From positions 8,517 through 65,464 of the forward strand of contig MGIT01000004.1 in NCBI GenBank assembly GCA_001793895.1: a stretch of DNA of 56,948 bases, read 5' to 3'. The stretch is from Candidatus Wolfebacteria bacterium RIFOXYB1_FULL_54_12 (GTDB lineage: Bacteria > Patescibacteriota > Minisyncoccia > UBA6257 > UBA9933). Below are positions 1 through 56,948 of the stretch, one piece after another (the first letter of the stretch is position 1; each line of letters starts with the position of its first letter). The notes below the pieces were generated by a model. The model was not told the DNA's origin. It worked only from the letters and a program-made list of their open reading frames with translations, and ran no database searches. The position numbers and the translations under genes were made by a program.

Positions 1-871
1 TCTTGATCTTTCCTATCGCCGCGTCGATTTCCTGCTTCGTTCGCTCGTCGATACCTTCAATAAAATATTCTTTCGGCAAGCCTACGCGCAATTTTTTAAT
101 ATTTTCCAGTTTTGGGTGCAACAGCTCTTCGTCATATTCAGCATCAACGCTTGTCGCATCGAGCGGATCTTTTCCCTTGATCGCGTTAAACAGTATCGCC
201 GCATCTTCGACCGTTTTGGTCAAGGGGCCAATCTGATCGAGACTCGACGCCATGGCTATAGCGCCCGAACGCGACACCGCGCCGTAGGTCGGCTTCAACC
301 CGACCACGCCACACAAACTCGCCGGCTGGCGAATGGAACCGCCCGTGTCGGTGCCCAGCGCCGCCACAGCCATGTGCGCCGCAACTGCCGCGGCAGAGCC
401 TCCCGAAGAACCTCCTGGGACGCGCTCGAGGTCGTGCGGATTCTTTGTTACCTTGAACGCCGAGTTTTCTGTAGACGAACCCATGGCGAATTCATCCATG
501 TTCGTTTTGCCCAAAAATATCGCTCCCGCTTCCTTGAGTTTCTTGATCACGGTCGCGTCATATGCGGCGGTATATTTTTCCAGCATCTTCGATGCGGCGG
601 TCGCGGGCAGACCTTTCACCAATAGATTATCCTTGATAGCCATCGGCACACCTGCCAACGGCCCCACGTCTTCGCCTTTTGCGATGGCAACATCGACAGC
701 TGCGGCTGCGGCCAATGCGCCGTCTTTATCCAAACTCAAATACGCCTGCACTTCCGCATCACGCGTCTCGATATAATCAAAAAATTCCTTCGTTAACTCA
801 AACGCAGTAAACTCTTTGTTTTTCAATCCTTCCTGGATCTTTTTAATTGTTAAATCTTTTAGAAATAGCAT
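1..871 (-). CDS. gatA: Glu-tRNA(Gln)/Asp-tRNA(Asn) amidotransferase subunit A, N-terminal ~290 aa (gene runs off left edge)
   Basis: Own reverse translation from ATG at 871 gives [41 protein letters not shown]... The amidase signature [13 protein letters not shown] is the antisense of listed + ORF 333..776. The gene lies directly downstream of gatC. Confidence 0.9.
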
Positions 872-880
872 GGATGTTTT

Positions 881-997
881 GTCATCCTGAGTTAACTGAC
901 ATGTAATCATGTCACCCTGAACTTGTTTCAGGGTCTGCGTGTGTTTCAGGATCTTATTGTTTATATATGAGATTCCGGCTCGGAGGCCGGAATGACA
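881..997. repeat. 117-bp composite hairpin repeat with TGTCAT/ATGACA termini; inverted partner at 2720..2836
   Basis: The reverse complement of 881..997 matches 2720..2836 except for a ~13-bp central patch. Confidence 0.9.
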
Positions 998-1012
998 ATA
1001 CGCGCAATTTGT

Positions 1013-1324
1013 TTATTCCTCCCCTCCAAACACCGCCGGTACTTTCAAATACCCGCGAGCATGTTCCGGAAACGCATCAATGATATCTTTCGACGAGCCG
1101 TTTATTTCGCTTCGCGTATCTGCATCGTCTTCGCGAAATACATTCCGCTGTGCGGTTCCCCCGGTCATCGGCTCTACATTTGTAGTATCCACTTCGTTCA
1201 GTTCTTCAAAATGGGTCAGGATCTCTTCCAGATCCCCCGCGATCTTCTTTTTCTCGCCCTCGTCCAAATCCACGCGGGACAGTTTTGCGAGATATTCCAC
1301 TGTTTCTTCGGTGATATGCGCCAT
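1013..1324 (-). CDS. gatC: Asp/Glu-tRNA amidotransferase subunit C
   Basis: 103 aa, MAHITEETVEYLAKLSRVDLDEGEKKKIAGDLEEILTHFEELNEVDTTNVEP. This is the typical GatC length and motif, and it lies upstream of gatA. Confidence 0.9.
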   Translation of the reverse strand: MAHITEETVEYLAKLSRVDLDEGEKKKIAGDLEEILTHFEELNEVDTTNVEPMTGGTAQRNVFREDDADTRSEINGSSKDIIDAFPEHARGYLKVPAVFGGEE

Positions 1325-1429
1325 AGTTTCATTCTATATGATTTACATAAGGATGCAACATCCGGTAAAAAAAGACCTATTTATCATTGCGGACCATATC
1401 CGCAAATCAAAACAGGTCTTACTTTCCCA

Positions 1430-1870
1430 TTATCCACATAATGGGCCGCGAAAGATAAATTGCCTACCGATGGACCACTCACCCGGCGCATCTTTCGAAA
1501 ATGCGTGTATGCTCCACCCATTAAGAATCCACTCGACGCGAATGGCGTACTCCGCGATAAAAAATACTTGCCGAGTCTGCTTGCTTAGCTTGCCGCTACG
1601 CAACGCACCAAGCAGATCCCCGTAGCTCGTTTGCGCCTTTTCACCGCAGCCTATCTCGGCGATGATATCGCGACTCGGCACAGCTCGCCGCAACACAGTA
1701 CGGCTAAGCCGCGTGCCACTTTGAGCGCATACTCTTTCATTTTTGGTGATGTCCCGGAATGATGGGTCAATGTATACTATCCCATTCTTCCCCATCACAA
1801 ACTCATCACCGACCAAGCACTCTTCAATCGGCGCTACGCGTATCGAACCTACACATCTCAATAACTTCAT
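1430..1870 (-). CDS. hypothetical protein (146 aa from the ATG preceded by AAGGAGG)
   Basis: ORF 1430..1894. The internal ATG at 1870 has AAGGAGG 8 nt upstream. I recognise no family motif. Confidence 0.55.
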   Translation of the reverse strand: MKLLRCVGSIRVAPIEECLVGDEFVMGKNGIVYIDPSFRDITKNERVCAQSGTRLSRTVLRRAVPSRDIIAEIGCGEKAQTSYGDLLGALRSGKLSKQTRQVFFIAEYAIRVEWILNGWSIHAFSKDAPGEWSIGRQFIFRGPLCG

Positions 1871-1941
1871 GAATATATCCTCCTTGACCGCCATTTAAAA
1901 TATCTTCACTTAGCGTATATCCCCTCTGCTCACTCGTCAAG

Positions 1942-2712
1942 TCACAGCACGAACAGCAAAAACAATACCGCCACGGCGATGCGATAGATGCCGAACGAAA
2001 CAAATGTATTTCGCTGCACGTACTTAAGCAGCCATTTGATGCTTACCAACGCCACGAAAAACGAAACGATGAAACCGACTGCCAGCACATCAAACTGGTC
2101 GGCTGAAAAATCCTTGTAGCTTTTAGACAGGTCGAGCACCGTGGCCGCCAACATGGTCGGCACGGCAAGCAGGAACGAAAATTCCACGATGGTCTTGCGC
2201 TTCAGGCCCGCCAGCATGCCGCCGACGATGGTCGCCGCCGATCGCGACACGCCCGGGACCATGGCGACCGATTGCGCTACGCCAATAAGCGCCGCGCGCC
2301 CGTACGATAGGTGCGCCACATCTTCCACCGCGTCTTCTTTTTCGTTATGCGCAAACTCGAACGCGATCAGCAATATACCGCCGACGAGCAACGACAACAC
2401 CACCGTCATGTTACTGCTCAACAAGTATTGTTTTACGAATCCGTGCAACAGCAATCCGAGTATGCCGGTCGGGATAAATGCGACTGCGATGCGTTTCATC
2501 ACCTCTTTTTTTATAAACAGCGACTTCCAATACAACACCACCACCGACAAAATAGCGCCGAGCTGGATGGCGATCTCGAACGACTTCATGAAGCTGGTCT
2601 GCTCAAGCCGGAGCAGTTTCGCCGTCAGTATCAAATGCCCCGTTGAAGAAATCGGCAAAAATTCCGTAATTCCTTCGACGATTCCGAATATGATTGATTG
2701 AAGTATGGTCAT
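1942..2712 (-). CDS. uppP: undecaprenyl-diphosphate phosphatase
   Basis: VEGITEFLPISSTGHLIL motif in a polytopic membrane protein of 256 aa. Confidence 0.9.
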   Translation of the reverse strand: MTILQSIIFGIVEGITEFLPISSTGHLILTAKLLRLEQTSFMKSFEIAIQLGAILSVVVLYWKSLFIKKEVMKRIAVAFIPTGILGLLLHGFVKQYLLSSNMTVVLSLLVGGILLIAFEFAHNEKEDAVEDVAHLSYGRAALIGVAQSVAMVPGVSRSAATIVGGMLAGLKRKTIVEFSFLLAVPTMLAATVLDLSKSYKDFSADQFDVLAVGFIVSFFVALVSIKWLLKYVQRNTFVSFGIYRIAVAVLFLLFVL

Positions 2713-2719
2713 AGCAAGC

Positions 2720-2836
2720 TGTCATTCCGGCCTCCGAGCCGGAATCTCATCAAGTGAGCACGAGATCCTGAAACACACGCAGACCCTGAAACAAGTTCGG
2801 GGTGACATGATTACATGTCAGTTAACTCAGGATGAC
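2720..2836. repeat. 117-bp composite hairpin repeat, inverted copy of 881..997
   Basis: Direct comparison of the two sequences. Confidence 0.9.
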
Positions 2837-2858
2837 AAGTGTTAGGGTATATACGGCA

Positions 2859-3638
2859 TTATTTAATTCCAAATGCACTCTTTGCATTTTGTACCGTCTG
2901 CTTGCACACTTCTTCAAATGGCGCCTTTCGTACCCCCGCGAGTGCCCGGGCGACTTCTATAACATAGGAAGGTTCATTTCGCTTTCCGCGATACGGCTCG
3001 GGCGCCACAAATGGCGCATCCGTTTCGAGCAATATGCGCTCTTTCGGAATATACCGCAGTATCTCGTCGAACTCCCGATTGAACGTGATCAATCCGCCGA
3101 AAGTGAACATAAAACCAAAATCCAAAAATGTTTTTGCGTCTTCCTTTGTCCCGGTAAAGAAATGCAGGATGCCCGGCACTTCCGCGGGCATGTCGGCTAT
3201 CTGTTTTTTTATGACGCTTTTTACATCCGAAAACGCGTCGCGGCAATGCACCATAAGCGGCTTTTCCAGCTCTATTGCCAATGCGATGTGCTGTTCAAAC
3301 AGTTCTATTTGCCGCTCGCGTTCTTCATTGAACAAATGCGGTTCCACGCGAAAATAATCCAACCCGCACTCGCCGATGGCCACCACTTTTGCGTGTTTGC
3401 CTGTTTTTACATACCAATCGTAATCAAACACCTCCCGCTCATCGGGGTGCTGGCCAATGGTCGCAAAAACGCCCTCCGGATAGGCATCGCACAAGTCAAC
3501 CGCCGCTTGGGAATCCTTGCGGGTCGTTCCCACATTGACCATCCATATCTCTTTTTCAAGCGCACGCTTGATGACCTCGTCCCGATCGGGATTGAATTGT
3601 TTCAGTTGCACATGCGTGTGCGAATCAATGAGTTTCAT
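2859..3638 (-). CDS. TatD-family metal-dependent hydrolase/DNase
   Basis: MKLIDSHTHVQ..., AIGECGLDYF, PLMVHCRDA motifs. The upstream ATG at 3662 belongs to a TGTCAT repeat, so the start at 3638 is preferred. Confidence 0.85.
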   Translation of the reverse strand: MKLIDSHTHVQLKQFNPDRDEVIKRALEKEIWMVNVGTTRKDSQAAVDLCDAYPEGVFATIGQHPDEREVFDYDWYVKTGKHAKVVAIGECGLDYFRVEPHLFNEERERQIELFEQHIALAIELEKPLMVHCRDAFSDVKSVIKKQIADMPAEVPGILHFFTGTKEDAKTFLDFGFMFTFGGLITFNREFDEILRYIPKERILLETDAPFVAPEPYRGKRNEPSYVIEVARALAGVRKAPFEEVCKQTVQNAKSAFGIK

Positions 3639-3656
3639 TTGTTTATAATATATCCT

Positions 3657-3758
3657 TGTCATTCCCGTCTCAGCCGCTTGTCATCCCTGCGAAAGCAGGG
3701 ATCTATGCCACCGCAGATTCCTTCCGCCAGCGGGCGGACTAAAGGCACAGGAATGACA
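3657..3758. repeat. hairpin-repeat cluster (TGTCAT...ATGACA family)
   Basis: tgtcattcccgtct..., gtcatccctgcgaaagcagggat..., ...ggaatgaca. Confidence 0.8.
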
Positions 3759-3813
3759 AAAGGTAAGTATTTTGTATTTCTCGTACCTCTCACCTCTCAT
3801 CTCTTGCCTCTTG

Positions 3814-4812
3814 TTACAGCGTCGCTTGCCGATGTTTACGTGCGGCAAAATCATCTACCAGCTCCTGCACGACAACCACAAACGGAATGGCGAGAATTAC
3901 GCCGATAAGCCCATACAATTGATACCCCGCCACAATAGATAGTGCCACGATGACCGGATGGATGCCCGTTGTCTTGCGCATCACAAGCGGAAGCACGATA
4001 TGCGCTTCAAGCTGATGAATGACAAAAAACAGTACCAGCGTTGCTATGCCCAGTGTCATAGATTGGGAGATCGCGATCAGAAACGCCACTGCCCCAGCCA
4101 CAATAGGCCCGACGAACGGAATGATCTCCAATGCGCCCGCCAAGAGTGCGAGTACCAACGCGTAGTTTACGCCAAGCAGTTTTAATCCGATGAACGATGT
4201 GATTGCCACGATCAAACTTAAAAATATCTGCCCTTCGAGCCACTTGCCTATTTTCTTTCGCGCACGATGCATGACCCCAATTGCATACCCTTCATATTCG
4301 ATCGGCAACACGGCACGCAAAAACCCTTCAATGCCGTCGCGATACCATGCGAGATAAATAGATATAACCACAACCGTGACGAACATGACCATATTCTCGA
4401 ACAACTGCGGTATGAACTTGCCGATGGAAAATCCACCCGCGGTCAATGAATCACCCAGCCCGCTCAAGCCTCCGCCGATATTCGGTATGCCCACCAAGCC
4501 GCCCAACGCAGCTTCGAGCATGCCGACATTGTCCGCAAGGTCCTTCATTTCAATGAGCACAATCGGTACGACCGTGTAGATCAACAGGGCGACGATCGAA
4601 AATACAGAAGCCATTATGAACAAAATACCCATGATGCGCGGGATCTTTTGACGCTCAAGCCAATTAAGCGGAGCGTCCAGCGCGGAAGAAATGACGATCG
4701 CCAAAAACAACACGGCAACCACCTCCCGCATGAAATATGCCATACTGACCGCCGTGACCATGATCACAATACGCCACAACGAGTTCCATGTTATTTCCAA
4801 GTTCCGCTCCAT
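3814..4812 (-). CDS. AI-2E (PerM/YhhT) family transporter
   Basis: 332 aa polytopic protein with C-terminal LLAGALEIIPFVGPIVAGAVAFLIA-type motif. Confidence 0.8.
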   Translation of the reverse strand: MERNLEITWNSLWRIVIMVTAVSMAYFMREVVAVLFLAIVISSALDAPLNWLERQKIPRIMGILFIMASVFSIVALLIYTVVPIVLIEMKDLADNVGMLEAALGGLVGIPNIGGGLSGLGDSLTAGGFSIGKFIPQLFENMVMFVTVVVISIYLAWYRDGIEGFLRAVLPIEYEGYAIGVMHRARKKIGKWLEGQIFLSLIVAITSFIGLKLLGVNYALVLALLAGALEIIPFVGPIVAGAVAFLIAISQSMTLGIATLVLFFVIHQLEAHIVLPLVMRKTTGIHPVIVALSIVAGYQLYGLIGVILAIPFVVVVQELVDDFAARKHRQATL

Positions 4813-4932
4813 GGCTCCATTGTACGTTGTGCTTGACTTTTTTTCAATTGATTGTCATTCCCGTCCGCCAGCTGGCGGAGGAATCCACTTCATTATCCCG
4901 CCGCTCACGGCGATTTAATTATTACTACTCTG

Positions 4933-5003
4933 TCAGGCTGCCGGGAATCGAACCCGGACCGCAAGACCCCCAGCCTTGAATACTACCACTATACGACAGC
5001 CTG
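4933..5003 (-). tRNA. tRNA-Pro (anticodon GGG)
   Basis: The reverse complement folds as a cloverleaf. Acceptor CAGGCTG/CAGCCTG (C1-G72 as in bacterial tRNA-Pro), anticodon arm CAAGG-CTGGGGG-TCTTG, T arm CCGGG-TTCGATT-CCCGG. No CCA is encoded. Confidence 0.8.
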
Positions 5004-5101
5004 CCCGTTTGTCATTCCCGCGGAGGCGGGAATCCACTACCTTATTTATCAAGATATATTCCACCATACCGAACTTCGGTGCTTTTTTCAATAAAGTTTT
5101 T

Positions 5102-5170
5102 TGTCATTCCGGCCTCCGAGCCGGAATCTTACCTAATCACCACGAGATTCTGAAACAAGTTCAGAATGAC
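5102..5170. repeat. ~70-bp double-hairpin element
   Basis: tgtcattccggcctccgagccggaatct-N-gattctgaaacaagttcagaatgac. Confidence 0.85.
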
Positions 5171-5177
5171 GATGTAA

Positions 5178-5200
5178 CAAAAAAACGGCTTGTGCCGTTT
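5178..5200 (-). terminator. Rho-independent terminator after rpmB (bidirectional shape)
   Basis: Stem ACGGC-ttgt-GCCGT flanked by A7 and T7 runs. Confidence 0.6.
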
Positions 5201-5202
5201 TT

Positions 5203-5406
5203 TTACTTTGCCGTTGCTTCAGCTTCTTTCTTTTTTACGGTGCGGATGCACTGGGTGCATGCGTTAACACGCAGACCTTCCATAACGGTCAGCTTCTGAA
5301 GATTCGGATATCGTCTTGTTCGGACGGTCGGGTTGTAGTTGCCGCGGAGCTTTTTGCGCGCGCCGTGCATCATGGAACCTTTTCCGCAAATTTCACACTG
5401 TCTCAT
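5203..5406 (-). CDS. rpmB: 50S ribosomal protein L28
   Basis: MRQCEICGKGSMMHGARKKLRGNYNPTVRTRRYPNLQ, 67 aa. Confidence 0.9.
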   Translation of the reverse strand: MRQCEICGKGSMMHGARKKLRGNYNPTVRTRRYPNLQKLTVMEGLRVNACTQCIRTVKKKEAEATAK

Positions 5407-5666
5407 AGTTTTCGTATAGTACCTTAGATTTTTCCACTTGTAAAGCCCCTCGCGGGGCCTTGCAAGTGAATATCGGCATGTGATATCCCGACTGTAAGTC
5501 AGGTGGGTGAGTTCAACCGAAGTCCTAAGACCTCGATACTATTACTCTCCCAAATCAACATTGATAACTCGAGAATCATTGCCGATACTCTATTATCAGT
5601 ATAGCAATTACGCCACAATTATCAAGCCTACATGTTGCATGTTACATGTTTCATGCTACATGCAAC

Positions 5667-6272
5667 TTACTCCAATATTCCGTCCAAATTCACATCGTAC
5701 AGGATCTTGTCTTGAATCAATTTGTAGTCAATCAATTCTTCCTTTTTGAACCACAAGTCGATCTCCTTGTGTGCATCGTCCACGGTTCCCGATGCATGAA
5801 GCAAATTGCGAATCGCGCGCTTATCCGCGTCAGACAACTGATACGAATCGATGACATAATCTCCGCGGATCGTTCCCACGTCGGAGGTAAGCGGCTCGGT
5901 CGAACCGGTCAGCTTGCGCACGATTTTTACCGCGTGCACACCTTCCCACACCATCGCAACCACCGGACCCGAGGTCATGAATGTTTTCAAATGTCCGAGA
6001 ATAATTCCCGTGATCTCGTGCGGATCTTCGGACGGAGGCGTTTGCCCCTTATCCCGATAACCCTTAATGGTCTTTTCTCCCGTAATACGCCTCCACTCCG
6101 GATCTATCGTGTAATGCTTTTCGATGAAAGCAGGATCGGCAACCATCATTTTCATGCCCGCCAACTTGAGTCCCGATCGTTCAAAACGCTTTATGATCTC
6201 GCCAATGAGCGAGCGCTGCACGCCATCCGGTTTTACGACAACCAATGTTCGTTCTTTTTTCATATTGTGCAT
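5667..6272 (-). CDS. ndk: nucleoside-diphosphate kinase (long form, 201 aa)
   Basis: RTLVVVKPDGVQRSLIGEIIKRFERSGLKLAGMKMM and NLLHASGT motifs, with an internal insertion relative to ~140-aa Ndk. Confidence 0.85.
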   Translation of the reverse strand: MHNMKKERTLVVVKPDGVQRSLIGEIIKRFERSGLKLAGMKMMVADPAFIEKHYTIDPEWRRITGEKTIKGYRDKGQTPPSEDPHEITGIILGHLKTFMTSGPVVAMVWEGVHAVKIVRKLTGSTEPLTSDVGTIRGDYVIDSYQLSDADKRAIRNLLHASGTVDDAHKEIDLWFKKEELIDYKLIQDKILYDVNLDGILE

Positions 6273-6274
6273 GT

Positions 6275-6343
6275 TGTCATTCCGGACTTGATCCGGAATC
6301 TCATTGATCGAACACGAGATCCTGAAACAAGTTCAGGATGACA
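6275..6343. repeat. ~70-bp double-hairpin element
   Basis: tgtcattccggacttgatccggaatct-N-gatcctgaaacaagttcaggatgaca. Confidence 0.85.
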
Positions 6344-6350
6344 CGCTAAA

Positions 6351-7748
6351 TTATTTTTTCTTATCTATCTTAATTTGCAATTCCTTCAGCTGTTTTTCCG
6401 TGAACTCCGACGGGGTGTCGACCATCAGATCGCGACCATCGCCGGTCTTTGGGAATGCGATGACCTCGCGGATGTTTGGCTCGTTCTGCAATATCATCAC
6501 AATGCGATCGATGCCCGGGGCGATGCCTCCATGGGGCGGAGTGCCCAGCTTGAACGCATCGAGCATGTGCCCGTAATCGGTTTGGATCTTTTCGTCTGAA
6601 TAGCCCATGATCTCCAGCACCTTATGCAACGCTTCAGGGCGATGATTGCGAATGCTTCCTCCGCCGATCTCGTATCCGTTCAACACGATGTCGTATTGGT
6701 CGGCCAATATCTCGGCGATGTTTTCCTTGTTCATCAGCGAATCCATGTGCTCCGGTTGCGGAGCGGAAAATGGATTGTGCGTAAAGGTCCATTCGCCGGT
6801 CTCTTCGTCTTTTTCAAAGAACGGAAAGTCAATGACCCAGCAGAATGCGAGCAGGTCCGGATCGTTCTTATCTTCACGAATGTCGGGCCTGTCGTTGCCG
6901 TACTTTTCCATCGATTCCTTATAGGTAATGCGCGGGAACGGTTTTTGCTGGATGCGCTTGTTCGGATAGTGCGTTTCAACAAGCTTGATGAGCATGTCTT
7001 CGATGATGTCCATTACTTCCCCGCTTTTGGCAAAGCTCATTTCCATATCGAGCTGGGTGAACTCCGGCTGGCGATCGCCGCGGGTGTCCTCATCGCGGAA
7101 GCAACGAGCTATTTGAAAGTATCGTTCCAACCCTGCGACCATCAGCAACTGTTTGTACTGTTGCGGTGATTGCGGCAATGCATAGCACTTGCCCGGATAG
7201 ATGCGCGACGGCACCAAGTAATCGCGGGAGCCCTCCGGTGTGGCCTTGCCGAGCGCCGGGGTTTCCACTTCGATAAAGTCGAGCTCGGACAAATAATTTC
7301 TGAAAAAGTTCACCACTTTGGCACGCATCTTCAAGTTTTTTTCCATGCGCTCGCGCCGCAGATCGAGCGGGCGATATTTCATGCGGGCCTCTTCGCTGAT
7401 CTCCCGGCCATCGGTATCGATCGGGATCGGCAGCTCTTCCGCTTTGTTCAATATTTCCAATCCTTCGGCAAGTATTTCATATGCCCCGAATTCCTGATCG
7501 GCGTTGACCATGTTGTCGGGTCGCTTGTTCACTTTGCCCGTCAAACGCACCACCCATTCGGCTCGCAATTCGCTTGCCGCCTCGTGCACTTCCTGCGGTT
7601 TCGGTAAAAAAACAACCTGCACCAAGCCACTCCTGTCTTTCAGGTCGATGAATATTAGCTTTCCGTGGTCGCGACGGTTTCGCACCCACCCTTCAAGCAC
7701 GACAGACTCGCCCTCTTTGGCGATCATTTCTCTAATAAGTGTCCGCAT
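6351..7748 (-). CDS. aspS: aspartyl-tRNA synthetase, bacterial-type core lacking the GAD insertion (465 aa)
   Basis: Motifs LPQSPQQYKQLLMVAG, FRDEDTRGDRQPEFTQLDMEMSF, GGGSIRNH, PPHGGIAPGIDR. The GNDRPDIR segment joins directly to FCWVIDFPFFE. Confidence 0.9.
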   Translation of the reverse strand: MRTLIREMIAKEGESVVLEGWVRNRRDHGKLIFIDLKDRSGLVQVVFLPKPQEVHEAASELRAEWVVRLTGKVNKRPDNMVNADQEFGAYEILAEGLEILNKAEELPIPIDTDGREISEEARMKYRPLDLRRERMEKNLKMRAKVVNFFRNYLSELDFIEVETPALGKATPEGSRDYLVPSRIYPGKCYALPQSPQQYKQLLMVAGLERYFQIARCFRDEDTRGDRQPEFTQLDMEMSFAKSGEVMDIIEDMLIKLVETHYPNKRIQQKPFPRITYKESMEKYGNDRPDIREDKNDPDLLAFCWVIDFPFFEKDEETGEWTFTHNPFSAPQPEHMDSLMNKENIAEILADQYDIVLNGYEIGGGSIRNHRPEALHKVLEIMGYSDEKIQTDYGHMLDAFKLGTPPHGGIAPGIDRIVMILQNEPNIREVIAFPKTGDGRDLMVDTPSEFTEKQLKELQIKIDKKK

Positions 7749-7786
7749 AGTGGTACAACATTAGCATTTTTGCACCTCCTTCGCAA

Positions 7787-7820
7787 CAAAAAAAATCGCA
7801 CTCACCTTTCGATGAGTGCG
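7787..7820 (-). terminator. Rho-independent terminator ending the small-ORF transcription unit
   Basis: Minus strand reads CGCACTCA-tcgaaagg-TGAGTGCG followed by T8. Confidence 0.7.
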
Positions 7821-7825
7821 GTTGC

Positions 7826-7900
7826 TACGCTTCGTCAATTTTTTAAACAGTGTGGTTTTCTTCCACCTTTAGCGTCGGTTATGCGTTCTCAAGCCCGACG
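7826..7900 (-). repeat. conserved two-hairpin element (A-B half module), copy 1
   Basis: Minus strand: CGTCGG-N16-CCGACG, GTGGAAGAAAACCAC, AAAAAATTGACGAAGCG. Confidence 0.8.
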
Positions 7901-7907
7901 AGTACCG

Positions 7908-8054
7908 CTACCCGTTGTAATCAACGATTAGCGGACATGTTACCATCGCCACAACCCCCACCAGGATTACAGCTGGGATCCAATGCCCGAACCCGAGTAT
8001 TGATATCCCCATACAAACCGCCATGGTAGCGGCCCACTGATATATAATTTTCAT
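7908..8054 (-). CDS. 48-aa hydrophobic peptide (two predicted TM segments)
   Basis: Own translation: MKIIYQWAATMAVCMGISILGFGHWIPAVILVGVVAMVTCPLIVDYNG. GAGGAGG lies 4 nt upstream of the ATG. It is below the ORF-track length cutoff. Confidence 0.55.
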   Translation of the reverse strand: MKIIYQWAATMAVCMGISILGFGHWIPAVILVGVVAMVTCPLIVDYNG

Positions 8055-8097
8055 ACTGCCTCCTCGCCCGTTTACCGGGCAATGTTTTTTAAATGTG

Positions 8098-8250
8098 CAC
8101 TTCCTTCGAATTCCCGTTCTGTGAACCGAAACTCGATGAGAAGGGGCAAGCGATAAATCTATCGCTTGCCCATACGCTTCGTCAATTTTTTAGACAGTGT
8201 GGTTTTCTTCCACGATTAGCGTCGGTTATGCGTGCTCAAGCCCGACGGGG
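8098..8250 (-). repeat. conserved multi-hairpin element (full A-B-C-D module), copy 2
   Basis: Same A and B hairpins as copy 1, plus GGGCAAGCG-loop-CGCTTGCCC and CGGTTC-acag-GAACGGG hairpins. Confidence 0.8.
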
Positions 8251-8268
8251 CAACCACTATCACAAGGG

Positions 8269-8550
8269 TCAGATCCTTCTTACCCTTGAGACATAGCACA
8301 GCTCTACTCTTCTTTCTCCGCAGAGGCACTCCCCTGTGTCGAACACGACACGCCCTTCCTCCGTGAGCTTTCTAAACTTGCCGGTGCATGTTCTGCACCG
8401 TAGCCTCCCCGGCTCTTCCGGGTCCCTCTCTACCTCGATTTTCTCCCCCGGCAGGAGGTTTAGCTTACGAACCTCCTCCGCCATCTTTATAGACTTCTGG
8501 CGATAGGGCCCATCAGAAAACAAACTCAAGAACTTTTGAAATCCTTTCAT
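8269..8550 (-). CDS. hypothetical 93-aa protein with possible zinc-ribbon cysteines
   Basis: CRTC...C.C pattern (RLRCRTCTGKF...GECLCGE). Its 5' leader is identical to that of the 48-aa ORF. Confidence 0.55.
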   Translation of the reverse strand: MKGFQKFLSLFSDGPYRQKSIKMAEEVRKLNLLPGEKIEVERDPEEPGRLRCRTCTGKFRKLTEEGRVVFDTGECLCGERRVELCYVSRVRRI

Positions 8551-8639
8551 ACTGCCTCCTCGCCCGTTTACCGGGCAATGTTTTTGGAAAGATCAAATGT
8601 CAGGTTGGTTGTTTTTTACACTTCCATCCTTACACCCTT

Positions 8640-8668
8640 ACAATACCAGTATTCACAAAATGTGTCAA
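8640..8668 (-). promoter_or_regulatory. sigma70-like promoter for the 93-aa/48-aa ORF unit
   Basis: Minus strand TTGACA-17 nt-TATTGT. The downstream GTAAGGATGGAAG is shared with the promoter at 11721..11749. Confidence 0.45.
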
Positions 8669-8809
8669 CTATTCCGTCAAACTCTTAGTTTACTTTTCTT
8701 TCCTTTCTTATTTTTCCGCATAAACATTGACAAAATCCTTGCTTTTGGTAGTATATAAAAAACGGTCCTTTCGTCGACATATTCATATAATCACACTTGT
8801 ATCGCCGCC

Positions 8810-9538
8810 ATGCTTACAAAAAACCTGCAAAAGATCGGGCTCAATGAAAAGGAAGCAAAGGTCTATCTCGCTTCCCTTGAATTAGGGGAAGCCAACATCC
8901 AGCGTATTGCCAAAAAAGCGGGCATCAAACGCACCACCGCCTACGATATTCTTGCCTCCCTTAAGGAAAAGGGGCTTATTAGCACGGTCAAAAAAGATAA
9001 GCGCTTCTATTATTATGCCGAAAACCCTTCATCATTGATGGCCGATCTGGAGGAAAAGCAGGAGGCACTGAAGAAGATCATGCCCGAGCTTCTTTCGTTC
9101 GATAACCTCTTGGACCGCAAGCCAAAGATCCGCTATTTCGAAGGAGCGCAGGGACTGAAAGAAGTCTATATGGATACACTAAGCTATCCTGACCGGGAAA
9201 TGCTTTCGTGGGTAGCCGAAGAAGCGTTTTATGATTTTGATGTTGATTTTCTTGAATCCCGTTATCACCCCACACGGATCAAGAAAAAAATCTGGACCCG
9301 CGAGATCGCATCTGATGACCCTGCAACACGCGCCTATCAGGCGAAAGACGCAAGCAGTCTGCGCAAAACAAAGCTGCTTCCTTCGAAGCCGTTTCCTTTG
9401 GATGTCGGCATCAGCATCTATGGCGACAACAAAGTAGGGATCGTTTCCTTCAAAGAGGGGCTTGGCCTTATCATCGAAAGCGACAAGATCCACAACACGC
9501 TCAAAAGCATGTTCGAGTTCTTTTGGGAAAAGCTTTGA
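8810..9538 (+). CDS. TrmB-family transcriptional regulator
   Basis: N-terminal LNEKEAKVYLASLELGEANIQRIAKKAGIKRTTAYDILASLKEKGLI winged-HTH, 242 aa. Confidence 0.8.
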   Translation: MLTKNLQKIGLNEKEAKVYLASLELGEANIQRIAKKAGIKRTTAYDILASLKEKGLISTVKKDKRFYYYAENPSSLMADLEEKQEALKKIMPELLSFDNLLDRKPKIRYFEGAQGLKEVYMDTLSYPDREMLSWVAEEAFYDFDVDFLESRYHPTRIKKKIWTREIASDDPATRAYQAKDASSLRKTKLLPSKPFPLDVGISIYGDNKVGIVSFKEGLGLIIESDKIHNTLKSMFEFFWEKL

Positions 9539-9586
9539 CCCCTCTGAATTACAAAACCACCCTTGTCTTGCCGTAAACCTGACTAT

Positions 9587-9703
9587 TGTCATTCCGAGCC
9601 CATTCGTCCGCCAGCTGGCGGATCAGGGTAAACCGTAGTCGAGGAATCCGCAGTGCTTTTGCTACAGATCCCTCGGCTCCGTTTCACTGCACTCGGGATG
9701 ACA
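9587..9703. repeat. hairpin-repeat cluster
   Basis: tgtcattccgag...ccgccagctggcgg...ctcgggatgaca. Confidence 0.8.
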
Positions 9704-9735
9704 TGCCGAGTTTCGTAATTTAAAGTTGATAAGAA

Positions 9736-9772
9736 TAAAAAAAAGGCGGAAAACTTTTTAGGTTTTTCCGCC
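9736..9772 (-). terminator. Rho-independent terminator after the receiver-like operon
   Basis: GGCGGAAAAAC-loop-GTTTTCCGCC followed by T8 on the minus strand. Confidence 0.7.
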
Positions 9773-9933
9773 TCGTACTACTCTGCCTTTCTTGGTGGCT
9801 CCTCTGACCATCTGTCGCTTTTATTGCGTCCTTTTAGGACCTTTATTACACAACTCCGACGATCTCCATTGCCTTCCCCCGGCGCGGTTGCGTTTACCCG
9901 GGGCATACTTTCCAAGAGTGCAGACCTGGACCG

Positions 9934-10614
9934 TTATTCTTCCTGTTCGCCACTGGTGAGGCGATCCAGGATATCTTTCCAGTCCTTTCCCTTCTCGGCG
10001 TAGTCCACACCGGTAGCGTGGCAGGTGTAGCAATCGTAGGCGCTATCGTCTGCACGCCGCTGCTTACCCGTGCCGCCACATTCCCGGCAAGGTCCTTCGG
10101 TACCCGTTATACCAACCCTTTTGATATGATTGGTAAACAGCGCCTTGGCGCCTGCAACCGGGAACACTCCACGGTCCATGCGATCGAGCATGGCGCTCGC
10201 CGGATGACTGTGGTGGTCCATGTCGGTAACAACCGCCACGAACTTCGCGCCTTCCAGTGCCGCATCAATGGCGAGCGCCCAGCCGATCGGCATTTCCGTG
10301 CCGACATACTGCAGGCCATTGCCCCCTTGGGTTTTCCTACCCGCGGGCATCAGCAAATCAGAGAGCACCGCATCCCAGTAGGGAAGCTTGCACTCTTCCA
10401 TTGCCTTCGCCCACACTTCGCCGCACCAGCCATAGCCTGCCGCTTCTGCCTCTGCCTTGAGTCGCAGAAGTTTTTCCCTGTCGCACGGCTTTTCCCGCAC
10501 GAGCTCTACCGCTTCATCGTGGCTTCCCACTACGGTAAGCTCATGCTCTTCGCCGAGCGTCTGGTAGGCTGCCTTCCGGTGCGCGGCATTGTCATCAATA
10601 ACGAGAATCTTCAT
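9934..10614 (-). CDS. receiver (REC)-like domain protein with C-terminal DnaJ-type CxxCxGxG zinc-finger motifs
   Basis: MKILVIDDN start, DAVLSDLLMPAG acceptor-like segment, C-terminal CRECGGTGK and CYTCHATG. There is an insertion of about 40 aa before the acceptor Asp. Confidence 0.5.
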   Translation of the reverse strand: MKILVIDDNAAHRKAAYQTLGEEHELTVVGSHDEAVELVREKPCDREKLLRLKAEAEAAGYGWCGEVWAKAMEECKLPYWDAVLSDLLMPAGRKTQGGNGLQYVGTEMPIGWALAIDAALEGAKFVAVVTDMDHHSHPASAMLDRMDRGVFPVAGAKALFTNHIKRVGITGTEGPCRECGGTGKQRRADDSAYDCYTCHATGVDYAEKGKDWKDILDRLTSGEQEE

Positions 10615-10634
10615 GGCCTTTCTCCTGCTGTGGT

Positions 10635-10994
10635 TTACGCCAGCCCTTTGCCGGCGATGTGATTCGTAAATCTTCTCATCTCTTCGCCATCTTCCCTGAC
10701 AAAGGAAATAGTGAATACTGAAAGCAGTCCTTTGAAGCGCTCGTTCTTGCTAAGCGCTTCCGCACTCTTTTCAATATTATTCCCCTCACCTACTCCGATG
10801 GCGAACAATATTACCCTTTTCCCGGCCAGCAGGAGGTCAAGCGCTTCATTGACATTGGTGCAAAGCACCTCGTCTGCAGAAGCCATATCCTCAACAACCC
10901 TGCCCAGCGCGCAGGCAATCAGCACGCCGAGAGTATTTTTTATCGGACCGTCCTCGGTGTTTATATACACCTTTTTCCTTTTTAAGCCGTCCAT
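10635..10994 (-). CDS. hypothetical 119-aa protein (possible degenerate receiver fold)
   Basis: ATG at 10994 is preceded by GGAGGTGAAGG. The listed longer ORF (to 11138) would read through the conserved RNA-like element. Confidence 0.5.
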   Translation of the reverse strand: MDGLKRKKVYINTEDGPIKNTLGVLIACALGRVVEDMASADEVLCTNVNEALDLLLAGKRVILFAIGVGEGNNIEKSAEALSKNERFKGLLSVFTISFVREDGEEMRRFTNHIAGKGLA

Positions 10995-11065
10995 TCTTCC
11001 TTCACCTCCATTAAATATCCCGCAATACGGGCTGCGCACGATCGCGCCAATTTTTAAACGAACCG

Positions 11066-11240
11066 CTCCCTTCGAATTCCCGTTCTGTGAACCGAAACTC
11101 GATAAGGAGGGCAAGTGAATTCTCCAAATAGAACTCACTTGCCCGACCCTCCGTCGAGGGCGCCACGCTTCATCAATTTTTTACTGTGGTTGTGGTTTTA
11201 TTCCACGATTATCGTCGGTTGTGCGCGCGCAAGCCCGACG
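11066..11240 (-). repeat. conserved multi-hairpin element (A-B-C-D module), copy 3
   Basis: CGTCGG-N16-CCGACG, GTGGAATAAAACCAC, AAAAAATTGATG, GGGCAAGTG-loop-CACTTGCCC, CGGTTC-acag-GAACGGG. Confidence 0.8.
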
Positions 11241-11354
11241 GTGAAGTTTTTGAGAAAAACTTCACCAAAAACTCTGTTACATGGGTGGCATAGCCTCTCC
11301 TTGTTTGTTTTTGCCCTTTCGGACCAGTTCCTTCAAAACCATGTAAAACCTCTA

Positions 11355-11535
11355 CGGGTCCCCGTTCTTACGAACCGGAATCCGATAGAAGGGGCAAGTG
11401 ATGATATCACCGCTTGCCCACCTTTCCACCGTCGCATCATGCGCTGGCGGAAAGGGTAGTAACGCCATCAATTTTTTAGATAGGGTGGTTTTCTTCCACC
11501 TTTAGCGTCGGCTGCGTTACTGTTGCCCGACGGGG
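11355..11535 (-). repeat. conserved multi-hairpin element (A-B-C-D module), copy 4
   Basis: CGTCGG-N15-CCGACG, GTGGAAGAAAACCAC, AAAAAATTGATG, GGGCAAGCG-loop-CACTTGCCC, CGGTTC-gtaa-GAACGGG. Confidence 0.8.
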
Positions 11536-11720
11536 ACCCTACTCAAAATCTTGGGCAAAATCCCGATTTCTATCCCCTCTCGTGGCCATGTTGGGTCGTG
11601 GCCAGCGAATAAGGGGTCAACCTCCTTTTTCCCGATATTTTATCTGTCGGCCTCGGGTGGCTGTTATTTTTCCAAGGTGCTTCGCAAGGATGTTTTTCTT
11701 TCCTTCATCCTTACGCCCCC

Positions 11721-11749
11721 ACAATAACTTTTTTATGTCAACCAGTCAA
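11721..11749 (-). promoter_or_regulatory. sigma70-like promoter heading a ~730-nt leader
   Basis: Minus strand TTGACT-17 nt-TATTGT, followed by GTAAGGATGAAGG as at 8640. Confidence 0.4.
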
Positions 11750-11999
11750 TAATTTTGCCAAATTATGCTTTTCGCTTTATGTATAACCTCATTTATACAG
11801 CATAAATACTACATAAATTGACTGACTTTAGTAAAAATAAAAAATGACCCTTTCGGCGTCATAATGTTCCCATGCGTAATTTTATCGATCTTTCACTTAA
11901 AATAGCGCCTGTATGCACAGCCCATTACCAAGCGCTATCCTCTGCCTGCCCCCCACTTTTATGGCTACTTCCCTACTATTCCGTCATCGCAAGACGGAT

Positions 12000-12028
12000 A
12001 ATGTAACGATGTCAGACATCGTTACATT
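12000..12028. repeat. REP-like palindrome AATGTAACGATGTC-A-GACATCGTTACATT
   Basis: Variant of the palindrome flanking the Y1 transposase at 52.3 kb, with stem positions changed on both arms. Confidence 0.75.
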
Positions 12029-12860
12029 ATTTTTCTTTGTATTGTTTGATTGTTCCGTTTTCGATGATTAACTGGACCATGCCGTCGGTGTCGGTGCGGA
12101 ACAGGCGGGCTTTGGCCTGTTTGATGCGGTTCAGCACTTCAGCGGTCGGGTGGCCGTAGGAGTTCTTGCCCACCTCTATTACGGCAATTTGAGGGCGTAC
12201 GGCACGCAAAAACTCCGCGGTCGTGGAAAATCGCGACCCGTGATGTGGGATCTTTAAAATATCGGCCTTTACATTTTTACTCCCCGCAAGCTGCAGCTCC
12301 GTGTCTTTACCTATGTCGCCCGTGAACAATGTCGAGATTCCTTCGCTCGTGAGTTTTGCCACCAGCGCACCTTCATTCTTGTTTTTCCCGTGCGCGGACA
12401 AAATATCTATCTTGCTTTTTATGTGGGCTATGCCACCCCCTTCGTTCAAACTGATAACCGGAATATTCTTTTCTTTTACTAAACTTGCCAGCTCTTTAAA
12501 ACTTTCCGAGTTGCTTCCTGTGCCGTTATATATAAATGCGCCAACCTCATAGTGCTTCAATACATCAAGCAACCCGCCAAAATGGTCAAGTTCCGCGTGC
12601 GATAGCATAATAATATCAATATAGCGGTCATGCCAAGGCAATACAGCCCCCAATTGTTGCGCGGCCTTGCCGTTTGGCGGGCCGCCATCGATCAACAATT
12701 TTACGCCGCCCGGCATAACCACCATTTCGCTATCGCCTTGCCCTACGGCAAAGAAATACAATTCGAGCCGCTTACCGAAGTCGTCGAATATGATACTACC
12801 CCACGCGAGCATATCGAGGATGACCAGACCGACGATGATTATTTTGAGATTGGTTTTCAT
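12027..12860 (-). CDS. comEC: ComEC/Rec2 C-terminal metallo-beta-lactamase domain protein (separate ORF)
   Basis: N-terminal TM segment, then FFAVGQGDSEMVV, IIMLSHAELDHFGGL and KIPHHGS motifs. Confidence 0.8.
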   Translation of the reverse strand: MKTNLKIIIVGLVILDMLAWGSIIFDDFGKRLELYFFAVGQGDSEMVVMPGGVKLLIDGGPPNGKAAQQLGAVLPWHDRYIDIIMLSHAELDHFGGLLDVLKHYEVGAFIYNGTGSNSESFKELASLVKEKNIPVISLNEGGGIAHIKSKIDILSAHGKNKNEGALVAKLTSEGISTLFTGDIGKDTELQLAGSKNVKADILKIPHHGSRFSTTAEFLRAVRPQIAVIEVGKNSYGHPTAEVLNRIKQAKARLFRTDTDGMVQLIIENGTIKQYKEK

Positions 12861-12870
12861 GTGAACTATT

Positions 12871-12939
12871 TGTCATCCTGAACTCGTTTCAGGATCTTAT
12901 GTTCTGTTGGCGAGATTCCGAAACAAGTTCGGAATGACA
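12871..12939. repeat. ~70-bp double-hairpin element between the two comEC ORFs
   Basis: tgtcatcctgaactcgtttcaggatct-N-gattccgaaacaagttcggaatgaca. Confidence 0.85.
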
Positions 12940-12975
12940 ATGCAAGGAATAATGCGCGGGGGATAATGCGAGAAG

Positions 12976-14433
12976 TTAGGGTTGTGCAGCGTGTGCAGTG
13001 GTAGTCAATATTTGCGTCTTGCGATGACGCAAATATAGCAGCATTCCTCCGGCGGCGGCGTAATAGAATAATAGCAATACACCCGTCATTGGCATTGTAA
13101 ATCCTTTATATGTGCCGAATAGTTCTATTACTCCTATCTCGTATTGCAACAGCACCGACACGCCCCATGCGGGTATGGTCGCCAGCGGAGCCGCAACAAA
13201 TCCGATTGCCGCGATAAGAAACCCCAATCCCATCGTAACGGGAATAAATGAAAGAATGACGATGTTGGATGCCAACGACACCAGCGAAAAAGAGCCAACG
13301 GATTGCATCAATATGGGAAACACCATAAGTTGCGCGGATAGCGTGCCCGACAAGTTTTCCCGCCAATTCAATATGCCGCTTTTCTTTCGCTTGATGTATG
13401 CGTCAAGATATGGCTTCACATAAATGATGCCTATCAGCGCGGCGAATGAAAGCTGAAACCCGAGGTCGTACCGAAGCACATTCGGGTTATATAGCACCAT
13501 CGCGCAGGCACTTATGGCGATCGCATTGCGCATACTATGCGTGCGCCCTATGTGGGTTGCCAACAACACGATACTCCCCATGATCGCCGCGCGCACCACC
13601 GACGCTTCGGCTCCGGCCATAACCACGAAACCCACGACAGCGCCAAGTGTTGCGTAAAATGCCGCCGTGCGGCGCAACAGCAACCCGCAGGCCAACAGTA
13701 TCGCTTCCGCAACCACACTGATGTTGTACCCGGACAGCGCAACCAAGTGCGTCGTGCCGCTGTTTGCCATATTTTCCCTAAACTCCCGGTCGAACTCGGC
13801 GCGTTCGCCCAGTGTGATCCCCGCGAGCAGTGCCGCTTCTTTGGCAGGCAGTGCCCGCTTGTATATTTCCACGGCCGACCTCCTTATCGCGAACAGCCGC
13901 GTTACGATCGGATTGCCGTCGTTTCTTTTTACCATATCCACCTCGGGAAATTGCATCGTTGCAAACAATGCGTCTTTCAATAAAAATCTCCAGTTGTCTT
14001 CTTTTGGGTTTTGCACATTCCCTGTCAGCACAAGCGCATCACCATATGCTACGGTCGGATATGCTCGAGCTACTACCGAAAGTCTTCCCGTATGTGGCTC
14101 GTCCAGCCGCACGATAAGCCTTTGGCTGTTTTCCATCTTTCGGACCTCTATTACATGCGCGCGTATTGCCGCCTGTGTGCCTATGAGCGGCGCTATTTGG
14201 TCCCGTTGATGCACATTATATCCGGTCCAATACAACCCGCCCAATATGCCCATGAGCGCAAGCGTAGCCAGCCACCCCAGTCGGACACTCCCCTTTTTGT
14301 ATGCGACCCAACCGAGGCTTCCCGCAATAGCCACAGCACTTACGGACATGCCCGCGAGACTCATTGTCGGAGCAAAAAATATGCCAAGCAGAAAAAACAC
14401 GATCCCAAAAAATACGGACTCGTGGAGATGCAT
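12976..14433 (-). CDS. comEC: ComEC/Rec2 competence channel domain protein (N-terminal/membrane part)
   Basis: 485 aa polytopic protein with an OB-like segment (RAHVIEVRKMENSQRLIVRLDEP) and a THLVALSGYNISVV competence-domain motif. Confidence 0.8.
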   Translation of the reverse strand: MHLHESVFFGIVFFLLGIFFAPTMSLAGMSVSAVAIAGSLGWVAYKKGSVRLGWLATLALMGILGGLYWTGYNVHQRDQIAPLIGTQAAIRAHVIEVRKMENSQRLIVRLDEPHTGRLSVVARAYPTVAYGDALVLTGNVQNPKEDNWRFLLKDALFATMQFPEVDMVKRNDGNPIVTRLFAIRRSAVEIYKRALPAKEAALLAGITLGERAEFDREFRENMANSGTTHLVALSGYNISVVAEAILLACGLLLRRTAAFYATLGAVVGFVVMAGAEASVVRAAIMGSIVLLATHIGRTHSMRNAIAISACAMVLYNPNVLRYDLGFQLSFAALIGIIYVKPYLDAYIKRKKSGILNWRENLSGTLSAQLMVFPILMQSVGSFSLVSLASNIVILSFIPVTMGLGFLIAAIGFVAAPLATIPAWGVSVLLQYEIGVIELFGTYKGFTMPMTGVLLLFYYAAAGGMLLYLRHRKTQILTTTAHAAQP

Positions 14434-14443
14434 GCGCGTCAGT

Positions 14444-14579
14444 TGTCATTCCGGAATTCGCCAGCAGGCGAATATCCGGAATCCAGTACATTATACATAT
14501 ATAAGTTTTGCGCTCCGCAATTGGTTGAAATGGATTCCCGCCTCCGCGGGAATGACAGAAAATGAAGCACGGGATGACA
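14444..14579. repeat. hairpin-repeat cluster
   Basis: Includes ggattcccgcctccgcgggaatgaca at 14532..14557. Confidence 0.8.
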
Positions 14580-14622
14580 ATACGAAGAGGAGTGACGATT
14601 TGCGCAGGGATGGAACAATTGC

Positions 14623-15150
14623 TTAAAAATCTACGCCTTTTTTTGCTTTAATCCCCTTTGAAAATGCGTGCTTTACTTCGTTCATTTCCGTTACGGTGTC
14701 GGCCAATGCGATGAAACTTTTCGGAGCGTTGCGACCGGTCAATATCATGTCGACACTCTCAGGGACTTTCTTTAATATATCGGTTACGCTTTTTGCGCTG
14801 ATCAATTTCAATTCCACTGCATTGTTTATTTCGTCGAGAATCACGAGGTCGTATTTTTTTGACGCAATCAGCTCTACTGCTTTTTGCAGTCCTTCTTCAG
14901 CCGCCTTTTTATGTTCCTTGAATGGCAATGTGTCCCCCGGAAGGCTTACAAACCCTTTTCCTGTTTTTATTATTCTGAATTTGCCCGCAGGTATGTTGCA
15001 TTCTTTTGCGAACAGGTCTTCCCCGCTCTTCCATGGACCTTTAATGAACTGTATCATCACAACCTTTTTCCCGTAGCCCAATGCACGCAAGGCCACCCCC
15101 AGTGAGGCGGTCGTCTTCCCTTTCCCGTTACCTGTGTTTATGAGGATCAT
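14623..15150 (-). CDS. cobO: cob(I)yrinic acid a,c-diamide adenosyltransferase (CobO/BtuR family)
   Basis: MILINTGNGKGKTTASLGVALRALGYGKKVVMIQFIKG and LVILDEIN motifs. Confidence 0.8.
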   Translation of the reverse strand: MILINTGNGKGKTTASLGVALRALGYGKKVVMIQFIKGPWKSGEDLFAKECNIPAGKFRIIKTGKGFVSLPGDTLPFKEHKKAAEEGLQKAVELIASKKYDLVILDEINNAVELKLISAKSVTDILKKVPESVDMILTGRNAPKSFIALADTVTEMNEVKHAFSKGIKAKKGVDF

Positions 15151-15204
15151 AATTCTTTCATTGTAGCAAAATTAAAAAACGGCGTCAGCCGTTTTTAAAT
15201 TGTA

Positions 15205-15292
15205 TGGTGCCCAGGACTGGACTCGAACCAGCATGCCCATTACAGGCGTCACCACCTCAAGGTGATGGGTCTACCAATTTCCCCACCTGGGC
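15205..15292 (-). tRNA. tRNA-Leu (anticodon GAG), CCA encoded
   Basis: GCCCAGG acceptor, anticodon arm TCACC-TTGAGGT-GGTGA, long variable arm, T arm GCTGG-TTCGAGT-CCAGT, ...CCTGGGCACCA. Confidence 0.9.
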
Positions 15293-15457
15293 ATTTATAA
15301 CTTCCCTATAGTACCTAAAACCTTCCCAATTTTCAAGCGCTTGCGGGATAGGTAAGCCCCGGAAGAATTGTCATTCCTGCGAAAGCAGGAATCTCGTCGT
15401 TACTATCTCAGCCATGAGATCCCGTGTCAAAGCACGGGATGACGGAAGACAAGTCAT

Positions 15458-15742
15458 CTATAATATCTCATATAAATCACTCCACGCCTTATTATCTTTT
15501 TCTATTAGCTCCACCTTCCATTCTCTCTTCCACTTCTTCATTTGTTTTTCCCTTTCTATTGCGGCATACACATCACTTGTTTGTTCAAAATACATCAATC
15601 TATCCACATTGTATTTTTTTGTAAATCCTTTTACAATCTTTTGCTTGTGCTCCCACACTCTCCGCTTCACATCATTAGTTACGCCGATATACAATACTCC
15701 ATCCTTTTTGTTTGTGAGAATATATACGTAATAATTATTCAT
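15458..15742 (-). CDS. GIY-YIG nuclease family protein (UPF0213-like)
   Basis: YYVYILTNKKDGVLYIGVTNDVKRRVWEHK, 94 aa. Confidence 0.85.
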   Translation of the reverse strand: MNNYYVYILTNKKDGVLYIGVTNDVKRRVWEHKQKIVKGFTKKYNVDRLMYFEQTSDVYAAIEREKQMKKWKREWKVELIEKDNKAWSDLYEIL

Positions 15743-15867
15743 ATGAGATTCCTGCTGGAGTTTATCCCGTACTTGATACGGGACCCGCGTCAGGAATGAC
15801 AGCCGATGTGAATAATTTTATTATACCATACAAGCTCTTTCCTAAATCGTCTACCAATATATTCATC

Positions 15868-15893
15868 AAAAAAACCCGCCGGAGCGGATTTTT
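15868..15893 (-). terminator. weak Rho-independent terminator after rplS
   Basis: TCCGC-tccg-GCGGG followed by T7 on the minus strand. Confidence 0.45.
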
Positions 15894-15904
15894 TGTTGGT
15901 AGCT

Positions 15905-16228
15905 TTATGCGGCAATGCCGATCTTTTCCCGGGTCTTCTTTTTGGAAAGACTTCGAACGAAGTAGAGTTTTGCGCGGCGCACTTTTTTCGGGGCGGTGAG
16001 TACTTCCACCTTCGAGATCAACGGAGTGTTGAACGGATACACCTTTTCAACGCCAATTTCGCTGATGATCGAACGGACGGTAAATGTCGAACCGATCTCC
16101 TTGCCATGCTTTGTCGCAATAACGATCCCCTGGAATTTGCTGACGCGTTCCTTTTCGCCATCCTTGATGCGCTCCCAAACGCGTACGCTTGCTCCCGGCT
16201 TTATTTTTGCCATGAGTTCTTTATCCAT
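15905..16228 (-). CDS. rplS: 50S ribosomal protein L19
   Basis: PGASVRVWERIKDGEKERVSKFQGIVIATKHG...VEKVYPFNTPLISKVEVL. Confidence 0.9.
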   Translation of the reverse strand: MDKELMAKIKPGASVRVWERIKDGEKERVSKFQGIVIATKHGKEIGSTFTVRSIISEIGVEKVYPFNTPLISKVEVLTAPKKVRRAKLYFVRSLSKKKTREKIGIAA

Positions 16229-16274
16229 AGTTCGCTTATATTAGTGGATTATAGGGCTGTTGTCAAACGGGCTC

Positions 16275-16533
16275 TGTCATTCCGGACGTGGGCCCCGTAT
16301 CAAGTACGGGATAAACTCCGGCGGGGATCCAGAGTTTTCTGCAGTAGCGGTGACTCGCGCAATAGACACTGGATTCCCGTTTTCACGGGAATGACAATGC
16401 GAATATGTACGTCATCAGATGACGTACATTGGCTGAGTGCTGTATACCGGCTTCCGCGCTCCGTGTGCCACCGCTAAAGCTTCGGCGACACGCGGTCGGC
16501 CATAGCCTTCGGCGGCGTGCGACCGGTATGACA
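16275..16533. repeat. hairpin-repeat array including a triple-hairpin composite and the REP-like palindrome ATGTACGTCATC-A-GATGACGTACAT (16405..16429)
   Basis: Direct reading; shares CCAGAGTTTTCTGCAGTAGCGGTG with 32.3 kb. Confidence 0.8.
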
Positions 16534-16571
16534 GAAAAATGTGCGGAGTGAGAAAAAGGGAGATGTGGGGG

Positions 16572-17333
16572 CTATCCCTTCAGCTTCTTCAAAACTTTTT
16601 GCAGGTCGGCGGGCAATTCTGCTTCAATGTTCAATTTATGTCCCTCGGAGGCCAAAAACTCTACCGATTCGGCGTGCAAAAAATGGCGATCGAGCCCGAG
16701 TGGGTTCTTTTTTGCTCCGTACATGACGTCACCGACGATTGCATGCCCGATGGATGCCAAGTGCACCCGGATCTGGTGCGTGCGGCCCGTTTTCGGCTTG
16801 GCGCGAACCAGCGTAAACTCATAGATCTTCCGCTTTTCCGATTCCGGATCGTCGAACTCGAATCGTTCCACAACTTCATATTCGGTCAAGGCTTCCTTTG
16901 TCATTTTCCCTTCATGCACCGTGCGCTTCGTTGTGCCTCCTTTTAAGCTGATTGGCCTATTTATAATGCCGTTCTTTTCCTGTATCTTCCCCCAAACGAG
17001 CGCAAGGTATGTCTTTTGAATGCCGTGCGTCTGAAATAGGTTTTTTAAATATTTAAAATATTCGTGACTGCGCGGTACTAAAATGACACCCGAGGTATCT
17101 TTGTCGAGCCGATGCACGATGCCCGGACGCTGCTGCGGGTCATCACCCACCTTTTTTACCTCCGGGTAGTGCTTCAGCAGCCAATCGGTAAGCGCCTCCG
17201 TTTTCTGCTCCCCCGTTATCGGTTGCCGGTTATCGGTTATCGGTTTATATGGGTGCACCAAAAGATGCGCCGGCTTGTTTATGGCCACTACGTTTTTGTC
17301 TTCATATATGACTGTGATGTCTTTGCGTTCCAT
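16572..17333 (-). CDS. RluA-family pseudouridine synthase (no S4 domain)
   Basis: GIVHRLDKDTSGVILV catalytic motif and RTHQIRVHLA. Carries a heptamer-repeat-derived insertion at 17209..17246. Confidence 0.85.
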   Translation of the reverse strand: MERKDITVIYEDKNVVAINKPAHLLVHPYKPITDNRQPITGEQKTEALTDWLLKHYPEVKKVGDDPQQRPGIVHRLDKDTSGVILVPRSHEYFKYLKNLFQTHGIQKTYLALVWGKIQEKNGIINRPISLKGGTTKRTVHEGKMTKEALTEYEVVERFEFDDPESEKRKIYEFTLVRAKPKTGRTHQIRVHLASIGHAIVGDVMYGAKKNPLGLDRHFLHAESVEFLASEGHKLNIEAELPADLQKVLKKLKG

Positions 17334-17463
17334 GGATGTAGAGTAATGTAAAAAGACGTGAGGGACAAGGAATAGACCCTAACCTATGACCTATAACCAA
17401 TAACTAATAACGGGGGGGTAATTCCTAATTACTAATTTTTAATTTCTAATAGGGAATGCGGGG

Positions 17464-17533
17464 TGTCATCCTGAACTTGATTCAGGATCTCGTGATAAAA
17501 CAATAAGATTCCGGCTCTGAGGCCGGAATGACA
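17464..17533. repeat. ~70-bp double-hairpin element
   Basis: Near-identical to 33256..33325, including the spacer. Confidence 0.85.
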
Positions 17534-17552
17534 CATACCACATACTTTGTTA

Positions 17553-17590
17553 TAAAAAAATAGGGGGCTGCCTCGCGCAAGGCAGCCCCC
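17553..17590 (-). terminator. Rho-independent terminator
   Basis: GGGGGCTGCCT-tgcgcg-AGGCAGCCCCC followed by a T-run on the minus strand. Confidence 0.75.
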
Positions 17591-17626
17591 GTACTACAGA
17601 GGAAGGAGAGTGGTGGTGGGGTGGTA

Positions 17627-18052
17627 CTACGCCAGGGCTGAGGCGATCTCGTGGCCCAGGCGAATATGATTGGCGGCAGCACAGATCTGCTGCACAAACT
17701 CGTTGTAGCGCTTCTGCAGTGCTCGCCGCAGCATTTCCTTTTTCTCGCTAAGTTGCTTCGCGAGACTCAACAGCAAGCTCCGCAGTCCATCTTTCGTGAA
17801 CACCCTCGACAGGCGTTCAACGATCGTCGAATCGGCGAAGAATTCATCCGGCATGTTGGCGAATACCGCCGTAAGGTCCTTGCGGGCCATCTCGACGAAG
17901 TCAAACTCGATGGCGCAGTGGGTATGCAGCTCGCGCCCCTCCCGCTTGGCGCGAGCTGCTCCGGCGGCGATCGTCATGTGACAACAGGAACACACTGGTG
18001 TCCTGCCATTGTACTGCTGGGGAAATGGGAACTGAAACACTTTTGCTTGCAT
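17627..18052 (-). CDS. hypothetical 141-aa protein with a Cys/His cluster
   Basis: ATG at 18052 is preceded by AAGGAGGAG. MQAKVFQFPFPQQYNGRTPVCSCCHMT...HTHC. No family recognised. Confidence 0.55.
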   Translation of the reverse strand: MQAKVFQFPFPQQYNGRTPVCSCCHMTIAAGAARAKREGRELHTHCAIEFDFVEMARKDLTAVFANMPDEFFADSTIVERLSRVFTKDGLRSLLLSLAKQLSEKKEMLRRALQKRYNEFVQQICAAANHIRLGHEIASALA

Positions 18053-18176
18053 ACACTTCTCCTCCTTGCGTGAAATATTTTTCTCCTTCCTCAATGAGAT
18101 GTTCTGAAATGAATAATATACTATACGAGGTGCTTTGTCAACTCCGTCGCTCGCCTATGAGGCGCGTCTTTGTGTT

Positions 18177-18270
18177 GTGTCACCCCGACGGATGCCGGGG
18201 CCCAGAGTTTCCTGCAGCGGCGTGGTTTTACATAAGATACTCTGGATACCGGCCTCCGCCGGTATGACAA
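18177..18270. repeat. triple-hairpin composite element
   Basis: gtgtcaccccgacggatgccgggg-cccagagtttcctgcagcggcgtgg...ctctggataccggcctccgccggtatgaca. Confidence 0.75.
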
Positions 18271-18289
18271 TACGGGGGGGGGAGAAAAC

Positions 18290-18328
18290 TAAAAACCGCC
18301 AGCCCGTCGGTTGCCGGGCTGGCGGTTT
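18290..18328 (-). terminator. Rho-independent terminator after rpsA (bidirectional shape)
   Basis: ACCGCCAGCCCG-loop-CGGGCTGGCGGT with flanking A and T runs. Confidence 0.7.
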
Positions 18329-18339
18329 TTGTATCAGGT

Positions 18340-19491
18340 TTAGGCTTCGGCTTCTTCCGGAGCTTCTTCCTTCTTTTTTGCGGTCTTTTTATGGCCTTTG
18401 AGCTTCAAAAGGATGCGCTTTTCCTCGGGCTTTATGGCCTCGATGGTAAATGTGTGCTTTTTGCCCGGTTCCATGTTCTTTTTCAGTTCCTCCGGGGATC
18501 CGAACTCGGATACATGAATCAAGCCGTACAGGTCTTGGCCGAGGTCGATGTATGCGCCAAACGGGTTGACCTTATACACCTTTCCTTCGATTTCCTGCCC
18601 TTCTTTGAACTTATCGTTCACCGTTTCCCACGGATTCGGCTTCAATGCCTTGAGGGAAAGGAAAACCTTGTCGTCTTTGATCTCGATGATCTTTACCTTG
18701 ATCTCTTCATCGATCTTTACCACCTCTTTCGGGGTGTCGATCAAACGATAATCAAGCTCGGAAATGTGGATCAAGCCTTCGATGGCCGGATTGTCGATAA
18801 AACGGACAAATGCGCCGAAATCTGCAATACCCGATACCACGCCGCCGATTATGTCGCCGACGGTGTATTTGGCAAGCAATTCACGCACATTTTCCTCTAC
18901 CGCCTCCTTTTCGGAGATGATGAGCTTGTTGTTACGCGAATTAAGGTCGATGATCTTGACCTTCAGCTCTTCGCCTACAAATTTCTTCAATTCTTCAAGT
19001 ATTCGAGATTGGTCACCCTTCTCGATGCGCGGATAATGCTCGCTGGACAGCTGGGAAACCGGCAAAAATGCCTTGGTTCCGTGGATATCCGCCACAAGGC
19101 CGCCACTGTTGGCACCTTTGATCTTGACGGAAAACGGCTCGTCGGTGTCCTTCAACTCCTTCAAACCCTGCCAATTCTTCTGCTCCTGCGCGTTTATGAG
19201 GGACAATTCGACATAACCCTCATTGTTTTCGAGCGAAATTATCTTTGCGCTCACGGTGTCGCCCGGGTTCATTCCTTTCACAATGTCGCGAGAATTGATC
19301 AGTTCGATGCCGTATACGAGACCGGTACCGTACTTTCCAAGGTCAAAGTGTACGCCGCGCTTTGTCTTCGCGAGCAACTTTGCCTCGATCAAGTCTCCTT
19401 CCTTGAGGAACGAGATGATGTTCGCATCCGCCTTCGTCAGCTGATTCATTGCGGATGAGTTTTTTACCTCTACATTAATATTAGTGACCAT
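18340..19491 (-). CDS. rpsA: 30S ribosomal protein S1 (four S1 domains, 383 aa)
   Basis: Repeated S1-fold motifs (G..V.G.V..I..FGAFV.., GL.H.SE), Lys/Glu-rich tail. Confidence 0.8.
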   Translation of the reverse strand: MVTNINVEVKNSSAMNQLTKADANIISFLKEGDLIEAKLLAKTKRGVHFDLGKYGTGLVYGIELINSRDIVKGMNPGDTVSAKIISLENNEGYVELSLINAQEQKNWQGLKELKDTDEPFSVKIKGANSGGLVADIHGTKAFLPVSQLSSEHYPRIEKGDQSRILEELKKFVGEELKVKIIDLNSRNNKLIISEKEAVEENVRELLAKYTVGDIIGGVVSGIADFGAFVRFIDNPAIEGLIHISELDYRLIDTPKEVVKIDEEIKVKIIEIKDDKVFLSLKALKPNPWETVNDKFKEGQEIEGKVYKVNPFGAYIDLGQDLYGLIHVSEFGSPEELKKNMEPGKKHTFTIEAIKPEEKRILLKLKGHKKTAKKKEEAPEEAEA

Positions 19492-19657
19492 AGACCAACA
19501 GCATACGTAAAAACTATTTGAAAATCAAGGGGAAATGGGGTATTATAGGAACTAAGCCACAAGAAGTGAAGTGCGCGTATTGTCATTCCCGCGAAGGCGG
19601 GAATCCACTTCTATTTAAATAGATTCCCGCCTTCGCGGGAATGACAGCGATACTTTT

Positions 19658-20281
19658 ATGATCATCACTTACTACGGAGAAAACAGCTTCAAAATACAAA
19701 GTGGCGAATTCACCATTTTGACCGATCCGGTCGATAGCGCAAGCGGTTTGACCCCGCCCCGCTTCAAATACGACATTTTGCTCAAGACGCTGACTACCTT
19801 CCCACCGCATGAAATCGCCTCCGAACAAGGGATATCCATCTACGGCCCCGGCGAGTACAATGTGGAAGATGCGACCATATTCGGCTATTTGTCGGAAAAT
19901 GAGGTAACCGATAAGATACTCAAGACCGTTTATGTGGTCACGCTCGAAGACATTAAGCTCTGTTTTCTCGGACACCTTGCCGATATTCCCTCACCCGCCA
20001 TCATGGAGCGGCTCGAGGATATCGACATCCTCTTTGTCCCCGGCGGTGGCGCCCCGTATATCGACCAAAAGAAGGTCGCCAAACTCATAAAGCAGATCCA
20101 GCCGAAAATAGTCATCCCTACCGCATTCAAGGTTCCGGGACTTAAACGACAAGCCGAGGACCTTTCGACATTTTTGGAAGAGCTCGATCAAAAGGATGCC
20201 GAATCGCAAGAAAAGCTCACAATCAAGAAAAAGGAACTTTCACTAATAAAACCGACACAAGTTACGATATTAAAACCATAA
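19658..20281 (+). CDS. MBL-fold metal-dependent hydrolase (UPF0173-like)
   Basis: MIITYYGENSFKIQSGEFTILTDP..., 207 aa. Confidence 0.65.
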   Translation: MIITYYGENSFKIQSGEFTILTDPVDSASGLTPPRFKYDILLKTLTTFPPHEIASEQGISIYGPGEYNVEDATIFGYLSENEVTDKILKTVYVVTLEDIKLCFLGHLADIPSPAIMERLEDIDILFVPGGGAPYIDQKKVAKLIKQIQPKIVIPTAFKVPGLKRQAEDLSTFLEELDQKDAESQEKLTIKKKELSLIKPTQVTILKP

Positions 20282-20291
20282 CGAATACAGC

Positions 20292-20360
20292 TGTCATTCC
20301 GAACTTGTTTCGGAATCTCGTGTATAGTCGATAAGATCCTGAAATAAATTCAGGATGACA
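20292..20360. repeat. ~70-bp double-hairpin element
   Basis: tgtcattccgaacttgtttcggaatct-N-gatcctgaaataaattcaggatgaca. Confidence 0.85.
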
Positions 20361-20669
20361 AGCAAAATCATGCGCCACCAACTCCAGCGGATCCGTCGCT
20401 CCGACACAAAAACAAAGCGAAAATGGCTCATTGGACTAAGTAGCGTCTCCGTTCTGATTATCATTTTTGCGTGGATACTCTATATGCAGGCATTCGTATT
20501 CACGAGATCGGATGACAGCACAAAAGAGGACGTCCATATCGCCTTTTGGCCGGTACTCAAAACCGGACTTTCTATTACCGGATCGTCCATCAGACATACA
20601 TTTAATGACATCCTTTTGGAAATGCCGGAGGTCGGAAGAAGGACCACAACAATAGAGAATCCAGAATAA
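20355..20669 (+). CDS. hypothetical membrane protein (start uncertain; the first ATG comes from a repeat)
   Basis: Basic N-terminus followed by one TM segment (LIGLSSVSVLIIIFAWILY). Confidence 0.4.
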   Translation: MTSKIMRHQLQRIRRSDTKTKRKWLIGLSSVSVLIIIFAWILYMQAFVFTRSDDSTKEDVHIAFWPVLKTGLSITGSSIRHTFNDILLEMPEVGRRTTTIENPE

Positions 20670-20748
20670 CCATACTACCACATTGTCTGTCATTCCCGCG
20701 GAGGCGGGAATCCACTACCCTATTAAATAGATTCCCGCCTCCGCGGGA

Positions 20749-23223
20749 ATGACAACGAAACAACCCACCATGGACGAACAGACAGATAAAGTTGAAAAAA
20801 GGGGGATCGAACGCGAGCTCCAAGAATGTTACCTCGACTACGCGATGTCGGTCATTATTTCGCGCGCATTGCCCGATGTCCGCGACGGCATGAAGCCGGT
20901 GCAACGGCGTATTTTGTGGGCCATGTGGGAAACGGGCCTGAAGGCAGGCGTAAAATACCGCAAGTCCGCGGCCGTTGTCGGCGAAGTACTCAAGAGCTAT
21001 CACCCGCACGGTGACTCCGCAGTGTACGATGCCATGGCACGCATGGCGCAAGACTTTTCGCTTCGCTACCCGCTGATCGATGGTCAAGGAAACTGGGGAT
21101 CCATCGACGGCGACAACCAGGCGGCGATGCGTTACACCGAGTGCCGTCTTTCCAAAATATCCGAAGAACTTTTATTCGACATTGAAAAGGATACCGTTGC
21201 ATGGGGTCCGAACTACGACGGCACTTCCGAAGAGCCGCTCGTATTGCCGGCACGGCTCCCGGCCCTGCTTTTGAACGGCGTCGCCGGCATCGCCGTTGGC
21301 ATGGCCACCAACATTCCGCCGCACAACCTGCGCGAAATAGTCGATGCCATTTTGCATCTTTCCGAAAATCCGCACGCAAGCACCGATGACCTGATTCAAT
21401 TCATCAAAGGCCCGGACTTCCCGACCGGTGGCATCATCTACGACAAGCGCGCCATAGCCGAAGCGTACAAGACCGGCCGTGGTGGCGTGACCATGCGCGC
21501 CGTTTCCGACATCCATGAGCGCAAGAGCGGACTGTTTAATATCGTCATCACCGAGATCCCGTATCAGGTCAACAAATCGGAACTGCTCGCAAAAATAGCC
21601 GGGCTTGTTACCGAGAAGAAGATTGAGGGCATCAAGGACCTGCGCGACGAATCGGACCGCGACGGATTGCGCGTGGTCGTCGAACTGAAAAATGACGCCG
21701 CACCGCAAAAGGTTTTAAACCAGCTCTACAAGCACACCGATCTGCAGAAGAACTTTAACTTCAACATGACGGCGCTCATTCCGTCTCCGGGCGGGTTGCA
21801 ACCACAGCTGCTTTCGTTGAAGGACATTCTCGGGTTCTACCTTGAGCACCGCAAGGAAGTGGTCCGCAAGCGCGCCGAATATGAATTGCGCAAGGCGCAA
21901 GAGCGCGCACATATATTGGAAGGCCTCGCCAAGGCGCTCGAGTTCATTGATGCCGTCATTGCGACCATCAAGAAGTCAAAGGACAAAGAAGAGGCGCATG
22001 AAAACCTCATAAAGAAGTTCAAGCTCACCTCCATTCAAACGACGGCTATCCTTGAAATGCGCCTGCAAACGCTTGCCGCTCTTGAGAGCAAAAAAATCGA
22101 AGACGAGCTGAAAGAAAAGATGCGCATCATCAAGGAACTCCAAACGCTTTTGGCGAGCGTTGCAAAGATCTTGGGCGTCATCACGAACGAACTACGCGAT
22201 CTGCGCGACAAGTTCGGCGATGATCGCCGCACCAAGGTCGTGCCGGGCGCCATCGGCGAGTTCAAAGAGATCGATCTCATTCCTGAAGAGGACGTCATCA
22301 TCACCCTTTCCCAAAGCGGCTATATCAAGCGCGTTACGGCCGACACCTACAAGGCGCAGAAGCGCGGCGGCAAAGGATTGATCGGTTCCGAAGTAAATGA
22401 AGAAGATACGCTCGTAAACTTCATTTCGGGGAACACGCACGATAACATTTTGTTCTTTACCCACACGGGGCGCGTGTTCCAGACAAAGGTCTACGATGTG
22501 CCGCAAGGTAGCCGCACCGCGAAAGGCAAGCTGATGCAAAACTTCCTTGATCTTCCTCCTGAAGAAAAGATCAATGCGGTCATCGCCTACCCCGATGGAG
22601 GCGTCGAAGGTCGCTACCTCGTCATGCTTACCGCAGACGGAACGATCAAAAAGACGTCACTGTCCGAGTTTGCCAATATCCGCAGGACCGGCATCATCGC
22701 CATCAACCTTACAAAGGGCGACTCGCTCATCGGCGTGAAACTTTCCTCCGGCAAGGACGAGATCATCATCACCACCAATGCCGGTCAAGCCATTCGCTTC
22801 AAGGAAACCGACACCAAGCCGCTCGGACGCGCGGCGGCAGGCGTACGCGGTATCAAACTGAAAAAGGATGACCGCGTCGCAGGATTCGACATCGTGCGCA
22901 CCGACCAAAAGGCAGATCACAAAAAACAAACGCTGCTCGTGGTGTCCGAAAACGGATTTGCGAAGCAAACTCCGATCAGTGAATACAAAACGCAGACCCG
23001 CGGAGGCATGGGTATCAAGACCTCCAATGTCACCCCGAAGATCGGCAACATCATCAGCGGACAGATCATCCGCGAAGAAGAAGAGCTGCTCGCCATTTCC
23101 AATAAAGGTCAGATCATCCGCATCCCGCTTAAGGATGTGCGCACCGCAGGCAGGGCAACCAGCGGCGTGAAGATCATGTCACTCAAGGAGAAGGACAAGC
23201 TTGCAGGAGTTGTGGCGCTGTAA
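20749..23223 (+). CDS. gyrA: DNA gyrase subunit A
   Basis: [29 protein letters not shown] and C-terminal beta-pinwheel repeats. The first ATG is the ATGACA end of a repeat; an alternative start is at 20770. Confidence 0.95.
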
Positions 23224-23261
23224 CGCAGAGGTGAGAGATTAGAGATATGAGGTTTGAGCAA

Positions 23262-23291
23262 AAACGGAACGCTTTCGCGTTCCGTTTTTTG
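23262..23291 (+). terminator. Rho-independent terminator after gyrA
   Basis: ACGGAACGC-tttc-GCGTTCCGT followed by T6. Confidence 0.75.
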
Positions 23292-23314
23292 ACCTTACCC
23301 ACTCCGCCGCATTG

Positions 23315-23475
23315 TCATTCCGGACTTGACCCTCGGCGTTGCTAGTAATCCGCCAGCCGGCGGAGAGCGTGCAACGTGCCGGGATACTCGAAGCGCATAA
23401 AGTTTGCGCGCTTCAAGTGATCCGGAATCTCGTGGACTAGTTGCGAGATCCTGAAACAAGTTCAGGATGACAGCC
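23315..23475. repeat. double-hairpin element carrying a ~90-nt nested insert (23329..23418)
   Basis: Same insert as at 32448..32536 and 48350..48438. Confidence 0.85.
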
Positions 23476-23570
23476 GGCAATTCTTGCCATCCCGATCCGC
23501 CGGCTGGCGGACGAGGAATCTGCAGCTGTTATTGGTTGTAGGTTATCGGTTGTCAGTTTATACTATACAT

Positions 23571-24854
23571 ATGCAACTCACACGCAATCAGGTAATGATC
23601 CTTGGCGGAGCGGCGCTCGCCATCGCCCTATTTATCGGCATCTTCGTTTATCTCATTCCCGCACTGCAACAGCAGAGTTCCGATGAGCCCGCGACAAAAA
23701 TAACACTTACCATTTGGGGTATCGAAGAACAGGGTAATATTTATGCACTTACCTCGCAATATGCGGCGGCGCATCCGAACGTAGCCTTGCGCTACACGCA
23801 GATTCCCGAGGATCGCTACGAGCGGACATTACTCAACGCGCTTGCCACCGATACTGGCCCGGACATTCTTATGGTGCATCGCAGTTGGGTACAGCGATAC
23901 AGCGATAAGATCATGGCAGCCGATCATTCGGATATCCAACCGGCCGAACTGCGCGGTCTTTTTCCGGATGTCGTAGCCAATGACTTTACGTATTTGAACT
24001 ACGTGTTCGCCCTTCCGCTCTACATCGATTCGCCTGCGCTCTTCTATAATAAAGACCTCTTCGACAAAAAAGGCGTTGCGGTAGCGCCGAAAACGTGGGA
24101 CGACATAAAAATGCTCGTTCCCTATTTTACGGAATTTACCGTCAACAAGCAGCTACAAAAGTCAGCCATAGCGCTTGGCGGTACGACCAAATCCATCACC
24201 AACGCGCCGGACATCCTTTCATTGCTCATGCTCCAGTTCGGGGCAAAGAACCTCGAAACCACAGGTCGGCGCACATCGTTTGAAGCTTTGGCAAGAAATG
24301 CCCTCGATTTCTATGTGCAATTTTCCACGCCGAACAATCCGAACTATACATGGAACGATTCATTCGCCCAGGCGGACAATGCATTCGGCTCTGGCGATGT
24401 AGCCATGACCATCGGCTACTCGCGTGACATCAAAGGGCTTGTGCAAAAAAATCCATATCTCGACTTCGGCGTTTACCCGATGCCGCAAAACGATACGACC
24501 AACCCGGTCAACTATGCGGATTATTGGGGCCTTGGCGTTTCCGCGAAAAGCCCGAACATCAAATTTGCATGGCGCTTCGTCATCAATGCAACCACCGATC
24601 CGACATTCGCCTCGCTTTATATGACGCGCTCGGGCAATCCACCTGCGCTCCGCACGCTCATCAACGACACGCTTCGCGATCCTAAACTCGGCGTGTTTTC
24701 CCGTCAGGCACTCACTGCCCGGGCACCGTTCCAATATGAAGTTACCGGTTATCGCGCCGCGCTTTCCCGCGCCATCGAATCGGTACTTACAGGCAGATTC
24801 AATGCGCAATCCGCACTTGAAAGAGCGTCAGTCGAGATTAACGATCTGTTCTAA
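23571..24854 (+). CDS. extracellular solute-binding protein (family 1, sugar-type ABC), membrane-anchored
   Basis: ATG at 23571 is followed by a TM anchor (VMILGGAALAIALFIGIFVYLI). General SBP architecture, with no permease or ATPase gene adjacent. Confidence 0.6.
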   Translation: MQLTRNQVMILGGAALAIALFIGIFVYLIPALQQQSSDEPATKITLTIWGIEEQGNIYALTSQYAAAHPNVALRYTQIPEDRYERTLLNALATDTGPDILMVHRSWVQRYSDKIMAADHSDIQPAELRGLFPDVVANDFTYLNYVFALPLYIDSPALFYNKDLFDKKGVAVAPKTWDDIKMLVPYFTEFTVNKQLQKSAIALGGTTKSITNAPDILSLLMLQFGAKNLETTGRRTSFEALARNALDFYVQFSTPNNPNYTWNDSFAQADNAFGSGDVAMTIGYSRDIKGLVQKNPYLDFGVYPMPQNDTTNPVNYADYWGLGVSAKSPNIKFAWRFVINATTDPTFASLYMTRSGNPPALRTLINDTLRDPKLGVFSRQALTARAPFQYEVTGYRAALSRAIESVLTGRFNAQSALERASVEINDLF

Positions 24855-24903
24855 AGTCTGTCGCCCTGATGGAGGACGAAATAATGATGCGAGAGGGGAA
24901 GAG

Positions 24904-24972
24904 TGTCATCCTGAACTTGTTTCAGGATCTCATGTTCTTCCAAAAAGATTCCGGATCGAGTCCGGAATGACA
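24904..24972. repeat. ~70-bp double-hairpin element
   Basis: Direct reading. Confidence 0.85.
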
Positions 24973-25003
24973 ATACAATAAATCAACGGTACAATATATC
25001 CAT

Positions 25004-25402
25004 ATGAAAAAAATTATCCTTTCCTTCACTTTATCCTTGGCGTTTATATCCTTGGTTGCCGCTCCTGTCGTTTTTGGCGCAGGACTCGTGCAATGTGATG
25101 AACAAAATCCGGCCGGTTGCTCCTTATGTGCACTCATCGCTACCATCAAAGCGGTGTACGACTTTATTACCCAGCTCACCATCGTCCTTGCCGTCGGTTA
25201 TATCATGTTTGGCGGATACCAAATGATGATATCGGGCGCAAACCCGGGGCTGTACGCAAAAGGGAAGAGTCACATCACGCAAGCTTTCATCGGCCTCGCC
25301 ATCGTCCTATCCGCATGGTTCTTCGTTGATATTCTCATGCGCGCGCTTACCGATTCCGGTGATATTTACGGCGCACCGTGGAGAACGCTGAATTGCCGAT
25401 AA
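25004..25402 (+). CDS. VirB2/TrbC-like (T4SS-type) pilin paralog 1
   Basis: Signal peptide (...VVFGA) followed by two hydrophobic helices, 132 aa. Confidence 0.5.
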   Translation: MKKIILSFTLSLAFISLVAAPVVFGAGLVQCDEQNPAGCSLCALIATIKAVYDFITQLTIVLAVGYIMFGGYQMMISGANPGLYAKGKSHITQAFIGLAIVLSAWFFVDILMRALTDSGDIYGAPWRTLNCR

Positions 25403-25447
25403 TGCAGTAGCTTGTCATCCCCCTCTTTTCCCTTATACTATATATAT

Positions 25448-25825
25448 ATGTATCCAATCATCGCGGCTATTCTTTCATTATTCTTCGTGGCCTCGCCTGT
25501 CTTCGCCACAATATCGGGTGGCATCGACACCGTCGCCAATGAGCCAATCGAATCCTCCGTCACATTCACGAGCCCCTTCGGCGATGCGACCATCACTGAT
25601 GTTATCAATCGGCTTATTGATTACGGCATCGGCATCGCCGCATCCTTGGCCGCGATCATGATCCTTTGGGGAGCATTTCAGATCATGACCTCCCAGGGGA
25701 ATCCGACCAAAATTACCATGGGGAGAAAAACTATCCTCTATGCACTCGGGGGGTTGGTCATCATCATTCTTGCGCGCGGGCTTGTTGCCATATTCGAAGG
25801 ATTAGTAACGGGTCTTGGCGCTTGA
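25448..25825 (+). CDS. VirB2/TrbC-like pilin paralog 2
   Basis: MYPIIAAILSLFFVASPVFA signal, then two hydrophobic helices (IGIAASLAAIMILWGAFQIM, LGGLVIIILARGLVAIF). Confidence 0.5.
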   Translation: MYPIIAAILSLFFVASPVFATISGGIDTVANEPIESSVTFTSPFGDATITDVINRLIDYGIGIAASLAAIMILWGAFQIMTSQGNPTKITMGRKTILYALGGLVIIILARGLVAIFEGLVTGLGA

Positions 25826-25857
25826 TAAAAGGTCGCTTTATTTGATAAAATAACAGT

Positions 25858-26208
25858 ATGAAAAAAATAACACTCACATCAGTAGTAGCAACGGCACTTG
25901 CCACACCGGCAATTGGTTTTGCCCAGGCGCAGCTCCCGTCCGCCGGAAGCGGACTAGGTACGGGAGTTGAGCCGATCATCGCCATCCTTGACACGGTCGG
26001 CGACTGGATGTTTGGCATCTTGATTGCAGCAGCAGCGATCTACATCCTACTTGCCGCGTTCAAGTTCCTTACGGCATCAGGAGATTCAAAGAAGATCGAC
26101 GAGGCAAAGCACATGCTCACCTACGCACTCGTCGCCATCGTCGTTGGAGCCCTTACCAAGGGAATCATCGCGATCGCGCAGGCAATCGCATCAGGTTCAG
26201 GCATATAA
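25858..26208 (+). CDS. VirB2/TrbC-like pilin paralog 3
   Basis: Signal ...AIGFAQA, then helices MFGILIAAAAIYILLAAFKFL and YALVAIVVGALTKGIIAI. Confidence 0.5.
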   Translation: MKKITLTSVVATALATPAIGFAQAQLPSAGSGLGTGVEPIIAILDTVGDWMFGILIAAAAIYILLAAFKFLTASGDSKKIDEAKHMLTYALVAIVVGALTKGIIAIAQAIASGSGI

Positions 26209-26227
26209 GTTTTTAACGCAAAAAGAA

Positions 26228-26252
26228 AGCCCCGATCGCTCGGGGCTTTTTG
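26228..26252 (+). terminator. bidirectional Rho-independent terminator
   Basis: AGCCCCG-atcgct-CGGGGCT with T5 downstream and an A-run upstream. Confidence 0.7.
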
Positions 26253-26264
26253 CTACGCCTACTT

Positions 26265-26717
26265 TTAGTGATGCACGAATGAGGCGACCATTGTGCATCC
26301 TTCAGGAACCTTAATGGCAACCGCCATCGGCTCCCTCCCTGACTTCTTTCCGAAATCGGTTTGTTCCCCGAAGGGCTTTGAGCCGCTTCCGTCGAGCCGG
26401 TCAAGCTCTCCTGCTTTTGCCGTGGCAGAAGAGAATGTTACCCGATAATCGGCAGGGAGCGCCACCAGTACCGGCTTATCTCCGGCTGGTACGACAAACT
26501 CTTTCGAGTCCGCCGGGCTAGTTATCTTGGAGAAGTCGTATGCCGCGGCATATTGCCGGCTGGAGTCTGCGCTCGTGGCTATACCCTTAACCGCTTCTTC
26601 CGGTACGAACATCTTAATGCCAATGATCACCACCAGCCCAATGAGCCCCCATTTGATCAGAATCTTTCCTACCCTTCTTGCCCGCTCAAGGAGCGGTGGG
26701 TTTTTTGCTTCCGCCAT
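26265..26717 (-). CDS. hypothetical membrane-anchored protein downstream of the SPFH-like gene
   Basis: ATG at 26717 is preceded by GGGAGGGAAAGG. One TM segment (WGLIGLVVIIGIKMF). Overlaps the upstream gene by 32 nt. Confidence 0.5.
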   Translation of the reverse strand: MAEAKNPPLLERARRVGKILIKWGLIGLVVIIGIKMFVPEEAVKGIATSADSSRQYAAAYDFSKITSPADSKEFVVPAGDKPVLVALPADYRVTFSSATAKAGELDRLDGSGSKPFGEQTDFGKKSGREPMAVAIKVPEGCTMVASFVHH

Positions 26718-27648
26718 ATCCTTTCCCTCCCGCACCTCCGTGCGCTCTGGCAGCGGCAATTACGCCGCCGATTAATTTCCCAAGGCCATCGCCACTTCCC
26801 TCGTCAACTATCCGAACGATTTCTTCGTTAATCCTGTGTTGAATCGTTCCCTCTTGGATCTGAACAGCCATCGTAGCGTCCTTGAACGACACACCGTCGT
26901 GTCCTTTCATGAGGACCCCCATGCGTTTTTTGAACGCCAACATTTCTTCGGCTTTCTGGGCATTTTTGATCTTCGCGGCCTTTCGCTCTGCCGCCGCAAC
27001 TACGACGCTTTTCGGCTCCACCAGCTGAGCCATATTCAGCCCAACCAATTTTACGCCGAACTGTTCAACGCAATACTCGCCGTCATTCTCTGACAGCTTG
27101 ATCACGAGATCATCAAGGAAATCATCCCTCTTAGGGGCATTTGCTGCCGTTTCGAGATAGTTTTCCTTTACGAGCGCATCGACGATTCGGAGGATAAACT
27201 CCTGGTACATCTTTTTTGCCTGATCGGCCGTATAAGGCTCCTCACTTCTATCCTGAGCAAACCTTTCAACGGCCGTTCGCGCAATGCGCATACATTTTTT
27301 CGTGATGCCCTCCTGCTTGCCGTTCTTGATGAATTTTTCCCCGCCTCCTTCCGCTACTTCAAATAGCATTGTCAGTGAGGTAGTCAATTCATCTTTATTC
27401 GGTAACACTATCTCAAACTCCTCTACCGACACATCAAACCGGCGAGGTACTTCAATGAAATCGGATATGATTCCCTTGAACCACAGAAACATGGCTTTCG
27501 GTCTCATAACCTTGTCCGTCGCCACCCCTCTTCGGGTGATGATCCGGACTTTCTCCGGGTCTCCGAGGGGGACATATGCATAGCACCCCCACAGAATCGC
27601 CCCGCCAGCCACCACCATTAGCATTAAAAGCATTGTGATTCCCACCAT
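26686..27648 (-). CDS. SPFH/band-7-like membrane protein (tentative)
   Basis: N-terminal TM, then an alpha/beta region, then a coiled-coil AAAERKAAKIKNAQKAEEMLAFKK and a Gly-rich tail. RBS is AAGGAGGAAAAG. Confidence 0.45.
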   Translation of the reverse strand: MVGITMLLMLMVVAGGAILWGCYAYVPLGDPEKVRIITRRGVATDKVMRPKAMFLWFKGIISDFIEVPRRFDVSVEEFEIVLPNKDELTTSLTMLFEVAEGGGEKFIKNGKQEGITKKCMRIARTAVERFAQDRSEEPYTADQAKKMYQEFILRIVDALVKENYLETAANAPKRDDFLDDLVIKLSENDGEYCVEQFGVKLVGLNMAQLVEPKSVVVAAAERKAAKIKNAQKAEEMLAFKKRMGVLMKGHDGVSFKDATMAVQIQEGTIQHRINEEIVRIVDEGSGDGLGKLIGGVIAAARAHGGAGGKGYGGSKKPTAP

Positions 27649-27956
27649 CTTTTCCTCCTTCGCCGCAGCGATATATTGGTTTAATCCATATTTAATTCTT
27701 AAAGGTCAGCTTATTTAATATACATATACCATATTTATATATGTTTGTCAATATGTACAGGAACCGCCATTCCGTCTATACTTTTTTTACTAATTGCTTT
27801 GTATTTGTCATTCCGAGCGCAATGAAATGGAGCCGAGGAATCTGCCTTTACTACAGATACCTCGTCCGCCAACCCTGCCTACCGGCAGGCAGGTGGCGGA
27901 TCTGCATGACAACTTATCCGTTATTGGTCGTAGGTTGTTAGTTATAAGTTATTTTA

Positions 27957-28038
27957 GCCGGGGTGGCGAAATTGGCAGACGCACTTGCCTTAGGAGCAAG
28001 CACCGCAAGGTATGCAGGTTCAAGTCCTGTCCCCGGCA
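27957..28038 (+). tRNA. tRNA-Leu (anticodon UAG)
   Basis: GCCGGGG acceptor, anticodon arm CTTGC-CTTAGGA-GCAAG, long variable arm, T arm CAGG-TTCAAGT-CCTG, CCCCGGCA. Confidence 0.9.
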
Positions 28039-28054
28039 CATAGTTTTATATTTT

Positions 28055-28335
28055 CTCGTTTTAGGCCGGTTCGTCTGGATAGATACTCACCGGCACTCTG
28101 GTCCGTTGCGACGCTCTCCGCCTGCTGGCGGAGAGCGGGCAACGCCAAGTCGAAACTGGTTCCGCAAGGATTAGAGGTTCGAGTCCTCTTGGGGGCACAT
28201 TCGTTTTTCTCGGCCTTAGGCCGGCTTCACTTTTGGACAGATGTTCAGCTGGCACTCCTCGAGTCGAAGCCGCACCGCAAGGTATACAGGTTGCCGGTGG
28301 AATACGGAAATTGATATTCCACCAGCACTCTGATG
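28055..28335 (+). pseudogene. tandem tRNA-Leu-derived fragments (acceptor-like minihelices plus variable/T-arm remnants)
   Basis: 28146..28196 keeps CCGCAAGG plus an intact T arm AGAGG-TTCGAGT-CCTCT. 28270..28292 matches GCACCGCAAGGTAT(G/A)CAGGTT of the tRNA. Three GCCGG...C(C/T/A)GGCACTC hairpins mimic the acceptor stem. Confidence 0.55.
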
Positions 28336-28371
28336 CATCACCCCCACGATCTATCCGTATATATCTTTTTT

Positions 28372-28415
28372 TATTTGCTGTCCAAATGTACGACCGTACA
28401 TTTGGACAGCAAATA
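28372..28415. repeat. 44-bp near-perfect palindrome TATTTGCTGTCCAAATGTACG-AC-CGTACATTTGGACAGCAAATA
   Basis: Two 21-nt arms; copies at 29113..29155 and 49187..49228. Confidence 0.9.
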
Positions 28416-28460
28416 AAATATCCAGCGTATATGTCTCATTTTCCGCGCACTATTCACCGC

Positions 28461-29069
28461 CTATATTACATGCTTTAAATTTCCGGTGCTTCCCACTTCG
28501 AATACCTCCACAAAGCCTTCAAGTTTCATTTTCATAATATCGGCGATCAATTCCTTTGGTATTTTTGTCTTCCCGATCCACACGCTTTTCTGTGCCATTT
28601 TAAAATCCAAATTCCCCAACACCATCCTCAGCCATGTGCGCTTTTTCGTATATTCTTCCGGGATGTCAAACATAACTATAATAACCTTATTCCCCTTTTC
28701 CTTTGGATAATACACATCGGGATACCCTTCTTTGCTTTTTAAAAATTCCAACTTCTGTTTTCCGCGTTCTGTTATTTTATATTTCTTTTTTTCCACCCCG
28801 AGCTCTTCACTTATTAGCCCGTCTCTTTTTAATTTGTAGATCAGGCTATAATATCTGTTTGTCATCTTTCGCTCTTCTTCTTCGGTTCGCTTTCGCACAT
28901 CGCGTCCGGTCCGTATTTTGTTTAAATTATAACTAATGTCTATCGGCGATGCGCCGCGCCCACTTTCAACGACAGCCTCCAGCAGATCAAGCTGCGCGTC
29001 AATTCCCTCGCTTATCGCCTCCAATATTCTAAGTGATGATTTGTATCTCATGTTCTGTTTATCTTTCAT
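28461..29069 (-). CDS. PaaX-like / Cas2-fold C-terminal domain protein with a PadR-like wHTH segment (putative regulator)
   Basis: YSLIYKLKRDGLISE (wHTH-like) and VIIVMFDIPEEYTKKRTWLRMVLGNLDFKMAQKSVWIG (PaaX/Cas2-like beta-alpha-beta). Confidence 0.45.
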   Translation of the reverse strand: MKDKQNMRYKSSLRILEAISEGIDAQLDLLEAVVESGRGASPIDISYNLNKIRTGRDVRKRTEEEERKMTNRYYSLIYKLKRDGLISEELGVEKKKYKITERGKQKLEFLKSKEGYPDVYYPKEKGNKVIIVMFDIPEEYTKKRTWLRMVLGNLDFKMAQKSVWIGKTKIPKELIADIMKMKLEGFVEVFEVGSTGNLKHVI

Positions 29070-29112
29070 GCTTTAATTACGATGTGCTTTTCATATAAGT
29101 ATACCATTCCCG

Positions 29113-29155
29113 TATTTGCTGTCCAAATGTACGGTCGTATATTTGGACAGCAAAA
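29113..29155. repeat. 44-bp palindrome, copy 2 (one mismatch)
   Basis: ~45 nt upstream of the ATG of the 28461..29069 gene. Confidence 0.9.
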
Positions 29156-29299
29156 CTATGGGTGGGCTTTTTTATCCTGACTCCAATTTGCTTGTGCGGA
29201 TCGGATGTCGCTATGAAGATGGGCAACAATAAAAAAACCGCAGCGCGTTTACGCGTTGCGGTTGTTTTGATCTCTCTTCCTATATTCTCTGTAGTAGAG

Positions 29300-29510
29300 A
29301 AGCAGATCCCTCCGCTTCTTCGTCAGTTGACGGATGCGGTCGGGATGACAGGATACTGGATTCCCGCCTCCGCGGGAATGACAGAGAGTGGGGTGGGAAT
29401 GACGACGGGGTGATAAAATGAAAAAGAACTGGATTCCCGTTTTCACGGGAATGACAGGACGGGAGGCGGGAATGACACCGTGCTGGATTCTTATTTTCAC
29501 AGAAATTACA
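29300..29510. repeat. hairpin-repeat array
   Basis: ggattcccgcctccgcgggaatgaca, ggattcccgttttcacgggaatgaca, and others. Confidence 0.8.
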
Positions 29511-30630
29511 GGGGAGGAAACACGCCGGCCCATTTTTTGCCTTTTCTGTTCCGCTTGCGCTCTTTGATCTCGATATGCTCGATTTCTTTTCCTTGGGCGG
29601 TGAATTGTCGGGTAATATATTTCACAACGTCCGGATCTTCCGTCGTCGGGTTAAATCCAACCAACCCCTCCCTCGCCTCGTCTTCTCCCTTGATCTTCAC
29701 GCGGATGAGATAGATGCCTTCCGCGGTGGGCGTCACACGATCTTCCTTTACGAACTTCCCGACGAACTTGTTGCCGTCGCCGAGGTCGACCTGCACCTTT
29801 GCGGTCTTTCCGGCGAGCAGCTCCCTGAACCGGTCCATCGCTTCCGCGATCCACAACTCGCCTTCTTCGAGCGGGCGTGGCGGTTTGCACATGCTCACGC
29901 CCTCACACCACACGCTTCCGTCGTCCCAGTACACGTGCCGATAACAATAGGGCTTATCATCACCACCACAGCTCCGAGGGTTTATACTTCTCTGCTTCGA
30001 GAAGAATCGCGCACCCATGCAGGTCTTTATATGTGGCGGCTCCTCCTTGTCAAACACCACAAATTTTTTCCCGAGCCGATACACCGGGTCGTCTTGCATT
30101 CCGCGTGGGAATGCAAAGTCACCGACCAGCTCCTCGTTTCCGATGGCATAGAACCACGGAGTAAGCTTTCCGCACAGCACCCAGCGTTTGAATCCGGGAT
30201 GCGCTTCATGCTTTTCTGCGGTACCATAGCCAACTTCTGCAAAGGCGCTCAGTGCGGCGCCCAGCGTTTCCCATTCGATAAACACCGACCCTTCCTTCTC
30301 CGTATATCGGTGCGTTACAACGCCCCAATGTCCTTCCGGCGAGCTTCTGATCTCAAGCACTTCGAGATACGCACCCCCATTGCCGTGATTGCCGACACCG
30401 TGATACCGGTGTTGCACAATATCGTACCGTGAGTAGCTCCCGTAAATGCCGTGCCCTATCAGTACCCGCTTGGTGGCGGATTCTTCGATCGTACGGACAT
30501 GCGTCCGTACAAACTCCGCGACCTGCGCACTCCCGCCGATGGGGCACGTAAATTTGATCGGCTGACCTATCCCAGTGTGCCCTTCCCCGTGCTGATATGA
30601 ACTGAATTTGTCGCTGTCGTCGTAGGTCAT
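29506..30630 (-). CDS. hypothetical 374-aa protein, no recognisable family
   Basis: RBS is AAGGAGGA 6 nt before the ATG. His/Gly- and Cys-rich segments. The C-terminal ~15 aa are read from repeat DNA. Confidence 0.55.
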   Translation of the reverse strand: MTYDDSDKFSSYQHGEGHTGIGQPIKFTCPIGGSAQVAEFVRTHVRTIEESATKRVLIGHGIYGSYSRYDIVQHRYHGVGNHGNGGAYLEVLEIRSSPEGHWGVVTHRYTEKEGSVFIEWETLGAALSAFAEVGYGTAEKHEAHPGFKRWVLCGKLTPWFYAIGNEELVGDFAFPRGMQDDPVYRLGKKFVVFDKEEPPHIKTCMGARFFSKQRSINPRSCGGDDKPYCYRHVYWDDGSVWCEGVSMCKPPRPLEEGELWIAEAMDRFRELLAGKTAKVQVDLGDGNKFVGKFVKEDRVTPTAEGIYLIRVKIKGEDEAREGLVGFNPTTEDPDVVKYITRQFTAQGKEIEHIEIKERKRNRKGKKWAGVFPPL

Positions 30631-30715
30631 ACATGATCCTCCTTCTCTATTTATTTTTAAAGGTTGGCTTCTTTCGAAAAGCTACCATTATTTTTTAGCG
30701 AAGTCCAGCATAGCA

Positions 30716-31125
30716 ACCTATGACCGATAACTAATGACCGATAACGGGATGCTGGATTCCCGCCTCCGCGGGAATGACAATGCGGGGGGGGTGACGATGC
30801 GCTTGAGTGTCATCCCCGCGGAGGCGGGGATCCAGGCTTTTTTGCGGTGGCGCCGTTTCGTGCCTGAGACCCTGGATCCCGTGTCGTAGCACGGGATGAC
30901 AATGCGGGGAGGGATAACGATGCAAAAAGAAATGCGACGCGACGCGCGTGTCATCCCCGCGGAGGCGGGGATCCACTACTACTGCAAATGGATTCCCGCC
31001 TCCGCGGGAATGACAAAGAGAGGGGGCGGGAGTGGTAGAGGGGGTGCAGGAATGATGATGCGATGCTGGATGCCTCCGCCCATAGCGGACGTGAATGACA
31101 ATACGGGGAGGGATAAAAAAATAAA
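30716..31125. repeat. dense hairpin-repeat array (single and triple-hairpin units, heptamer block at the 5' end)
   Basis: For example, 30874..30901 ggatcccgtgtcgtagcacgggatgaca. The tail ATGACAATGCGGGG recurs. Confidence 0.85.
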
Positions 31126-31131
31126 AGCGAT

Positions 31132-32049
31132 TCAATCGCTTTTATTTTTTCTTCTTCGGCCGTGGAATGTTTGGTGTATCTCCTTGAGCTCCTTGTTGGT
31201 TATGTGCGTGTATATTTGCGTGGTCGCTATGTTGGCATGGCCGAGCATTTCTTGTACCGACCGTATGTCCGCTCCGTTGATCAACAGGTCGGTGGCGAAT
31301 GAATGCCGCAACATGTGCGGATGCACATGCTTTGCGATGCCCGCCTTGCGCGAATAAAAATCAACCAGCCGTTGCACGGTTCGCGGAACGATTCGCCCTA
31401 TGACCTTCGGGCTTTTTGCCTTTGTGTAGCTCACAAACATCGCCTCCTCTGCGTCTCCCCTCTTTTCCAAATAATTTTTAATTTCCTTTACCGAGCGCCC
31501 GTCCAAAAATACAACCCGCAGCTTATTTCCCTTTCCGCGCACCGTTACTTCTCCCCGATCGAAATCCATATAACGGTTCAAACTGCACAGCTCCGATATG
31601 CGCAATCCGGTCGAGAATAATACCTCGAGTATCGCGCGATCGCGCAATGCCTTTGTGTCGCCTCCGCTCACGGCGTTCAAGAGCCGTTCCAGTTCGTCGT
31701 ACTCCATAACCTCTATTTGCCGTGCCGGCACTTTGGGCAGCTCTATCTTGTCGGGCGATAATACTTTGTGGTCATTTTTTATCAAATACTTCAAAAAGTT
31801 TCTCAACGCTATTATATAGTAGCTCTGCGTAGACTTGCTATACCGATCCCCTCTGCCGTTCGATGATCGCGCCAAGTGCAGCCGAAAATCCCGCACCCGC
31901 TCCACGGTTATGTCCGCTTCGCTTTTGATTCCCTCGACCTCGAAAAACTTTTTCAAATATCGCCCGTAATTCTCCCCCGTCTTTTGCGAGCGATTTTTTT
32001 CAATTTCGAGATAGTCGAGATATTCCTTTAACAGCACGTTTACGTCCAT
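31132..32049 (-). CDS. XerC/XerD-family tyrosine site-specific recombinase
   Basis: HPHMLRHSFATDLLINGADIRSVQEMLGHANIATTQIYTH, 305 aa. Confidence 0.85.
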   Translation of the reverse strand: MDVNVLLKEYLDYLEIEKNRSQKTGENYGRYLKKFFEVEGIKSEADITVERVRDFRLHLARSSNGRGDRYSKSTQSYYIIALRNFLKYLIKNDHKVLSPDKIELPKVPARQIEVMEYDELERLLNAVSGGDTKALRDRAILEVLFSTGLRISELCSLNRYMDFDRGEVTVRGKGNKLRVVFLDGRSVKEIKNYLEKRGDAEEAMFVSYTKAKSPKVIGRIVPRTVQRLVDFYSRKAGIAKHVHPHMLRHSFATDLLINGADIRSVQEMLGHANIATTQIYTHITNKELKEIHQTFHGRRRKNKSD

Positions 32050-32169
32050 TACACACAGTATACGGTATACGGTAGAGGGTATAAAGGAAGGGGGGGGAAG
32101 GGTATATGGTATAGGGTATAGGGTATTAGGTATGGGAGGGGGGGGAAAAATAACCTACGACTGATAACC

Positions 32170-32745
32170 GATGACTAATAACGGGGTGCGGGAAAATGAC
32201 ACACTCCCCTGTATTGTCATCCCCGCGGAGGCGGGGATCCACTACCACTGCAATGGAATGCGAGGAGGTTTGTCATCCCGCACCACGATGCGGGATCCAG
32301 AGTTTTCTGCAGTAGCGGTGCCTTGTGCTAAAGACTCTGGATCCCGTGTCGGAGCACGGGATGACAATGCGGGGGGGGATGGGTTGGAGATGCGAGATGA
32401 GGGGGGGGGGGAGATGGGAGGGGGGAAAAAGAGCCATCCTGAACTTGACCCTCGGCGTTGCTAACAATCCGTCAGCCGACGGAGAGTGTGCAACGTGCCG
32501 GGATACTCGAAGCGCATAAGGTCTCGCGCTTCAAGTGATTCAGAATCTCGCGATAAACAATAAGATTCCGAAACAAGTTCGGAATGACAGATAGTCGAGG
32601 CGGGGATCCGGTGTTCAAATGCAAAATACTGGATTCCCGTTTTCACGGGAATGACAATGCAAGATACTAGATCCCGGCCTCCGCCGGGATGACAATGCGA
32701 AATACTGGATTCCCGCCTCCGCGGGAATGACAGAGAGGGGGATTT
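32170..32745. repeat. hairpin-repeat array including a triple-hairpin composite and a nested-insert element (32448..32536)
   Basis: Direct reading. Confidence 0.85.
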
Positions 32746-32767
32746 TGCCGAATTTTTGTAGAACAGG

Positions 32768-33115
32768 TGTGAAACAATAATGTTTCACATTCGGCAAAAC
32801 TAAAAAATATGAGATAAAATGTTTCACGTGAAACACTTTATCTCATATTTAGCCCCTAGGTGTGAAACAAAGTTGTTTCACACCGTGCGCAGTGTTTCAC
32901 GTGAAACAATTTATCTCATTTTTCGCCCCTGCTCGCCTTTTTAGCGATTTGTGAAATCTGTCATTTTGAACAAATTGTTTCACGTGAAACAATTTGCCTC
33001 GTTTTAGGGGCCTAAGTGTGAAACAAAGTTGTTTCACACCGTGCACAGTGTTTCACGTGAAACACTTTATCTCGTTTTACCCCGGATTCCTTGAATAATT
33101 GTTTCACGTGAAACA
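32768..33115. other. parS (ParB-binding, centromere-like) site array: 5 perfect TGTTTCACGTGAAACA plus 3 everted palindromes
   Basis: Perfect 16-mers at 32820, 32893, 32976, 33049 and 33100. GTGTGAAACA-N4-TGTTTCACAC-type palindromes at 32768, 32860 and 33016. Confidence 0.8.
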
Positions 33116-33171
33116 CTTTTGCTCACTTTTTGGCATTTTGCCTATTTATTGGTTCGGCAGTTACCCCTGAG

Positions 33172-33180
33172 TTATCCACA
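33172..33180 (+). other. perfect DnaA box TTATCCACA
   Basis: Exact 9-mer, embedded in the inverted repeat GAGTTATCC...GGATAACTC. Confidence 0.5.
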
Positions 33181-33255
33181 CCCGATTGGGGATAACTCGG
33201 CAAGAGCGGGGGGCGGGTATACGGTACGGGGGGGGGAAAGAGATCAGATGAGAGG

Positions 33256-33325
33256 TGTCATCCTGAACTTGATTCAGGATCTCGTGATTAAACAATAAGA
33301 TTCCGGCTCGGAGGCCGGAATGACA
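33256..33325. repeat. ~70-bp double-hairpin element
   Basis: Direct reading. Confidence 0.85.
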
Positions 33326-33391
33326 ACACCCCTCCCCCGGGGGGGCGCGCGCAGGATGGCGTGGCACGGGTTCGGGTTGTATACTGTTGGC

Positions 33392-33802
33392 ATGCATGAT
33401 CACCTTCAAACTGGGTCCCTTGGCGAGCAAGTCGCAGCCAACTTCCTTTCCAATCTCGGGCACACCATACTCGATCGAAATGTTCGCATGAAGTTTGGAG
33501 AAATAGACATCATCTCCCGCGATCCCATGGGGGTGCTTATTTTTACCGAGGTTAAAACGCTCAGCCGAGCATATGCGCTTTCCCCTGAAGACAACCTGAC
33601 CCGGGCAAAGTTTAGAAAACTTTCCCGCGCTTGTTCCGCCTATGCCAACGCTCGCCCCGAGCTTGTAAGCAACTCACTCGGTTGGCGCATAGACCTCGTT
33701 GCCGTCGTCATTAATTTTACTCTTCCTTTAGCTCCCGAGTACCGCACATTTTCTTTCGGCAAAAATAATTTTGCCGTATCACGATACGAAAATATTTCTT
33801 AA
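33392..33802 (+). CDS. yraN: YraN-family (UPF0102) endonuclease-like protein
   Basis: GEQVAANFLSNLGHTILDRNVRMKFGEIDIISRD...LIFTEVKT. The upstream part of the listed ORF is repeat DNA. Confidence 0.8.
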   Translation: MHDHLQTGSLGEQVAANFLSNLGHTILDRNVRMKFGEIDIISRDPMGVLIFTEVKTLSRAYALSPEDNLTRAKFRKLSRACSAYANARPELVSNSLGWRIDLVAVVINFTLPLAPEYRTFSFGKNNFAVSRYENIS

Positions 33803-33804
33803 GG

Positions 33805-34020
33805 CAATGCACTGGATCCCGTGTCGTAGCACGGGATGACAATGCGGGGGGGGATGGGTTGGAGATGCGAGATGAGGGGGGGGATGGGAGGGTGGATGAC
33901 AATGCGCTTAAGTGTCACCCCGGCGAAGGCCGGGGTCCAGTGTTTTCTGCGGTGGTAACATATAGATACTCAGACTCTGGATCCCGTGTCGGAGCACGGG
34001 ATGACAATACAGGGGGGAGG
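33805..34020. repeat. hairpin-repeat array with a triple-hairpin composite
   Basis: Direct reading. Confidence 0.8.
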
Positions 34021-34094
34021 GAGATGTGAGAGTGGAGATGAGAGATTAGAGGTGAGAAAAATAGTGGAGATGAGATAATTCGGCAACTTTTATG

Positions 34095-34103
34095 TTATCC
34101 ACA
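34095..34103 (+). other. perfect DnaA box TTATCCACA flanked by the inverted ATTCGGCAA motif
   Basis: Exact 9-mer. ATTCGGCAA at 34078 and its complement at 34113. Confidence 0.5.
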
Positions 34104-34599
34104 CTTGCACTGTTTGCCGAATGTTTTGTATACTGTAGTCAGATATACATGGGTAGCACAATTCAATATCTAACACGGCTTTGATTCCCTCTTGCGTCGG
34201 AAAAAATAAGTCACACCGCCACTTAATTAATTCGGTGCGTATCATCAATATATATTCCTTCCGTCAGCGTGCGGGGTGGGGAATGACCCTCAAGGAAAGT
34301 TACTACTTTCCACGGGCAAGCGATTTACTGGATACCGGCCTTCGCCGGTATGACAATACAGTCGCGGGATATGACATCTACTCAACACTAATTAATTACA
34401 AGGTGGTACAGCTCACTTGAACCGCACATGACACTCTTGCGTTTGTCATCTCGCATATGTTCGTCTCTTTTGTCTTTTTCCAAAAAGACTTTTTGTCGTT
34501 TTGGTTTGCCTGCAACGAAGTCATGCACGATAGATTCCTACTTGACTGCCCATCGGCAGGGAGGCCATAGAAATTATAGCAATTACAGATTCCTCGACT

Positions 34600-35305
34600 T
34601 CACGGATTACCGTTCCGCTCGGAATGACAGAGGGGCGGAGTGTCATCCTGAACTTGTTTCAGGATCTCTCCGAGAGAACACAAGATTCCGGCTCGGAGGC
34701 CGGAATGACGGGGAGAGGATCGGGATGACAAGGCGAGGCAATACGAATAAACTGCAGATTCCTCTCCGCCGGCTGGCGGATCCGAATGACAATGCGAAGA
34801 TGGATTCCCGCCTGCGCGGGAATGACAGAGGGGAGAGCGGGATGGCAAGGCGGAACTGGATACCGGCTTTCGCCGGTATGACAATGCGGGGAGGGATGAC
34901 GGAGAAAAACAAATCTCATTTTTAAAAAATAACTTCGCTAAAAAAAATTTTACTACACACATGCAATTGATTTCCAAATTTAACAAAATGATGAAAAGAT
35001 GGATTCCCGCCTCCGCGGGAATGACAGGGAGGGGAAGGATGACGGGGAAGTGGATACCGGTCCCCGATCAGGTCGAGGACGGGCCCTCACCCGCCGGTAT
35101 GACAATGCGGGGAGGGATGGCGGAGAGGAGGAGTGTCATCCTGAACTCGTTTCAGGATCTCTCCGAGAGAACACAAGATTCCGGCTCGGAGGCCGGAATG
35201 ACAGGGAAAGGAGGAGTGACAATACAAAATAAAATGACGACATTAAAAAACAAAATGACAAAGCAGGGAGGGATGACGGGGAAGTGGATTCCCGCCTTCG
35301 CGGGA
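34600..35305. repeat. hairpin-repeat array upstream of the giant gene (two near-identical double-hairpin units at 34641..34709 and 35134..35203)
   Basis: Direct reading; translated as WIPASAGMT-type pseudo-peptide in the listed ORF. Confidence 0.85.
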
Positions 35306-38300
35306 ATGACAACACGCAAAACTCTCCGCACATTTGCAACTCGCGGGGTTGTGTTTGCTATGGTACTGATGATGGCGTTGTCGAATGTGTTTATGGCGAA
35401 CGCGGCGACGTATACATTTATACAGACCGACTGGAGCGGCGGGCAATCGGCGGCGACCGCTGTTGACCCGACCAACCTTACCGGATGGACGCAATATGCA
35501 ACTGCGAGCACTTCGCTGGCCATTGGCACAAGCGTTGCGCTGACCACTACCAGCACTTCCATTACACAGACCGATGAAGGCGCGACCAATACCGGTTTTA
35601 ATTTGAGCGGAAGCAGTTTTTCCCAAACGGAAGTCAGCGGTACCGGAGCTTCCGCATCGGTTCTGCTTCAGAACACTTCGGTGTCTCCGGGGACGAAACA
35701 AATAGCTGCGGGGAATTACTTTTCCTGCGCGCTCAAAACCGATGGGTCGGTGATGTGTTGGGGAAAAAATTCTACCGGCACACTCGGGGATGGCACAAAC
35801 ACCCAAAGAAACATTCCCACCCAAGTGTCCGGCTTAACTGCCGGTACGGTGAAGGCGCTCACCGCGGGAGCTAACCATACCTGTGCACTCAAGACCGACG
35901 GATCGGTAGTGTGTTGGGGGAGTAATTATTATGGCCAAGGCGGGAATGGTGCTGACACGACTAGATACATCCCTACTCAAGTCTCTGGCCTGACCGCGGG
36001 TACGGTAAAGGAAATTACTGCGGGAGATAATCATACCTGCGCACTCAAGACCGACGGATCGGCTGTGTGCTGGGGGCAAAATGACAACGGTCAAATTGGG
36101 GATACTACTCTCACGAGTCGATACATCCCCACCCAGGTATCCGGCTTGACCGCAGGCACGGTAAAGGGAATTTCCGGGGGAACTTACCATACCTGCGCAC
36201 TCAAGACCGACGGATCGGCGGTGTGTTGGGGAAATGGTGATAATGGTCGGCGTGGGGATGGCACCACCACACAAGTAACTATCCCCACTCAGGTGTCCGG
36301 CTTGACCGCAGGCACGGTGAAAGAAATTGTGGCGAGATATGATCATACCTGCGCACTCAAGACCGACGGATCGGCTGTGTGTTGGGGAAGTAATACATAT
36401 GGACAAATGGGGGATAATACCACCACGGAGAGACTCATCCCTACCCAGGTTTCCGGGTTGACGGCAGGCACGGTGAATAAAATCGTTACAGAATATCGTC
36501 ACACCTGCGCACTCAAAACCGACGGTTCGGCGGTGTGCTGGGGGTATAACGCATATGGACAGATAGGGGATAATACCACCACACAGAGACTCGTCCCTAC
36601 CCAGGTTTCCGGGTTGACGGCAGGCACGGTGAAAGAAATTACCGGGGGATATTACCACACCTGCGCACTTAAGACCGATGGGTCGGTGATATGTTGGGGA
36701 TTCAACGGCAATGGCCAACTCGGTGATAACACCACTACGCAAAGACTCATCCCCACCCAGGTATCCGGTTTGGTGACCGGGAGCGGGCAGGAGAAGATTG
36801 TTAAGGGAGATTTCCACACCTGCGCACTCAAGAACGACGGATCGGTAGTGTGTTGGGGTCAGAACACGGAAGGTCAGATCGGGGACAACACTACTGCAAA
36901 TAAGTCCATCCCTACACAGGTCTCGGGATTGACTGCCGGCACGGTGAAGGAAATTACCGGGGGAACATATCACACCTGCGCACTCAAGACCGACGGTTCG
37001 ATGGTGTGTTGGGGGGGTAATTATACCGGTCAGATCGGGGATAATACCACCACTCAAAGAAACGTTCCCACCCAAGTGTCTGGACTTACGGCTGGCACGG
37101 TAAAGGAAATTACTGCGGGAGCTACTCATACCTGCGCACTTAAGACCGACGGATCGGCGGTGTGTTGGGGGTATAATATTTTCAGTCAGCTTGGAGATAG
37201 TACCACCGAAAACAAATCCATCCCCACCCAGGTGTCCGGCTTGACTGCAGGCACGGTGAATGAAGTTGATGTAGGAGATAACCACTCCTGCGCACTCAAG
37301 ACCGATGGAACAATGGTGTGTTGGGGGCTTAATAGCAGTGGACAACTTGGCGACAATACCACCGCAAATAAATCCATCCCCACCCAGGTGTCCGGCTTGA
37401 CTGCAGGTACGGTGAAAGAAATTATGGCGGGAGGTTATCACACCTGCGCGCTCAAGACCGATGGAGCAATGGTGTGTTGGGGGCTTAATTCTTATGGTCA
37501 AATTGGGGATAATACCGAGACCCAAAGACTCATCCCCACTCAGGTGTCCGGCTTGACTGCAGGTACGGTAAATGAAATTACGGTAGGATATAACCACACC
37601 TGCGCACTCAAGACCGACGGTTCGGCGAGGTGTTGGGGGGGTAACAGCCATGGCCAACTCGGAGATAGCACCGCTACATACAGAATCATTCCCACCCAGG
37701 TGTCCAGCTTGACTGCCGGCACTGTAAAGGAAGTTGTGGCGGGATATCTCAACGCTTGTGCTATTAAGACCGATAGTGCGGCTGTGTGTTGGGGATATAA
37801 TGGCCAGGGTCAGCTTGGGGACGGGACTCTCGAAGGTAAATATATCCCCACCCAGGTCTCGGGCCTGACCGCAGGAGGAGGCGGTAGCGTATATGCCGCA
37901 TCCGGCACATACACGTCCGGTGCGATGGACATCGGCGAGATTTCAGGATATACGACACTCGCCTACACTGCATCCACGAGCGTGCAGGCGACGCTGACTA
38001 TCGACGCGCGCAGTGGAAACACGGCAACGCCCGATGGCACATGGACCGCGTGGCAGACCGGCATTGCAACGGGCGGAAGCATTTCCACACTCGGCACAAA
38101 CCGCTACTTCCAGTACCAGGCAAATTTAGCAACAAGCGACACCGGGCAAACGCCAACCCTGGACTCCGTTTCTGTCGGCTACAGCGCTTATGCAACCAAC
38201 CAAACACTGACCTCGTCGAAGTATGACACCGGCGCAGTGGAAAACAGCATGGGTTCCCTTATATGGGATGAGGACGCTTCCTTGCCGACCGGCACGACCA

Positions 38301-41300
38301 TAACCGTTTCCCTTGGCACCGCGTCGAGCTCGACTGGATTGGATACCGCAACATGGTACGGTTTTACCAGTACATCAACAAACTGTGCAAAGGTAAGCAC
38401 TACCGTTACCTGCCCTTCCGCGGCCCTTTCGTCCGCTTCGGCAACATTGACCGACAGCACGGATGACCGATGGTACCATTACAAGGTACTAATGACTTCA
38501 ACCGGAGCAAATGCGCCCACGCTGCCGGAGGTCCGCGTGCAATATGTGGTAAACGCCCCGCCGGAACTTGCGGGAGTTACCGCCCTACAGATCGCAACTT
38601 CAAGCGATGCCAATTGGGGCAAGGTACAGATAGACTACACGGTGCGCGACATAGACACGGATACCGGATCGGTCACCCAGGGATACATAACCCCGTCATT
38701 TGAATACACCATCGGCGGCGGGTGGATCGCCATCGCATCTTCTACGCTTTCCGCGGGAGCGACCTCCAATAAACTTGTTACGCAGGTCGGTTTTACCGCA
38801 TATAGCGCACTTTGGGATGTGAAGACCGCGATTCCCGGACAATATTCCGCAAGCGCCCAGATCCGCGTGACCGCCAATGACAATGAAGCCGCGAATAGCA
38901 CGGGAACAGGAACCGCGACGGCCTTTACCGTCGACACCACGGCTCCGACCGTTTCGGGAACCATCAATGGAACTTCCAATGAAATCTCATTTTCCGCCAG
39001 CGACGACGGGCTTGTTTCCTATCGCATATCGAACAATAGCGATGGCTCCTACGACAGCGTAAATGCAAGCTCGGGCCAATGGATCGCCGCGGGTGCAACG
39101 TCGGCAAGCGCCACCACCACGTGGGTACTCGCCGGGGCACCGGACAACCAGATCGCCCATCTTAACGGCCTCGATATCTATGGAAACGCGGCAACGACAA
39201 CCATCGTAGGGCCGGCCACGCCGATCTACTTCGACATCAAGGACGCATCGAACGTGCTTATCGACAACTACAAGATATTCCTGTCGTGGAAGACATACAC
39301 CGCGACCACCTCGGCGTCGTTCAACCGGTATGAGCTGTACCGCTCAACAGATGGATCGAGCTATGGATTGCAGAGCACCCTTACCAACTCCGCAACCAAC
39401 TACTACGCCGACTCCGGGCTTTCTTCGTCGACCACCTACTACTATAAGCTGTTGGCCGTCGACGGGGATGGGGATGTTTCCCCGTATTCCACCGCGCTCA
39501 GCCACATGCCCAGCGGACAGGGGGGAACCGATTCTACCCCGCCCGCGCTGTCGCTGATAACGGCGACCGATACCCAGTCGACCTATTCGAAGGTTACATT
39601 CACGACAAACGAAATCGCATTCGGCACGATCGAATATCATGCCGCAGGAGGGTCGCCGTATGCACTCTCCGAAGTAAAGAGCACTATTGAAACCAGCCAC
39701 ACCATAGTACTTACCGATCTTACGCCGAACACCGTCTATACGTATCGCGTAAAGGCGACCGACATCGCCGGCAACATAACCACCGATGACAATGCCGGGG
39801 CGGGTTACACGTTTACGACCCGCGGCGGACCCATCATTACCGATGTAACGGCAAGCCTTACCGATGACCGCAATGCGACCATCGTGTGGAACACGAATGT
39901 GGATTCGAATTCCACCTTGGTTTATGCCGAAAATGCCATAACGCTTACGAACGGAATAAACGCGACCGCAGTGCAGGATACTACGTTTGCCGGAGGCGCA
40001 GGCCCGCTGTACCAGCACAAGATCGTGCTGACCAGCCTTACCCCGCGCACGACCTACTACTACTATGTGCAGTCGACCGATGCCGACGGCAATGCGGGCG
40101 TGGACAAGAACGGACTCAACTACTACACCTTCACCACGTCGTATGACCGCAAGGCGCCGACCGTTTCCGCCATCTTGACTCCGGTGATCACCGAGACCGC
40201 CGTGGTCGTCCTGTGGAAGACCGACGAACTCTCCGATTCCCAGGTGTCTTACGGCACCGAATCCGGCACCTACACCGAAACCACCACGCTCGACACCAAT
40301 ATGTCGATCATGCACGCGGTTACCCTGACCGGCCTTACCGCAGCTACGCAATATTACTACGTTGTACTTTCAAGCGATCCGGCCGGCAATGCAACGACTT
40401 CCCCGGAAAAGACCGTGACCTCGGCCAGCGCAGCGGAAGTGCAGATCGTTACCGTCGGAGGCGGAGGCGGAGCCGGAATGACAAACAATCCGCCGCCGGA
40501 AGTAAAGGACACCACGTCGGCCATAATCAGCAACATCAAGGTTGCGAGCACGACCGCATTCGGCGCGACGCTTTCGTTTGAAACGAGCGAGCCAACCGTG
40601 ATCGGATTGCGTTACGGCCAGACCACCGCGTATGACCGTGCGGAAGCAAGCATCGATTGGAAAATATCGCATGAGATCAAACTCAGCGGCTTGCGCTTGG
40701 GAACCATGTACCATTTCCAGATCAAGGCAATCGATAAGGGAGGCAACGAAGCCTTTTCCGACGACAGCACCTTTACGACGAAGTTTATTGCGGAAGCAAG
40801 CGAAGGCGCACGAACAATAGAAAACCTTCAGCAGTATGAGCAGGAGATCGAAGATTCGCTCGCATCCATTCTGCCGTCCATTCTGCCTCCGTTCGTTGAA
40901 GATGCACGGGTGACCGACATAACGGAAAGTGCAGCTACCATTAATTGGCGAACGAACATCAATTCGTATGCGACCGTTTCGTATGCGACCGAAGAAGAGT
41001 ACTTGGCCGCTACCACAACCCGAACCGTATACACAGGAGAGGTTTCCGATATTACCACCAAGACCAGAGAGCATTCACTGATTCTTATCGGACTCAAGCC
41101 GAATACGACCTACCACTTTAAGTCGAAGTCATTCTCCGTGCCGCAGGTGGTCGGCGAAGGCCGCGATATGACCTTTACCACGAAGGCGCCTGCCGTACAG
41201 GCGAGCGTGATCGACGTAAAGACCACATCGTTCCGCGCCGCATGGACGACCGACGTTCCGGCAAGTTCCATTGTGGAGTACAAGAACCTGGCCACGGGAG

Positions 41301-41851
41301 TCATCGAGCGCATCATCAACGAGCCGTTGGTAACTTACCACGATATCCTCGTCGACAATCTTCGCCCGGGAACCCGCTATGAAGTAAAGGTGCTCGGCTA
41401 CAGCGCATCAGGCAACCTGCTTTCATCGGGAGCAGTCATGAATGTACTGACTTCGACCGACATTTCCGCACCAAAGATCAGCAACTTCAAGGTTGACGGC
41501 GCATTGGTACCGGGCCGCACGGACCGCATCCAGACCATCGTGTCATGGACGACCGACGAACCGGGAACCGGCATCGTGGAATATCAGGAGGGAGCGGGAA
41601 GCGTAGCCGGCGGGTTTGCCAACAAGGTAACCCTTACCGACAACTATGTAACCAACCACGTAGTCATCTTGACCAACCTGAAGCCGGGAACCATCTACCA
41701 GTTTAGGATCACATCGGCAGACCAGGCAGGCAACACCGCCAGCTTCGGTCCGAGAACGATCATCACCCCGCAAAAGGGCGAGTCGATCTTCGACGTCATC
41801 TTCAAGAACTTTGAAGACACCTTTAAGTTCTTGAGGGGTGCGGGACAGTAA
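35306..41851 (+). CDS. giant secreted surface protein: signal peptide, 14 RCC1-like blades, Thr/Ser-rich beta region, multiple Fn3-like modules
   Basis: MTTRKTLRTFATRGVVFAMVLMMALSNVFMANA-AT signal. Blades CALKTDGS.VCWG.N..GQ.GD.T...R.IPTQVSGLTAGTVKEI..G..HT. C-terminal W.T..P..S.V.YG...Y.Y.V...D..GN modules. The maximal ORF starts at 34961. Confidence 0.85.
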   Translation: MTTRKTLRTFATRGVVFAMVLMMALSNVFMANAATYTFIQTDWSGGQSAATAVDPTNLTGWTQYATASTSLAIGTSVALTTTSTSITQTDEGATNTGFNLSGSSFSQTEVSGTGASASVLLQNTSVSPGTKQIAAGNYFSCALKTDGSVMCWGKNSTGTLGDGTNTQRNIPTQVSGLTAGTVKALTAGANHTCALKTDGSVVCWGSNYYGQGGNGADTTRYIPTQVSGLTAGTVKEITAGDNHTCALKTDGSAVCWGQNDNGQIGDTTLTSRYIPTQVSGLTAGTVKGISGGTYHTCALKTDGSAVCWGNGDNGRRGDGTTTQVTIPTQVSGLTAGTVKEIVARYDHTCALKTDGSAVCWGSNTYGQMGDNTTTERLIPTQVSGLTAGTVNKIVTEYRHTCALKTDGSAVCWGYNAYGQIGDNTTTQRLVPTQVSGLTAGTVKEITGGYYHTCALKTDGSVICWGFNGNGQLGDNTTTQRLIPTQVSGLVTGSGQEKIVKGDFHTCALKNDGSVVCWGQNTEGQIGDNTTANKSIPTQVSGLTAGTVKEITGGTYHTCALKTDGSMVCWGGNYTGQIGDNTTTQRNVPTQVSGLTAGTVKEITAGATHTCALKTDGSAVCWGYNIFSQLGDSTTENKSIPTQVSGLTAGTVNEVDVGDNHSCALKTDGTMVCWGLNSSGQLGDNTTANKSIPTQVSGLTAGTVKEIMAGGYHTCALKTDGAMVCWGLNSYGQIGDNTETQRLIPTQVSGLTAGTVNEITVGYNHTCALKTDGSARCWGGNSHGQLGDSTATYRIIPTQVSSLTAGTVKEVVAGYLNACAIKTDSAAVCWGYNGQGQLGDGTLEGKYIPTQVSGLTAGGGGSVYAASGTYTSGAMDIGEISGYTTLAYTASTSVQATLTIDARSGNTATPDGTWTAWQTGIATGGSISTLGTNRYFQYQANLATSDTGQTPTLDSVSVGYSAYATNQTLTSSKYDTGAVENSMGSLIWDEDASLPTGTTITVSLGTASSSTGLDTATWYGFTSTSTNCAKVSTTVTCPSAALSSASATLTDSTDDRWYHYKVLMTSTGANAPTLPEVRVQYVVNAPPELAGVTALQIATSSDANWGKVQIDYTVRDIDTDTGSVTQGYITPSFEYTIGGGWIAIASSTLSAGATSNKLVTQVGFTAYSALWDVKTAIPGQYSASAQIRVTANDNEAANSTGTGTATAFTVDTTAPTVSGTINGTSNEISFSASDDGLVSYRISNNSDGSYDSVNASSGQWIAAGATSASATTTWVLAGAPDNQIAHLNGLDIYGNAATTTIVGPATPIYFDIKDASNVLIDNYKIFLSWKTYTATTSASFNRYELYRSTDGSSYGLQSTLTNSATNYYADSGLSSSTTYYYKLLAVDGDGDVSPYSTALSHMPSGQGGTDSTPPALSLITATDTQSTYSKVTFTTNEIAFGTIEYHAAGGSPYALSEVKSTIETSHTIVLTDLTPNTVYTYRVKATDIAGNITTDDNAGAGYTFTTRGGPIITDVTASLTDDRNATIVWNTNVDSNSTLVYAENAITLTNGINATAVQDTTFAGGAGPLYQHKIVLTSLTPRTTYYYYVQSTDADGNAGVDKNGLNYYTFTTSYDRKAPTVSAILTPVITETAVVVLWKTDELSDSQVSYGTESGTYTETTTLDTNMSIMHAVTLTGLTAATQYYYVVLSSDPAGNATTSPEKTVTSASAAEVQIVTVGGGGGAGMTNNPPPEVKDTTSAIISNIKVASTTAFGATLSFETSEPTVIGLRYGQTTAYDRAEASIDWKISHEIKLSGLRLGTMYHFQIKAIDKGGNEAFSDDSTFTTKFIAEASEGARTIENLQQYEQEIEDSLASILPSILPPFVEDARVTDITESAATINWRTNINSYATVSYATEEEYLAATTTRTVYTGEVSDITTKTREHSLILIGLKPNTTYHFKSKSFSVPQVVGEGRDMTFTTKAPAVQASVIDVKTTSFRAAWTTDVPASSIVEYKNLATGVIERIINEPLVTYHDILVDNLRPGTRYEVKVLGYSASGNLLSSGAVMNVLTSTDISAPKISNFKVDGALVPGRTDRIQTIVSWTTDEPGTGIVEYQEGAGSVAGGFANKVTLTDNYVTNHVVILTNLKPGTIYQFRITSADQAGNTASFGPRTIITPQKGESIFDVIFKNFEDTFKFLRGAGQ
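35726..37876 (+). repeat. 14 tandem 156-bp coding repeats (one of 159 bp, the last partial)
   Basis: Unit boundaries counted from the Cys codon at 35726. Long nucleotide-identical stretches between units. Confidence 0.9.
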
Positions 41852-41903
41852 ACATACAGTATACGGTATGAGGTAGCAGGTATACGGTATAGATACAAAC
41901 AAA

Positions 41904-41932
41904 AAGGAATCGCGTAAGCGATTCCTTTTTTA
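41904..41932 (+). terminator. Rho-independent terminator after the giant gene
   Basis: AGGAATCGC-gtaa-GCGATTCCT followed by T6. Confidence 0.75.
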
Positions 41933-42067
41933 TTGGGGGGTATTGTCATCCCGAGTGCAACGCAGCGAAGCAGAGTGAAATCAAGGGATCCGCAGTAAAA
42001 ACAGATTCCTCGTCTGCCGGCTGGCAGACCGGGATGACAATGCGGGCTGCGGGGAAGGGCAACGCGC

Positions 42068-42565
42068 CTATTTCACTTCGATAATGCGTTCGTTGATGGT
42101 TTCGCCATAGGAAAGCGTGACTGTTATTTTTTCGCGGGGGAGCGCCTTTGCTATGCGCTCGGGCCATTCGATAAGAATGATATTCTGCGGGTCGGCGAGC
42201 AGCTCCTTAAATCCGAGTTCTTTTATTTCACTCGCATCGCCGATACGATAACAGTCAAAGTGGTGCGCTTTGGTGAACACAGATCCCTCGGCTTCTCCGC
42301 CTACTAACGGATGCGCTCGGGATGACAATGCATACGAACGAAGTAGAGTAAAAGTTGGGCTCACGATTTTTTTCTTTACGCCGAGCTCGCGCAATAAACC
42401 TTGAATAAAGGTTGTCTTCCCTGCCCCGAGATCGCCTTTAAAAACAACGACAAAAGCGTGTTTTCCCGATTTTGTCCGTGCTATTTCTTCAGCGAACAGC
42501 CTTGCTATTTTTTTTGTTTGTACGGGGGAGGTTGTTTGGTACTGCATATTTCTCGCTATTGACAA
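42068..42565 (-). CDS. tsaE: tRNA t6A37 biosynthesis protein TsaE
   Basis: FKGDLGAGKTTFIQGLLRELGV, SPTFTLL, HHFDCYRI. Carries a repeat-derived insertion at 42281..42330. Confidence 0.85.
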   Translation of the reverse strand: MSIARNMQYQTTSPVQTKKIARLFAEEIARTKSGKHAFVVVFKGDLGAGKTTFIQGLLRELGVKKKIVSPTFTLLRSYALSSRAHPLVGGEAEGSVFTKAHHFDCYRIGDASEIKELGFKELLADPQNIILIEWPERIAKALPREKITVTLSYGETINERIIEVK

Positions 42566-42629
42566 TTTTCTCCATATATCTATACTAATACTATCATTTC
42601 GACGAAAAACGCCCCTTAAGGTTCTGTCC

Positions 42630-43130
42630 TTATGGGGTTTTTTTCTTGTATTCCAGTTTCCCTCTTAGGTCGTCCATGAAGTCTGACTTGCCCTTTCCAC
42701 TTTTTCTCAATAGAACCGAGTATGCTTTGCGGTTCGGAGCCAGCACTCGCTCTAATTTATTTTTTCCTTCCAAGTAGTTTACCAGACATGCAAAATCGCC
42801 GTCACTCGAAACGATGACCGCTTTATTATAATTAGGGTATTCGATCATTGTATGCAATACCAATTCGGCATCAACATTTCCTTTAATAATGCCGTCCTTA
42901 CTTTTTAACGTTGGTTTGAAAACCAAAATATACCCCGCCTCCTGCAAGGATGTGTAAAGATTTTGATTTCCTTCAATGTAGCCTATAAAGTAATATGCCT
43001 TTTTTACCGAATATTTTTCCTGTAAATATATTCGAAACCTCTTAAAATCAAGCGACCATCCCATGCGCTTAATGGAAAGGTTTAGATTTTGTCCATCAAT
43101 AAAGGCAAAATTATCTCCTTCCTTTTTCAT
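42630..43130 (-). CDS. NYN (LabA-like) domain protein
   Basis: FAFIDGQNLNLS, GNVDAELVLH, VIVSSDGDFACLV. Confidence 0.8.
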   Translation of the reverse strand: MKKEGDNFAFIDGQNLNLSIKRMGWSLDFKRFRIYLQEKYSVKKAYYFIGYIEGNQNLYTSLQEAGYILVFKPTLKSKDGIIKGNVDAELVLHTMIEYPNYNKAVIVSSDGDFACLVNYLEGKNKLERVLAPNRKAYSVLLRKSGKGKSDFMDDLRGKLEYKKKTP

Positions 43131-43165
43131 TTATTTACGGTATCATTTTTCTTCATACTGCGCAA

Positions 43166-43192
43166 ACAAAAACAACCCCGAAGGGTTGTTTT
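43166..43192 (-). terminator. Rho-independent terminator after rpsI
   Basis: AACAACCC-cttc-GGGTTGTT followed by T-rich sequence on the minus strand. Confidence 0.7.
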
Positions 43193-43213
43193 TGCAAGAA
43201 AATATAATCAAGA

Positions 43214-43774
43214 TTATCTTTTCTTCCACTGCGGGGCGCGGCGTGCCTTTTTGAGGCCCGGCTTCTTTCGTTCCACTGCCCGCGGATCGCGGGTCAACAG
43301 ATCGAGTCTGCGCAAACGCTTCTGAAATACCGGGTTGAATTCGATCAAAGCCCGGGCGATTCCGAGACGTGCGGCTTGCGCCTGTGCCATCGGTCCTCCT
43401 CCCTTTACCTTGATGATTGCTCCCAGCTTGTCGGCGATCTTCATCTTTTCAAGCGGGCTCTCGACATCCTTCTCGAAGCGCTCTACGCCAAAGTAGGCTT
43501 TTAGCGTCTTGTCGTTTATCTTGATGCCCTCCATTTTGGTGAAGAGTCGTACGCGGGCAACCGCGGTCTTTCTGCGACCGACGGCTTCGAAGTACTTATC
43601 CTTCTTGCCACTGCGCTTCGGCTTCCCTTCGGTAGCTTCCTCAACTGCTTCCACTTCGGCGATCGTATCTTCGATCGTTACGGCTTCGGCAGCTGCGTCG
43701 ACAACCTCTTCGGCTTTTTCCTTCGACTTGCTCAGGACTTCGTCCTTTTTTGTTTTTTTCGTTGTTTCCGTCAT
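43214..43774 (-). CDS. rpsI: 30S ribosomal protein S9 with an acidic ~55-aa N-terminal extension
   Basis: GRRKTAVARVRL..., GGGPMAQAQAARLGIARAL, C-terminal RAPQWKKR. Confidence 0.9.
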   Translation of the reverse strand: MTETTKKTKKDEVLSKSKEKAEEVVDAAAEAVTIEDTIAEVEAVEEATEGKPKRSGKKDKYFEAVGRRKTAVARVRLFTKMEGIKINDKTLKAYFGVERFEKDVESPLEKMKIADKLGAIIKVKGGGPMAQAQAARLGIARALIEFNPVFQKRLRRLDLLTRDPRAVERKKPGLKKARRAPQWKKR

Positions 43775-43879
43775 ATAAATAACCTATAACCTACAACCCA
43801 TAACCTACAACGGAATTACTTATTCAGCATGCACCGTTTGTATGTTTGTTATTGGTTTTTGGTTTTTGGTTTTTGGTTA
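43775..43879 (-). repeat. intercistronic long hairpin built from complementary heptamer blocks
   Basis: mRNA sense (AAAAACC)n...(GGTTRTA)n, ending directly at the rpsI ATG. Confidence 0.7.
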
Positions 43880-44221
43880 TTACTCGATGATCAACCGCTT
43901 CATGCGGGGGACTTGCAATCGGTTCTTTGGCAACATGCGCATGACCGCACGCTTCAACACCTCCTGCTTTCCCTTTTTTGCTACGACCTCCGCATAGGTT
44001 TCTTCTTTGATTCCACCCATGTATCCGGAGTGGTGATAGTAGACCTTATCGGATTCCTTCTTTCCGCTGATCGTCATGCCGTCAACGTTCTTTACGATCA
44101 CCCGATCTTCGCCCGCGAGCCTCGGCTCGTAATTCGGACTCTTCTTGCCCTGCAAGATAGTCGAGATCTCAGTCGCCAGTCGGCCCATATTCTGATTTTT
44201 TGCGTCTATTGTGTAGTCCAT
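43880..44221 (-). CDS. rplM: 50S ribosomal protein L13 (short, 113 aa)
   Basis: YTIDAKNQNMGRLATEISTILQGKKSPNYEP...YYHHSGYMGG. Confidence 0.9.
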   Translation of the reverse strand: MDYTIDAKNQNMGRLATEISTILQGKKSPNYEPRLAGEDRVIVKNVDGMTISGKKESDKVYYHHSGYMGGIKEETYAEVVAKKGKQEVLKRAVMRMLPKNRLQVPRMKRLIIE

Positions 44222-44299
44222 ATCTGTGAGCCTTTATTTCGGCTTTTGTTTATTTTTACCGAAATAATTGCTTTAAGTCAAATGATAGTGCAAATGGCA

Positions 44300-44490
44300 T
44301 GCCTCGCTCACTGGATACCGGCTTTCTCCGGTATGACAGAGGGGTGCTGGATTCCCGTTTTCACGGGAATGACAATGCACTGGGATACCGGCTTTCGCCG
44401 GTATGACAATGCACTGGATTCCCGCCGGAGTTTATCCCGTACTTGATACGGGACCCGCATTGGGAATGACACGTGCGCGGGAGCGTCATC
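44300..44490. repeat. hairpin-repeat array
   Basis: ggataccggctttctccggtatgaca, ggattcccgttttcacgggaatgaca, ggataccggctttcgccggtatgaca, and others. Confidence 0.85.
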
Positions 44491-44508
44491 CACACAATTC
44501 ATTTTTTA

Positions 44509-46653
44509 TTATTTTCGGCCTTCAACGATCTGTTGGGTGATGTTGTTCGGCACTTCTTCATAATGGTCGAATACCATTGAGAAGCTTCCTCGACCTTGAG
44601 TCATTGAGCGCAACTTGGTCGCGTATCCGAACATTTCGGACAGCGGTACCATGGCGTCGATAACTTTGATGTTTGAACGGTCATTCATCGATTCGATGCG
44701 TCCGCGCTTCGAGTTGATGTCGCCGGTGATGTCGCCCATGAATTCGGTCGGTACCAATACCTGCACCGCCATGAACGGTTCGGTCAATACCGGCTTTGCC
44801 TTCTTTGCCGCGTCGGCGAATGCCATACCTGCGGCGAGTTTGAACGCGATTTCGGATGAGTCGACCTCGTGGAACGATCCATCGTACAACGTCACTTCGA
44901 CGTCGGACAACGGGAATCCTGCGATGACGCCCTTATCCATTGATTCGCGCAAGCCTTTTTCAACGGGGGATATGAACTCCTGCGGAATTGCACCTCCTTT
45001 GATCTGGTTCACGAAGACAAATCCTTTGCCCTGCTCTGACGGCTTCATCTTGATCTTTACGTGTCCGTATTGACCCTTACCACCGGACTGCTTCACGTAC
45101 TTTCCTTCGGCATCCGCTTCGCCTTTGATGGCTTCGCGGTAGGCTACCTGCGGTCGGCCCGTGTTCGCTTCAACGTTGAACTCGCGCTTCATGCGGTCGA
45201 TGAGAATTTCAAGATGAAGTTCTCCCATACCGGCAATGATCGTTTCTCCCGTTTCCTGATCGCTCGAGATGCGGAAGGTCGGATCTTCTTCGGCAAGGCG
45301 TCGCATGGCGATACCCATCTTTTCCTGGTCAGCCTTGGTCTTCGGCTCGATGCGAACCGAGATTACCGGCTCAGGGAAGGTGATCTTCTCCAAAACGATC
45401 GGCTTTTCCGGGTCGCACAAGGTGTCGCCGGTCGATGTATTCTTCAACCCGACGATGGCGCCAAGGTCTCCCGCATACATTTCGTCGACTTCTTCGCGCT
45501 TGTTCGAGTGCATGCGCACGATGCGGCTGATGCGTTCCTGATTTCCTTTGCTCGAGTTTAATATGTAGCTGCCCTTTTTGAGCACGCCGGCATATACGCG
45601 GAAATAGGTGAGTGAACCCACGAACGGATCGGTCGCTATCTTGAATGCGAGGCCGGTAAACGGCTCCTCATCGTTCGGCTTGCGGGTCAATGCGATCGAT
45701 TCATCGCGCACATCGGTTCCCTTGATTGGCTTCAGCTCGTCGACTTCCACCGGTGACGGCAGATAATCGATGATCGCGTCGAGCAGGAGCTGTACGCCCT
45801 TGTTCTTCAGCGCCGAACCGGTCAACACCGGCACGAGCCTGTTGTCGATAGTCGCCACGCGCAATGCGGCGCGCAACTCATCTTCGGATATATCTTCTCC
45901 ACCCAAATATTTTTCCATGAGCGCTTCGTCCGTCTCGACGATTCTTTCGACGAGTACGGCGCGCAACGCGTCGGTCTTTTCCTTCAAGTCCGCCGGGATC
46001 TCTTCTTCGACGATGGTTTCGCCATTATTTCCCTTGAACCGGATCGCTTGCATCGTCATCAGGTCTACAACGCCATCAAAATTGGCTTCCGAGCCGATCG
46101 GGTACTGCAGTGCCACCGCATTGGTGGTCAACCGCTCGTGGATCGTGCGGAATGAATGATCGAAGCTCGCGCCAGTGCGGTCCATCTTGTTAATGAAGCA
46201 CATGCGCGGAACGCGATACTTGTCCGCCTGATGCCACACCGTTTCCGACTGCGGCTCTACGCCCGCAACGCCGTCAAACGCTACGACGCCTCCGTCGAGT
46301 ACGCGCAATGAGCGCTCCACTTCAACGGTAAAGTCTACGTGGCCCGGGGTGTCGATTATGTTGATGCGATGTTCGTTCAGCTTCTTTACCTCCTTTCGCT
46401 CCTCGTCGCTTTTCAGGTGACGCGTCTTGCGGCTCGAGGTCCAGAAACAGTTTGTCGCGGCAGACGTAATGGTGATGCCGCGCTCACGCTCCTGTTCCAT
46501 CCAGTCCATGATGGCTTCGCCTTCATGCACCTCGCCGATGCGATGGGAAATACCGGTGTAGAACAAAATGCGTTCGCTGATCGTTGTCTTGCCCGCATCG
46601 ATGTGGGCAATGATCCCGATATCGCGATATCTATCTATTGGATATTGTCTCAT
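44509..46653 (-). CDS. fusA: elongation factor G
   Basis: [31 protein letters not shown], 714 aa. Confidence 0.95.
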
Positions 46654-46751
46654 ATAAATAACCTATAACCTATAACCGATAACCGATAACGGGATGCGGA
46701 TTGCATCTAATTCCGTTTCATTGTTATGGGTTTTTGGTTTTCGGTTGTTTG
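46654..46751 (-). repeat. ~100-nt intercistronic element (rpsG-fusA spacer)
   Basis: About 90% identical to 47220..47320. Heptamer arms flank the core GGGATGCGGATTGCATCTAATTCCGTTTCATTGTT. Confidence 0.85.
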
Positions 46752-47219
46752 TTATCTTGCAAAGTGTGCGAAGGCGCGGTTTGCTTCGGCCATCTTGTGC
46801 ACGTTTTGCTTCTTTTTGATCGCGGTTCCTTCGCCCTTATAGGAAGCGATGAGTTCTTCAGCGAGACGCTCCGACATAGCCTTGCCTTTTTTGGCCCGTG
46901 CCGCGTCGATCATCCACTTGCAACCCAAGAAAAACTTTCGTTCTGCGCGTACTTCGCGGGGAACCTGATAGTTCGCACCGCCAACGCGCTTACTGACGAC
47001 CTCGAGCAGGGGAGAAGCATTTTCCAGCGCTTTCTCGAACACCTCCAGCGGGCTCATCTGCAATTCCTTTTCAATGATATTGAATGCACCGTATACAACC
47101 CGCTCGGCAACCGTCTTTTCGCCGTCGAACATCATGTAATTGATGAATCGGGACAGCGCGATGGAGCCATGCTTCACATCCGGCGTGTGATATTTTTTAA
47201 ATTTTCTGTTTCTTCGCAT
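46752..47219 (-). CDS. rpsG: 30S ribosomal protein S7
   Basis: DGEKTVAERVVYGAF..., GGANYQVPREV, 155 aa. Confidence 0.9.
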   Translation of the reverse strand: MRRNRKFKKYHTPDVKHGSIALSRFINYMMFDGEKTVAERVVYGAFNIIEKELQMSPLEVFEKALENASPLLEVVSKRVGGANYQVPREVRAERKFFLGCKWMIDAARAKKGKAMSERLAEELIASYKGEGTAIKKKQNVHKMAEANRAFAHFAR

Positions 47220-47320
47220 AATAATGACCTACAACCTATAACCGACAACCGATAACGGGATGCGGATTGCATCTAATTCCGTTTCATTGTTGTGGGTTTT
47301 TGGTTTTCGGTTGTTGGTTT
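47220..47320 (-). repeat. ~100-nt intercistronic element (rpsL-rpsG spacer)
   Basis: See 46654..46751. Confidence 0.85.
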
Positions 47321-47740
47321 TTACTTAGCTGTCTTGGCTTTTTTAGCGCCATATTTACTGCGACCCTGATTCATCTTTACACAACCTGCCGTATCGAGTA
47401 CGCCACGCACAATGTGGTACCGTACGCCCGGCAAGTCCTTTACGCGTCCGCCGCGGATCATGACGACCGAGTGCTCCTGGAGGTTATGTCCCATTCCCGG
47501 AATGTACGCGGATACTTCCATGCCGTTGGTCAAACGAACACGGGCGACCTTGCGAAGCGCCGAGTTCGGCTTCTTCGGAGTGGTGGTAAACACCTTCAAA
47601 CATACGCCTCGCTTGAACGGAGACGTAGAGTTCACCGGACGGTTCAAGATCGTATTGAAATACAATCCCATCGCCGGCGACTTGGACTTCAGATTTTTGC
47701 TCTGACGTCCTTTCTTGATCAATTGTCTAATTGTAGGCAT
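47321..47740 (-). CDS. rpsL: 30S ribosomal protein S12
   Basis: [13 protein letters not shown]..., [16 protein letters not shown], 139 aa from the ATG at 47740. Confidence 0.95.
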
Positions 47741-48123
47741 CTCTCTTTTCCGAATGCATGGGGTTGACGAACTACTGCGTTGCCTTCCTCGCGTATTCCC
47801 TCGAAGGAGTACCACTCCATCTCAGTCGTCCGCTCGTCGGCGCCTTGTATTTCATTCAACCGCATGTATTCGGGCTTTTATTTAAAAACACGAATACAAT
47901 CCCTTTTCGATATTTCTTCAGATCAAGGGAGTGATCCAATTCAATACCCTAAGGGCTTCGAACATCTTTAACAGTACCTGCGTCATCGCTTCTTTTTACT
48001 CGCGATGCCGTATGTTTCCCATTAAAGTTTGCCGCTCCGGTATTCTTTCCTATTCGGATCAGCGCCGAATAGAATCTGATTGCCGGTGGCTATTCCAAAT
48101 CAAAACCGTAGTTTTGAAAAGGG

Positions 48124-48197
48124 TGGGTGATGAGGGATTCGAACCCCCGACCCTCTCGGTGTAAACGAGATGCTCTAACCAACTGAGCTAATCACCC
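48124..48197 (-). tRNA. tRNA-Val (anticodon UAC)
   Basis: GGGTGATTAGCTCAGTTGGTTAGAGC, anticodon arm TCTCG-TTTACAC-CGAGA, T arm GGGGG-TTCGAAT-CCCTC. Confidence 0.9.
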
Positions 48198-48336
48198 TTC
48201 TTAACCTACAACCAATAACCTACAACCTACAACCTACAACAGGGTGCGGATTGGCCACTTCTTGAACCAATCCATAATACCTTTACTTATTGCATTAGTC
48301 AATATTTTTTACATTACGGCGTGACCACTTTTTCGT

Positions 48337-48490
48337 CATCCTGAACTTGACCCTCGGCGTTGCTAACGATCCATCAGCCGACGGAGAGTGTGCAACGTGC
48401 CGGGATACTCGAAGCGCATAAGGTCTCGCGCTTCAAGTGTTTCAGGATCTTGTCATAATAACACAAGATTCCGGCTCGGAGGCCGGAATG
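48337..48490. repeat. double-hairpin element with a ~90-nt nested insert (48350..48438)
   Basis: Direct reading. Confidence 0.85.
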
Positions 48491-48544
48491 ACCCCGTAGA
48501 GAAAGCTGCTGCTTTCCACGGGGCAAGCAATGCGGGGAGGGTCG

Positions 48545-49153
48545 TTATCTATCCCCATTCGGGAGCTGGGCGTCTTCCTTTATGGAGCGGCTGACCAGGC
48601 TTTCCACGTAGATCATTCCCAAAAAGAACAGGGTCGTGAATATTGCCACCGTTTTTATGTCTTTTTTCCACAATTCCGCCCGCTCGGCGAACACATACCC
48701 TACGGAAACAAACGTCGTCGTCCAAATAAAAGCCGCCGGAATGCTATATTTGATCAGTTTTTTAAAGGGCGTTTTGAAATATCCGCTCGACATAAGCATA
48801 AATCGGTTCATTCCCCATGCGAATTTTGACATAAAAATGTACAATCCTTCCCGCTTTTGGAGCTTTTTGAACGTTTTTTCCATCTTTTCAACATCCAAAA
48901 TCCATAATTTCTTCCTTTCCCCAGCGCCTACCTTCATTCCTATAGCCCAATATCCAATATCGTGCAAAATGACCGCGCAAAATGCCACTAAAATAGTATC
49001 CATGAAGTCGATAACCTGCCCACGCACCAAAATGCCCGCCAAAATAAGAAACATCTCCCCTTCGATGAACATGCCCAAAAACACGATCATATAGGTCGCA
49101 ATAAGGCCTATTTGGGTGAATTGCAACAATAATGTCTCCATATTTTGTATCAT
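48545..49153 (-). CDS. DedA-family membrane protein
   Basis: VFLGMFIEGEMFLILAGILV motif, 202 aa, polytopic. Confidence 0.75.
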   Translation of the reverse strand: MIQNMETLLLQFTQIGLIATYMIVFLGMFIEGEMFLILAGILVRGQVIDFMDTILVAFCAVILHDIGYWAIGMKVGAGERKKLWILDVEKMEKTFKKLQKREGLYIFMSKFAWGMNRFMLMSSGYFKTPFKKLIKYSIPAAFIWTTTFVSVGYVFAERAELWKKDIKTVAIFTTLFFLGMIYVESLVSRSIKEDAQLPNGDR

Positions 49154-49186
49154 ATCATTGCTTTGGGGGATAAAAAAGCCCCCTTA

Positions 49187-49228
49187 AATTGCTGTCCAAA
49201 TATACGATCGTACATTTGGACAGCAATT
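49187..49228. repeat. 44-bp palindrome, copy 3
   Basis: AATTGCTGTCCAAATATACG-AT-CGTACATTTGGACAGCAATT, ~35 nt upstream of the DedA-family ATG. Confidence 0.9.
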
Positions 49229-49296
49229 ATTCCGTAAAAAAATCCGCCAGTTTTCCGACTGGCGGATTGGCGGTTTTATCCACATCCACAATGCTG

Positions 49297-49722
49297 TCAC
49301 TCGAACATCCAGTCCTTGAGGACCCATTGTTTGACCTGCTGTTGGCCGTTGCCGTTGAACCGGAATGTTTTTTCGGTCGTCCCGATTACCCGGTTGCCAT
49401 ACCGGCTATAGGCGACCACGAGTATGTGCACTATCTCATCCGCATGGATGCGATTTTTAACCTTGATGTCCACTTCCTGCCTCGGCAGGTAAAACATCGG
49501 CAGTTCCACGCCGTTTTGCACAAGCCGTATCTTGTACTGACTCGCGTTCACGATCATAATGTAGGAACTGCGGTAAAACTCACCCCTCCCATCATAATCA
49601 TACCCCTGCCGGTAATCCTGCTTCTGCCAGGTCGGAACCGAGGTATAAATTGCGAGCCTTTTTACCCCGCACCCGCACAGCAGGCACATGGCCGCCAATG
49701 CGACGATTGCCGCTTTCTTCAT
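49297..49722 (-). CDS. putative lipoprotein
   Basis: MKKAAIVALAAMCLLCGCG lipobox. RBS is AAGGAGG. Confidence 0.6.
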   Translation of the reverse strand: MKKAAIVALAAMCLLCGCGVKRLAIYTSVPTWQKQDYRQGYDYDGRGEFYRSSYIMIVNASQYKIRLVQNGVELPMFYLPRQEVDIKVKNRIHADEIVHILVVAYSRYGNRVIGTTEKTFRFNGNGQQQVKQWVLKDWMFE

Positions 49723-49955
49723 TTCCTGCCTCCTTTTTTCCGTTTATGCCGCTTTTCCACGCAGGTCCACGCCATAAGCAGGCACCCGAGCAGAACCGCC
49801 ACAGCACCGATCACGATCAACTCGACTTCCGCCGGTTTCCCCGCTGCCGCCGTGGTTTTCAGTACCGCGAACCCATCGCTTGTCAGCTTGGCGCCGATTA
49901 CGATCGTTCCGAAAGCCCCCAGTCTCTGTATATACTTCCCGAGCTCTTCCTTCAT
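49719..49955 (-). CDS. hypothetical 78-aa protein with a C-terminal TM and basic tail
   Basis: RBS is GGGAGG. ATGA overlap with the downstream lipoprotein gene. Confidence 0.5.
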   Translation of the reverse strand: MKEELGKYIQRLGAFGTIVIGAKLTSDGFAVLKTTAAAGKPAEVELIVIGAVAVLLGCLLMAWTCVEKRHKRKKGGRK

Positions 49956-50302
49956 GTACCTGCCTCCCTATAAAGTAATGATCTTTTACTAAGTCCTAAG
50001 TATATTTTACGTCTTTTGTTTATTTTAGTCAATAACTGCGGGTGGTGTCACCCCGGCGGAGGGGGGCGAGGTGTGAGATGTGAGGTGTGAGATAAGGGGG
50101 AATTTCTAATTTCTAATTAAAATACTGGATTCCCGTTTTCACGGGAATGACAATGCGTGGGGATAACCGATGACCAATAACTAATGACCGATAACTGGGA
50201 TGCGGGATACTGACCGATAACTGATAACGGATAACTAATACCGGGATGCGATGACAATGCGGAAGGTATACAGTATAGGGTATAGGGTATGCAGGGGGAT
50301 TA

Positions 50303-50340
50303 TAAAAATACCCGTCGTCAGCTGACGGGCGGGTATTTTT
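50303..50340 (-). terminator. Rho-independent terminator after thrS (bidirectional shape)
   Basis: ATACCCGCCCGTCAGCTGACGACGGGTAT followed by T5 on the minus strand. Confidence 0.7.
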
Positions 50341-50343
50341 GTG

Positions 50344-52137
50344 CTATTTCGTCAATTCACCCTCTATTTCCTTAAGGAACACGCTTGTTTTCTTTATGCC
50401 CAGGTCGCCTTCGCCTCGCTTGCGAACGGCCACGCTTTTGGCGGCAACTTCCTTGTCGCCGATGACCAACAGGTAGGGGATGCGCTTTATTTCCGCTTCG
50501 CGGATCTTTTTGCCAACGCTCCCGTCATAATCCGCCACCTCTACGCGTGCGCCCAATGCTTCAAGCTGGGCTGCGACTTCTTTTGCGTATGCGAGATGCG
50601 TTTCACCCACGTTGATGACCTTGCACTGTACCGGGGATAGCCATGTCGGCAGATCGCCTGCGGTCGTTTCGAGCAAGAATGAAAAGAACCGTTCGAATGA
50701 CCCGAGGATGGCTCGGTGTATGACGACCACCGGCTGTTCCGTTCCATCTTTGTCTATGTAGTTCAAGTTGAACTTTGCCGCGGAGTAGTAGTCCACCTGA
50801 ATGGTCGCAATGGTATCTTCCTTTCCGTAAATGTTCTTGATCTGAATGTCTATCTTTGGCCCATAGAACGATGCTTCGCCAAACCCCTCGACGAACTCAA
50901 GCTTGAGCTTTTTAAGCACGCTTCTCAAAACGCTTGCGCCGTCCTCCCACATTTTTTTGTTCTTTACGTCGCCGTACTTTTCCTTGTTCTTGAAGTCGGG
51001 GAGGGAAAGACGAAACCAATAGCCGCCGATGTTAAAGTCATCGTAGACCTCCTTGAACAATTCGAGAATGCCAATGATCTCCGCTTCCAGCTGTTCCTGC
51101 GTAGCGTAGATGTGCGAATCGTTTTGGGTAAACCCGCGCGTGCGGATCATGCCGCTTAATGTTCCCGATCGTTCGAAGCGGAATACATTGCCGAACTCTG
51201 CCATGCGAAACGGCAGATCGCGATAGCTCATTAATTTATGGTTGTAAATCGAGTGGTGGTGCGGGCAGTTCATCGGGCGCAAATAATAGCGCTCACCCTC
51301 TATTTCGATCGGCGCGTACATATCTTCCTTGTAATGCGCGAGGTGTCCAGAGGTTTTATATAGACCCTCCTTGGCCAGAATAGGCGTCAGAACATGCTTA
51401 TATCCTGCCTTTTGCTCCTTGTCGTACATGTACGTTTCGATCAAATGCCGCACCAAATGTCCGTTCGGAAGCCACAAGGGGAGACCCTTGCCGATCTTTT
51501 CATCCACCATGAACATGTCGAGTTTTTCTGCAAGCACGCGATGGTCGCGGCGCTCCGCTTCTTCCAACATATGCAAATGCGCTTCGAGATCTTCTTTTGT
51601 TTCAAAGGCAAGGCCGTAGATGCGCGTAAGCATTTGATTCTTTTCCGAACCTTTCCAATAGGCTCCTGCGATCTTCTGCAGTTTGAATGCTTCCGGATTT
51701 ATTTCCTTGGTCGATGCCACATGCGGGCCGGCACATAGATCGGCAAAGATAACTTCCTTGCCGCTTTTTGTCGCGTACATCGTCGGCTCTTTGCCGTCTT
51801 TTTTTAAGTCTTTGATCAGCTCCAATTTATATGGCTGATTTTTGAAAAACTTTTTTGCTTCGTCGTAGGTGGTCTTTTCTTTTTTAAAGACCAACTCCTT
51901 TTTCATTAATCCGCGCATGCGGTTTTCAAGCGCTTGCAGGTCTTTATCGGTCACTTTTGCATTTCCGAAATCGAAATCATAATAAAATCCGTTTTCTATT
52001 ACCGGCCCGATGCCGAGTTTGGTTCCCGAAAACTGCTTCAAAACCGCCTCAGCCAACAGGTGAGAGAGGGAATGCCTTACCTTTTCCAAACTGTTGCCCG
52101 CAGCTTTTTTACTGACAGCTTTTTTGATCGTTTTCAT
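50344..52137 (-). CDS. thrS: threonyl-tRNA synthetase (no TGS domain; starts at the editing domain)
   Basis: YRDLPFRMAEFGNVFRFERSGTLSGMIRTRGFTQNDSHIY. ATG at 52137; the listed N-terminal extension is repeat DNA. Confidence 0.9.
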   Translation of the reverse strand: MKTIKKAVSKKAAGNSLEKVRHSLSHLLAEAVLKQFSGTKLGIGPVIENGFYYDFDFGNAKVTDKDLQALENRMRGLMKKELVFKKEKTTYDEAKKFFKNQPYKLELIKDLKKDGKEPTMYATKSGKEVIFADLCAGPHVASTKEINPEAFKLQKIAGAYWKGSEKNQMLTRIYGLAFETKEDLEAHLHMLEEAERRDHRVLAEKLDMFMVDEKIGKGLPLWLPNGHLVRHLIETYMYDKEQKAGYKHVLTPILAKEGLYKTSGHLAHYKEDMYAPIEIEGERYYLRPMNCPHHHSIYNHKLMSYRDLPFRMAEFGNVFRFERSGTLSGMIRTRGFTQNDSHIYATQEQLEAEIIGILELFKEVYDDFNIGGYWFRLSLPDFKNKEKYGDVKNKKMWEDGASVLRSVLKKLKLEFVEGFGEASFYGPKIDIQIKNIYGKEDTIATIQVDYYSAAKFNLNYIDKDGTEQPVVVIHRAILGSFERFFSFLLETTAGDLPTWLSPVQCKVINVGETHLAYAKEVAAQLEALGARVEVADYDGSVGKKIREAEIKRIPYLLVIGDKEVAAKSVAVRKRGEGDLGIKKTSVFLKEIEGELTK

Positions 52138-52264
52138 GATTTTTAAATACTGGATTCCTCCGCCAGTCGGCGGACGGGAATGGTTATATATAACAGAAAC
52201 GGTATGTGATATTGCTTTCATTAAACGCCAAACCAACCAAAATTGCAAAGCAATGTACGCCTTC

Positions 52265-53039
52265 TAATGTAACGACGTCGGACGTCGTTACATTAGATAG
52301 CACATGTTATAATACAAATATGCCTAATCTATATCACACTCTCAACAGGGGAGTCGATAAAAGAAAACTTTTTATCGATAAGCAGGATTATTTGCGCTTT
52401 ATTCACGATCTATACGAATTTAATGACGAGGCACCTGCGAATAATAATTGCCACGGCTTCCGCCGGACGCCGGTAAAATGTAACGACGTCGGACGTCGTT
52501 ACATTGGGCGGTCGTTACTTGTAGATATCCATGCATTCTGCCTTATGCCAAACCATTACCATCTGCTTTTGAGCCCGCGTGTCGAAAATGGTATTCCATT
52601 GTTTATGAAGAAGTTGAATGGCGGATATGCAAAGTATTTCAATGAGCGATACGATCGGCAGGGGGCACTGTTTGAGGGGAGGTATAAGTCAGTGCCGGTA
52701 ACGGCGCAATCGCACTTTATTCACTTGCCATATTATATCCACTTGAACCCATTGGATATGTTTGATCACGGATGGCGGGATCGGGTAGTCCATAGCCATG
52801 CCGATACTATGAAATATTTGGAAAATTATCGATGGTCAAGTCATTTGGATTATATGGGAAAGAAAAACTTTCCCTCGGTTACACAACGAGAGTTCCTGCT
52901 CGAATTTTTTGGAGGACAGGAGGGATACGCGCAAGCGTTAGCCCAATGGGTCAAAGATATTAGTATCAACGATATCCGAGGCGTCATTTTAGAAAAGTGA
53001 CGAATAACAAAATGTAACGACGTCGGACGTCGTTACATT
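52265..53039 (+). mobile_element. Y1 (IS200-like / RAYT-type) transposase gene bracketed by identical REP-like palindromes
   Basis: AATGTAACGACGTCGGACGTCGTTACATT at 52265..52295, 52477..52505 (inside the CDS) and 53011..53039. Confidence 0.75.
52320..53000 (+). CDS. IS200-like Y1 / REP-associated tyrosine transposase (RAYT)-like protein
   Basis: HUH motif MPNHYHLLL, catalytic-Tyr region GALFEGRYKS, YIHLNP. ATG at 52320 with TATAAT upstream. Confidence 0.8.
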   Translation: MPNLYHTLNRGVDKRKLFIDKQDYLRFIHDLYEFNDEAPANNNCHGFRRTPVKCNDVGRRYIGRSLLVDIHAFCLMPNHYHLLLSPRVENGIPLFMKKLNGGYAKYFNERYDRQGALFEGRYKSVPVTAQSHFIHLPYYIHLNPLDMFDHGWRDRVVHSHADTMKYLENYRWSSHLDYMGKKNFPSVTQREFLLEFFGGQEGYAQALAQWVKDISINDIRGVILEK

Positions 53040-53045
53040 GGGTGC

Positions 53046-53076
53046 CAAAAATAAAAGGCCCCGATTGCTCGGGGCC
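53046..53076 (-). terminator. Rho-independent terminator
   Basis: GGCCCCG-agcaat-CGGGGCC followed by TTTTATTTTT on the minus strand. Confidence 0.7.
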
Positions 53077-53101
53077 GTTGCCGATGCTCCTGTTGCCACT
53101 T

Positions 53102-53521
53102 TTATGTGTGGCGTTTGATGCGGTCACATGACCGCTCCCTTGTCCGTTCGTTCAGGGCGTAAGACACTGTCATCCTCGACCCAACCTTGAGCGCATCGAA
53201 TATCCCAGAACTTACCCTCTCGGCGAAGATGCAGCCGTCGTTGCAGAAAATATCCAGCATCAGCTCGCATTCCCCGGACTTTCGGACCGCCTCCCACCTG
53301 TTTTCAGGCACCCGTATTACCGGGGCACTGGCCTTGGCGCGCGGGTAACAAATGTACTTTGCCGCTACCGCGCCTTCCACATCATGCGCCGATATGTTTT
53401 GGTTTTTCGCCTTCGCCCTGTCCTTGGCGTTGTGAAACAGAACCACGATAATGCCGCCAATCGCGGCGAGTACCGCCGCCATGACCACTCCAAATGCTAT
53501 TTGCACCATTGCTTCACTCAC
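53102..53521 (-). CDS. hypothetical 139-aa protein with an N-terminal TM (GTG start)
   Basis: GTG at 53521 lies 6 nt after GGAGG. VSEAMVQIAFGVVMAAVLAAIGGIIVVLF... The listed ORF extends to 53680 without an RBS. Confidence 0.5.
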   Translation of the reverse strand: MSEAMVQIAFGVVMAAVLAAIGGIIVVLFHNAKDRAKAKNQNISAHDVEGAVAAKYICYPRAKASAPVIRVPENRWEAVRKSGECELMLDIFCNDGCIFAERVSSGIFDALKVGSRMTVSYALNERTRERSCDRIKRHT

Positions 53522-53652
53522 TTGGGGCCTCCTTTTTTCTTTTCCCGAATGACTATGCAAATAAACGCCAGCCATGCGGCACTTATCAAGCAAAGAGTAA
53601 GCATCCCCAAGTACTCCGGGTCTTCCCAAAACAACTGTCTCAAAAATTCCAT
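53518..53652 (-). CDS. 44-aa membrane peptide, translationally coupled (GTGA overlap)
   Basis: Own translation: MEFLRQLFWEDPEYLGMLTLCLISAAWLAFICIVIREKKKGGPK. The RBS AAGGAGGAAGGT abuts the ATG (GGAGG core ~5 nt upstream). Confidence 0.45.
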   Translation of the reverse strand: MEFLRQLFWEDPEYLGMLTLCLISAAWLAFICIVIREKKKGGPK

Positions 53653-53731
53653 ACCTTCCTCCTTCTTTATATATTGGCATTGAAAATCTACTGGTTTTAT
53701 AGTGTCATTTATTTACCCGTTTGTCAACTTT

Positions 53732-53770
53732 TACAAAATAAAAAGGCCCGGCGACATGTGTCGCCGGGCC
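53732..53770 (-). terminator. terminator-promoter module, copy 1
   Basis: CCCGGCGACACATGTCGCCGGG followed by CTTTTTATTTTG, then TTGACA. Confidence 0.7.
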
Positions 53771-53801
53771 ATGTTTTGTACTACCGCCTAAGGACAACCA
53801 T

Positions 53802-54338
53802 CTATTCAATTTTGAGCTTGATGACAGCTATACCACCGTTGGTCACGACCTCGAACCTCAAATTTCCAGTAGTGCCCAGTTTACCAGGATTCCCTTCGTG
53901 CGGCAAAGACAACCGCTGATAGAAGTCGGGCTTAAGGAGTAGGGGGATGTTATTTACTTCACAAAGAAATACTTCCGCCTCCCTGAGTGAAACGACGTCG
54001 CTCATTACCAAAAAGAATTCGTCCGTCTGCCGGTTCTTCACAACGACCATTTTTGTCGGATCCTCGTGATTTTTTAACACCGCCCTGTTTCGTGGATGGG
54101 TCCGCGAAATATCCATAAAATTAAACTGCGTTCTACCAGCAACAAGCTTCCCGCCACTACCGGAAGCAACCGCTCGGGTCATAAAATCTATTTCGGCTTC
54201 CCGTGTGTTTTCGTCAAGATCATACACATTTACGACCGCTGCGAATTCCTTACCGTCTCTCCCGTTGCCCGTTTGGTCAATCACGATAAATCTGCCGTTG
54301 ATAATACCCATACTACCAACCATCTCTACTATTTCCAC
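53802..54338 (-). CDS. hypothetical 178-aa protein, no recognisable family
   Basis: GTG start 6 nt after GGAGG, with a terminator downstream. Confidence 0.55.
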   Translation of the reverse strand: MEIVEMVGSMGIINGRFIVIDQTGNGRDGKEFAAVVNVYDLDENTREAEIDFMTRAVASGSGGKLVAGRTQFNFMDISRTHPRNRAVLKNHEDPTKMVVVKNRQTDEFFLVMSDVVSLREAEVFLCEVNNIPLLLKPDFYQRLSLPHEGNPGKLGTTGNLRFEVVTNGGIAVIKLKIE

Positions 54339-54426
54339 GGCCTACCTCCTATGAGTATTGCGTTACATGGTATTGTTGTGTTCTGTTTATTTTTTACCAT
54401 TATTGCTTAGATATTGTCAACTTTTA

Positions 54427-54463
54427 CAAAATAAAAAGACCCGGCGACATGTGTCGCCGGGCC
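54427..54463 (-). terminator. terminator-promoter module, copy 2
   Basis: Same ~50-nt sequence as 53720..53770. Confidence 0.65.
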
Positions 54464-54639
54464 GTGGAAGGCTTGCTGCTGAAGAAGTGAGGTAGTCTTT
54501 GTGGTGCTGAACCCACCTGACACGGCTTATTCCCCCAAGGTGATGGGGTACAATGGGGTTGGTATGAAGTATAGGGTATGGGTGGGGGGGATAAAGTATA
54601 AAGTATATGGTATAGGGTATACGGTATGGGAGGGGGAAG

Positions 54640-54850
54640 TGTCATCCTGAACTCGTTTCAGGATCTTGTGAGAAAGAAACAAGATTCCGAAACGAGTTCG
54701 GAATGACAATGCGAGGGGATGACCGATAACCGATAACGGGACGCGGGATACTAACTAATGACTGATGACGGGGAAGTGGGGCGACGGGCAACAGATTCCT
54801 CGACAGGCTCGGAATGACCCTCCTTCGCTAAAGCTACGGACGGGCAAAGC
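54640..54850. repeat. double-hairpin element plus heptamer blocks and hairpin repeats
   Basis: Direct reading. Confidence 0.8.
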
Positions 54851-54870
54851 AATGTGGGGAAGTAATGTGC

Positions 54871-54895
54871 AAAAAAAGTCGGCGCTTGCGCCGAC
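54871..54895 (-). terminator. Rho-independent terminator after dnaE
   Basis: GTCGGCGC-aa-GCGCCGAC followed by T7 on the minus strand. Confidence 0.7.
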
Positions 54896-54927
54896 TTTTT
54901 GTTCTGTTATTGGTTATAGGTTATTAG

Positions 54928-56948
54928 TCAGATAAGCTCCACCGCGCCTTCGCAGATGAACTTCATTTCAGTATCTTTTGCGGAAAGCTTGCCCTCTGCG
55001 ACGATCAGTTTGTTTTCTGTCCACAGGTTTGGGTTGCGCGCGAGCGTTTCCGTGAACACGATCGCCTCTATGCTTTCGTTCGCGTCTTCGATGCGGGCAA
55101 ATGCCATCGGCTTTCCTGCTTTAGTGGTTATCTTTTTTACACCCGTCACCACGCCGGCGATGCGATGCTTCTGCTGGTCTTTCTGATCCAATAGCAATAG
55201 ATCGCGAATAGACTTTACCTTATATTGCACCAACTGCGCCTTGTGTTCGGAAAGGGGGTGGTCTGAAATGTACAAACCAAGCAGTTCCTTTTCCCAATTC
55301 AGTTTATCCTTTTTAGAAATTGGCTCCGCATCCCTTAAGTTCAAAACGCTTTTCGAATAGACCGTGCCGAAGAGGTTGTTTTGATTGGATACCTCATTCT
55401 TTTTCATCGTCTGCGAATACCGCAATATCTCGTCCATATTCGCGAGTACCTTTCCCCGCTCAAGCTTGAACGAGTCAAACACGCCCGCCTTGGTCAAGCT
55501 CTCTATGGATTTTTTATTGATATCCTTGTGCTTTACGCGCGTCAGGAAATCCTCGAGATCCACATACGGTCCGCCGGCCTGCCGTTCGGCAATGATCGCT
55601 TCAACCACCGCAGCTCCCACATTCTTGATCGCCTGCAACCCGAATCGGATGCTCGTTCCTTGCGGGGCGAAGCTTACCGCACTTTCGTTTATGTCGGGCG
55701 GAAGCACCAACACTCCATGCTTTTTTGCCTCATCGATCAAAAATGCAATGCGCTCCACATCGTCGCTTTCCGAGTTGAACAGCGCCGTCATGAACTCGAT
55801 AGGGTAGTGTGCCTTCAAGTACGCCGTTTGGTAACCTATCAATCCATAACAGACGCTGTGCGATCGGTTGAAACCGTATTTCGCGAACGGCGGGAACAGC
55901 TCCCATATCTTTCGGGCTATCTTTTCGTTGATACCATTAGCTATCATACCGTTGATCAGCTTTCCCTCCTGCTCGTCGAGCAGCGCTTTGATCTTTTTGC
56001 CGATCGCCTTGCGCAGCGTGTCCGCTTCGGCAAGCGTGTATCCGGCAAGATCGCGCGCAATGCGCATCATCTGCTCCTGATAAATACCAATGCCGTAGGT
56101 TTTTCCAAGGATTGGCGCGAGCATGGGGTGCAGAAGTTTTACTTCTTCACGTCCGTACTTTCGGTTGATATAATCAGGGATCAGTTCCATTGGGCCTGGG
56201 CGATAGAGCGCCACCATGGCGACCACATCTTCGAATTCGGTCGGTTTCAGCTCCTTCAGGTAGCGGCGCATGCCTGCGGATTCAAACTGGAACACTCCCA
56301 CCGTATCGCCATTTTGCAACACCTCGAACGTCTGCGCGTCATTCAGCGGAATGTTTGAAATATTTACAAGCTCTCCCGTGCTTTCCTGCACCAATCGCAA
56401 CGCCTCTTCGATGATCGTCAGGTTACGCAGTCCGAGAAAGTCCATCTTGAGCAACCCGAGTTTTTCAACGATCCCTTGCTCAAACTGTGTGATAACCGAA
56501 TTTTCATTTTGCGGCGATCGCTGCAGTGCCACCACGTCGGTCAGCGGCTCCGCGGAAATGATGATGCCGCACGCATGCACCGACGCATGCCGGGCAACCC
56601 CTTCGAGTTTCTTTGCGGCGTCTATCAACTTTTTCGCATCCGGATTTGTGGCGTACATCGTGCGCATTTCTTCTACCGCATCGAGTGCTTGTCCGAGATT
56701 TTTTACCGGAGTCGGGGGAGCGGGAACCAGTTTTGCCACCTGATCACAAAACGCATAGGGCAAGCCAAGCGCGCGACCTGCGTCGCGAATTGCCGCGCGT
56801 GCCGCCATTGTTCCAAAGGTAATGATCTGTGCAACCCTGTCTTCGCCATATTTCTGCCGCACATAATTTACCACTTCGTCGCGTCGCTTGTCGGCGAAAT
56901 CAATATCAATATCGGGCATTTGAATGCGATCCGGATTCAAGAACCGCT
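54928..56948 (-). CDS. dnaE: DNA polymerase III alpha subunit, C-terminal ~673 aa (gene runs off right edge)
   Basis: PDIDIDFADKRRDEVVNYV, FGTMAARAAIRDAGRALG, HACGIIIS, FNRSHSVCY, C-terminal OB fold. Confidence 0.9.
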   Translation of the reverse strand, partial: RFLNPDRIQMPDIDIDFADKRRDEVVNYVRQKYGEDRVAQIITFGTMAARAAIRDAGRALGLPYAFCDQVAKLVPAPPTPVKNLGQALDAVEEMRTMYATNPDAKKLIDAAKKLEGVARHASVHACGIIISAEPLTDVVALQRSPQNENSVITQFEQGIVEKLGLLKMDFLGLRNLTIIEEALRLVQESTGELVNISNIPLNDAQTFEVLQNGDTVGVFQFESAGMRRYLKELKPTEFEDVVAMVALYRPGPMELIPDYINRKYGREEVKLLHPMLAPILGKTYGIGIYQEQMMRIARDLAGYTLAEADTLRKAIGKKIKALLDEQEGKLINGMIANGINEKIARKIWELFPPFAKYGFNRSHSVCYGLIGYQTAYLKAHYPIEFMTALFNSESDDVERIAFLIDEAKKHGVLVLPPDINESAVSFAPQGTSIRFGLQAIKNVGAAVVEAIIAERQAGGPYVDLEDFLTRVKHKDINKKSIESLTKAGVFDSFKLERGKVLANMDEILRYSQTMKKNEVSNQNNLFGTVYSKSVLNLRDAEPISKKDKLNWEKELLGLYISDHPLSEHKAQLVQYKVKSIRDLLLLDQKDQQKHRIAGVVTGVKKITTKAGKPMAFARIEDANESIEAIVFTETLARNPNLWTENKLIVAEGKLSAKDTEMKFICEGAVELI

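Follow-up and report, generated by a model that had tools for sequence, protein, structure and literature searches.

What recurs between the small genes of this locus, and does it act as RNA or as DNA? A first-pass annotation had described a minus-strand module of four hairpins (A to D), present in three full copies and one half copy and resembling no known RNA family. The repeats were borne out in that number, on that strand and at those places. Within the window (the whole 57-kb stretch of DNA analysed), a 75-nt family covering the first half of the module lies at 7826-7900, 8173-8247, 11166-11240 and 11459-11533, with 63–95% identity to the reference copy, and second-half sequences recur at 8085-8172, 11051-11145 and 11340-11420. 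The string GTGGAAGAAAACCAC occurs four times with at most one mismatch, every time within the locus; allowing three mismatches yields seven matches against 1.39 expected, a number reached in no shuffle. For the 27-nt hairpin-D string, two occurrences compare with an expectation of 0.00. When the whole window was scanned with a covariance model, filters off, only the three second-half copies emerged (E from 1e-14 to 7e-11; 0.4 for the runner-up), and no copies of the repeats were found beyond the locus within the window. The full copies are far better folded than their shuffles (z = -5.1, -6.4 and -5.7). Searches against Rfam 15 found no matching family at the gathering score, nor any within the 4.6-kb region when E-values up to 10 were allowed.

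These repeats are two independent, previously uncatalogued RNA elements. The proposal of a single four-hairpin module did not survive comparison with related loci, in which the two halves are found independently: the first-half element (FH) occurs without the second half in loci L001 and L054 and in copy 1 of the window, and the second half occurs without FH in about 15 other lineages. The halves differ in distribution and in the kind of evidence they offer, and an extra variable hairpin separates them in copies 3 and 4. The earlier description had also overlooked hairpin D's lower helix and internal loop, a pseudoknot, a boxA-like tail and an equivalence with hammerhead ribozymes.

The second-half element

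The second half comprises a GC-rich hairpin C and, immediately adjoining it, a bipartite hairpin with, in order, a 5-bp pyrimidine/purine helix (s1), a YAU/UA internal loop and the 11–13-bp hairpin D. Hairpin C lies on the minus strand at 11392..11419 in copy 4 (GGGCAAGCGGUGAUAUCAUCACUUGCCC), 11109..11144 in copy 3 and 8144..8171 in copy 2. The cores that follow, on the same strand, were all recovered by model R2. That of copy 4 (11327..11396; 50.5 bits, E 7e-11) contains s1, a UAU/UA loop, hairpin D and a degenerate box, and that of copy 3 (11048..11113; 64.3 bits) has s1 CUCCU/GGGAG, a UAU/AA loop and a 13-bp hairpin D. In copy 2 (8082..8147; 58.7 bits), s1 pairs 8143-8139 with 8104-8100, CAU (8138-8136) and AA (8106-8105) form the internal loop, and the box occupies 8100-8084. 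Hairpin D, originally read as a 6-bp stem, is in this copy a 13-bp stem (8135-8123 with 8119-8107), beneath which a further 5-bp helix lies across a 3x2 internal loop.

Other genomes do contain homologous copies bearing compensatory changes, on whose existence the first-pass annotation had staked its proposal. Models R1 and R2, applied to 94 related sources, gave 44 matches (43 on the gene strand), and loci fetched via the TrmB gene contributed nine more. The family extends over many Patescibacteria loci carrying the same TrmB-like and receiver-like genes. In an alignment fitted to the model, 94.5% of cells are paired against 67% in shuffles, 17 of the 18 pairs have changed on both sides, and the covariation score is 0.825, compared with 0.327 for shuffles and at most 0.21 for slid controls. 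RNAalifold recovered the same fold from a plain MAFFT alignment, with 12 of 14 pairs compensated. With G·U pairs numbering 89 and A·C mismatches 10, the complementary strand pairs much worse (81.6%, compared with 95.2% for the gene strand). The second half is therefore a conserved RNA structure, and the conclusion that the elements act as RNA, on the gene strand, holds up.

Between the window and a relative at about 96% DNA identity, the s1-D core shows no substitutions and the hairpin loops vary. The s1 consensus is YCUCU/RGAGR, its 3' strand resembling a Shine-Dalgarno sequence (GGAGA) held by a CUCUC strand. Of 34 copies, 30–31 conserve the internal-loop nucleotides A and U, and 24–27 conserve the U and A opposite. 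Sequence conservation of s1 and the loop exceeds what RNase III usually needs, which points to a specific protein or tertiary contact.

The first-half element

FH spans about 85 nt and consists of hairpin A, hairpin B, an A-rich strand (UAAAAAAUUGAYG) and a helix between loop A and the tail that forms a pseudoknot. In copy 4 (11455..11540, minus strand; model R3, 83.7 bits), hairpin A (CGUCGG..CCGACG) and hairpin B (GUGG-AAGAAAA-CCAC) are followed by UAAAAAAUUGAUG, and loop A pairs with the tail over 8 bp (AGUAACGC/GCGUUACU). The same model places copy 3 at 11160..11248 (89.0 bits), copy 2 at 8169..8255 (101.4 bits) and copy 1 at 7822..7908 (101.9 bits), again on the minus strand. FH lies downstream of stop codons, in several cases 6–8 nt away: copy 2 begins 18 nt past the stop codon of the 93-aa ORF and copy 1 starts 7 nt past that of the 48-aa ORF. 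FH is followed by hairpin C internally and by a terminator once the last gene is passed, which explains why copy 1 appeared to be a half copy. The intrinsic terminator annotated after it (7787..7820, minus strand) was detected by our scan (7820-7797 plus a T run) and occupies the place that hairpin C takes in the internal copies; the same FH-plus-terminator arrangement is seen in L001 and L135.

All 17 FH copies, comprising four in the window, four in L005, six in L135 and one each in L001, L054 and L145, lie on the gene strand. The window and L005 hold copies at the same four places, and copy positions are orthologous among the window, L005 and L135. The L054 copy sits in front of the receiver-like gene, some 25 nt ahead of its ribosome-binding site. 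Stems A and B are invariant and hence silent on pairing, neither for nor against it. The loop-A:tail pseudoknot covaries: the pair extending its core is formed in 14 of 14 copies (A-U six times, U-A four, G·U three and U·G once), compared with 2–5 of 14 in shifted registers, and two divergent copies place unrelated 8-bp helices at the same position. In the other copies the pseudoknot has only 4–6 bp, and a shuffling test was significant for copy 4 only.

In its highly conserved loops, its pseudoknot, its rarity in 5' leaders and the operon-end terminator that may follow it (copy 1, L001, L135), FH recalls the DUF3800-I, drum, skipping-rope and FuFi-1 motifs, conserved bacterial RNAs that are followed by terminators (PMC5737381). 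It differs from them in that it matches none of their Rfam models and in its location inside operons, on the gene strand and right after stop codons, where internally a non-terminator hairpin follows. L001 also has, at a distance of 4 kb, a DUF3800 gene accompanied by a DUF3800-V RNA.

Operon context and the hammerhead slot

The operons are part of an accessory island of Patescibacteria, a group of tiny uncultured bacteria; at its centre are a TrmB-like regulator and a receiver-like gene. The TrmB-family winged-helix gene (8810..9538, plus strand; Pfam PF01978, E 8e-18) sits between two operons and is convergent with that of the receiver-like gene, which encodes a 226-aa protein with a C-terminal CxxC zinc ribbon (9934..10614, minus strand) and serves as the marker of this island type. 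Of 100 related loci, 61 have the two genes side by side; every related locus was retrieved via one or the other gene, and the association of the elements with the island is thus partly a sampling effect. The genes downstream of the linkers are unrelated to one another.

The annotated TTGACT-17-TATTGT promoter was recovered by scanning as a promoter-like site at 11749-11721. Behind it, sequence reading identified a 5'-terminal hairpin (11714-11706 with 11692-11684) and a box-like GCACCUUGGAAAAAUAAC (11680-11663), the whole spanning 11663..11749 on the minus strand. An equivalent arrangement at 8580..8668, also on the minus strand, combines TTGACA-17-TATTGT (8668-8640), a hairpin (8630-8624 with 8608-8602) and a box, GAUCUUUCCAAAAAC (8594-8580), and parallels behind predicted promoters occur in L012, L050, L054 and L064. 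The ~730 nt between the first promoter and the 119-aa gene starting at 10994, previously taken as a leader, is not simply one: it consists of linker cassettes strung around a conserved four-codon mini-ORF, AUG CCA CCC AUG UAA (MPPM*), read with its ribosome-binding site GGAGAGG at 11277..11300 (minus strand) and followed by a 12-bp hairpin (11266-11240). The mini-ORF recurs in L005 and L135, and L135 also has a real 83-aa ORF flanked by the same kinds of linker. There the full grammar repeats as ORF, FH, hairpin C, s1-D, box and ribosome-binding site, ending in FH and a terminator. The minus-strand stretch ahead of the 93-aa ORF (8545..8585), comprising a GCCCG-GUAAA-CGGGC hairpin, GAGGAGG and AUG, is identical over 41 nt to the hairpin and ribosome-binding site ahead of the 48-aa ORF (8049..8089, minus strand).

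After both elements comes a boxA-like GUUCUUUNAAAA, then a ribosome-binding site. Measured against GYTCTTTAANA, a consensus taken from PMC5725501 that may not be the boxA of this lineage, 30% of 40 distinct copies match at a fixed offset with at most one mismatch and 57.5% with at most two, compared with 0.15% and 2.8% in shuffles. In the window itself the boxes match poorly (2, 3 and 4 mismatches), the best being that of copy 3 (GGUUCGUUUAAAAA; 11064-11051, minus strand).

The position of the second half is shared with a self-cutting RNA. Type III hammerheads (Rfam RF00008) are present in L001, L002, L003/L006 and L021, flanked upstream by a hairpin and a pyrimidine run and downstream by the GUUCUUUNAAAA box and a ribosome-binding site, which is the slot of the second half. 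The islands are homologous, and a single orthologous small membrane-protein gene is preceded by the second half in L135 and by a hammerhead in L001. With either, the downstream message would open with a hairpin, and in prophage operons hammerheads flank single genes and process their transcripts (PMC3088659). The window's elements differ in having no CUGAUGA...GAAA core, three-way junction or Rfam match, and their anatomy does not predict self-cleavage.

Candidate functions of the linkers

The chances are about even, in our judgement, that the elements serve as RNA "punctuation" linkers of the two polycistronic operons, combining processing with nut-like loading of Nus factors. Of the options raised initially, a cis-regulatory or processing RNA is the best supported, as RNA on the gene strand and not as one module. 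FH would be the structured 3' part of the upstream message, and the transcript would be cut in or beside the s1-D hairpin, where RNase III or another double-strand-specific RNase would be the likeliest enzyme. In relatives the type III hammerhead may do this job by itself. The upstream message would then end in hairpin C, or in a true terminator after the last gene, and the downstream message would start with a stable hairpin. On the boxA-like sequence, NusB/NusE could re-load onto RNA polymerase and permit passage through the structured untranslated linkers. Cleavage, its enzyme, Nus-factor binding and the partner or action of FH are what we infer here.

Phage T7 early genes are separated by RNase III processing hairpins of about two helical turns with a small internal loop, mutually similar within one transcription unit. 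Cleavage at the linkers would likewise leave a 3' hairpin on the upstream message. Compared with the T7 signals, the linkers have a lower helix of just 5 bp, though one that stacks on the separate hairpin C, and the pyrimidine/purine strands of s1 are conserved in sequence across phylum-level distances; RNase III is here a candidate. The nut-like sites of rRNA operons and lambdoid phages, with boxB and a NusB/NusE-bound boxA (PMC8632103, PMC5725501), offer a second parallel. The linkers share the stable hairpin with a linear boxA-like sequence ~6–10 nt on, the hairpin-first order of rrn sites (PMC8632103), a position right after promoters and again within the operon, and a family-wide consensus match far above chance. 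Unlike nut-like sites, they recur ahead of almost every gene of a protein-coding operon, and their hairpin, with a conserved internal loop of its own, far exceeds boxB in length; the boxes of the window are degenerate, neither an N-like protein nor a boxC was identified, and binding is putative.

Specific proteins or small molecules might instead bind the elements and control translation or stability of neighbouring genes without cleavage, FH being an aptamer or protein operator and s1-D a boxB-like partner of an island-encoded factor. We regard this as unlikely. It would suit the pseudoknot and the invariance of FH loops and stems across lineages whose receiver-like proteins are only 41% identical, the position of FH in L054 and the sequestered Shine-Dalgarno-like strand of s1, and boxA elements are able to act as translational repressors close to start codons (PMC5725501). 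However, FH lies mostly downstream of ORFs rather than in 5' leaders and overlaps neither terminator nor ribosome-binding site, so that no expression platform is visible; the downstream genes are mutually unrelated, and binding alone hardly accounts for the self-cleaving hammerhead found in the same slot. That the second half is a new self-cleaving ribozyme class replacing the hammerhead, as its slot and flanks, its conserved loop nucleotides and the lack of any known ribozyme family match in Rfam 15 could suggest, seems very unlikely. Self-cleaving classes known so far combine some ten or more conserved positions with a junction or pseudoknot, whereas conserved unpaired nucleotides number only ~5 here, no multi-helix junction or pseudoknot was detected in the second half, and same-slot variants such as that of L017 lack the internal loop entirely. 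It was through a context shared with hammerheads that twister, pistol and hatchet came to light, but several other ribozyme-associated motifs showed no cleavage on testing (PMC6765202).

Action at the DNA level, as attC-like recombination sites that reshuffle cassettes of small genes or as operators for the TrmB-like regulator, seems highly improbable. The cassette-like layout, in which arrays of small, unrelated same-strand ORFs are separated by elements conserved more in structure than in sequence, does resemble integrons; one clade's linker gives a conserved GAGGUGAUAA with tandem stop codons at ORF ends, FH stems are invariant inverted repeats, and the TrmB gene is often adjacent. Against the recombination sites entertained at first stand the gene-strand-specific, RNA-like pairing of the second half, the G·U pairs within the FH pseudoknot, the uniform FH strand, the positions shared with L005 and the presence of linker copies in ORF-less leaders. 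The gene tables of L001, L002, L003, L135 and L140-L145 list no recombinase or integrase, and reading the aligned copies by eye revealed no RYYYAAC/GTTRRRY (R''/R') core sites. A selfish or neutral intergenic repeat of the MITE, REP or BOX type, functionless for the operon, is scarcely credible: modular make-up with half copies recalls BOX and BIME elements and copies within a locus are highly alike, but confinement to the locus within the 57 kb, a fixed orientation and spacing with respect to stop codons and ribosome-binding sites, orthologous placement and compensatory evolution across distant lineages all argue otherwise. The slot that the second half shares with the self-cutting hammerhead suggests that this element probably helps to split, or to keep transcribing, the long multi-gene messages of these islands.

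Two operons with repeated structured elements

A conserved multi-hairpin module that the first-pass annotation had placed at four points of the minus strand was confirmed by reading of the sequence and by a repeat finder, which returned a 75-nt family with four members (7826-7900, 8173-8247, 11166-11240 and 11459-11533, minus strand) and two repeat pairs in the second half of the module (8085-8145/11051-11111 and 8139-8172/11387-11420). Copies 2-4 are full, and copy 1 (7822-7908) is a half copy consisting of the first-half element (FH; ~85 nt, with hairpins A and B, an A-rich strand and a tail); the second half comprises hairpin C, a helix termed s1, an internal loop and hairpin D. In the window, the hairpin-B string has four matches with at most one mismatch, all inside the locus, and seven with at most three mismatches against 1.39 expected, while the hairpin-D string occurs twice against zero expected. 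Relative to dinucleotide shuffles, folding of the three full copies gives z-scores of -5.1, -6.4 and -5.7.

The locus is organized as two minus-strand operons, with a TrmB-family gene on the plus strand between them. A consensus scan identified sigma-70-like promoters at 11749-11721 and 8668-8640 and a terminator at 7820-7797, recovering the promoter claimed upstream of the tandem copies and the terminator claimed just after the half copy. Operon 1 runs from promoter 11749 through an untranslated stretch of ~730 nt with copies 4 and 3, a 119-aa gene and a 226-aa receiver-like gene to a terminator-like hairpin; operon 2 runs from promoter 8668 through a 93-aa ORF, copy 2, a 48-aa membrane ORF and half copy 1 to the terminator, so that copy 2 sits between the 93-aa and 48-aa ORFs as originally described. 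The hairpin ending operon 1, followed by a U run, was located by reading only (near 9780-9745, minus strand), and the ~340 nt 3' of the receiver-like gene (9592-9930, minus strand) contain GC-rich hairpins and no convincing ORF.

The ~730-nt stretch, initially read as a leader, is indeed untranslated around copies 4 and 3 but is not a plain leader, since the linkers of these copies flank a conserved four-codon mini-ORF, AUG CCA CCC AUG UAA (MPPM*; 11291-11277, minus strand), with a good GGAGAGG ribosome-binding site in 11277-11300. This mini-ORF is kept in two related Patescibacteria loci fetched via their receiver-like or TrmB genes, L005 and L135, stopping with UGA in L135, where a real 83-aa ORF lies upstream of it between the same kinds of linker. 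The mini-ORF is followed at 11240-11266 (minus strand) by a 12-bp hairpin, and its product may serve the 119-aa and receiver-like genes as a leader peptide that stalls at Pro-Pro.

The locus has further features. The start regions of the 48-aa and 93-aa ORFs (8049-8089 and 8545-8585, minus strand) are identical over 41 nt, comprising a hairpin (GCCCG-GUAAA-CGGGC), GAGGAGG and the AUG, and similar hairpins lie at the ribosome-binding sites of the L001 and L135 ORFs; the identity points to gene conversion or to a structure that the start region requires. Both window promoters (11706-11726 and 8624-8645, minus strand), L001 (~5290-5330) and L135 (~8960-9000) have in common the stretch TATTGT-GGGGYGUAAGGAUGRRG, a conserved transcript start that forms a 5'-terminal hairpin and could be an operator of the TrmB-like regulator. 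A 23-bp near-perfect palindrome at 11991-12037 (AAGACGGATAATGTAACGATGTC / GACATCGTTACATTATTTTTCTT), between the end of an MBL-fold (ComEC-like) gene and the island promoter, recurs in L001 (2918-2945) and probably terminates transcription of the upstream gene.

Homologues of the 226-aa protein (9934-10614, minus strand) come from Patescibacteria, the nearest genome being Candidatus Wolfebacteria RIFOXYD12_FULL_48_21 (L005; 96% protein identity), and in 61 of the 100 loci fetched a TrmB-like gene adjoins the receiver-like one, mostly in divergent orientation. In the protein, residues D7, D8, D81, D86, H134, H135 and H137 are invariant, and a CxxC..CxxC ribbon lies at the C terminus. Its AlphaFold model (mean pLDDT 93) finds CheY-like receiver domains as best PDB matches, and since these are weak (E ~0.01) the protein can be called only receiver-like. 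PHROGs and PADLOC searches with five island proteins returned helix-turn-helix matches, besides a weak PHROGs match (E 0.007) between the zinc ribbon and Q-like antiterminators; PADLOC reported no defence-system or toxin match apart from the TrmB-like protein's helix-turn-helix domain.

Two independent RNA elements and their conservation

The conserved, recurring parts of the module stand, but not its description as a single unit, since FH and the second half occur independently elsewhere. At L001, a syntenic locus, a 55-aa ORF is followed by FH (hairpins A and B and UAAAAAAUUGACG) and then by a terminator, with no second half, and a type III hammerhead ribozyme lies ahead of this ORF. L054 carries FH alone, in the 5' leader of its receiver-like gene, and about 15 other lineages carry the second half without FH. 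The syntenic relative L135 (TrmB 86% identical) shows the full element order three times in each of two operons: ribosome-binding-site hairpin, ORF, FH, hairpin C, s1-D hairpin, a boxA-like stretch (hereafter the box) and the next ribosome-binding site. There FH begins 6-8 nt 3' of the stop codon in several cases, and the last ORF is followed by FH and a terminator. The half copy of the window is explained in the same way, because at the operon end a true terminator replaces hairpin C and everything after it.

Sequence-only nhmmer searches reached copies in the closest relatives only, so covariance models were needed. As the first-pass annotation had proposed, a covariance-model search of relatives was performed, and it found homologous copies with compensatory changes: two rounds over 94 sources yielded 44 second-half matches (43 on the gene strand), with nine further matches in loci fetched independently via TrmB. 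With filters off, the model matched just the three known copies in the window. Hairpin C is GC-rich (GGCAAG../..CUUGCC, with variants GAGAAG/CUUCUC, GGCGAG/CUCGCC and GAGGAGC/GCUCCUC) and directly abutted by s1, a 5-bp helix with an all-pyrimidine 5' strand and an all-purine 3' strand. An internal loop (5'-YAU-3' opposite 5'-UA/AA/UC-3') separates s1 from hairpin D, which has 11-13 bp.

In the model-fitted alignment of the second half, 94.5% of cells pair, 17 of 18 pairs show changes on both sides, and the covariation score reaches 0.825, whereas shuffles give 0.327 and slid registers no more than 0.21. Because this alignment leans towards the model, the test was repeated with MAFFT and RNAalifold on 26 diverse copies, giving the same fold with 12 of 14 pairs compensated. 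Pairing is strand-specific, with 89 G·U pairs against 10 A·C mismatches and 95.2% pairing on the gene strand against 81.6% on the complement. The window and L005 have identical s1-D cores but differ in the loops and the variable hairpin. An alternative pairing of the box with the 3' arm of D, considered by reading only, applies to L003 but is not general.

A model built from 10 FH copies gave no matches beyond four each in the window and L005, six in L135 and one each in L001, L054 and L145, every one of them on the gene strand. Of these 17 copies, nine immediately follow the stop codon of an ORF and the others lie in untranslated leaders, FH being directly upstream of a start codon only in L054 and L145. 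Both stems never vary and are therefore uninformative on pairing. Pairing is possible between the 3' part of loop A and the tail that follows UUGACGAA: the pair beyond the conserved CGC/GCG core is formed in 14 of 14 copies (A-U 6, U-A 4, G·U 3, U·G 1), against 2-5 of 14 in shifted registers, and two divergent copies form unrelated 8-bp helices at the same place (copy 4, AGUAACGC/GCGUUACU; L135, UGACAAUG/CAUUGUCG). Since per-copy shuffling of the tail was significant only for copy 4, we grade this pseudoknot as likely, not proven, the register-anchored count being the more informative.

Neither element matches a known Rfam family, in agreement with the initial failure to recognize a riboswitch or RNA family: Rfam 15 returned only three tRNAs in the window at gathering score, only chance-level matches in region 7500-12100 at E up to 10 (E 0.76 or worse), and nothing at E up to 0.05 in seven loci rich in the second half. 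Rfam matches in the relatives were hammerheads and one DUF3800-V RNA (RF02964, 56.5 bits; L001 9737-9835, minus strand), which lies 4 kb from the island beside a DUF3800 gene. Neither Rfam 15 nor the literature searched yielded a description of either element; in that literature we found nothing combining hammerheads or structured RNAs with Patescibacteria, and almost no descriptions of regulatory RNAs in this group.

Two observations concern other sequences between the genes of relatives. L003 has an ~86-nt repeat (..GGAGCCCAAGGGAAGCAGAGCCCUCCGGUUGACACACCGAGACAAAAUGUCGAGAC..) at 4373-4458, 5488-5573 and 6681-6766, each time after the stop codon of an ORF, the position held by FH in the window; with no Rfam match at E up to 0.1, it may be another uncatalogued motif. 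In one clade (L064, L054, L056, L048 and L042), unrelated upstream ORFs end in or beside a conserved Shine-Dalgarno-like GAGGUGAUAAA(C)AUU with tandem stop codons, ~5 nt ahead of hairpin C, in the 15-20 nt stretch before it; here the linker seems to supply the stop codons.

Hammerheads and a boxA-like sequence in the linkers

Type III hammerheads are present in L001, L002, L003/L006 and L021. On their 5' side lie a hairpin and a UCUCUGUC run, and on their 3' side GAAACAGAAA-GUUCUUUCAA; the same pyrimidine run and box lie on either side of the s1-D hairpin, as in L003, where both kinds occur. Side-by-side reading shows clear homology between the 58-aa ORF of L135, which has a second-half element ahead of it, and the 55-aa ORF of L001, which has a hammerhead ahead of it. 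The s1-D hairpin and the hammerhead are interchangeable in one slot. A hammerhead was defined by CUGAUGA...GAAA in a three-way junction plus an NUH cleavage triplet; a core regex and Rfam (RF00008, clan CL00010) detected none in the window, and the same tests detect those of L001, L002, L003, L006 and L021.

Further hammerhead-like strings, below the regex and Rfam thresholds, occur in L003 (~4685-4740 and ~6795-6830; UAAGCUGAUGAGA..) and in L021 (~6800-6854; CUGACGAAGUCGAAAGACAGAAAC before a perfect GTTCTTTAAAAA box), and may represent variant or decayed hammerheads. Long hairpins that lack the YAU/UA loop or fold differently lie directly 5' of the box in L017 (~8600-8674) and L054 (~6975-7049), so the slot accepts several kinds of structure.

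The sequence shared by the 3' sides of the s1-D hairpin and the hammerhead, RUUCYUUNAAAA, matches GYTCTTTAANA, the gamma-proteobacterial BoxA consensus (PMC5725501). Measured against this consensus, which may not be that of the host, 30% of 40 distinct boxes have at most one mismatch and 57.5% at most two at the same offset, compared with 0.15% and 2.8% of shuffles. Matches are perfect in L010 and L086; the window boxes are weak matches, with 2, 3 and 4 mismatches. No rRNA operon of this lineage was present among the related loci retrieved. We take the boxes of L041 (GCUCUUUGACAACAA) and L047 (GUUAUUUAACAACAU) to resemble the E. coli rrn boxA, and the mycoplasma GTTCTTTGAAAACT primer site is presumably a spacer boxA. 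This GTTCTTTGAAAACT sequence is a conserved primer site of the mycoplasma 16S-23S spacer (PMC3019172), and rrn nut-like sites have the order hairpin, then boxA (PMC8632103). The order is the same here, with the box a few nt 3' of the s1-D hairpin, the hammerhead or a 5'-terminal hairpin. The last arrangement is found just past predicted promoters in L012, L050, L054 and L064 and, with a degenerate box, at both promoters of the window.

Candidate function of the linkers

The locus and its relatives contain two gene-strand RNA elements at positions fixed relative to stop codons, ribosome-binding sites and terminators. We put at about even the chance that the linkers punctuate polycistronic RNA by combining cleavage, re-loading of Nus factors and a folded FH 3'-UTR. 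The transcript would be punctuated at each linker and cut either at the hammerhead or at the s1-D hairpin, the latter presumably by a double-strand-specific RNase, which we favour because s1-D extends over roughly two turns of helix, has a small loop and is without the conserved junction that known ribozymes possess. RNase III signals are largely uninterrupted duplexes of ~20 bp, in which an internal loop often directs single-strand cleavage, a geometry seen here in the 5-bp s1, 3x2 loop and 11-13-bp D, stacked on a hairpin C of 7-14 bp. After such a cut, the upstream message would finish in hairpin C and the downstream one would open with a stable hairpin; terminal hairpins protect bacterial mRNAs. 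The boxA-like sequence would re-load NusB/NusE, polymerase would continue through the long structured untranslated linkers, and FH would form a folded 3'-UTR domain.

Gene-flanking hammerheads process polycistronic prophage transcripts (PMC3088659), and sharing a context with them has proved a productive clue to function, the biological role of gene-flanking bacterial hammerheads and other self-cleaving ribozymes being still open (PMC6765202). On the punctuation reading the window elements would work like these hammerheads, but without the hammerhead core, and like T7 RNase III signals, with cleavage here predicted. They would also resemble rrn and lambda nut sites in having a hairpin adjoining a boxA-like sequence, with boxes that match the consensus poorly and putative NusB/NusE binding. 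Given the absent hammerhead core, the weak boxA in the window and the predicted nature of cleavage, they would be members of none of these systems.

The interchange with the hammerhead could also be read as a new self-cleaving RNA class, which the missing ribozyme-like junction leaves quite improbable; we hold to the same low estimate its fuller version, in which hairpin C and s1-loop-D form a very small self-cleaving or protein-assisted class replacing the hammerhead in Patescibacteria and FH is a ligand- or protein-binding pseudoknot gating cleavage. Pure protein- or ligand-binding sites, with which the likely pseudoknot would be compatible, are an unlikely explanation overall. A riboswitch would sit in the 5' leaders of a coherent gene set and have an overlapping expression platform; as such FH was rejected, given the positions noted above and its lack of overlap with any terminator or ribosome-binding site. 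A SAM-II riboswitch (RF01726) is matched by copy 3 only, at chance level (19.6 bits, E 2.9; gathering score 44 bits), and the P1-loop:3'-tail pseudoknot it needs is missing, the 7-nt hairpin-B loop (AAGAAAA) having no complement in the tail. A promoter role of FH was likewise rejected: AAAAAATTGACG could be an UP element and -35 box, and a -10-like hexamer occurs only in copy 2.

At the DNA level, the recombination site suggested in the first-pass annotation is disfavoured by the strand-specific, RNA-like pairing and by the lack of an integrase in the gene tables of nine loci. These two observations also make the elements unlike integron attC sites, which would fold the bottom DNA strand, here the poorer in pairing (81.6% against 95.2%); core sites (RYYYAAC/GTTRRRY) were not seen by reading the alignments. 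We regard recombination or operator sites as very improbable, and a selfish repeat as more remote still: the module does recur, but dispersed repeats of the REP, BIME, BOX or MITE type, which are numerous, scattered over the genome in either orientation and set in unrelated contexts, do not fit copies that are confined to 7.8-11.6 kb of the 57-kb window and occupy orthologous positions in L005 and L135. Type III toxin-antitoxin repeats (ToxI-like) are ~36-nt tandem repeats directly 5' of an endoribonuclease toxin gene, compared with repeats of 85-175 nt spaced 290-3000 nt apart here and no toxin match by PADLOC. Among IMG/VR viral contigs, an exact pattern had 0 matches and two looser patterns 21 and 13; the models did not confirm these, one 33-bit match on both strands of L123 proving to be a plain palindrome, so there is no evidence of phage origin.

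The main interest of the locus lies in the swap of a hammerhead and a non-ribozyme-looking hairpin in one slot, upstream of a boxA-like sequence and ribosome-binding site and before orthologous genes. This swap offers a testable hypothesis for gene-flanking ribozymes, namely that nascent RNA is cut just before Nus-factor loading and translation initiation; if true, every cistron would gain its own protected ends. The analysis adds two uncatalogued, covarying RNA motifs to the Patescibacteria, and raises the possibility that accessory protein-coding operons in these bacteria also come under boxA/Nus-factor control.

Follow-up and report, generated by a model that had tools for sequence, protein, structure and literature searches.

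Positions 30716-31125 of the window (the whole stretch of DNA analysed here, 56,948 nucleotides long, with a G+C content of about 50%) contain five canonical copies of a short hairpin repeat and one long variant of it. On the plus strand the true unit reads (T)GG-AT-N6-loop-N6'-AT-GACA, and on the other strand TGTC-AT-N6-loop-N6'-AT-CC(A). We denote a unit '+' when its GGAT..ATGACA form lies on the plus strand, its TGTC-tagged forward strand then being the minus strand. Such units are present in most intergenic spacers of the window organism, and every array listed in an earlier note on this DNA was found (Table 1).

A structure-based census for 8-bp stems whose first bases are AT, with 4-6 nt in the loop and GAC immediately following the stem, returned 60 canonical units in 56.9 kb (about one per kb) together with one spurious intragenic match. 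Coding sequence makes up about 70% of the window; 58 of the 60 units are intergenic, and the remaining two each share 2 nt with a predicted start. Loops of 4, 5 and 6 nt are all represented. All 60 units have GAC (GTC on the opposite strand) immediately after the stem, GTC being a selection criterion, and the C right after the palindrome on the TGTC strand (column G6 of the unit alignment A1) is likewise found in 60/60, here without being selected for. In 56 of the 61 entries of the census the fourth tag base is A, giving TGTC. The frame (T)GGAT...ATGACA proposed in the earlier note is thus right in its constant G-AT...AT-GACA part and too narrow in its tail: TGG (CCA on the TGTC strand) occurs in only 28/60 units, the others having GAG, AAG or TAG (CTC, CTT or CTA). 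Its 3' extension, ATGCGGGG, is not a general feature, as AT(G/A)C(G/A) follows 20/60 units.

The repeats stand far above chance expectation. GGAT-N12-30-ATGACA occurs 41 times in the window where 2.0 occurrences are expected, and ATGACA is present in 110 copies versus 20-38 in shuffled sequences; 55 of these copies abut a perfect 8-bp hairpin, versus none in the shuffles. At least 14 stem classes can be told apart, with subfamilies of identical copies such as TCCCGC/ctcc, which occurs nine times. DNA folding predicts hairpins with an unpaired tag for the units, with an energy of -14.9 kcal/mol (z -3.7) for the doublet at 17458-17539.

To avoid circular selection, candidates were also picked by their flanks alone (GAT-N16-18-ATGACA). 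Among 62 such candidates the six inner stem positions were perfectly complementary in 55, with a single mismatch in one and six chance matches. In alignment A1, 99.8% of cells were paired, versus 30-49% after sliding the partners by 1-3 columns, and two-sided changes were seen in 5/8 stem pairs (109 cells), although these cell counts overstate the number of independent events because identical units group into subfamilies. One-sided changes of the G-T wobble type were absent from all 480 stem cells, and the observed covariation score was reached by 0/500 shuffles. The sound covariation evidence is therefore the number of distinct stem types, which are always complementary. These results bear out the earlier claim of hairpins with fixed termini and compensatory stems, and the covariance model that the note had called for, built from A1, finds about 65 matches in the window at E below 1e-4. 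They do not bear out a free stem sequence: the AT/AT pairs and the C-G pair of the fourth stem position are invariant.

The units are arranged in a limited number of ways. Thirty-two of the 60 form 16 inverted doublets with their tags pointing outward, the spacer being 18-19 nt in 14 of the 16 and 26 or 44 nt in the others, and the remaining 28 units are single; eight neighbouring pairs lie head to tail. Relative to transcription, for which a strand bias had been thought worth looking for, units occur in both orientations. The single units lie on one strand in 24/28 cases (p=0.0002), or in about 17 of 21 independent loci by our own grouping, and this bias fits a strand-specific process acting on single-stranded DNA. 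A replication origin at 33 kb was considered and rejected, as DnaA-box matches were not enriched (18 vs 11), the GC skew was positive only from 32 to 38 kb, and a ribosomal operon on the right would be head-on; the single-unit bias is therefore not firmly tied to a replichore. As to gene prediction, the first 400 nt of a 2296-aa ORF at 34961 are repeat array.

Table 1. Hairpin units, doublets and arrays of the window, and the nuclease gene flanked by them.
Feature	Position	Strand	Remarks
Unit ctGG-AT-TCCCGC-ctcc-GCGGGA-AT-GACA	30750..30785	+	Model score 43.4 bits
Unit, stem CCCCGC, loop ctcc	30802..30837	-	Left half of wide doublet with 30870-30907, 44-nt spacer
Unit, stem CCCGTG, 6-nt loop tcgtag	30870..30907	+	DNA fold -7.9 kcal/mol
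Inverted doublet, tags outward	30943..31021		CCCCGC unit (-) and TCCCGC unit (+), 19-nt spacer
Long/degenerate variant GGATGCCTCCGCCCATAGCGGACGTGAATGACA	31064..31106	+	12.4 bits, weak match to the model
Two co-oriented units	29354..29462	+	Stems TCCCGC, TCCCGT
Three units	32209..32372		32209 (-), 32265 (-), 32335 (+)
Four head-to-tail units	32559..32738	+	Stems TCCGAA, TCCCGT, CCCGGC, TCCCGC
Doublet CCTGAA/TCCGGC	33250..33331		19-nt spacer
Two CCCGTG units and one degenerate unit	33810..34012		CCCGTG units (+); degenerate unit 33907-33942 (-)
Largest cluster	34326..35317		Singles 34326, 34798, 34854, 34997, 35282 (+); doublets 34635-34716, 35128-35209; long variants 34752-34797, 35048-35110
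Three tandem units between rplM and fusA	44309..44414	+	
Single unit downstream of thrS	50123..50158	+	
Doublet	5096..5177		
Doublet	6269..6349		Built like 5096..5177
Doublet	12865..12945		Built like 5096..5177
Doublet	17458..17539		Built like 5096..5177
Doublet	19575..19652		Built like 5096..5177
Doublet	20286..20366		Built like 5096..5177
Doublet	20682..20760		Built like 5096..5177
Doublet	24898..24978		Built like 5096..5177
Doublet	54634..54714		Built like 5096..5177
Single unit	966..1003	+	
Single unit	2714..2751	-	
Single unit	3673..3708	-	
Single unit	5004..5039	-	
Single unit	14528..14563	+	
Single unit	16367..16402	+	
Single unit	18240..18275	+	
Single unit	23442..23478	+	
Single unit	48462..48499	+	
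Long variant	4847..4890	-	
Long variant	14438..14488	-	
ssn-like gene, 94-aa single-domain GIY-YIG nuclease	15458..15742	-	Pfam GIY-YIG; candidate cognate enzyme
TGTC unit abutting the ssn start codon, TGTCATTCCTG[..]CAGGAATCTC	15745..15801	-	20.4 bits
Doublet directly 3' of the ssn stop codon	15369..15444		CGTC-AT-CCCGTG.. and ..GCAGGA-AT-GACA

The earlier note had seen no matching transposase in the window. An IS200-like transposase gene of the Y1 type is in fact present at 52320-53000, bordered by a different palindrome (see below), and the gene that is bracketed by the repeats themselves encodes a small Ssn-like nuclease; such bracketing is what has been described for the cognate enzyme (PMC11893778). 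This gene, on the minus strand at 15458-15742, is the one GIY-YIG ORF that a motif scan of the six-frame translation detects in the window, and the Pfam GIY-YIG domain spans residues 3-76 of its product (E=7e-17). Residues Y7, Y18 and E65 stand, with an offset of one residue, where SsnA of Neisseria has Y6, Y17 and E64, and judged by position they are probably equivalent to the SsnA catalytic residues. A nested hairpin, TCCCGTAtcaagTACGGGA, splits the unit that abuts its start codon, and this unit is not predicted to fold in the simple way; the orthologous unit of the related genome L206 is intact.

The protein, which a 220-kb contig also encodes, belongs to a large family. More than 3000 homologues of 94-100 aa were found, and relatives 60-70% identical occur across Parcubacteria, Omnitrophota, Elusimicrobiota, Methylophaga and Flavicella, while a sequence search of the PDB gave weak UPF0213 matches only. 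A translated search of two N. gonorrhoeae chromosomes detected one homologous ORF in each, 46.5% identical to the window protein (in the pairwise comparison 47% identity and 78% positives over 77 aa, E=1e-29). Canonical NTS repeats flank this gonococcal homologue on both sides, and we infer that it is the ssnA orthologue. In the window, comEC lies two protein-coding genes from ssn. Among named organisms, the nearest relatives of two window proteins belong to Candidatus Wolfebacteria and other Parcubacteria, and EF-G of the window occurs with an identical sequence on groundwater metagenome contigs and in assembly GCA_001793905.1; the DNA is therefore assigned to an uncultivated Patescibacteria (CPR) bacterium.

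Two published descriptions fit the window units closely. The CGTC REPs surveyed in five phyla carry the unpaired tag CGTC, in many copies replaced by TGTC and in others by CCTC, at one end of the hairpin, with stems of 8-9 bp that start from AT, loops of 4-5 nt and a CCA tail; inverted dimers predominate, and large clusters occur in Neisseria, where these repeats are dRS3 (Di Nocera 2013, PMC3733652). That survey reported no dedicated enzyme for them. The features by which CGTC REPs are recognised (tag, AT stem, loop and tail, extragenic location and inverted dimers) are all present in the window units, which share with the CGTC-1 and CGTC-2 families the tag, AT-first 8-bp stems, 4-5 nt loops, the CCA tail, inverted dimers, extragenic placement and a division into subsets differing in stem and loop. 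They differ from these families in that 6-nt loops and CTC or CTT tails are common and head-to-tail arrays are frequent.

The second description includes an enzyme. The oriented Neisseria repeat NTS, CGTCATTCCCGCGMAVGCGGGAATCYRG, is bound and cut by SsnA, a 94-aa single-domain GIY-YIG nuclease that acts on single-stranded DNA only and on one strand only, with no RNA interaction; the C just past the palindrome is most important for binding and the three bases 5' of the palindrome for cleavage (Chenal 2025, PMC11893778). The same study reports that ssnA homologues across phyla are typically flanked by Ssn-related motifs (SRM), notes that NTS-ssnA-NTS looks like an insertion sequence, and finds that SsnA reduces transformation by motif-bearing DNA; Patescibacteria are not mentioned in it. 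The window units read TGTCATTCCCGCG(A/C)AGGCGGGAATCCA(C/T). In common with SRM and NTS they have an oriented (C/T)GTC 5' and a C 3' of a palindrome of the ATTCCC..GGGAAT type, as well as a 94-aa single-domain GIY-YIG gene lying between inverted copies, and we also list as common the clustering of hundreds of copies in intergenic DNA. With the SRM pattern HGTCWYN(0-2)YYVSBRHN(0-5)WNVSBRGN(0-2)RNCYNB, 17 units match exactly, versus 0-2 matches in 20 shuffles; the other 43 of the 60 fail it, mostly at loop-adjacent positions, the GGAG-loop class failing at one such position. NTS with at most two mismatches has seven matches in the window. The differences from the SRM/NTS system are the Patescibacteria (CPR) host, a TGTC rather than a CGTC tag, loops of 4-6 nt, at least 14 coexisting stem classes, many heterodimers spaced by 19 nt, and a density of about one unit per kb.

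Part of the population also fits the dRS3/NIME elements of Neisseria: about 18 of the 60 units, those with stem TCCCGC or TCCCGT, are exact matches to ATTCCC-N8-GGGAAT, the Neisseria loop CTGC occurs in the unit at 34802-34827, and mosaic intergenic arrays are common to both, whereas the other stem classes do not fit dRS3. An origin of the window in Neisseria was nonetheless discarded, since it holds no DNA uptake sequence and its genes match those of Rifle and Hainich groundwater Patescibacteria; there is no sign of a filamentous prophage in it either.

We then asked how the units are distributed in other DNA. An exact search with the 27-mer of the most frequent window unit found it in at least 118 metagenome contigs, none of them from the window organism, with G+C contents from 0.30 to 0.70, usually in a doublet with a GTCATCCCC..GGGGATCCAG partner. 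Five of these 27-mer-selected contigs also carry an ssn homologue, 36-65% identical to that of the window, with a TGTC unit just upstream in 4/5 and an inverted unit just downstream in 5/5. Twenty predicted viral contigs contain the 27-mer, and ssn was found in none of them. The repeat-flanked ssn gene recurs in two relatives, L206 and L209.

The genome L206 (GCA_021839485.1), from a sister species, is syntenic with positions 4-24 kb of the window at 70-88% nucleotide identity and has its ssn at the same place, in the order rplS-ssn-cobA-comEC. Seven of its eight model matches lie within about 650 bp of ssn, while the orthologous 20 kb of the window hold 21 canonical units. The repeats have thus spread recently in the window lineage, because the sister has units almost only around ssn. 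Two spacers illustrate the difference: the one between the AsnRS and NDK genes measures 78 nt in the window (6273..6350, with the doublet 6269-6349) versus 7 nt in L206, and where comEC overlaps the Lactamase_B gene in L206, the window has 115 nt between the two, with a doublet in them. At the AsnRS/NDK filled/empty pair, the one clean site examined, a target-site duplication was not evident, and the extra DNA consists of the doublet with short flanks. In the more distant relative L209 ssn is found at a different locus with a dense local array. Contigs covering the same region as the window (L001-L006) gave no insertion polymorphisms, because they are 99.7-100% identical to it.

The earlier suggestion of a REP/MITE or a protein-recognised hairpin holds in its first and last parts, the units resembling REPs and protein-recognised hairpins, and is not borne out for a MITE with target-site duplication. 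The units do not look like a MITE of a DDE insertion sequence, as the doublets end in TGTCAT...ATGACA and there is no direct repeat at the AsnRS/NDK site, the one clean site examined. With REP, BIME and REPIN elements and their RAYT proteins the window shares short extragenic palindromes, an unpaired tag, inverted doublets, a single-copy repeat-flanked enzyme gene and a likely action on single-stranded DNA; it differs from the GTAG REP/RAYT system in its TGTC tag and in having a GIY-YIG nuclease rather than an HUH Y1 transposase.

It could still be argued that the units are classical REPs or REPINs mobilised by the RAYT-like Y1 protein of 52320-53000, which has the HUH motif (HYH), a candidate catalytic Tyr and a Pfam Y1_Tnp match (E=1.4e-9), and matches the NCBIfam model REP_Tyr_transpos weakly (E=6e-8, below the cut-off). 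The inverted doublets look like REPINs, and the bias of the single units, 24/28, is expected of elements acting on single-stranded DNA. We nevertheless regard this explanation as very improbable. The perfect palindrome on either side of the Y1 gene is not the TGTC unit but another one, AATGTAACGACG-TCGGA-CGTCGTTACATT, which has a third copy inside the Y1 ORF and a fourth at 11998-12030. Its relatives elsewhere (the family is 60-80% identical across Patescibacteria, and a PDB sequence search with the window protein gave weak ISDra2-type matches only) are bracketed by their own genome-specific palindromes with TCGGA-like loops. Across 80 Patescibacteria Y1 loci (1.08 Mb) the TGTC model had 13 matches, in 4/80 loci, compared with about 65 per 57 kb in the window; since Y1 loci seldom hold units, the Y1 palindromes and the TGTC units are separate hairpin systems. 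The TGTC tag, moreover, is neither GTAG nor GTGG, and Di Nocera found no tyrosine transposase flanked by CGTC repeats (PMC3733652). The densest arrays of the window surround a tyrosine recombinase gene (31132-32049), and Neisseria dRS3 is also a target of phage integration, from which one might suppose that the units serve another DNA enzyme or chromosome architecture (a Xer-type recombinase, attC-like sites or an IS110-type element) and that ssn is incidental. By its scores, however, this recombinase is an ordinary protein of the XerC/XerD/XerA type, many loci with arrays have no recombinase, and the units have no attC or dif features; the association that is replicated across unrelated contigs is the one with ssn. 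Such a role therefore seems to us very improbable.

A role as RNA, be it as terminator, mRNA stabiliser or small RNA, would be in line with the position of the units between genes, often downstream of coding regions, and with the RNA-level roles proposed for REPs in other bacteria. The folded RNA form that the earlier note had allowed for finds, however, no support: no pair of the G-U type occurs in the 480 stem cells, a T-run is missing from most units, and one orientation is found in oppositely transcribed regions. Canonical terminators exist separately, with the units distal to them in at least three cases (for example the terminator at 18291-18330 comes before the unit at 18246, and that at 17563-17590 before the units at 17468-17529). 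Rfam at gathering thresholds recovered three tRNAs only and no unit, and SsnA has no interaction with RNA (PMC11893778). We consider an RNA-level function very improbable. The lack of wobble pairs, the position beyond terminators, the absence of an Rfam match and the predicted DNA hairpins point instead to a constraint at the DNA level.

With good confidence, we propose that the repeats are Ssn-related motifs, of the same class as the CGTC/TGTC-tagged REPs and the dRS3/NTS repeats of Neisseria, that their partner is the nuclease of 15458-15742, and that they have expanded in this lineage. A unit exposed as single-stranded DNA would fold into an 8-bp hairpin with the (T/C)GTC unpaired on the 5' side and the C on the 3' side of the stem, and this hairpin, by analogy with SsnA, would be the recognition site of the GIY-YIG single-strand nuclease. 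Binding would take place on one strand only, and the enzyme would cut a few nucleotides 5' of the GTC tag. That the window protein recognises the window units is, by the same analogy, probable. The arrangement SRM-ssn-SRM, a gene with inverted flanking units, resembles an insertion sequence, and the inverted doublets of 60-85 nt would presumably be its gene-less miniatures. On this reading, the family has increased in copy number between the genes of this Wolfebacteria-like CPR bacterium since the split from its sister species. In the cell, the nuclease might cleave incoming or exposed single-stranded DNA that bears the motif and so modulate recombination after natural transformation, by analogy with Neisseria; competence has been reported in Patescibacteria (PMC12455944), and a role of this kind in a competent CPR bacterium is what we would infer.

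In Neisseria, SsnA activity was lost when the sequence of the stem was altered, even though the hairpin was kept (Chenal 2025, PMC11893778). The breadth of stem classes alongside one visible ssn is at odds with this sequence dependence. Many units may be poor substrates for an SsnA-type enzyme, or ssn paralogues may lie elsewhere in the genome, because at least 14 stem classes share a single ssn per 57 kb. A bolder proposal is that SRM-ssn-SRM is an active mobile element with a new type of mechanism, in which a GIY-YIG single-strand nuclease takes the place of a transposase, with the doublets as its miniatures and a recent genome-wide burst behind the present copy number; we hold this to be possible but rather doubtful. 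If it is true, filled and empty sites compared with the sister species could reveal the insertion rule, and recognition would need only the GTC, AT-N-C...G-N-AT, the C and a hairpin.

A known class of repeats is thus found in a phylum for which we came across no earlier description of it. This is a further case, in a probably competent symbiont with a tiny genome, and it fits the reported enrichment of repeats in symbionts. It also carries a warning for annotation, as much of the 'intergenic' DNA and some of the apparent ORFs in such genomes are repeat arrays. With a repeat-saturated genome and a syntenic sister at hand, the mechanism by which these repeats spread and the rule by which they choose their targets become testable.

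The gene ssn, which encodes the GIY-YIG nuclease proposed as partner of the TGTC-tagged hairpin units, is two protein-coding genes (and a tRNA-Leu) away from a gene for the DNA-uptake channel ComEC, both in the window and in the syntenic sister species (GCA_021839485.1). The ssnA-like ORF of one N. gonorrhoeae strain has an apparent frameshift near its N-terminus, leaving only 71 aa open; its record, although labelled a plasmid, is 2.17 Mb long and therefore evidently the chromosome. The 27-mer TGGATTCCCGCCTCCGCGGGAATGACA of the commonest unit is found exactly in 20 predicted viral contigs of IMG/VR (G+C 0.42-0.58), none of which carries an ssn homologue.

Coordinates of features in the window, unless another record is named
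Feature	Position	Remarks
comEC	12976-14433	DUF4131 and Competence domains; by synteny with the sister species
ssn	15458-15742
ssnA-like ORF locus	1881019-1882676	N. gonorrhoeae NZ_CP119142.1
Y1 gene	52320-53000	IS200-like, RAYT-like
Y1 gene with palindromes	52263-53039
Y1-type palindrome, third copy	52477-52505	within Y1 ORF, in frame; encodes KCNDVGRRYIG
Y1-type palindrome, fourth copy	11998-12030	compensatory change present
Y1-type palindrome, variant	16405-16429	same variant flanks Y1 gene of Wolfebacteria CP011209
Units within ORF start	34997-35317	region 34961-35360
G-rich filler	32366-32430, 33841-33900, 34006-34080	+ strand
105-137-nt repeat	32435-32570, about 48300-48440, 23314-23419	length approximate; copies 88-92% identical
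106-nt segment	46648-46753, 47214-47319	92% identity
Palindrome/DnaA-box region	32760-33120, 33172, 34095

A second hairpin system, separate from the TGTC units, is also present in the window. The perfect palindrome AATGTAACGACG-TCGGA-CGTCGTTACATT stands on both sides of the Y1 gene, and further copies occur inside and away from it. The motif (N/K)DVGR(R/P)YI is kept in Y1 homologues, where the N to K and R to P changes together would be compensatory within the DNA palindrome.

Units also fall within the first ~400 nt of a 2296-aa ORF for an RCC1/WD40-repeat protein, whose real start is probably near 35360. Elsewhere they are separated by G-rich filler (GGGGGGGATGGG.. and GAGATG repeats). There are also many isolated half-sites, GGGA(A)TGAC(A/G), which suggest truncated or decayed units. 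A longer repeat of ~105-137 nt, which had no match in Rfam, is embedded in a doublet-type unit (two inverted units): it occupies part of the left hairpin's loop, giving a longer composite element. In addition, a 106-nt segment is duplicated, with copies upstream of fusA and of rpsG.

A further cluster of palindromes lies near 33 kb. Here, five exact copies of TGTTTCACGTGAAACA (0.02 expected) and three of TGTGAAACA-N4-TGTTTCACA share the same 350 bp, with two perfect DnaA boxes, TTATCCACA, close by; positive GC skew in the window is confined to 32 to 38 kb. This region may represent an array of regulator-binding sites, or it may be origin-like.

Follow-up and report, generated by a model that had tools for sequence, protein, structure and literature searches.

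The window, by which we mean the whole stretch of 56,948 bp analysed here, contains rpsL, rpsG, fusA, rpsI, gyrA, the C-terminal part of dnaE, three aminoacyl-tRNA synthetase genes and four tRNAs, which therefore place it on a chromosome; it also encodes ComEC, type IV secretion-type pilins and TsaE. The locus of interest is a non-coding spacer of 1270 bp, estimated at about 1.3 kb in an earlier, sequence-only reading of this DNA, which separates the gene of a Xer-type tyrosine recombinase from yraN and stands 10 kb from gyrA (Table 1). The nearest relative of the recombinase, 98% identical, belongs to Candidatus Wolfebacteria bacterium RIFOXYD12_FULL_48_21, and identical proteins were found on groundwater metagenome contigs; the chromosome is that of a groundwater Candidatus Wolfebacteria (CPR/Patescibacteria). 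The spacer carries an array of parS sites interleaved with pairs of half-sites and followed by a pair of DnaA boxes. Pfam searches on 40 ORFs of the window found no ParA, ParB, SMC gene or DnaA domain, in agreement with the absence of parA and parB claimed earlier.

Table 1. Features of the xer-yraN region, in window coordinates
Feature	Position	Strand	Remarks
Xer-type tyrosine recombinase gene	31132-32049	-	Left boundary; housekeeping-type, thousands of Patescibacteria homologues
Direct repeat D1 (81 nt), left copy	32337-32417	+	Encloses, with the right copy, the array and yraN
Inverted repeat around E1	32743-32752 / 32790-32799		TTTTGCCGAA / TTCGGCAAAA
Everted pair E1	32767-32789		GTGTGAAACA-ATAA-TGTTTCACA
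Higher-order unit, two copies	32816-32927 and 32972-33083	+	parS - everted pair - parS; 156 bp apart, 86% identical
parS1	32820-32835		Perfect TGTTTCACGTGAAACA; core of a 46-bp near-perfect palindrome (32805-32850)
Everted pair E2	32860-32883		GTGTGAAACA-AAGT-TGTTTCACAC; parS2 9 bp further on
parS2	32893-32908		Perfect; then flank ATTTATCTCAT
parS3	32976-32991		Perfect
Everted pair E3	33016-33039		GTGTGAAACA-AAGT-TGTTTCACAC; parS4 9 bp further on
parS4	33049-33064		Perfect; then flank CTTTATCTCGT
parS5	33100-33115		Perfect
Small GGCA/TGCC palindrome	33130-33142		TTGGCATTTTGCC, past parS5; resembles the GGCAA-TTGCC palindromes of relatives (resemblance only)
DnaA box, first of convergent pair	33172-33180	+	TTATCCACA
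DnaA box, second of convergent pair	33187-33195	-	TTATCCCCA; pair 125 bp upstream of the yraN ATG
yraN (UPF0102, PD-(D/E)XK nuclease)	33320-33802	+	Right boundary gene
Direct repeat D1 (81 nt), right copy	33812-33892		

An exact search of the window returned the perfect parS 16-mer TGTTTCACGTGAAACA five times, at the very positions within 296 bp that the sequence-only reading had given, and all five sites equal the canonical consensus with no mismatch, as it had also claimed. No sixth copy of TGTTTCACGTGAAACA exists in the 56,948-bp window, even with up to two mismatches tolerated (shuffled sequences lead one to expect 0.02 matches), and the five copies match the parS pattern TGTTNCACGTGAAACA exactly. 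The 16-mer has no copy beyond the array in these 57 kb and is therefore not dispersed there as a generic repeat would be. By consensus identity the five sites are parS, to which ParB is predicted to bind. Their start-to-start spacings of 73, 83, 73 and 51 bp are irregular, and Tandem Repeats Finder detected no regular tandem array across 32767-33115. Every parS is accompanied on one side by a conserved flank, (C/A)TTT(A/G/T)(T/C)CTC, which the earlier reading did not mention.

The same reading had described chromosomal parS sites as usually scattered single copies, a view that proved too strong. We scanned one genome per species of 185,579 species for two perfect parS sites lying 30-60 bp apart and obtained at least 120 loci; the matches listed came from Bacillota, Actinomycetota, Bacteroidota, Chloroflexota, Acidobacteriota, Pseudomonadota, Spirochaetota and CPR. 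Eleven of the 120 loci listed have at least four perfect parS sites within 400 bp, such as L060 from Lachnospiraceae (seven in about 340 bp), L131 (six) and L070 (five), and the locus L095 from Bacilli has ten sites, most of them on a 55-bp period. Among the matches listed, arrays of four to ten sites were present in Lachnospiraceae, Bacilli, Clostridia, Acidimicrobiia and other groups. With at least 120 close-pair loci across phyla, density alone is therefore ordinary, and for annotation this means that dense parS arrays are common on chromosomes and are by themselves no sign of a mobile element. The lineage-specific part of the locus is something else: the orphan 9-mers, the everted pairs with their fixed N4, the adjacent TTATCCACA boxes and the lack of a nearby parB.

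Half-site pairs, palindromes and repeats

A motif search of the window found three everted pairs of the form GTGAAACA-N4-TGTTTCAC, at 32769, 32862 and 33018, where none is expected, and no copy of this motif elsewhere in the 57 kb. All three had been noticed as palindromes in the sequence-only reading and are real, but the first starts at 32767 and not at 32768, because extra flanking bases belong to the pair, and its right arm ends in CACAT instead of CACAC. The extended form is GTGTGAAACA-N4-TGTTTCACA(C/T), with the spans given in Table 1. The idea of a second, everted site type also held, and the type is kept in two more Wolfebacteria species (L011 and L303), with the correction that it is made of two orphan half-parS 9-mers. 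These orphan half-sites read TGTTTCACA, with an A at position 9 where parS carries a G, and the heptamer GTTTCAC, identical to one parS arm, is present in six of the six orphan sites of the window. Six are packed inside the array, and a single orphan TGTTTCAC lies outside it in the 57 kb, at 53432.

The sites are arranged in a higher-order repeat, which had been put at about 155 bp and has a period of 156 bp. Likewise, the palindrome at site 1 exists as claimed but measures 46 bp and not 38 bp, with 23-nt arms and one non-complementary pair adjoining the core. Extended palindromes of this kind were considered as a core feature of parS and rejected, being found at site 1 of the window and at four of the four sites of L013 but not at the other sites; about 10% of the sites in the listed reference-genome loci have them. 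Folded as single strands, the everted pairs (-11.4 kcal/mol) and site 1 (-15 kcal/mol) give stable hairpins. A structure-based role for them may be conceivable, yet such folding follows from any palindrome. The inverted repeat TTTTGCCGAA/TTCGGCAAAA around E1 is related to a TCGGCAA(N0-1)TTGCCGA palindrome that L011, L013 and L306 carry at one end of their arrays.

The rest of the spacer is rich in REP-like hairpins. Rfam assigned no RNA family to the spacer, with only sub-threshold hairpin matches to miRNA models. A promoter or terminator explanation was rejected: there is one weak promoter-like match, and the terminator-like matches coincide with the palindromes and REP hairpins. On a larger scale, the D1 repeats bracket a segment that contains the array and yraN only, and one assembly (L001) lacks exactly the DNA from D1 to D1, an apparent deletion of 1475 bp.

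The locus in related genomes

Comparison with relatives, which the sequence-only reading had proposed, showed that three further Wolfebacteria species, represented by L011, L303 and L013, also keep the locus between xer and yraN; their Xer or YraN is 66-88% identical to that of the window. All four species share one layout, in which everted or tandem half-sites are followed by four to six perfect parS sites and then by a DnaA-box pair. The locus L011/L012 (Xer 88% identical) has six perfect parS, one everted N4 and one tandem pair, and the convergent boxes GTTATCCACA-N6-TGTGGATAAC, and L011 additionally carries a GGCAAATTGCC palindrome. L303/L302 (YraN 66% identical) has five perfect parS, two everted N4 pairs and a convergent box pair as in L011. 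L013 (Xer 74% identical) has four perfect parS and one with a single mismatch, one tandem pair, and one perfect and one degenerate box; with respect to xer and yraN its accessory elements have changed sides, which would fit an inversion of the whole module. When the window was aligned with L011, 118 of the 131 motif columns were identical (90%), against 138 of the 276 other columns (50%), where gaps are many. Judged from this alignment, parS and the accessory motifs are under purifying selection and the spacers have diverged.

The orphan half-sites follow the arrays, since wherever a Paceibacteria lineage has orphan half-sites, TGTTTCACA lies beside its array, with counts of six in the window, four in L011, four in L303, three in L013, ten in L090 and five in L091. 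The geometry of the pairs depends on the lineage: everted N4 pairs occur in three Wolfebacteria species (one pair in L011 and two in L303, with conserved arms), tandem pairs in L011 and L013. The half-sites of L090 either abut parS or stand 8 bp upstream of it, and those of L091 are split-inverted with N7. Within Wolfebacteria the N4 spacer has a fixed length and a variable sequence (ATAA, AAGT, AAAA, TTTT), and an everted pair and the parS that follows it stand 29 bp apart, centre to centre, in the window (E2 and E3) and in L303 alike. None of the 120 parS-pair loci listed from reference genomes contains an everted pair.

Arrays placed directly upstream of yraN were found in six Paceibacteria lineages. 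On a Liptonbacteria contig (L306), a TCGGCAATTGCCGA palindrome precedes eight parS sites, seven of them perfect and one near-perfect, and the final site stops 5 bp ahead of the yraN start codon, and on the complete Paceibacterota chromosome L090 seven perfect parS lie directly upstream of the UPF0102 gene. A UPF0102 profile gave no further match in the remaining collected loci. A functional link between parS and YraN was considered and rejected: yraN stands without parS in L255, L304 and L305, and a recent paper reported that in natural transformation YraN works with ComM as its D-loop nuclease. Because of this role with ComM and of the parS-free yraN loci, we regard the linkage as positional.

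Two other origins of the array were also considered. The sequence-only reading had likened the array to a plasmid or phage centromere. A centromere brought in by an integrated plasmid, phage or other mobile element would suit the adjoining tyrosine recombinase gene, the 81-nt direct repeats with one assembly lacking the enclosed segment, and the close parS pairs that we found on 43 IMG/VR contigs. Nevertheless, the array is flanked on both sides by housekeeping genes, Xer is a conserved chromosomal gene, and the position of the array is unchanged in four species; in the more distant Wolfebacteria L014 and L253-L256 (Xer 69-74% identical), xer adjoins rpsO-pnp, with no parS within 10 kb. The segment between the repeats holds the array and yraN and nothing else, parAB is not adjacent, replication, partition or phage genes are absent, the spacing is irregular (51-83 bp), and blastn against plasmid and phage collections gave no match. 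We consequently abandoned the comparison and hold a mobile origin to be very improbable.

The second of these origins, a non-functional expansion of palindromic repeats, either REP/MITE-like or generated by replication slippage in a repeat-rich spacer, appears just as doubtful to us, and is to be taken as highly unlikely. REP-like hairpins do fill the spacer, the window contains an IS200-like Y1 transposase ORF, the palindromes fold stably as single strands and a 156-bp unit has been duplicated. Such an expansion is contradicted by the confinement of both the 16-mer and the everted motif to the array in 57 kb, with none in the flanks of the relatives, by the exact conservation across species against a spacer identity of about 50%, and by the fact that the sequence is a known protein-binding consensus. 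Most likely, the locus is a centromere, an elaborate version of something common in bacteria, rather than an element of plasmids or phages.

ParB, DnaA and the replication origin

To look for the protein partner, we built a local ParB HMM from 58 ParB ORFs (53 loci). In 11 Paceibacteria loci it detected no ParB in the 6-10 kb around the array or around xer/yraN; in contrast, a ParB ORF lies inside the 8-kb locus in 53 of the 120 listed reference-genome parS-pair loci. Neither ParB nor parS was found in 118 metagenome loci (715 kb) matching the REP-like 26-mer of the window, a 26-mer so widespread in many environments that these loci do not belong to this organism. Published data indicate that most Patescibacteria orders have a chromosomal parB, detected in 97% of Saccharimonadales, 98% of UBA9973 and 89% of UBA6257, and that only 19% of the species of Paceibacterales have a detectable one (PMC12704722 Dataset S1).

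One may then ask whether the sites are bound by something other than canonical ParB, for instance an HTH dimer peculiar to this lineage or an orphan ParB-like protein that has diverged, for which the parS sequence would have been taken over and the everted pairs would be the true or a second operator. The lack of a linked parB at any Paceibacteria array, the low frequency of parB in Paceibacterales, and the fixed N4 and invariant ninth base of the orphan sites, which suggest a distinct recognition mode, all speak for such a binder. The 16-mer, on the other hand, is exactly the pan-bacterial parS consensus, parB is kept in most Patescibacteria orders, and the neighbouring unannotated ORFs had no DNA-binding matches and so offer no candidate. 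We judge this alternative unlikely.

The convergent DnaA-box pair past the array is a feature that the sequence-only reading had passed over. TTATCCACA boxes flank the arrays of the window, L011, L303, L013 and L091. In the flanks of the 120 listed loci (114 kb), TTATNCACA matched five times: three times in L091, once in L090 and once in a non-CPR locus, which leaves a single box in about 112 kb once L090 and L091 are set aside. In L091, each box is preceded by a split half-site pair, TGTTTCAC-N7-GTGAAACA-CT-TTATCCACA, and this composite aligns with the parS flank of the window, GTGAAACA-CT-TTATCTCAT, so that the flank may, from its sequence, be a decayed DnaA box.

Boxes of this kind raise the question of whether the locus is itself a replication origin, part of oriC, or a DnaA-regulatory site coupled to oriC, with DnaA assembling on the boxes and on the DnaA-box-like TGTTTCACA and with parS embedded in oriC. 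Several observations point in that direction: DnaA boxes adjoin the arrays of five Paceibacteria lineages; L091 has three perfect TTATCCACA boxes interleaved with parS and then a very AT-rich stretch; TGTTTCACA and TTATCCACA agree at positions 1, 4 and 6-9; the L306 array has jag and yidC at a distance of 6 kb; and a giant RCC1-repeat gene occupies the opposite side and strand in L011 and L303 relative to the window, which fits an inversion pivoting on an origin. GC skew, which the earlier reading had proposed for placing the array relative to oriC, changes from negative to positive no more than 1-2 kb away from the L011 array and apparently does so near that of L090, but the switch of L011 coincides with a rearrangement breakpoint. 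Within the window the array is not at a skew switch: the + strand has a skew of -0.1 to -0.19 on either side and a sole positive island of 7 kb at 31-38 kb, and transcription of rpsL-rpsG-fusA and rpsI (43-48 kb) proceeds in the direction of the array. L013 is arranged like the window, and neither has an oriC-type skew change or a divergent leading-strand gene orientation. Moreover, the window has two consensus boxes only and no clear AT-rich unwinding element, and at none of the loci does dnaA or dnaN occur within 6-10 kb. An origin therefore seems rather unlikely to us, though less so than a binder other than ParB.

A putative chromosomal centromere

We conclude that the array is probably the chromosomal parS centromere of Candidatus Wolfebacteria, with accessory half-sites and DnaA boxes. 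A ParB-loading centromere is favoured because of the exact consensus, the strong purifying selection and the published ParB-CTP clamp model, according to which a dimer bound at parS acquires CTP, closes and then slides. The sequence-only reading had also offered a specialised ParB loading platform, and this appears to be the best reading, given the canonical sites and their exact copies across species despite diverged spacers. Each perfect 16-bp palindrome would be a loading site, where a ParB dimer would bind and take up CTP and from which the closed clamp would slide off. Five sites in 296 bp would give a high loading rate at one locus and nucleate one partition complex, which would then be moved by ParA, or used for SMC loading, or both.

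The everted pairs, two orphan half-parS 9-mers (TGTTTCACA) 4 bp apart, would be contacted by the helix-turn-helix of ParB without serving as loading sites, and ParB held there would serve to retain or concentrate the protein at the locus or to limit its sliding. By analogy with other ParBs, binding in a non-loading mode is the most likely use of these pairs; a second dimeric protein is a less likely ligand, and the invariance of the ninth base, together with the constant spacing, leaves room for another binder. Several points weigh against the centromere reading: no ParB was detected within 6-10 kb of the Paceibacteria arrays, parB is infrequent in Paceibacterales, the GC skew is negative on both sides of the window, simple half-site binding by ParB does not explain why the orphan sites strictly have an A at position 9, and, by the published clamp model, the everted geometry should be unable to give the N-domain engagement that a palindromic parS triggers. 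As for the box pair, it would bring DnaA to the centromere as in Caulobacter, and such a recruitment is probable by analogy.

CPR/Patescibacteria genomes measure roughly 1 Mb and many have no recognisable cell-cycle genes. A bolder form of the centromere reading, which we put forward tentatively and with low confidence, is that Paceibacteria (Wolfebacteria, Liptonbacteria and relatives) possess a composite stand-alone centromere of conserved layout, running from a TCGGCAA-TTGCCGA palindrome through ordered half-parS pairs and dense parS to DnaA boxes, kept ahead of yraN and apart from parAB. In that case the everted TGTTTCACA-N4 pairs would be the operator of a second binding mode or protein, and DnaA recruitment would couple replication initiation and segregation at one 450-bp element, in ultra-small and possibly ParA-poor cells. 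A search of the literature on parS or ParB in CPR/Patescibacteria returned nothing relevant on chromosome segregation.

The sopC centromere is a regular tandem array of a plasmid-specific sequence, standing beside its own sopAB operon on a plasmid. The Wolfebacteria array resembles F sopC in its dense short inverted repeats, located in non-coding DNA and here proposed to nucleate one partition complex (PMC3597684), but differs by its irregular spacing of 51-83 bp, its chromosomal consensus, its location on a chromosome and the absence of partition genes nearby.

The half-sites have their closest parallel in Pseudomonas aeruginosa, whose ParB binds half-parS without spreading, a property noted also for V. 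cholerae ParB2 and Burkholderia ParBs, and GTTTCAC, the parS arm held by the orphan sites of the window, is one of the six heptamers enriched at P. aeruginosa ParB ChIP peaks (PMC5961200, PMC10419367). The P. aeruginosa half-sites number in the hundreds and are spread genome-wide, mostly in genes, whereas those of Wolfebacteria are confined to the centromere, everted, fixed at a 4-bp spacing and extended to an invariant 9-10-mer. Half-parS binding has so far been an unexplained genome-wide property of some ParBs; if the pairs of Wolfebacteria are functional, they would be the first case of such binding built into a centromere at a fixed geometry.

DnaA, for its part, is reported to bind the Caulobacter centromere (Mera et al. 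2014, as described in PMC6399470). The two systems share consensus DnaA boxes beside parS and away from the dnaA gene, and the boxes of Wolfebacteria differ in being two putative ones that form a conserved convergent pair upstream of yraN; in L091 the boxes are fused to split half-site pairs. DnaA boxes next to parS suggest, by analogy, that the replication initiator may communicate with the segregation locus. The locus thus offers a compact, sequence-defined putative centromere with three separable site types, namely the loading palindrome, the everted half-site pairs and the DnaA boxes; the array itself is ordinary, and the new part is its composite layout in an unstudied lineage.

Finally, the array can be set beside the clustered chromosomal parS centromeres of model ParABS systems: the Caulobacter crescentus cluster, parS1-4 of P. 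aeruginosa and the 10-site cluster of Corynebacterium glutamicum (PMC5815017, PMC4368675, PMC7083940). Like them it consists of several sites with the 16-bp consensus at one locus, intergenic and conserved in relatives, and it presumably shares with them the loading of ParB-CTP and the nucleation of a partition complex. It differs in not lying beside parAB and in being interleaved with ordered half-site pairs. In the model species the sites extend over kilobases, and with five in 296 bp the Wolfebacteria array is far denser; a comparable density is seen in the unstudied genomes of L060 and L095.

Palindromes and composite repeats at the arrays

In another Wolfebacteria species, L013, every one of the four perfect parS sites (9553-9741) lies within a perfect palindrome of its own, 32-38 bp long. 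The period is 50-52 bp, and the flanks differ in sequence from site to site yet stay palindromic. In three lineages, namely the Wolfebacteria L011 (9767) and L013 (9298) and a Liptonbacteria contig (L306, 5489), one end of the parS array carries a further palindrome, TCGGCAA(N0-1)TTGCCGA. The window has the two halves of this palindrome apart, one on each side of the first everted half-site pair (32743-32799).

The array of a Parcubacteria contig (L091, 4448-4920) is built as a higher-order repeat of about 220 bp. In every repeat unit, a split half-site pair runs directly into a perfect DnaA box, giving TGTTTCAC-N7-GTGAAACA-CT-TTATCCACA, and three 52-bp units containing one parS each come next. 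After this repeat comes a very AT-rich stretch, and the region looks origin-like.

Repeats flanking the array

In the window, G-runs of 6 to 11 bases and (GGGTATA)n-type repeats occupy both flanks of the array and account for most of the positive GC skew found locally. Two 81-nt direct repeats enclose the array together with yraN. On scaffold_244 of assembly ANAN16-1 (9097-10001), these two repeats are joined precisely and 1475 bp are missing, which comprise every parS site and yraN; either part of the population truly carries this deletion, or the assembly has collapsed here.

The intergenic spacers of the window are filled by a family of REP-like hairpins, GGATTCCCGCCTCCGCGGGAATGACA, with variants such as AGATTCCGGCTCGGAGGCCGGAATGACA. 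About nine exact copies are spread across the whole window and, among the matches listed in a metagenome scan, the exact 26-mer was found in more than 118 contigs from many unrelated environments. One ORF of the window has an IS200-like Y1 transposase domain; its product is a candidate REP-associated tyrosine transposase, which could be linked to these hairpins.

Neighboring genes and their orientation

In the window, the giant RCC1-repeat gene is located beyond the array on the yraN side, whereas in the Wolfebacteria L011 and L303 it is found on the xer side and on the opposite strand; this exchange of side and strand indicates that the array is the pivot of an inversion. Another gene, which the window shares with L011 and L013 at a distance of 3-9 kb from the array, encodes a PadR-like/PaaX-Cas2-like protein which may be a regulator. 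Finally, in two Paceibacteria loci where yraN has no parS array beside it (L304, 7302-10387; L305, 3301-6399), two small genes separate yraN from a gene for a ComM-type helicase (Mg_chelatase/MCM), in keeping with the report that YraN and ComM act as partners in natural transformation.

Positions of repeats and genes around the parS array
Feature	Location	Strand
G-runs and (GGGTATA)n-type repeats	window 32058-32148, 32372-32430, 33205-33235, 33845-33890	+
81-nt direct repeats, outside parS array and yraN on either side	window 32337-32417, 33812-33892	
REP-like hairpins (examples)	window 32703-32732, 32618-32732, 33297-33325	
PadR-like winged-helix and PaaX/Cas2-like domain protein	window 28461-29069	-
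Giant RCC1-repeat/fibronectin-III surface-type protein, 2296 aa	window 34961-41851	+
Giant RCC1-repeat gene in relatives	L011 11105-17812; L303 778-7851	opposite to window's
ORF with IS200-like Y1 transposase domain (PF01797)	window 52206-53000	+
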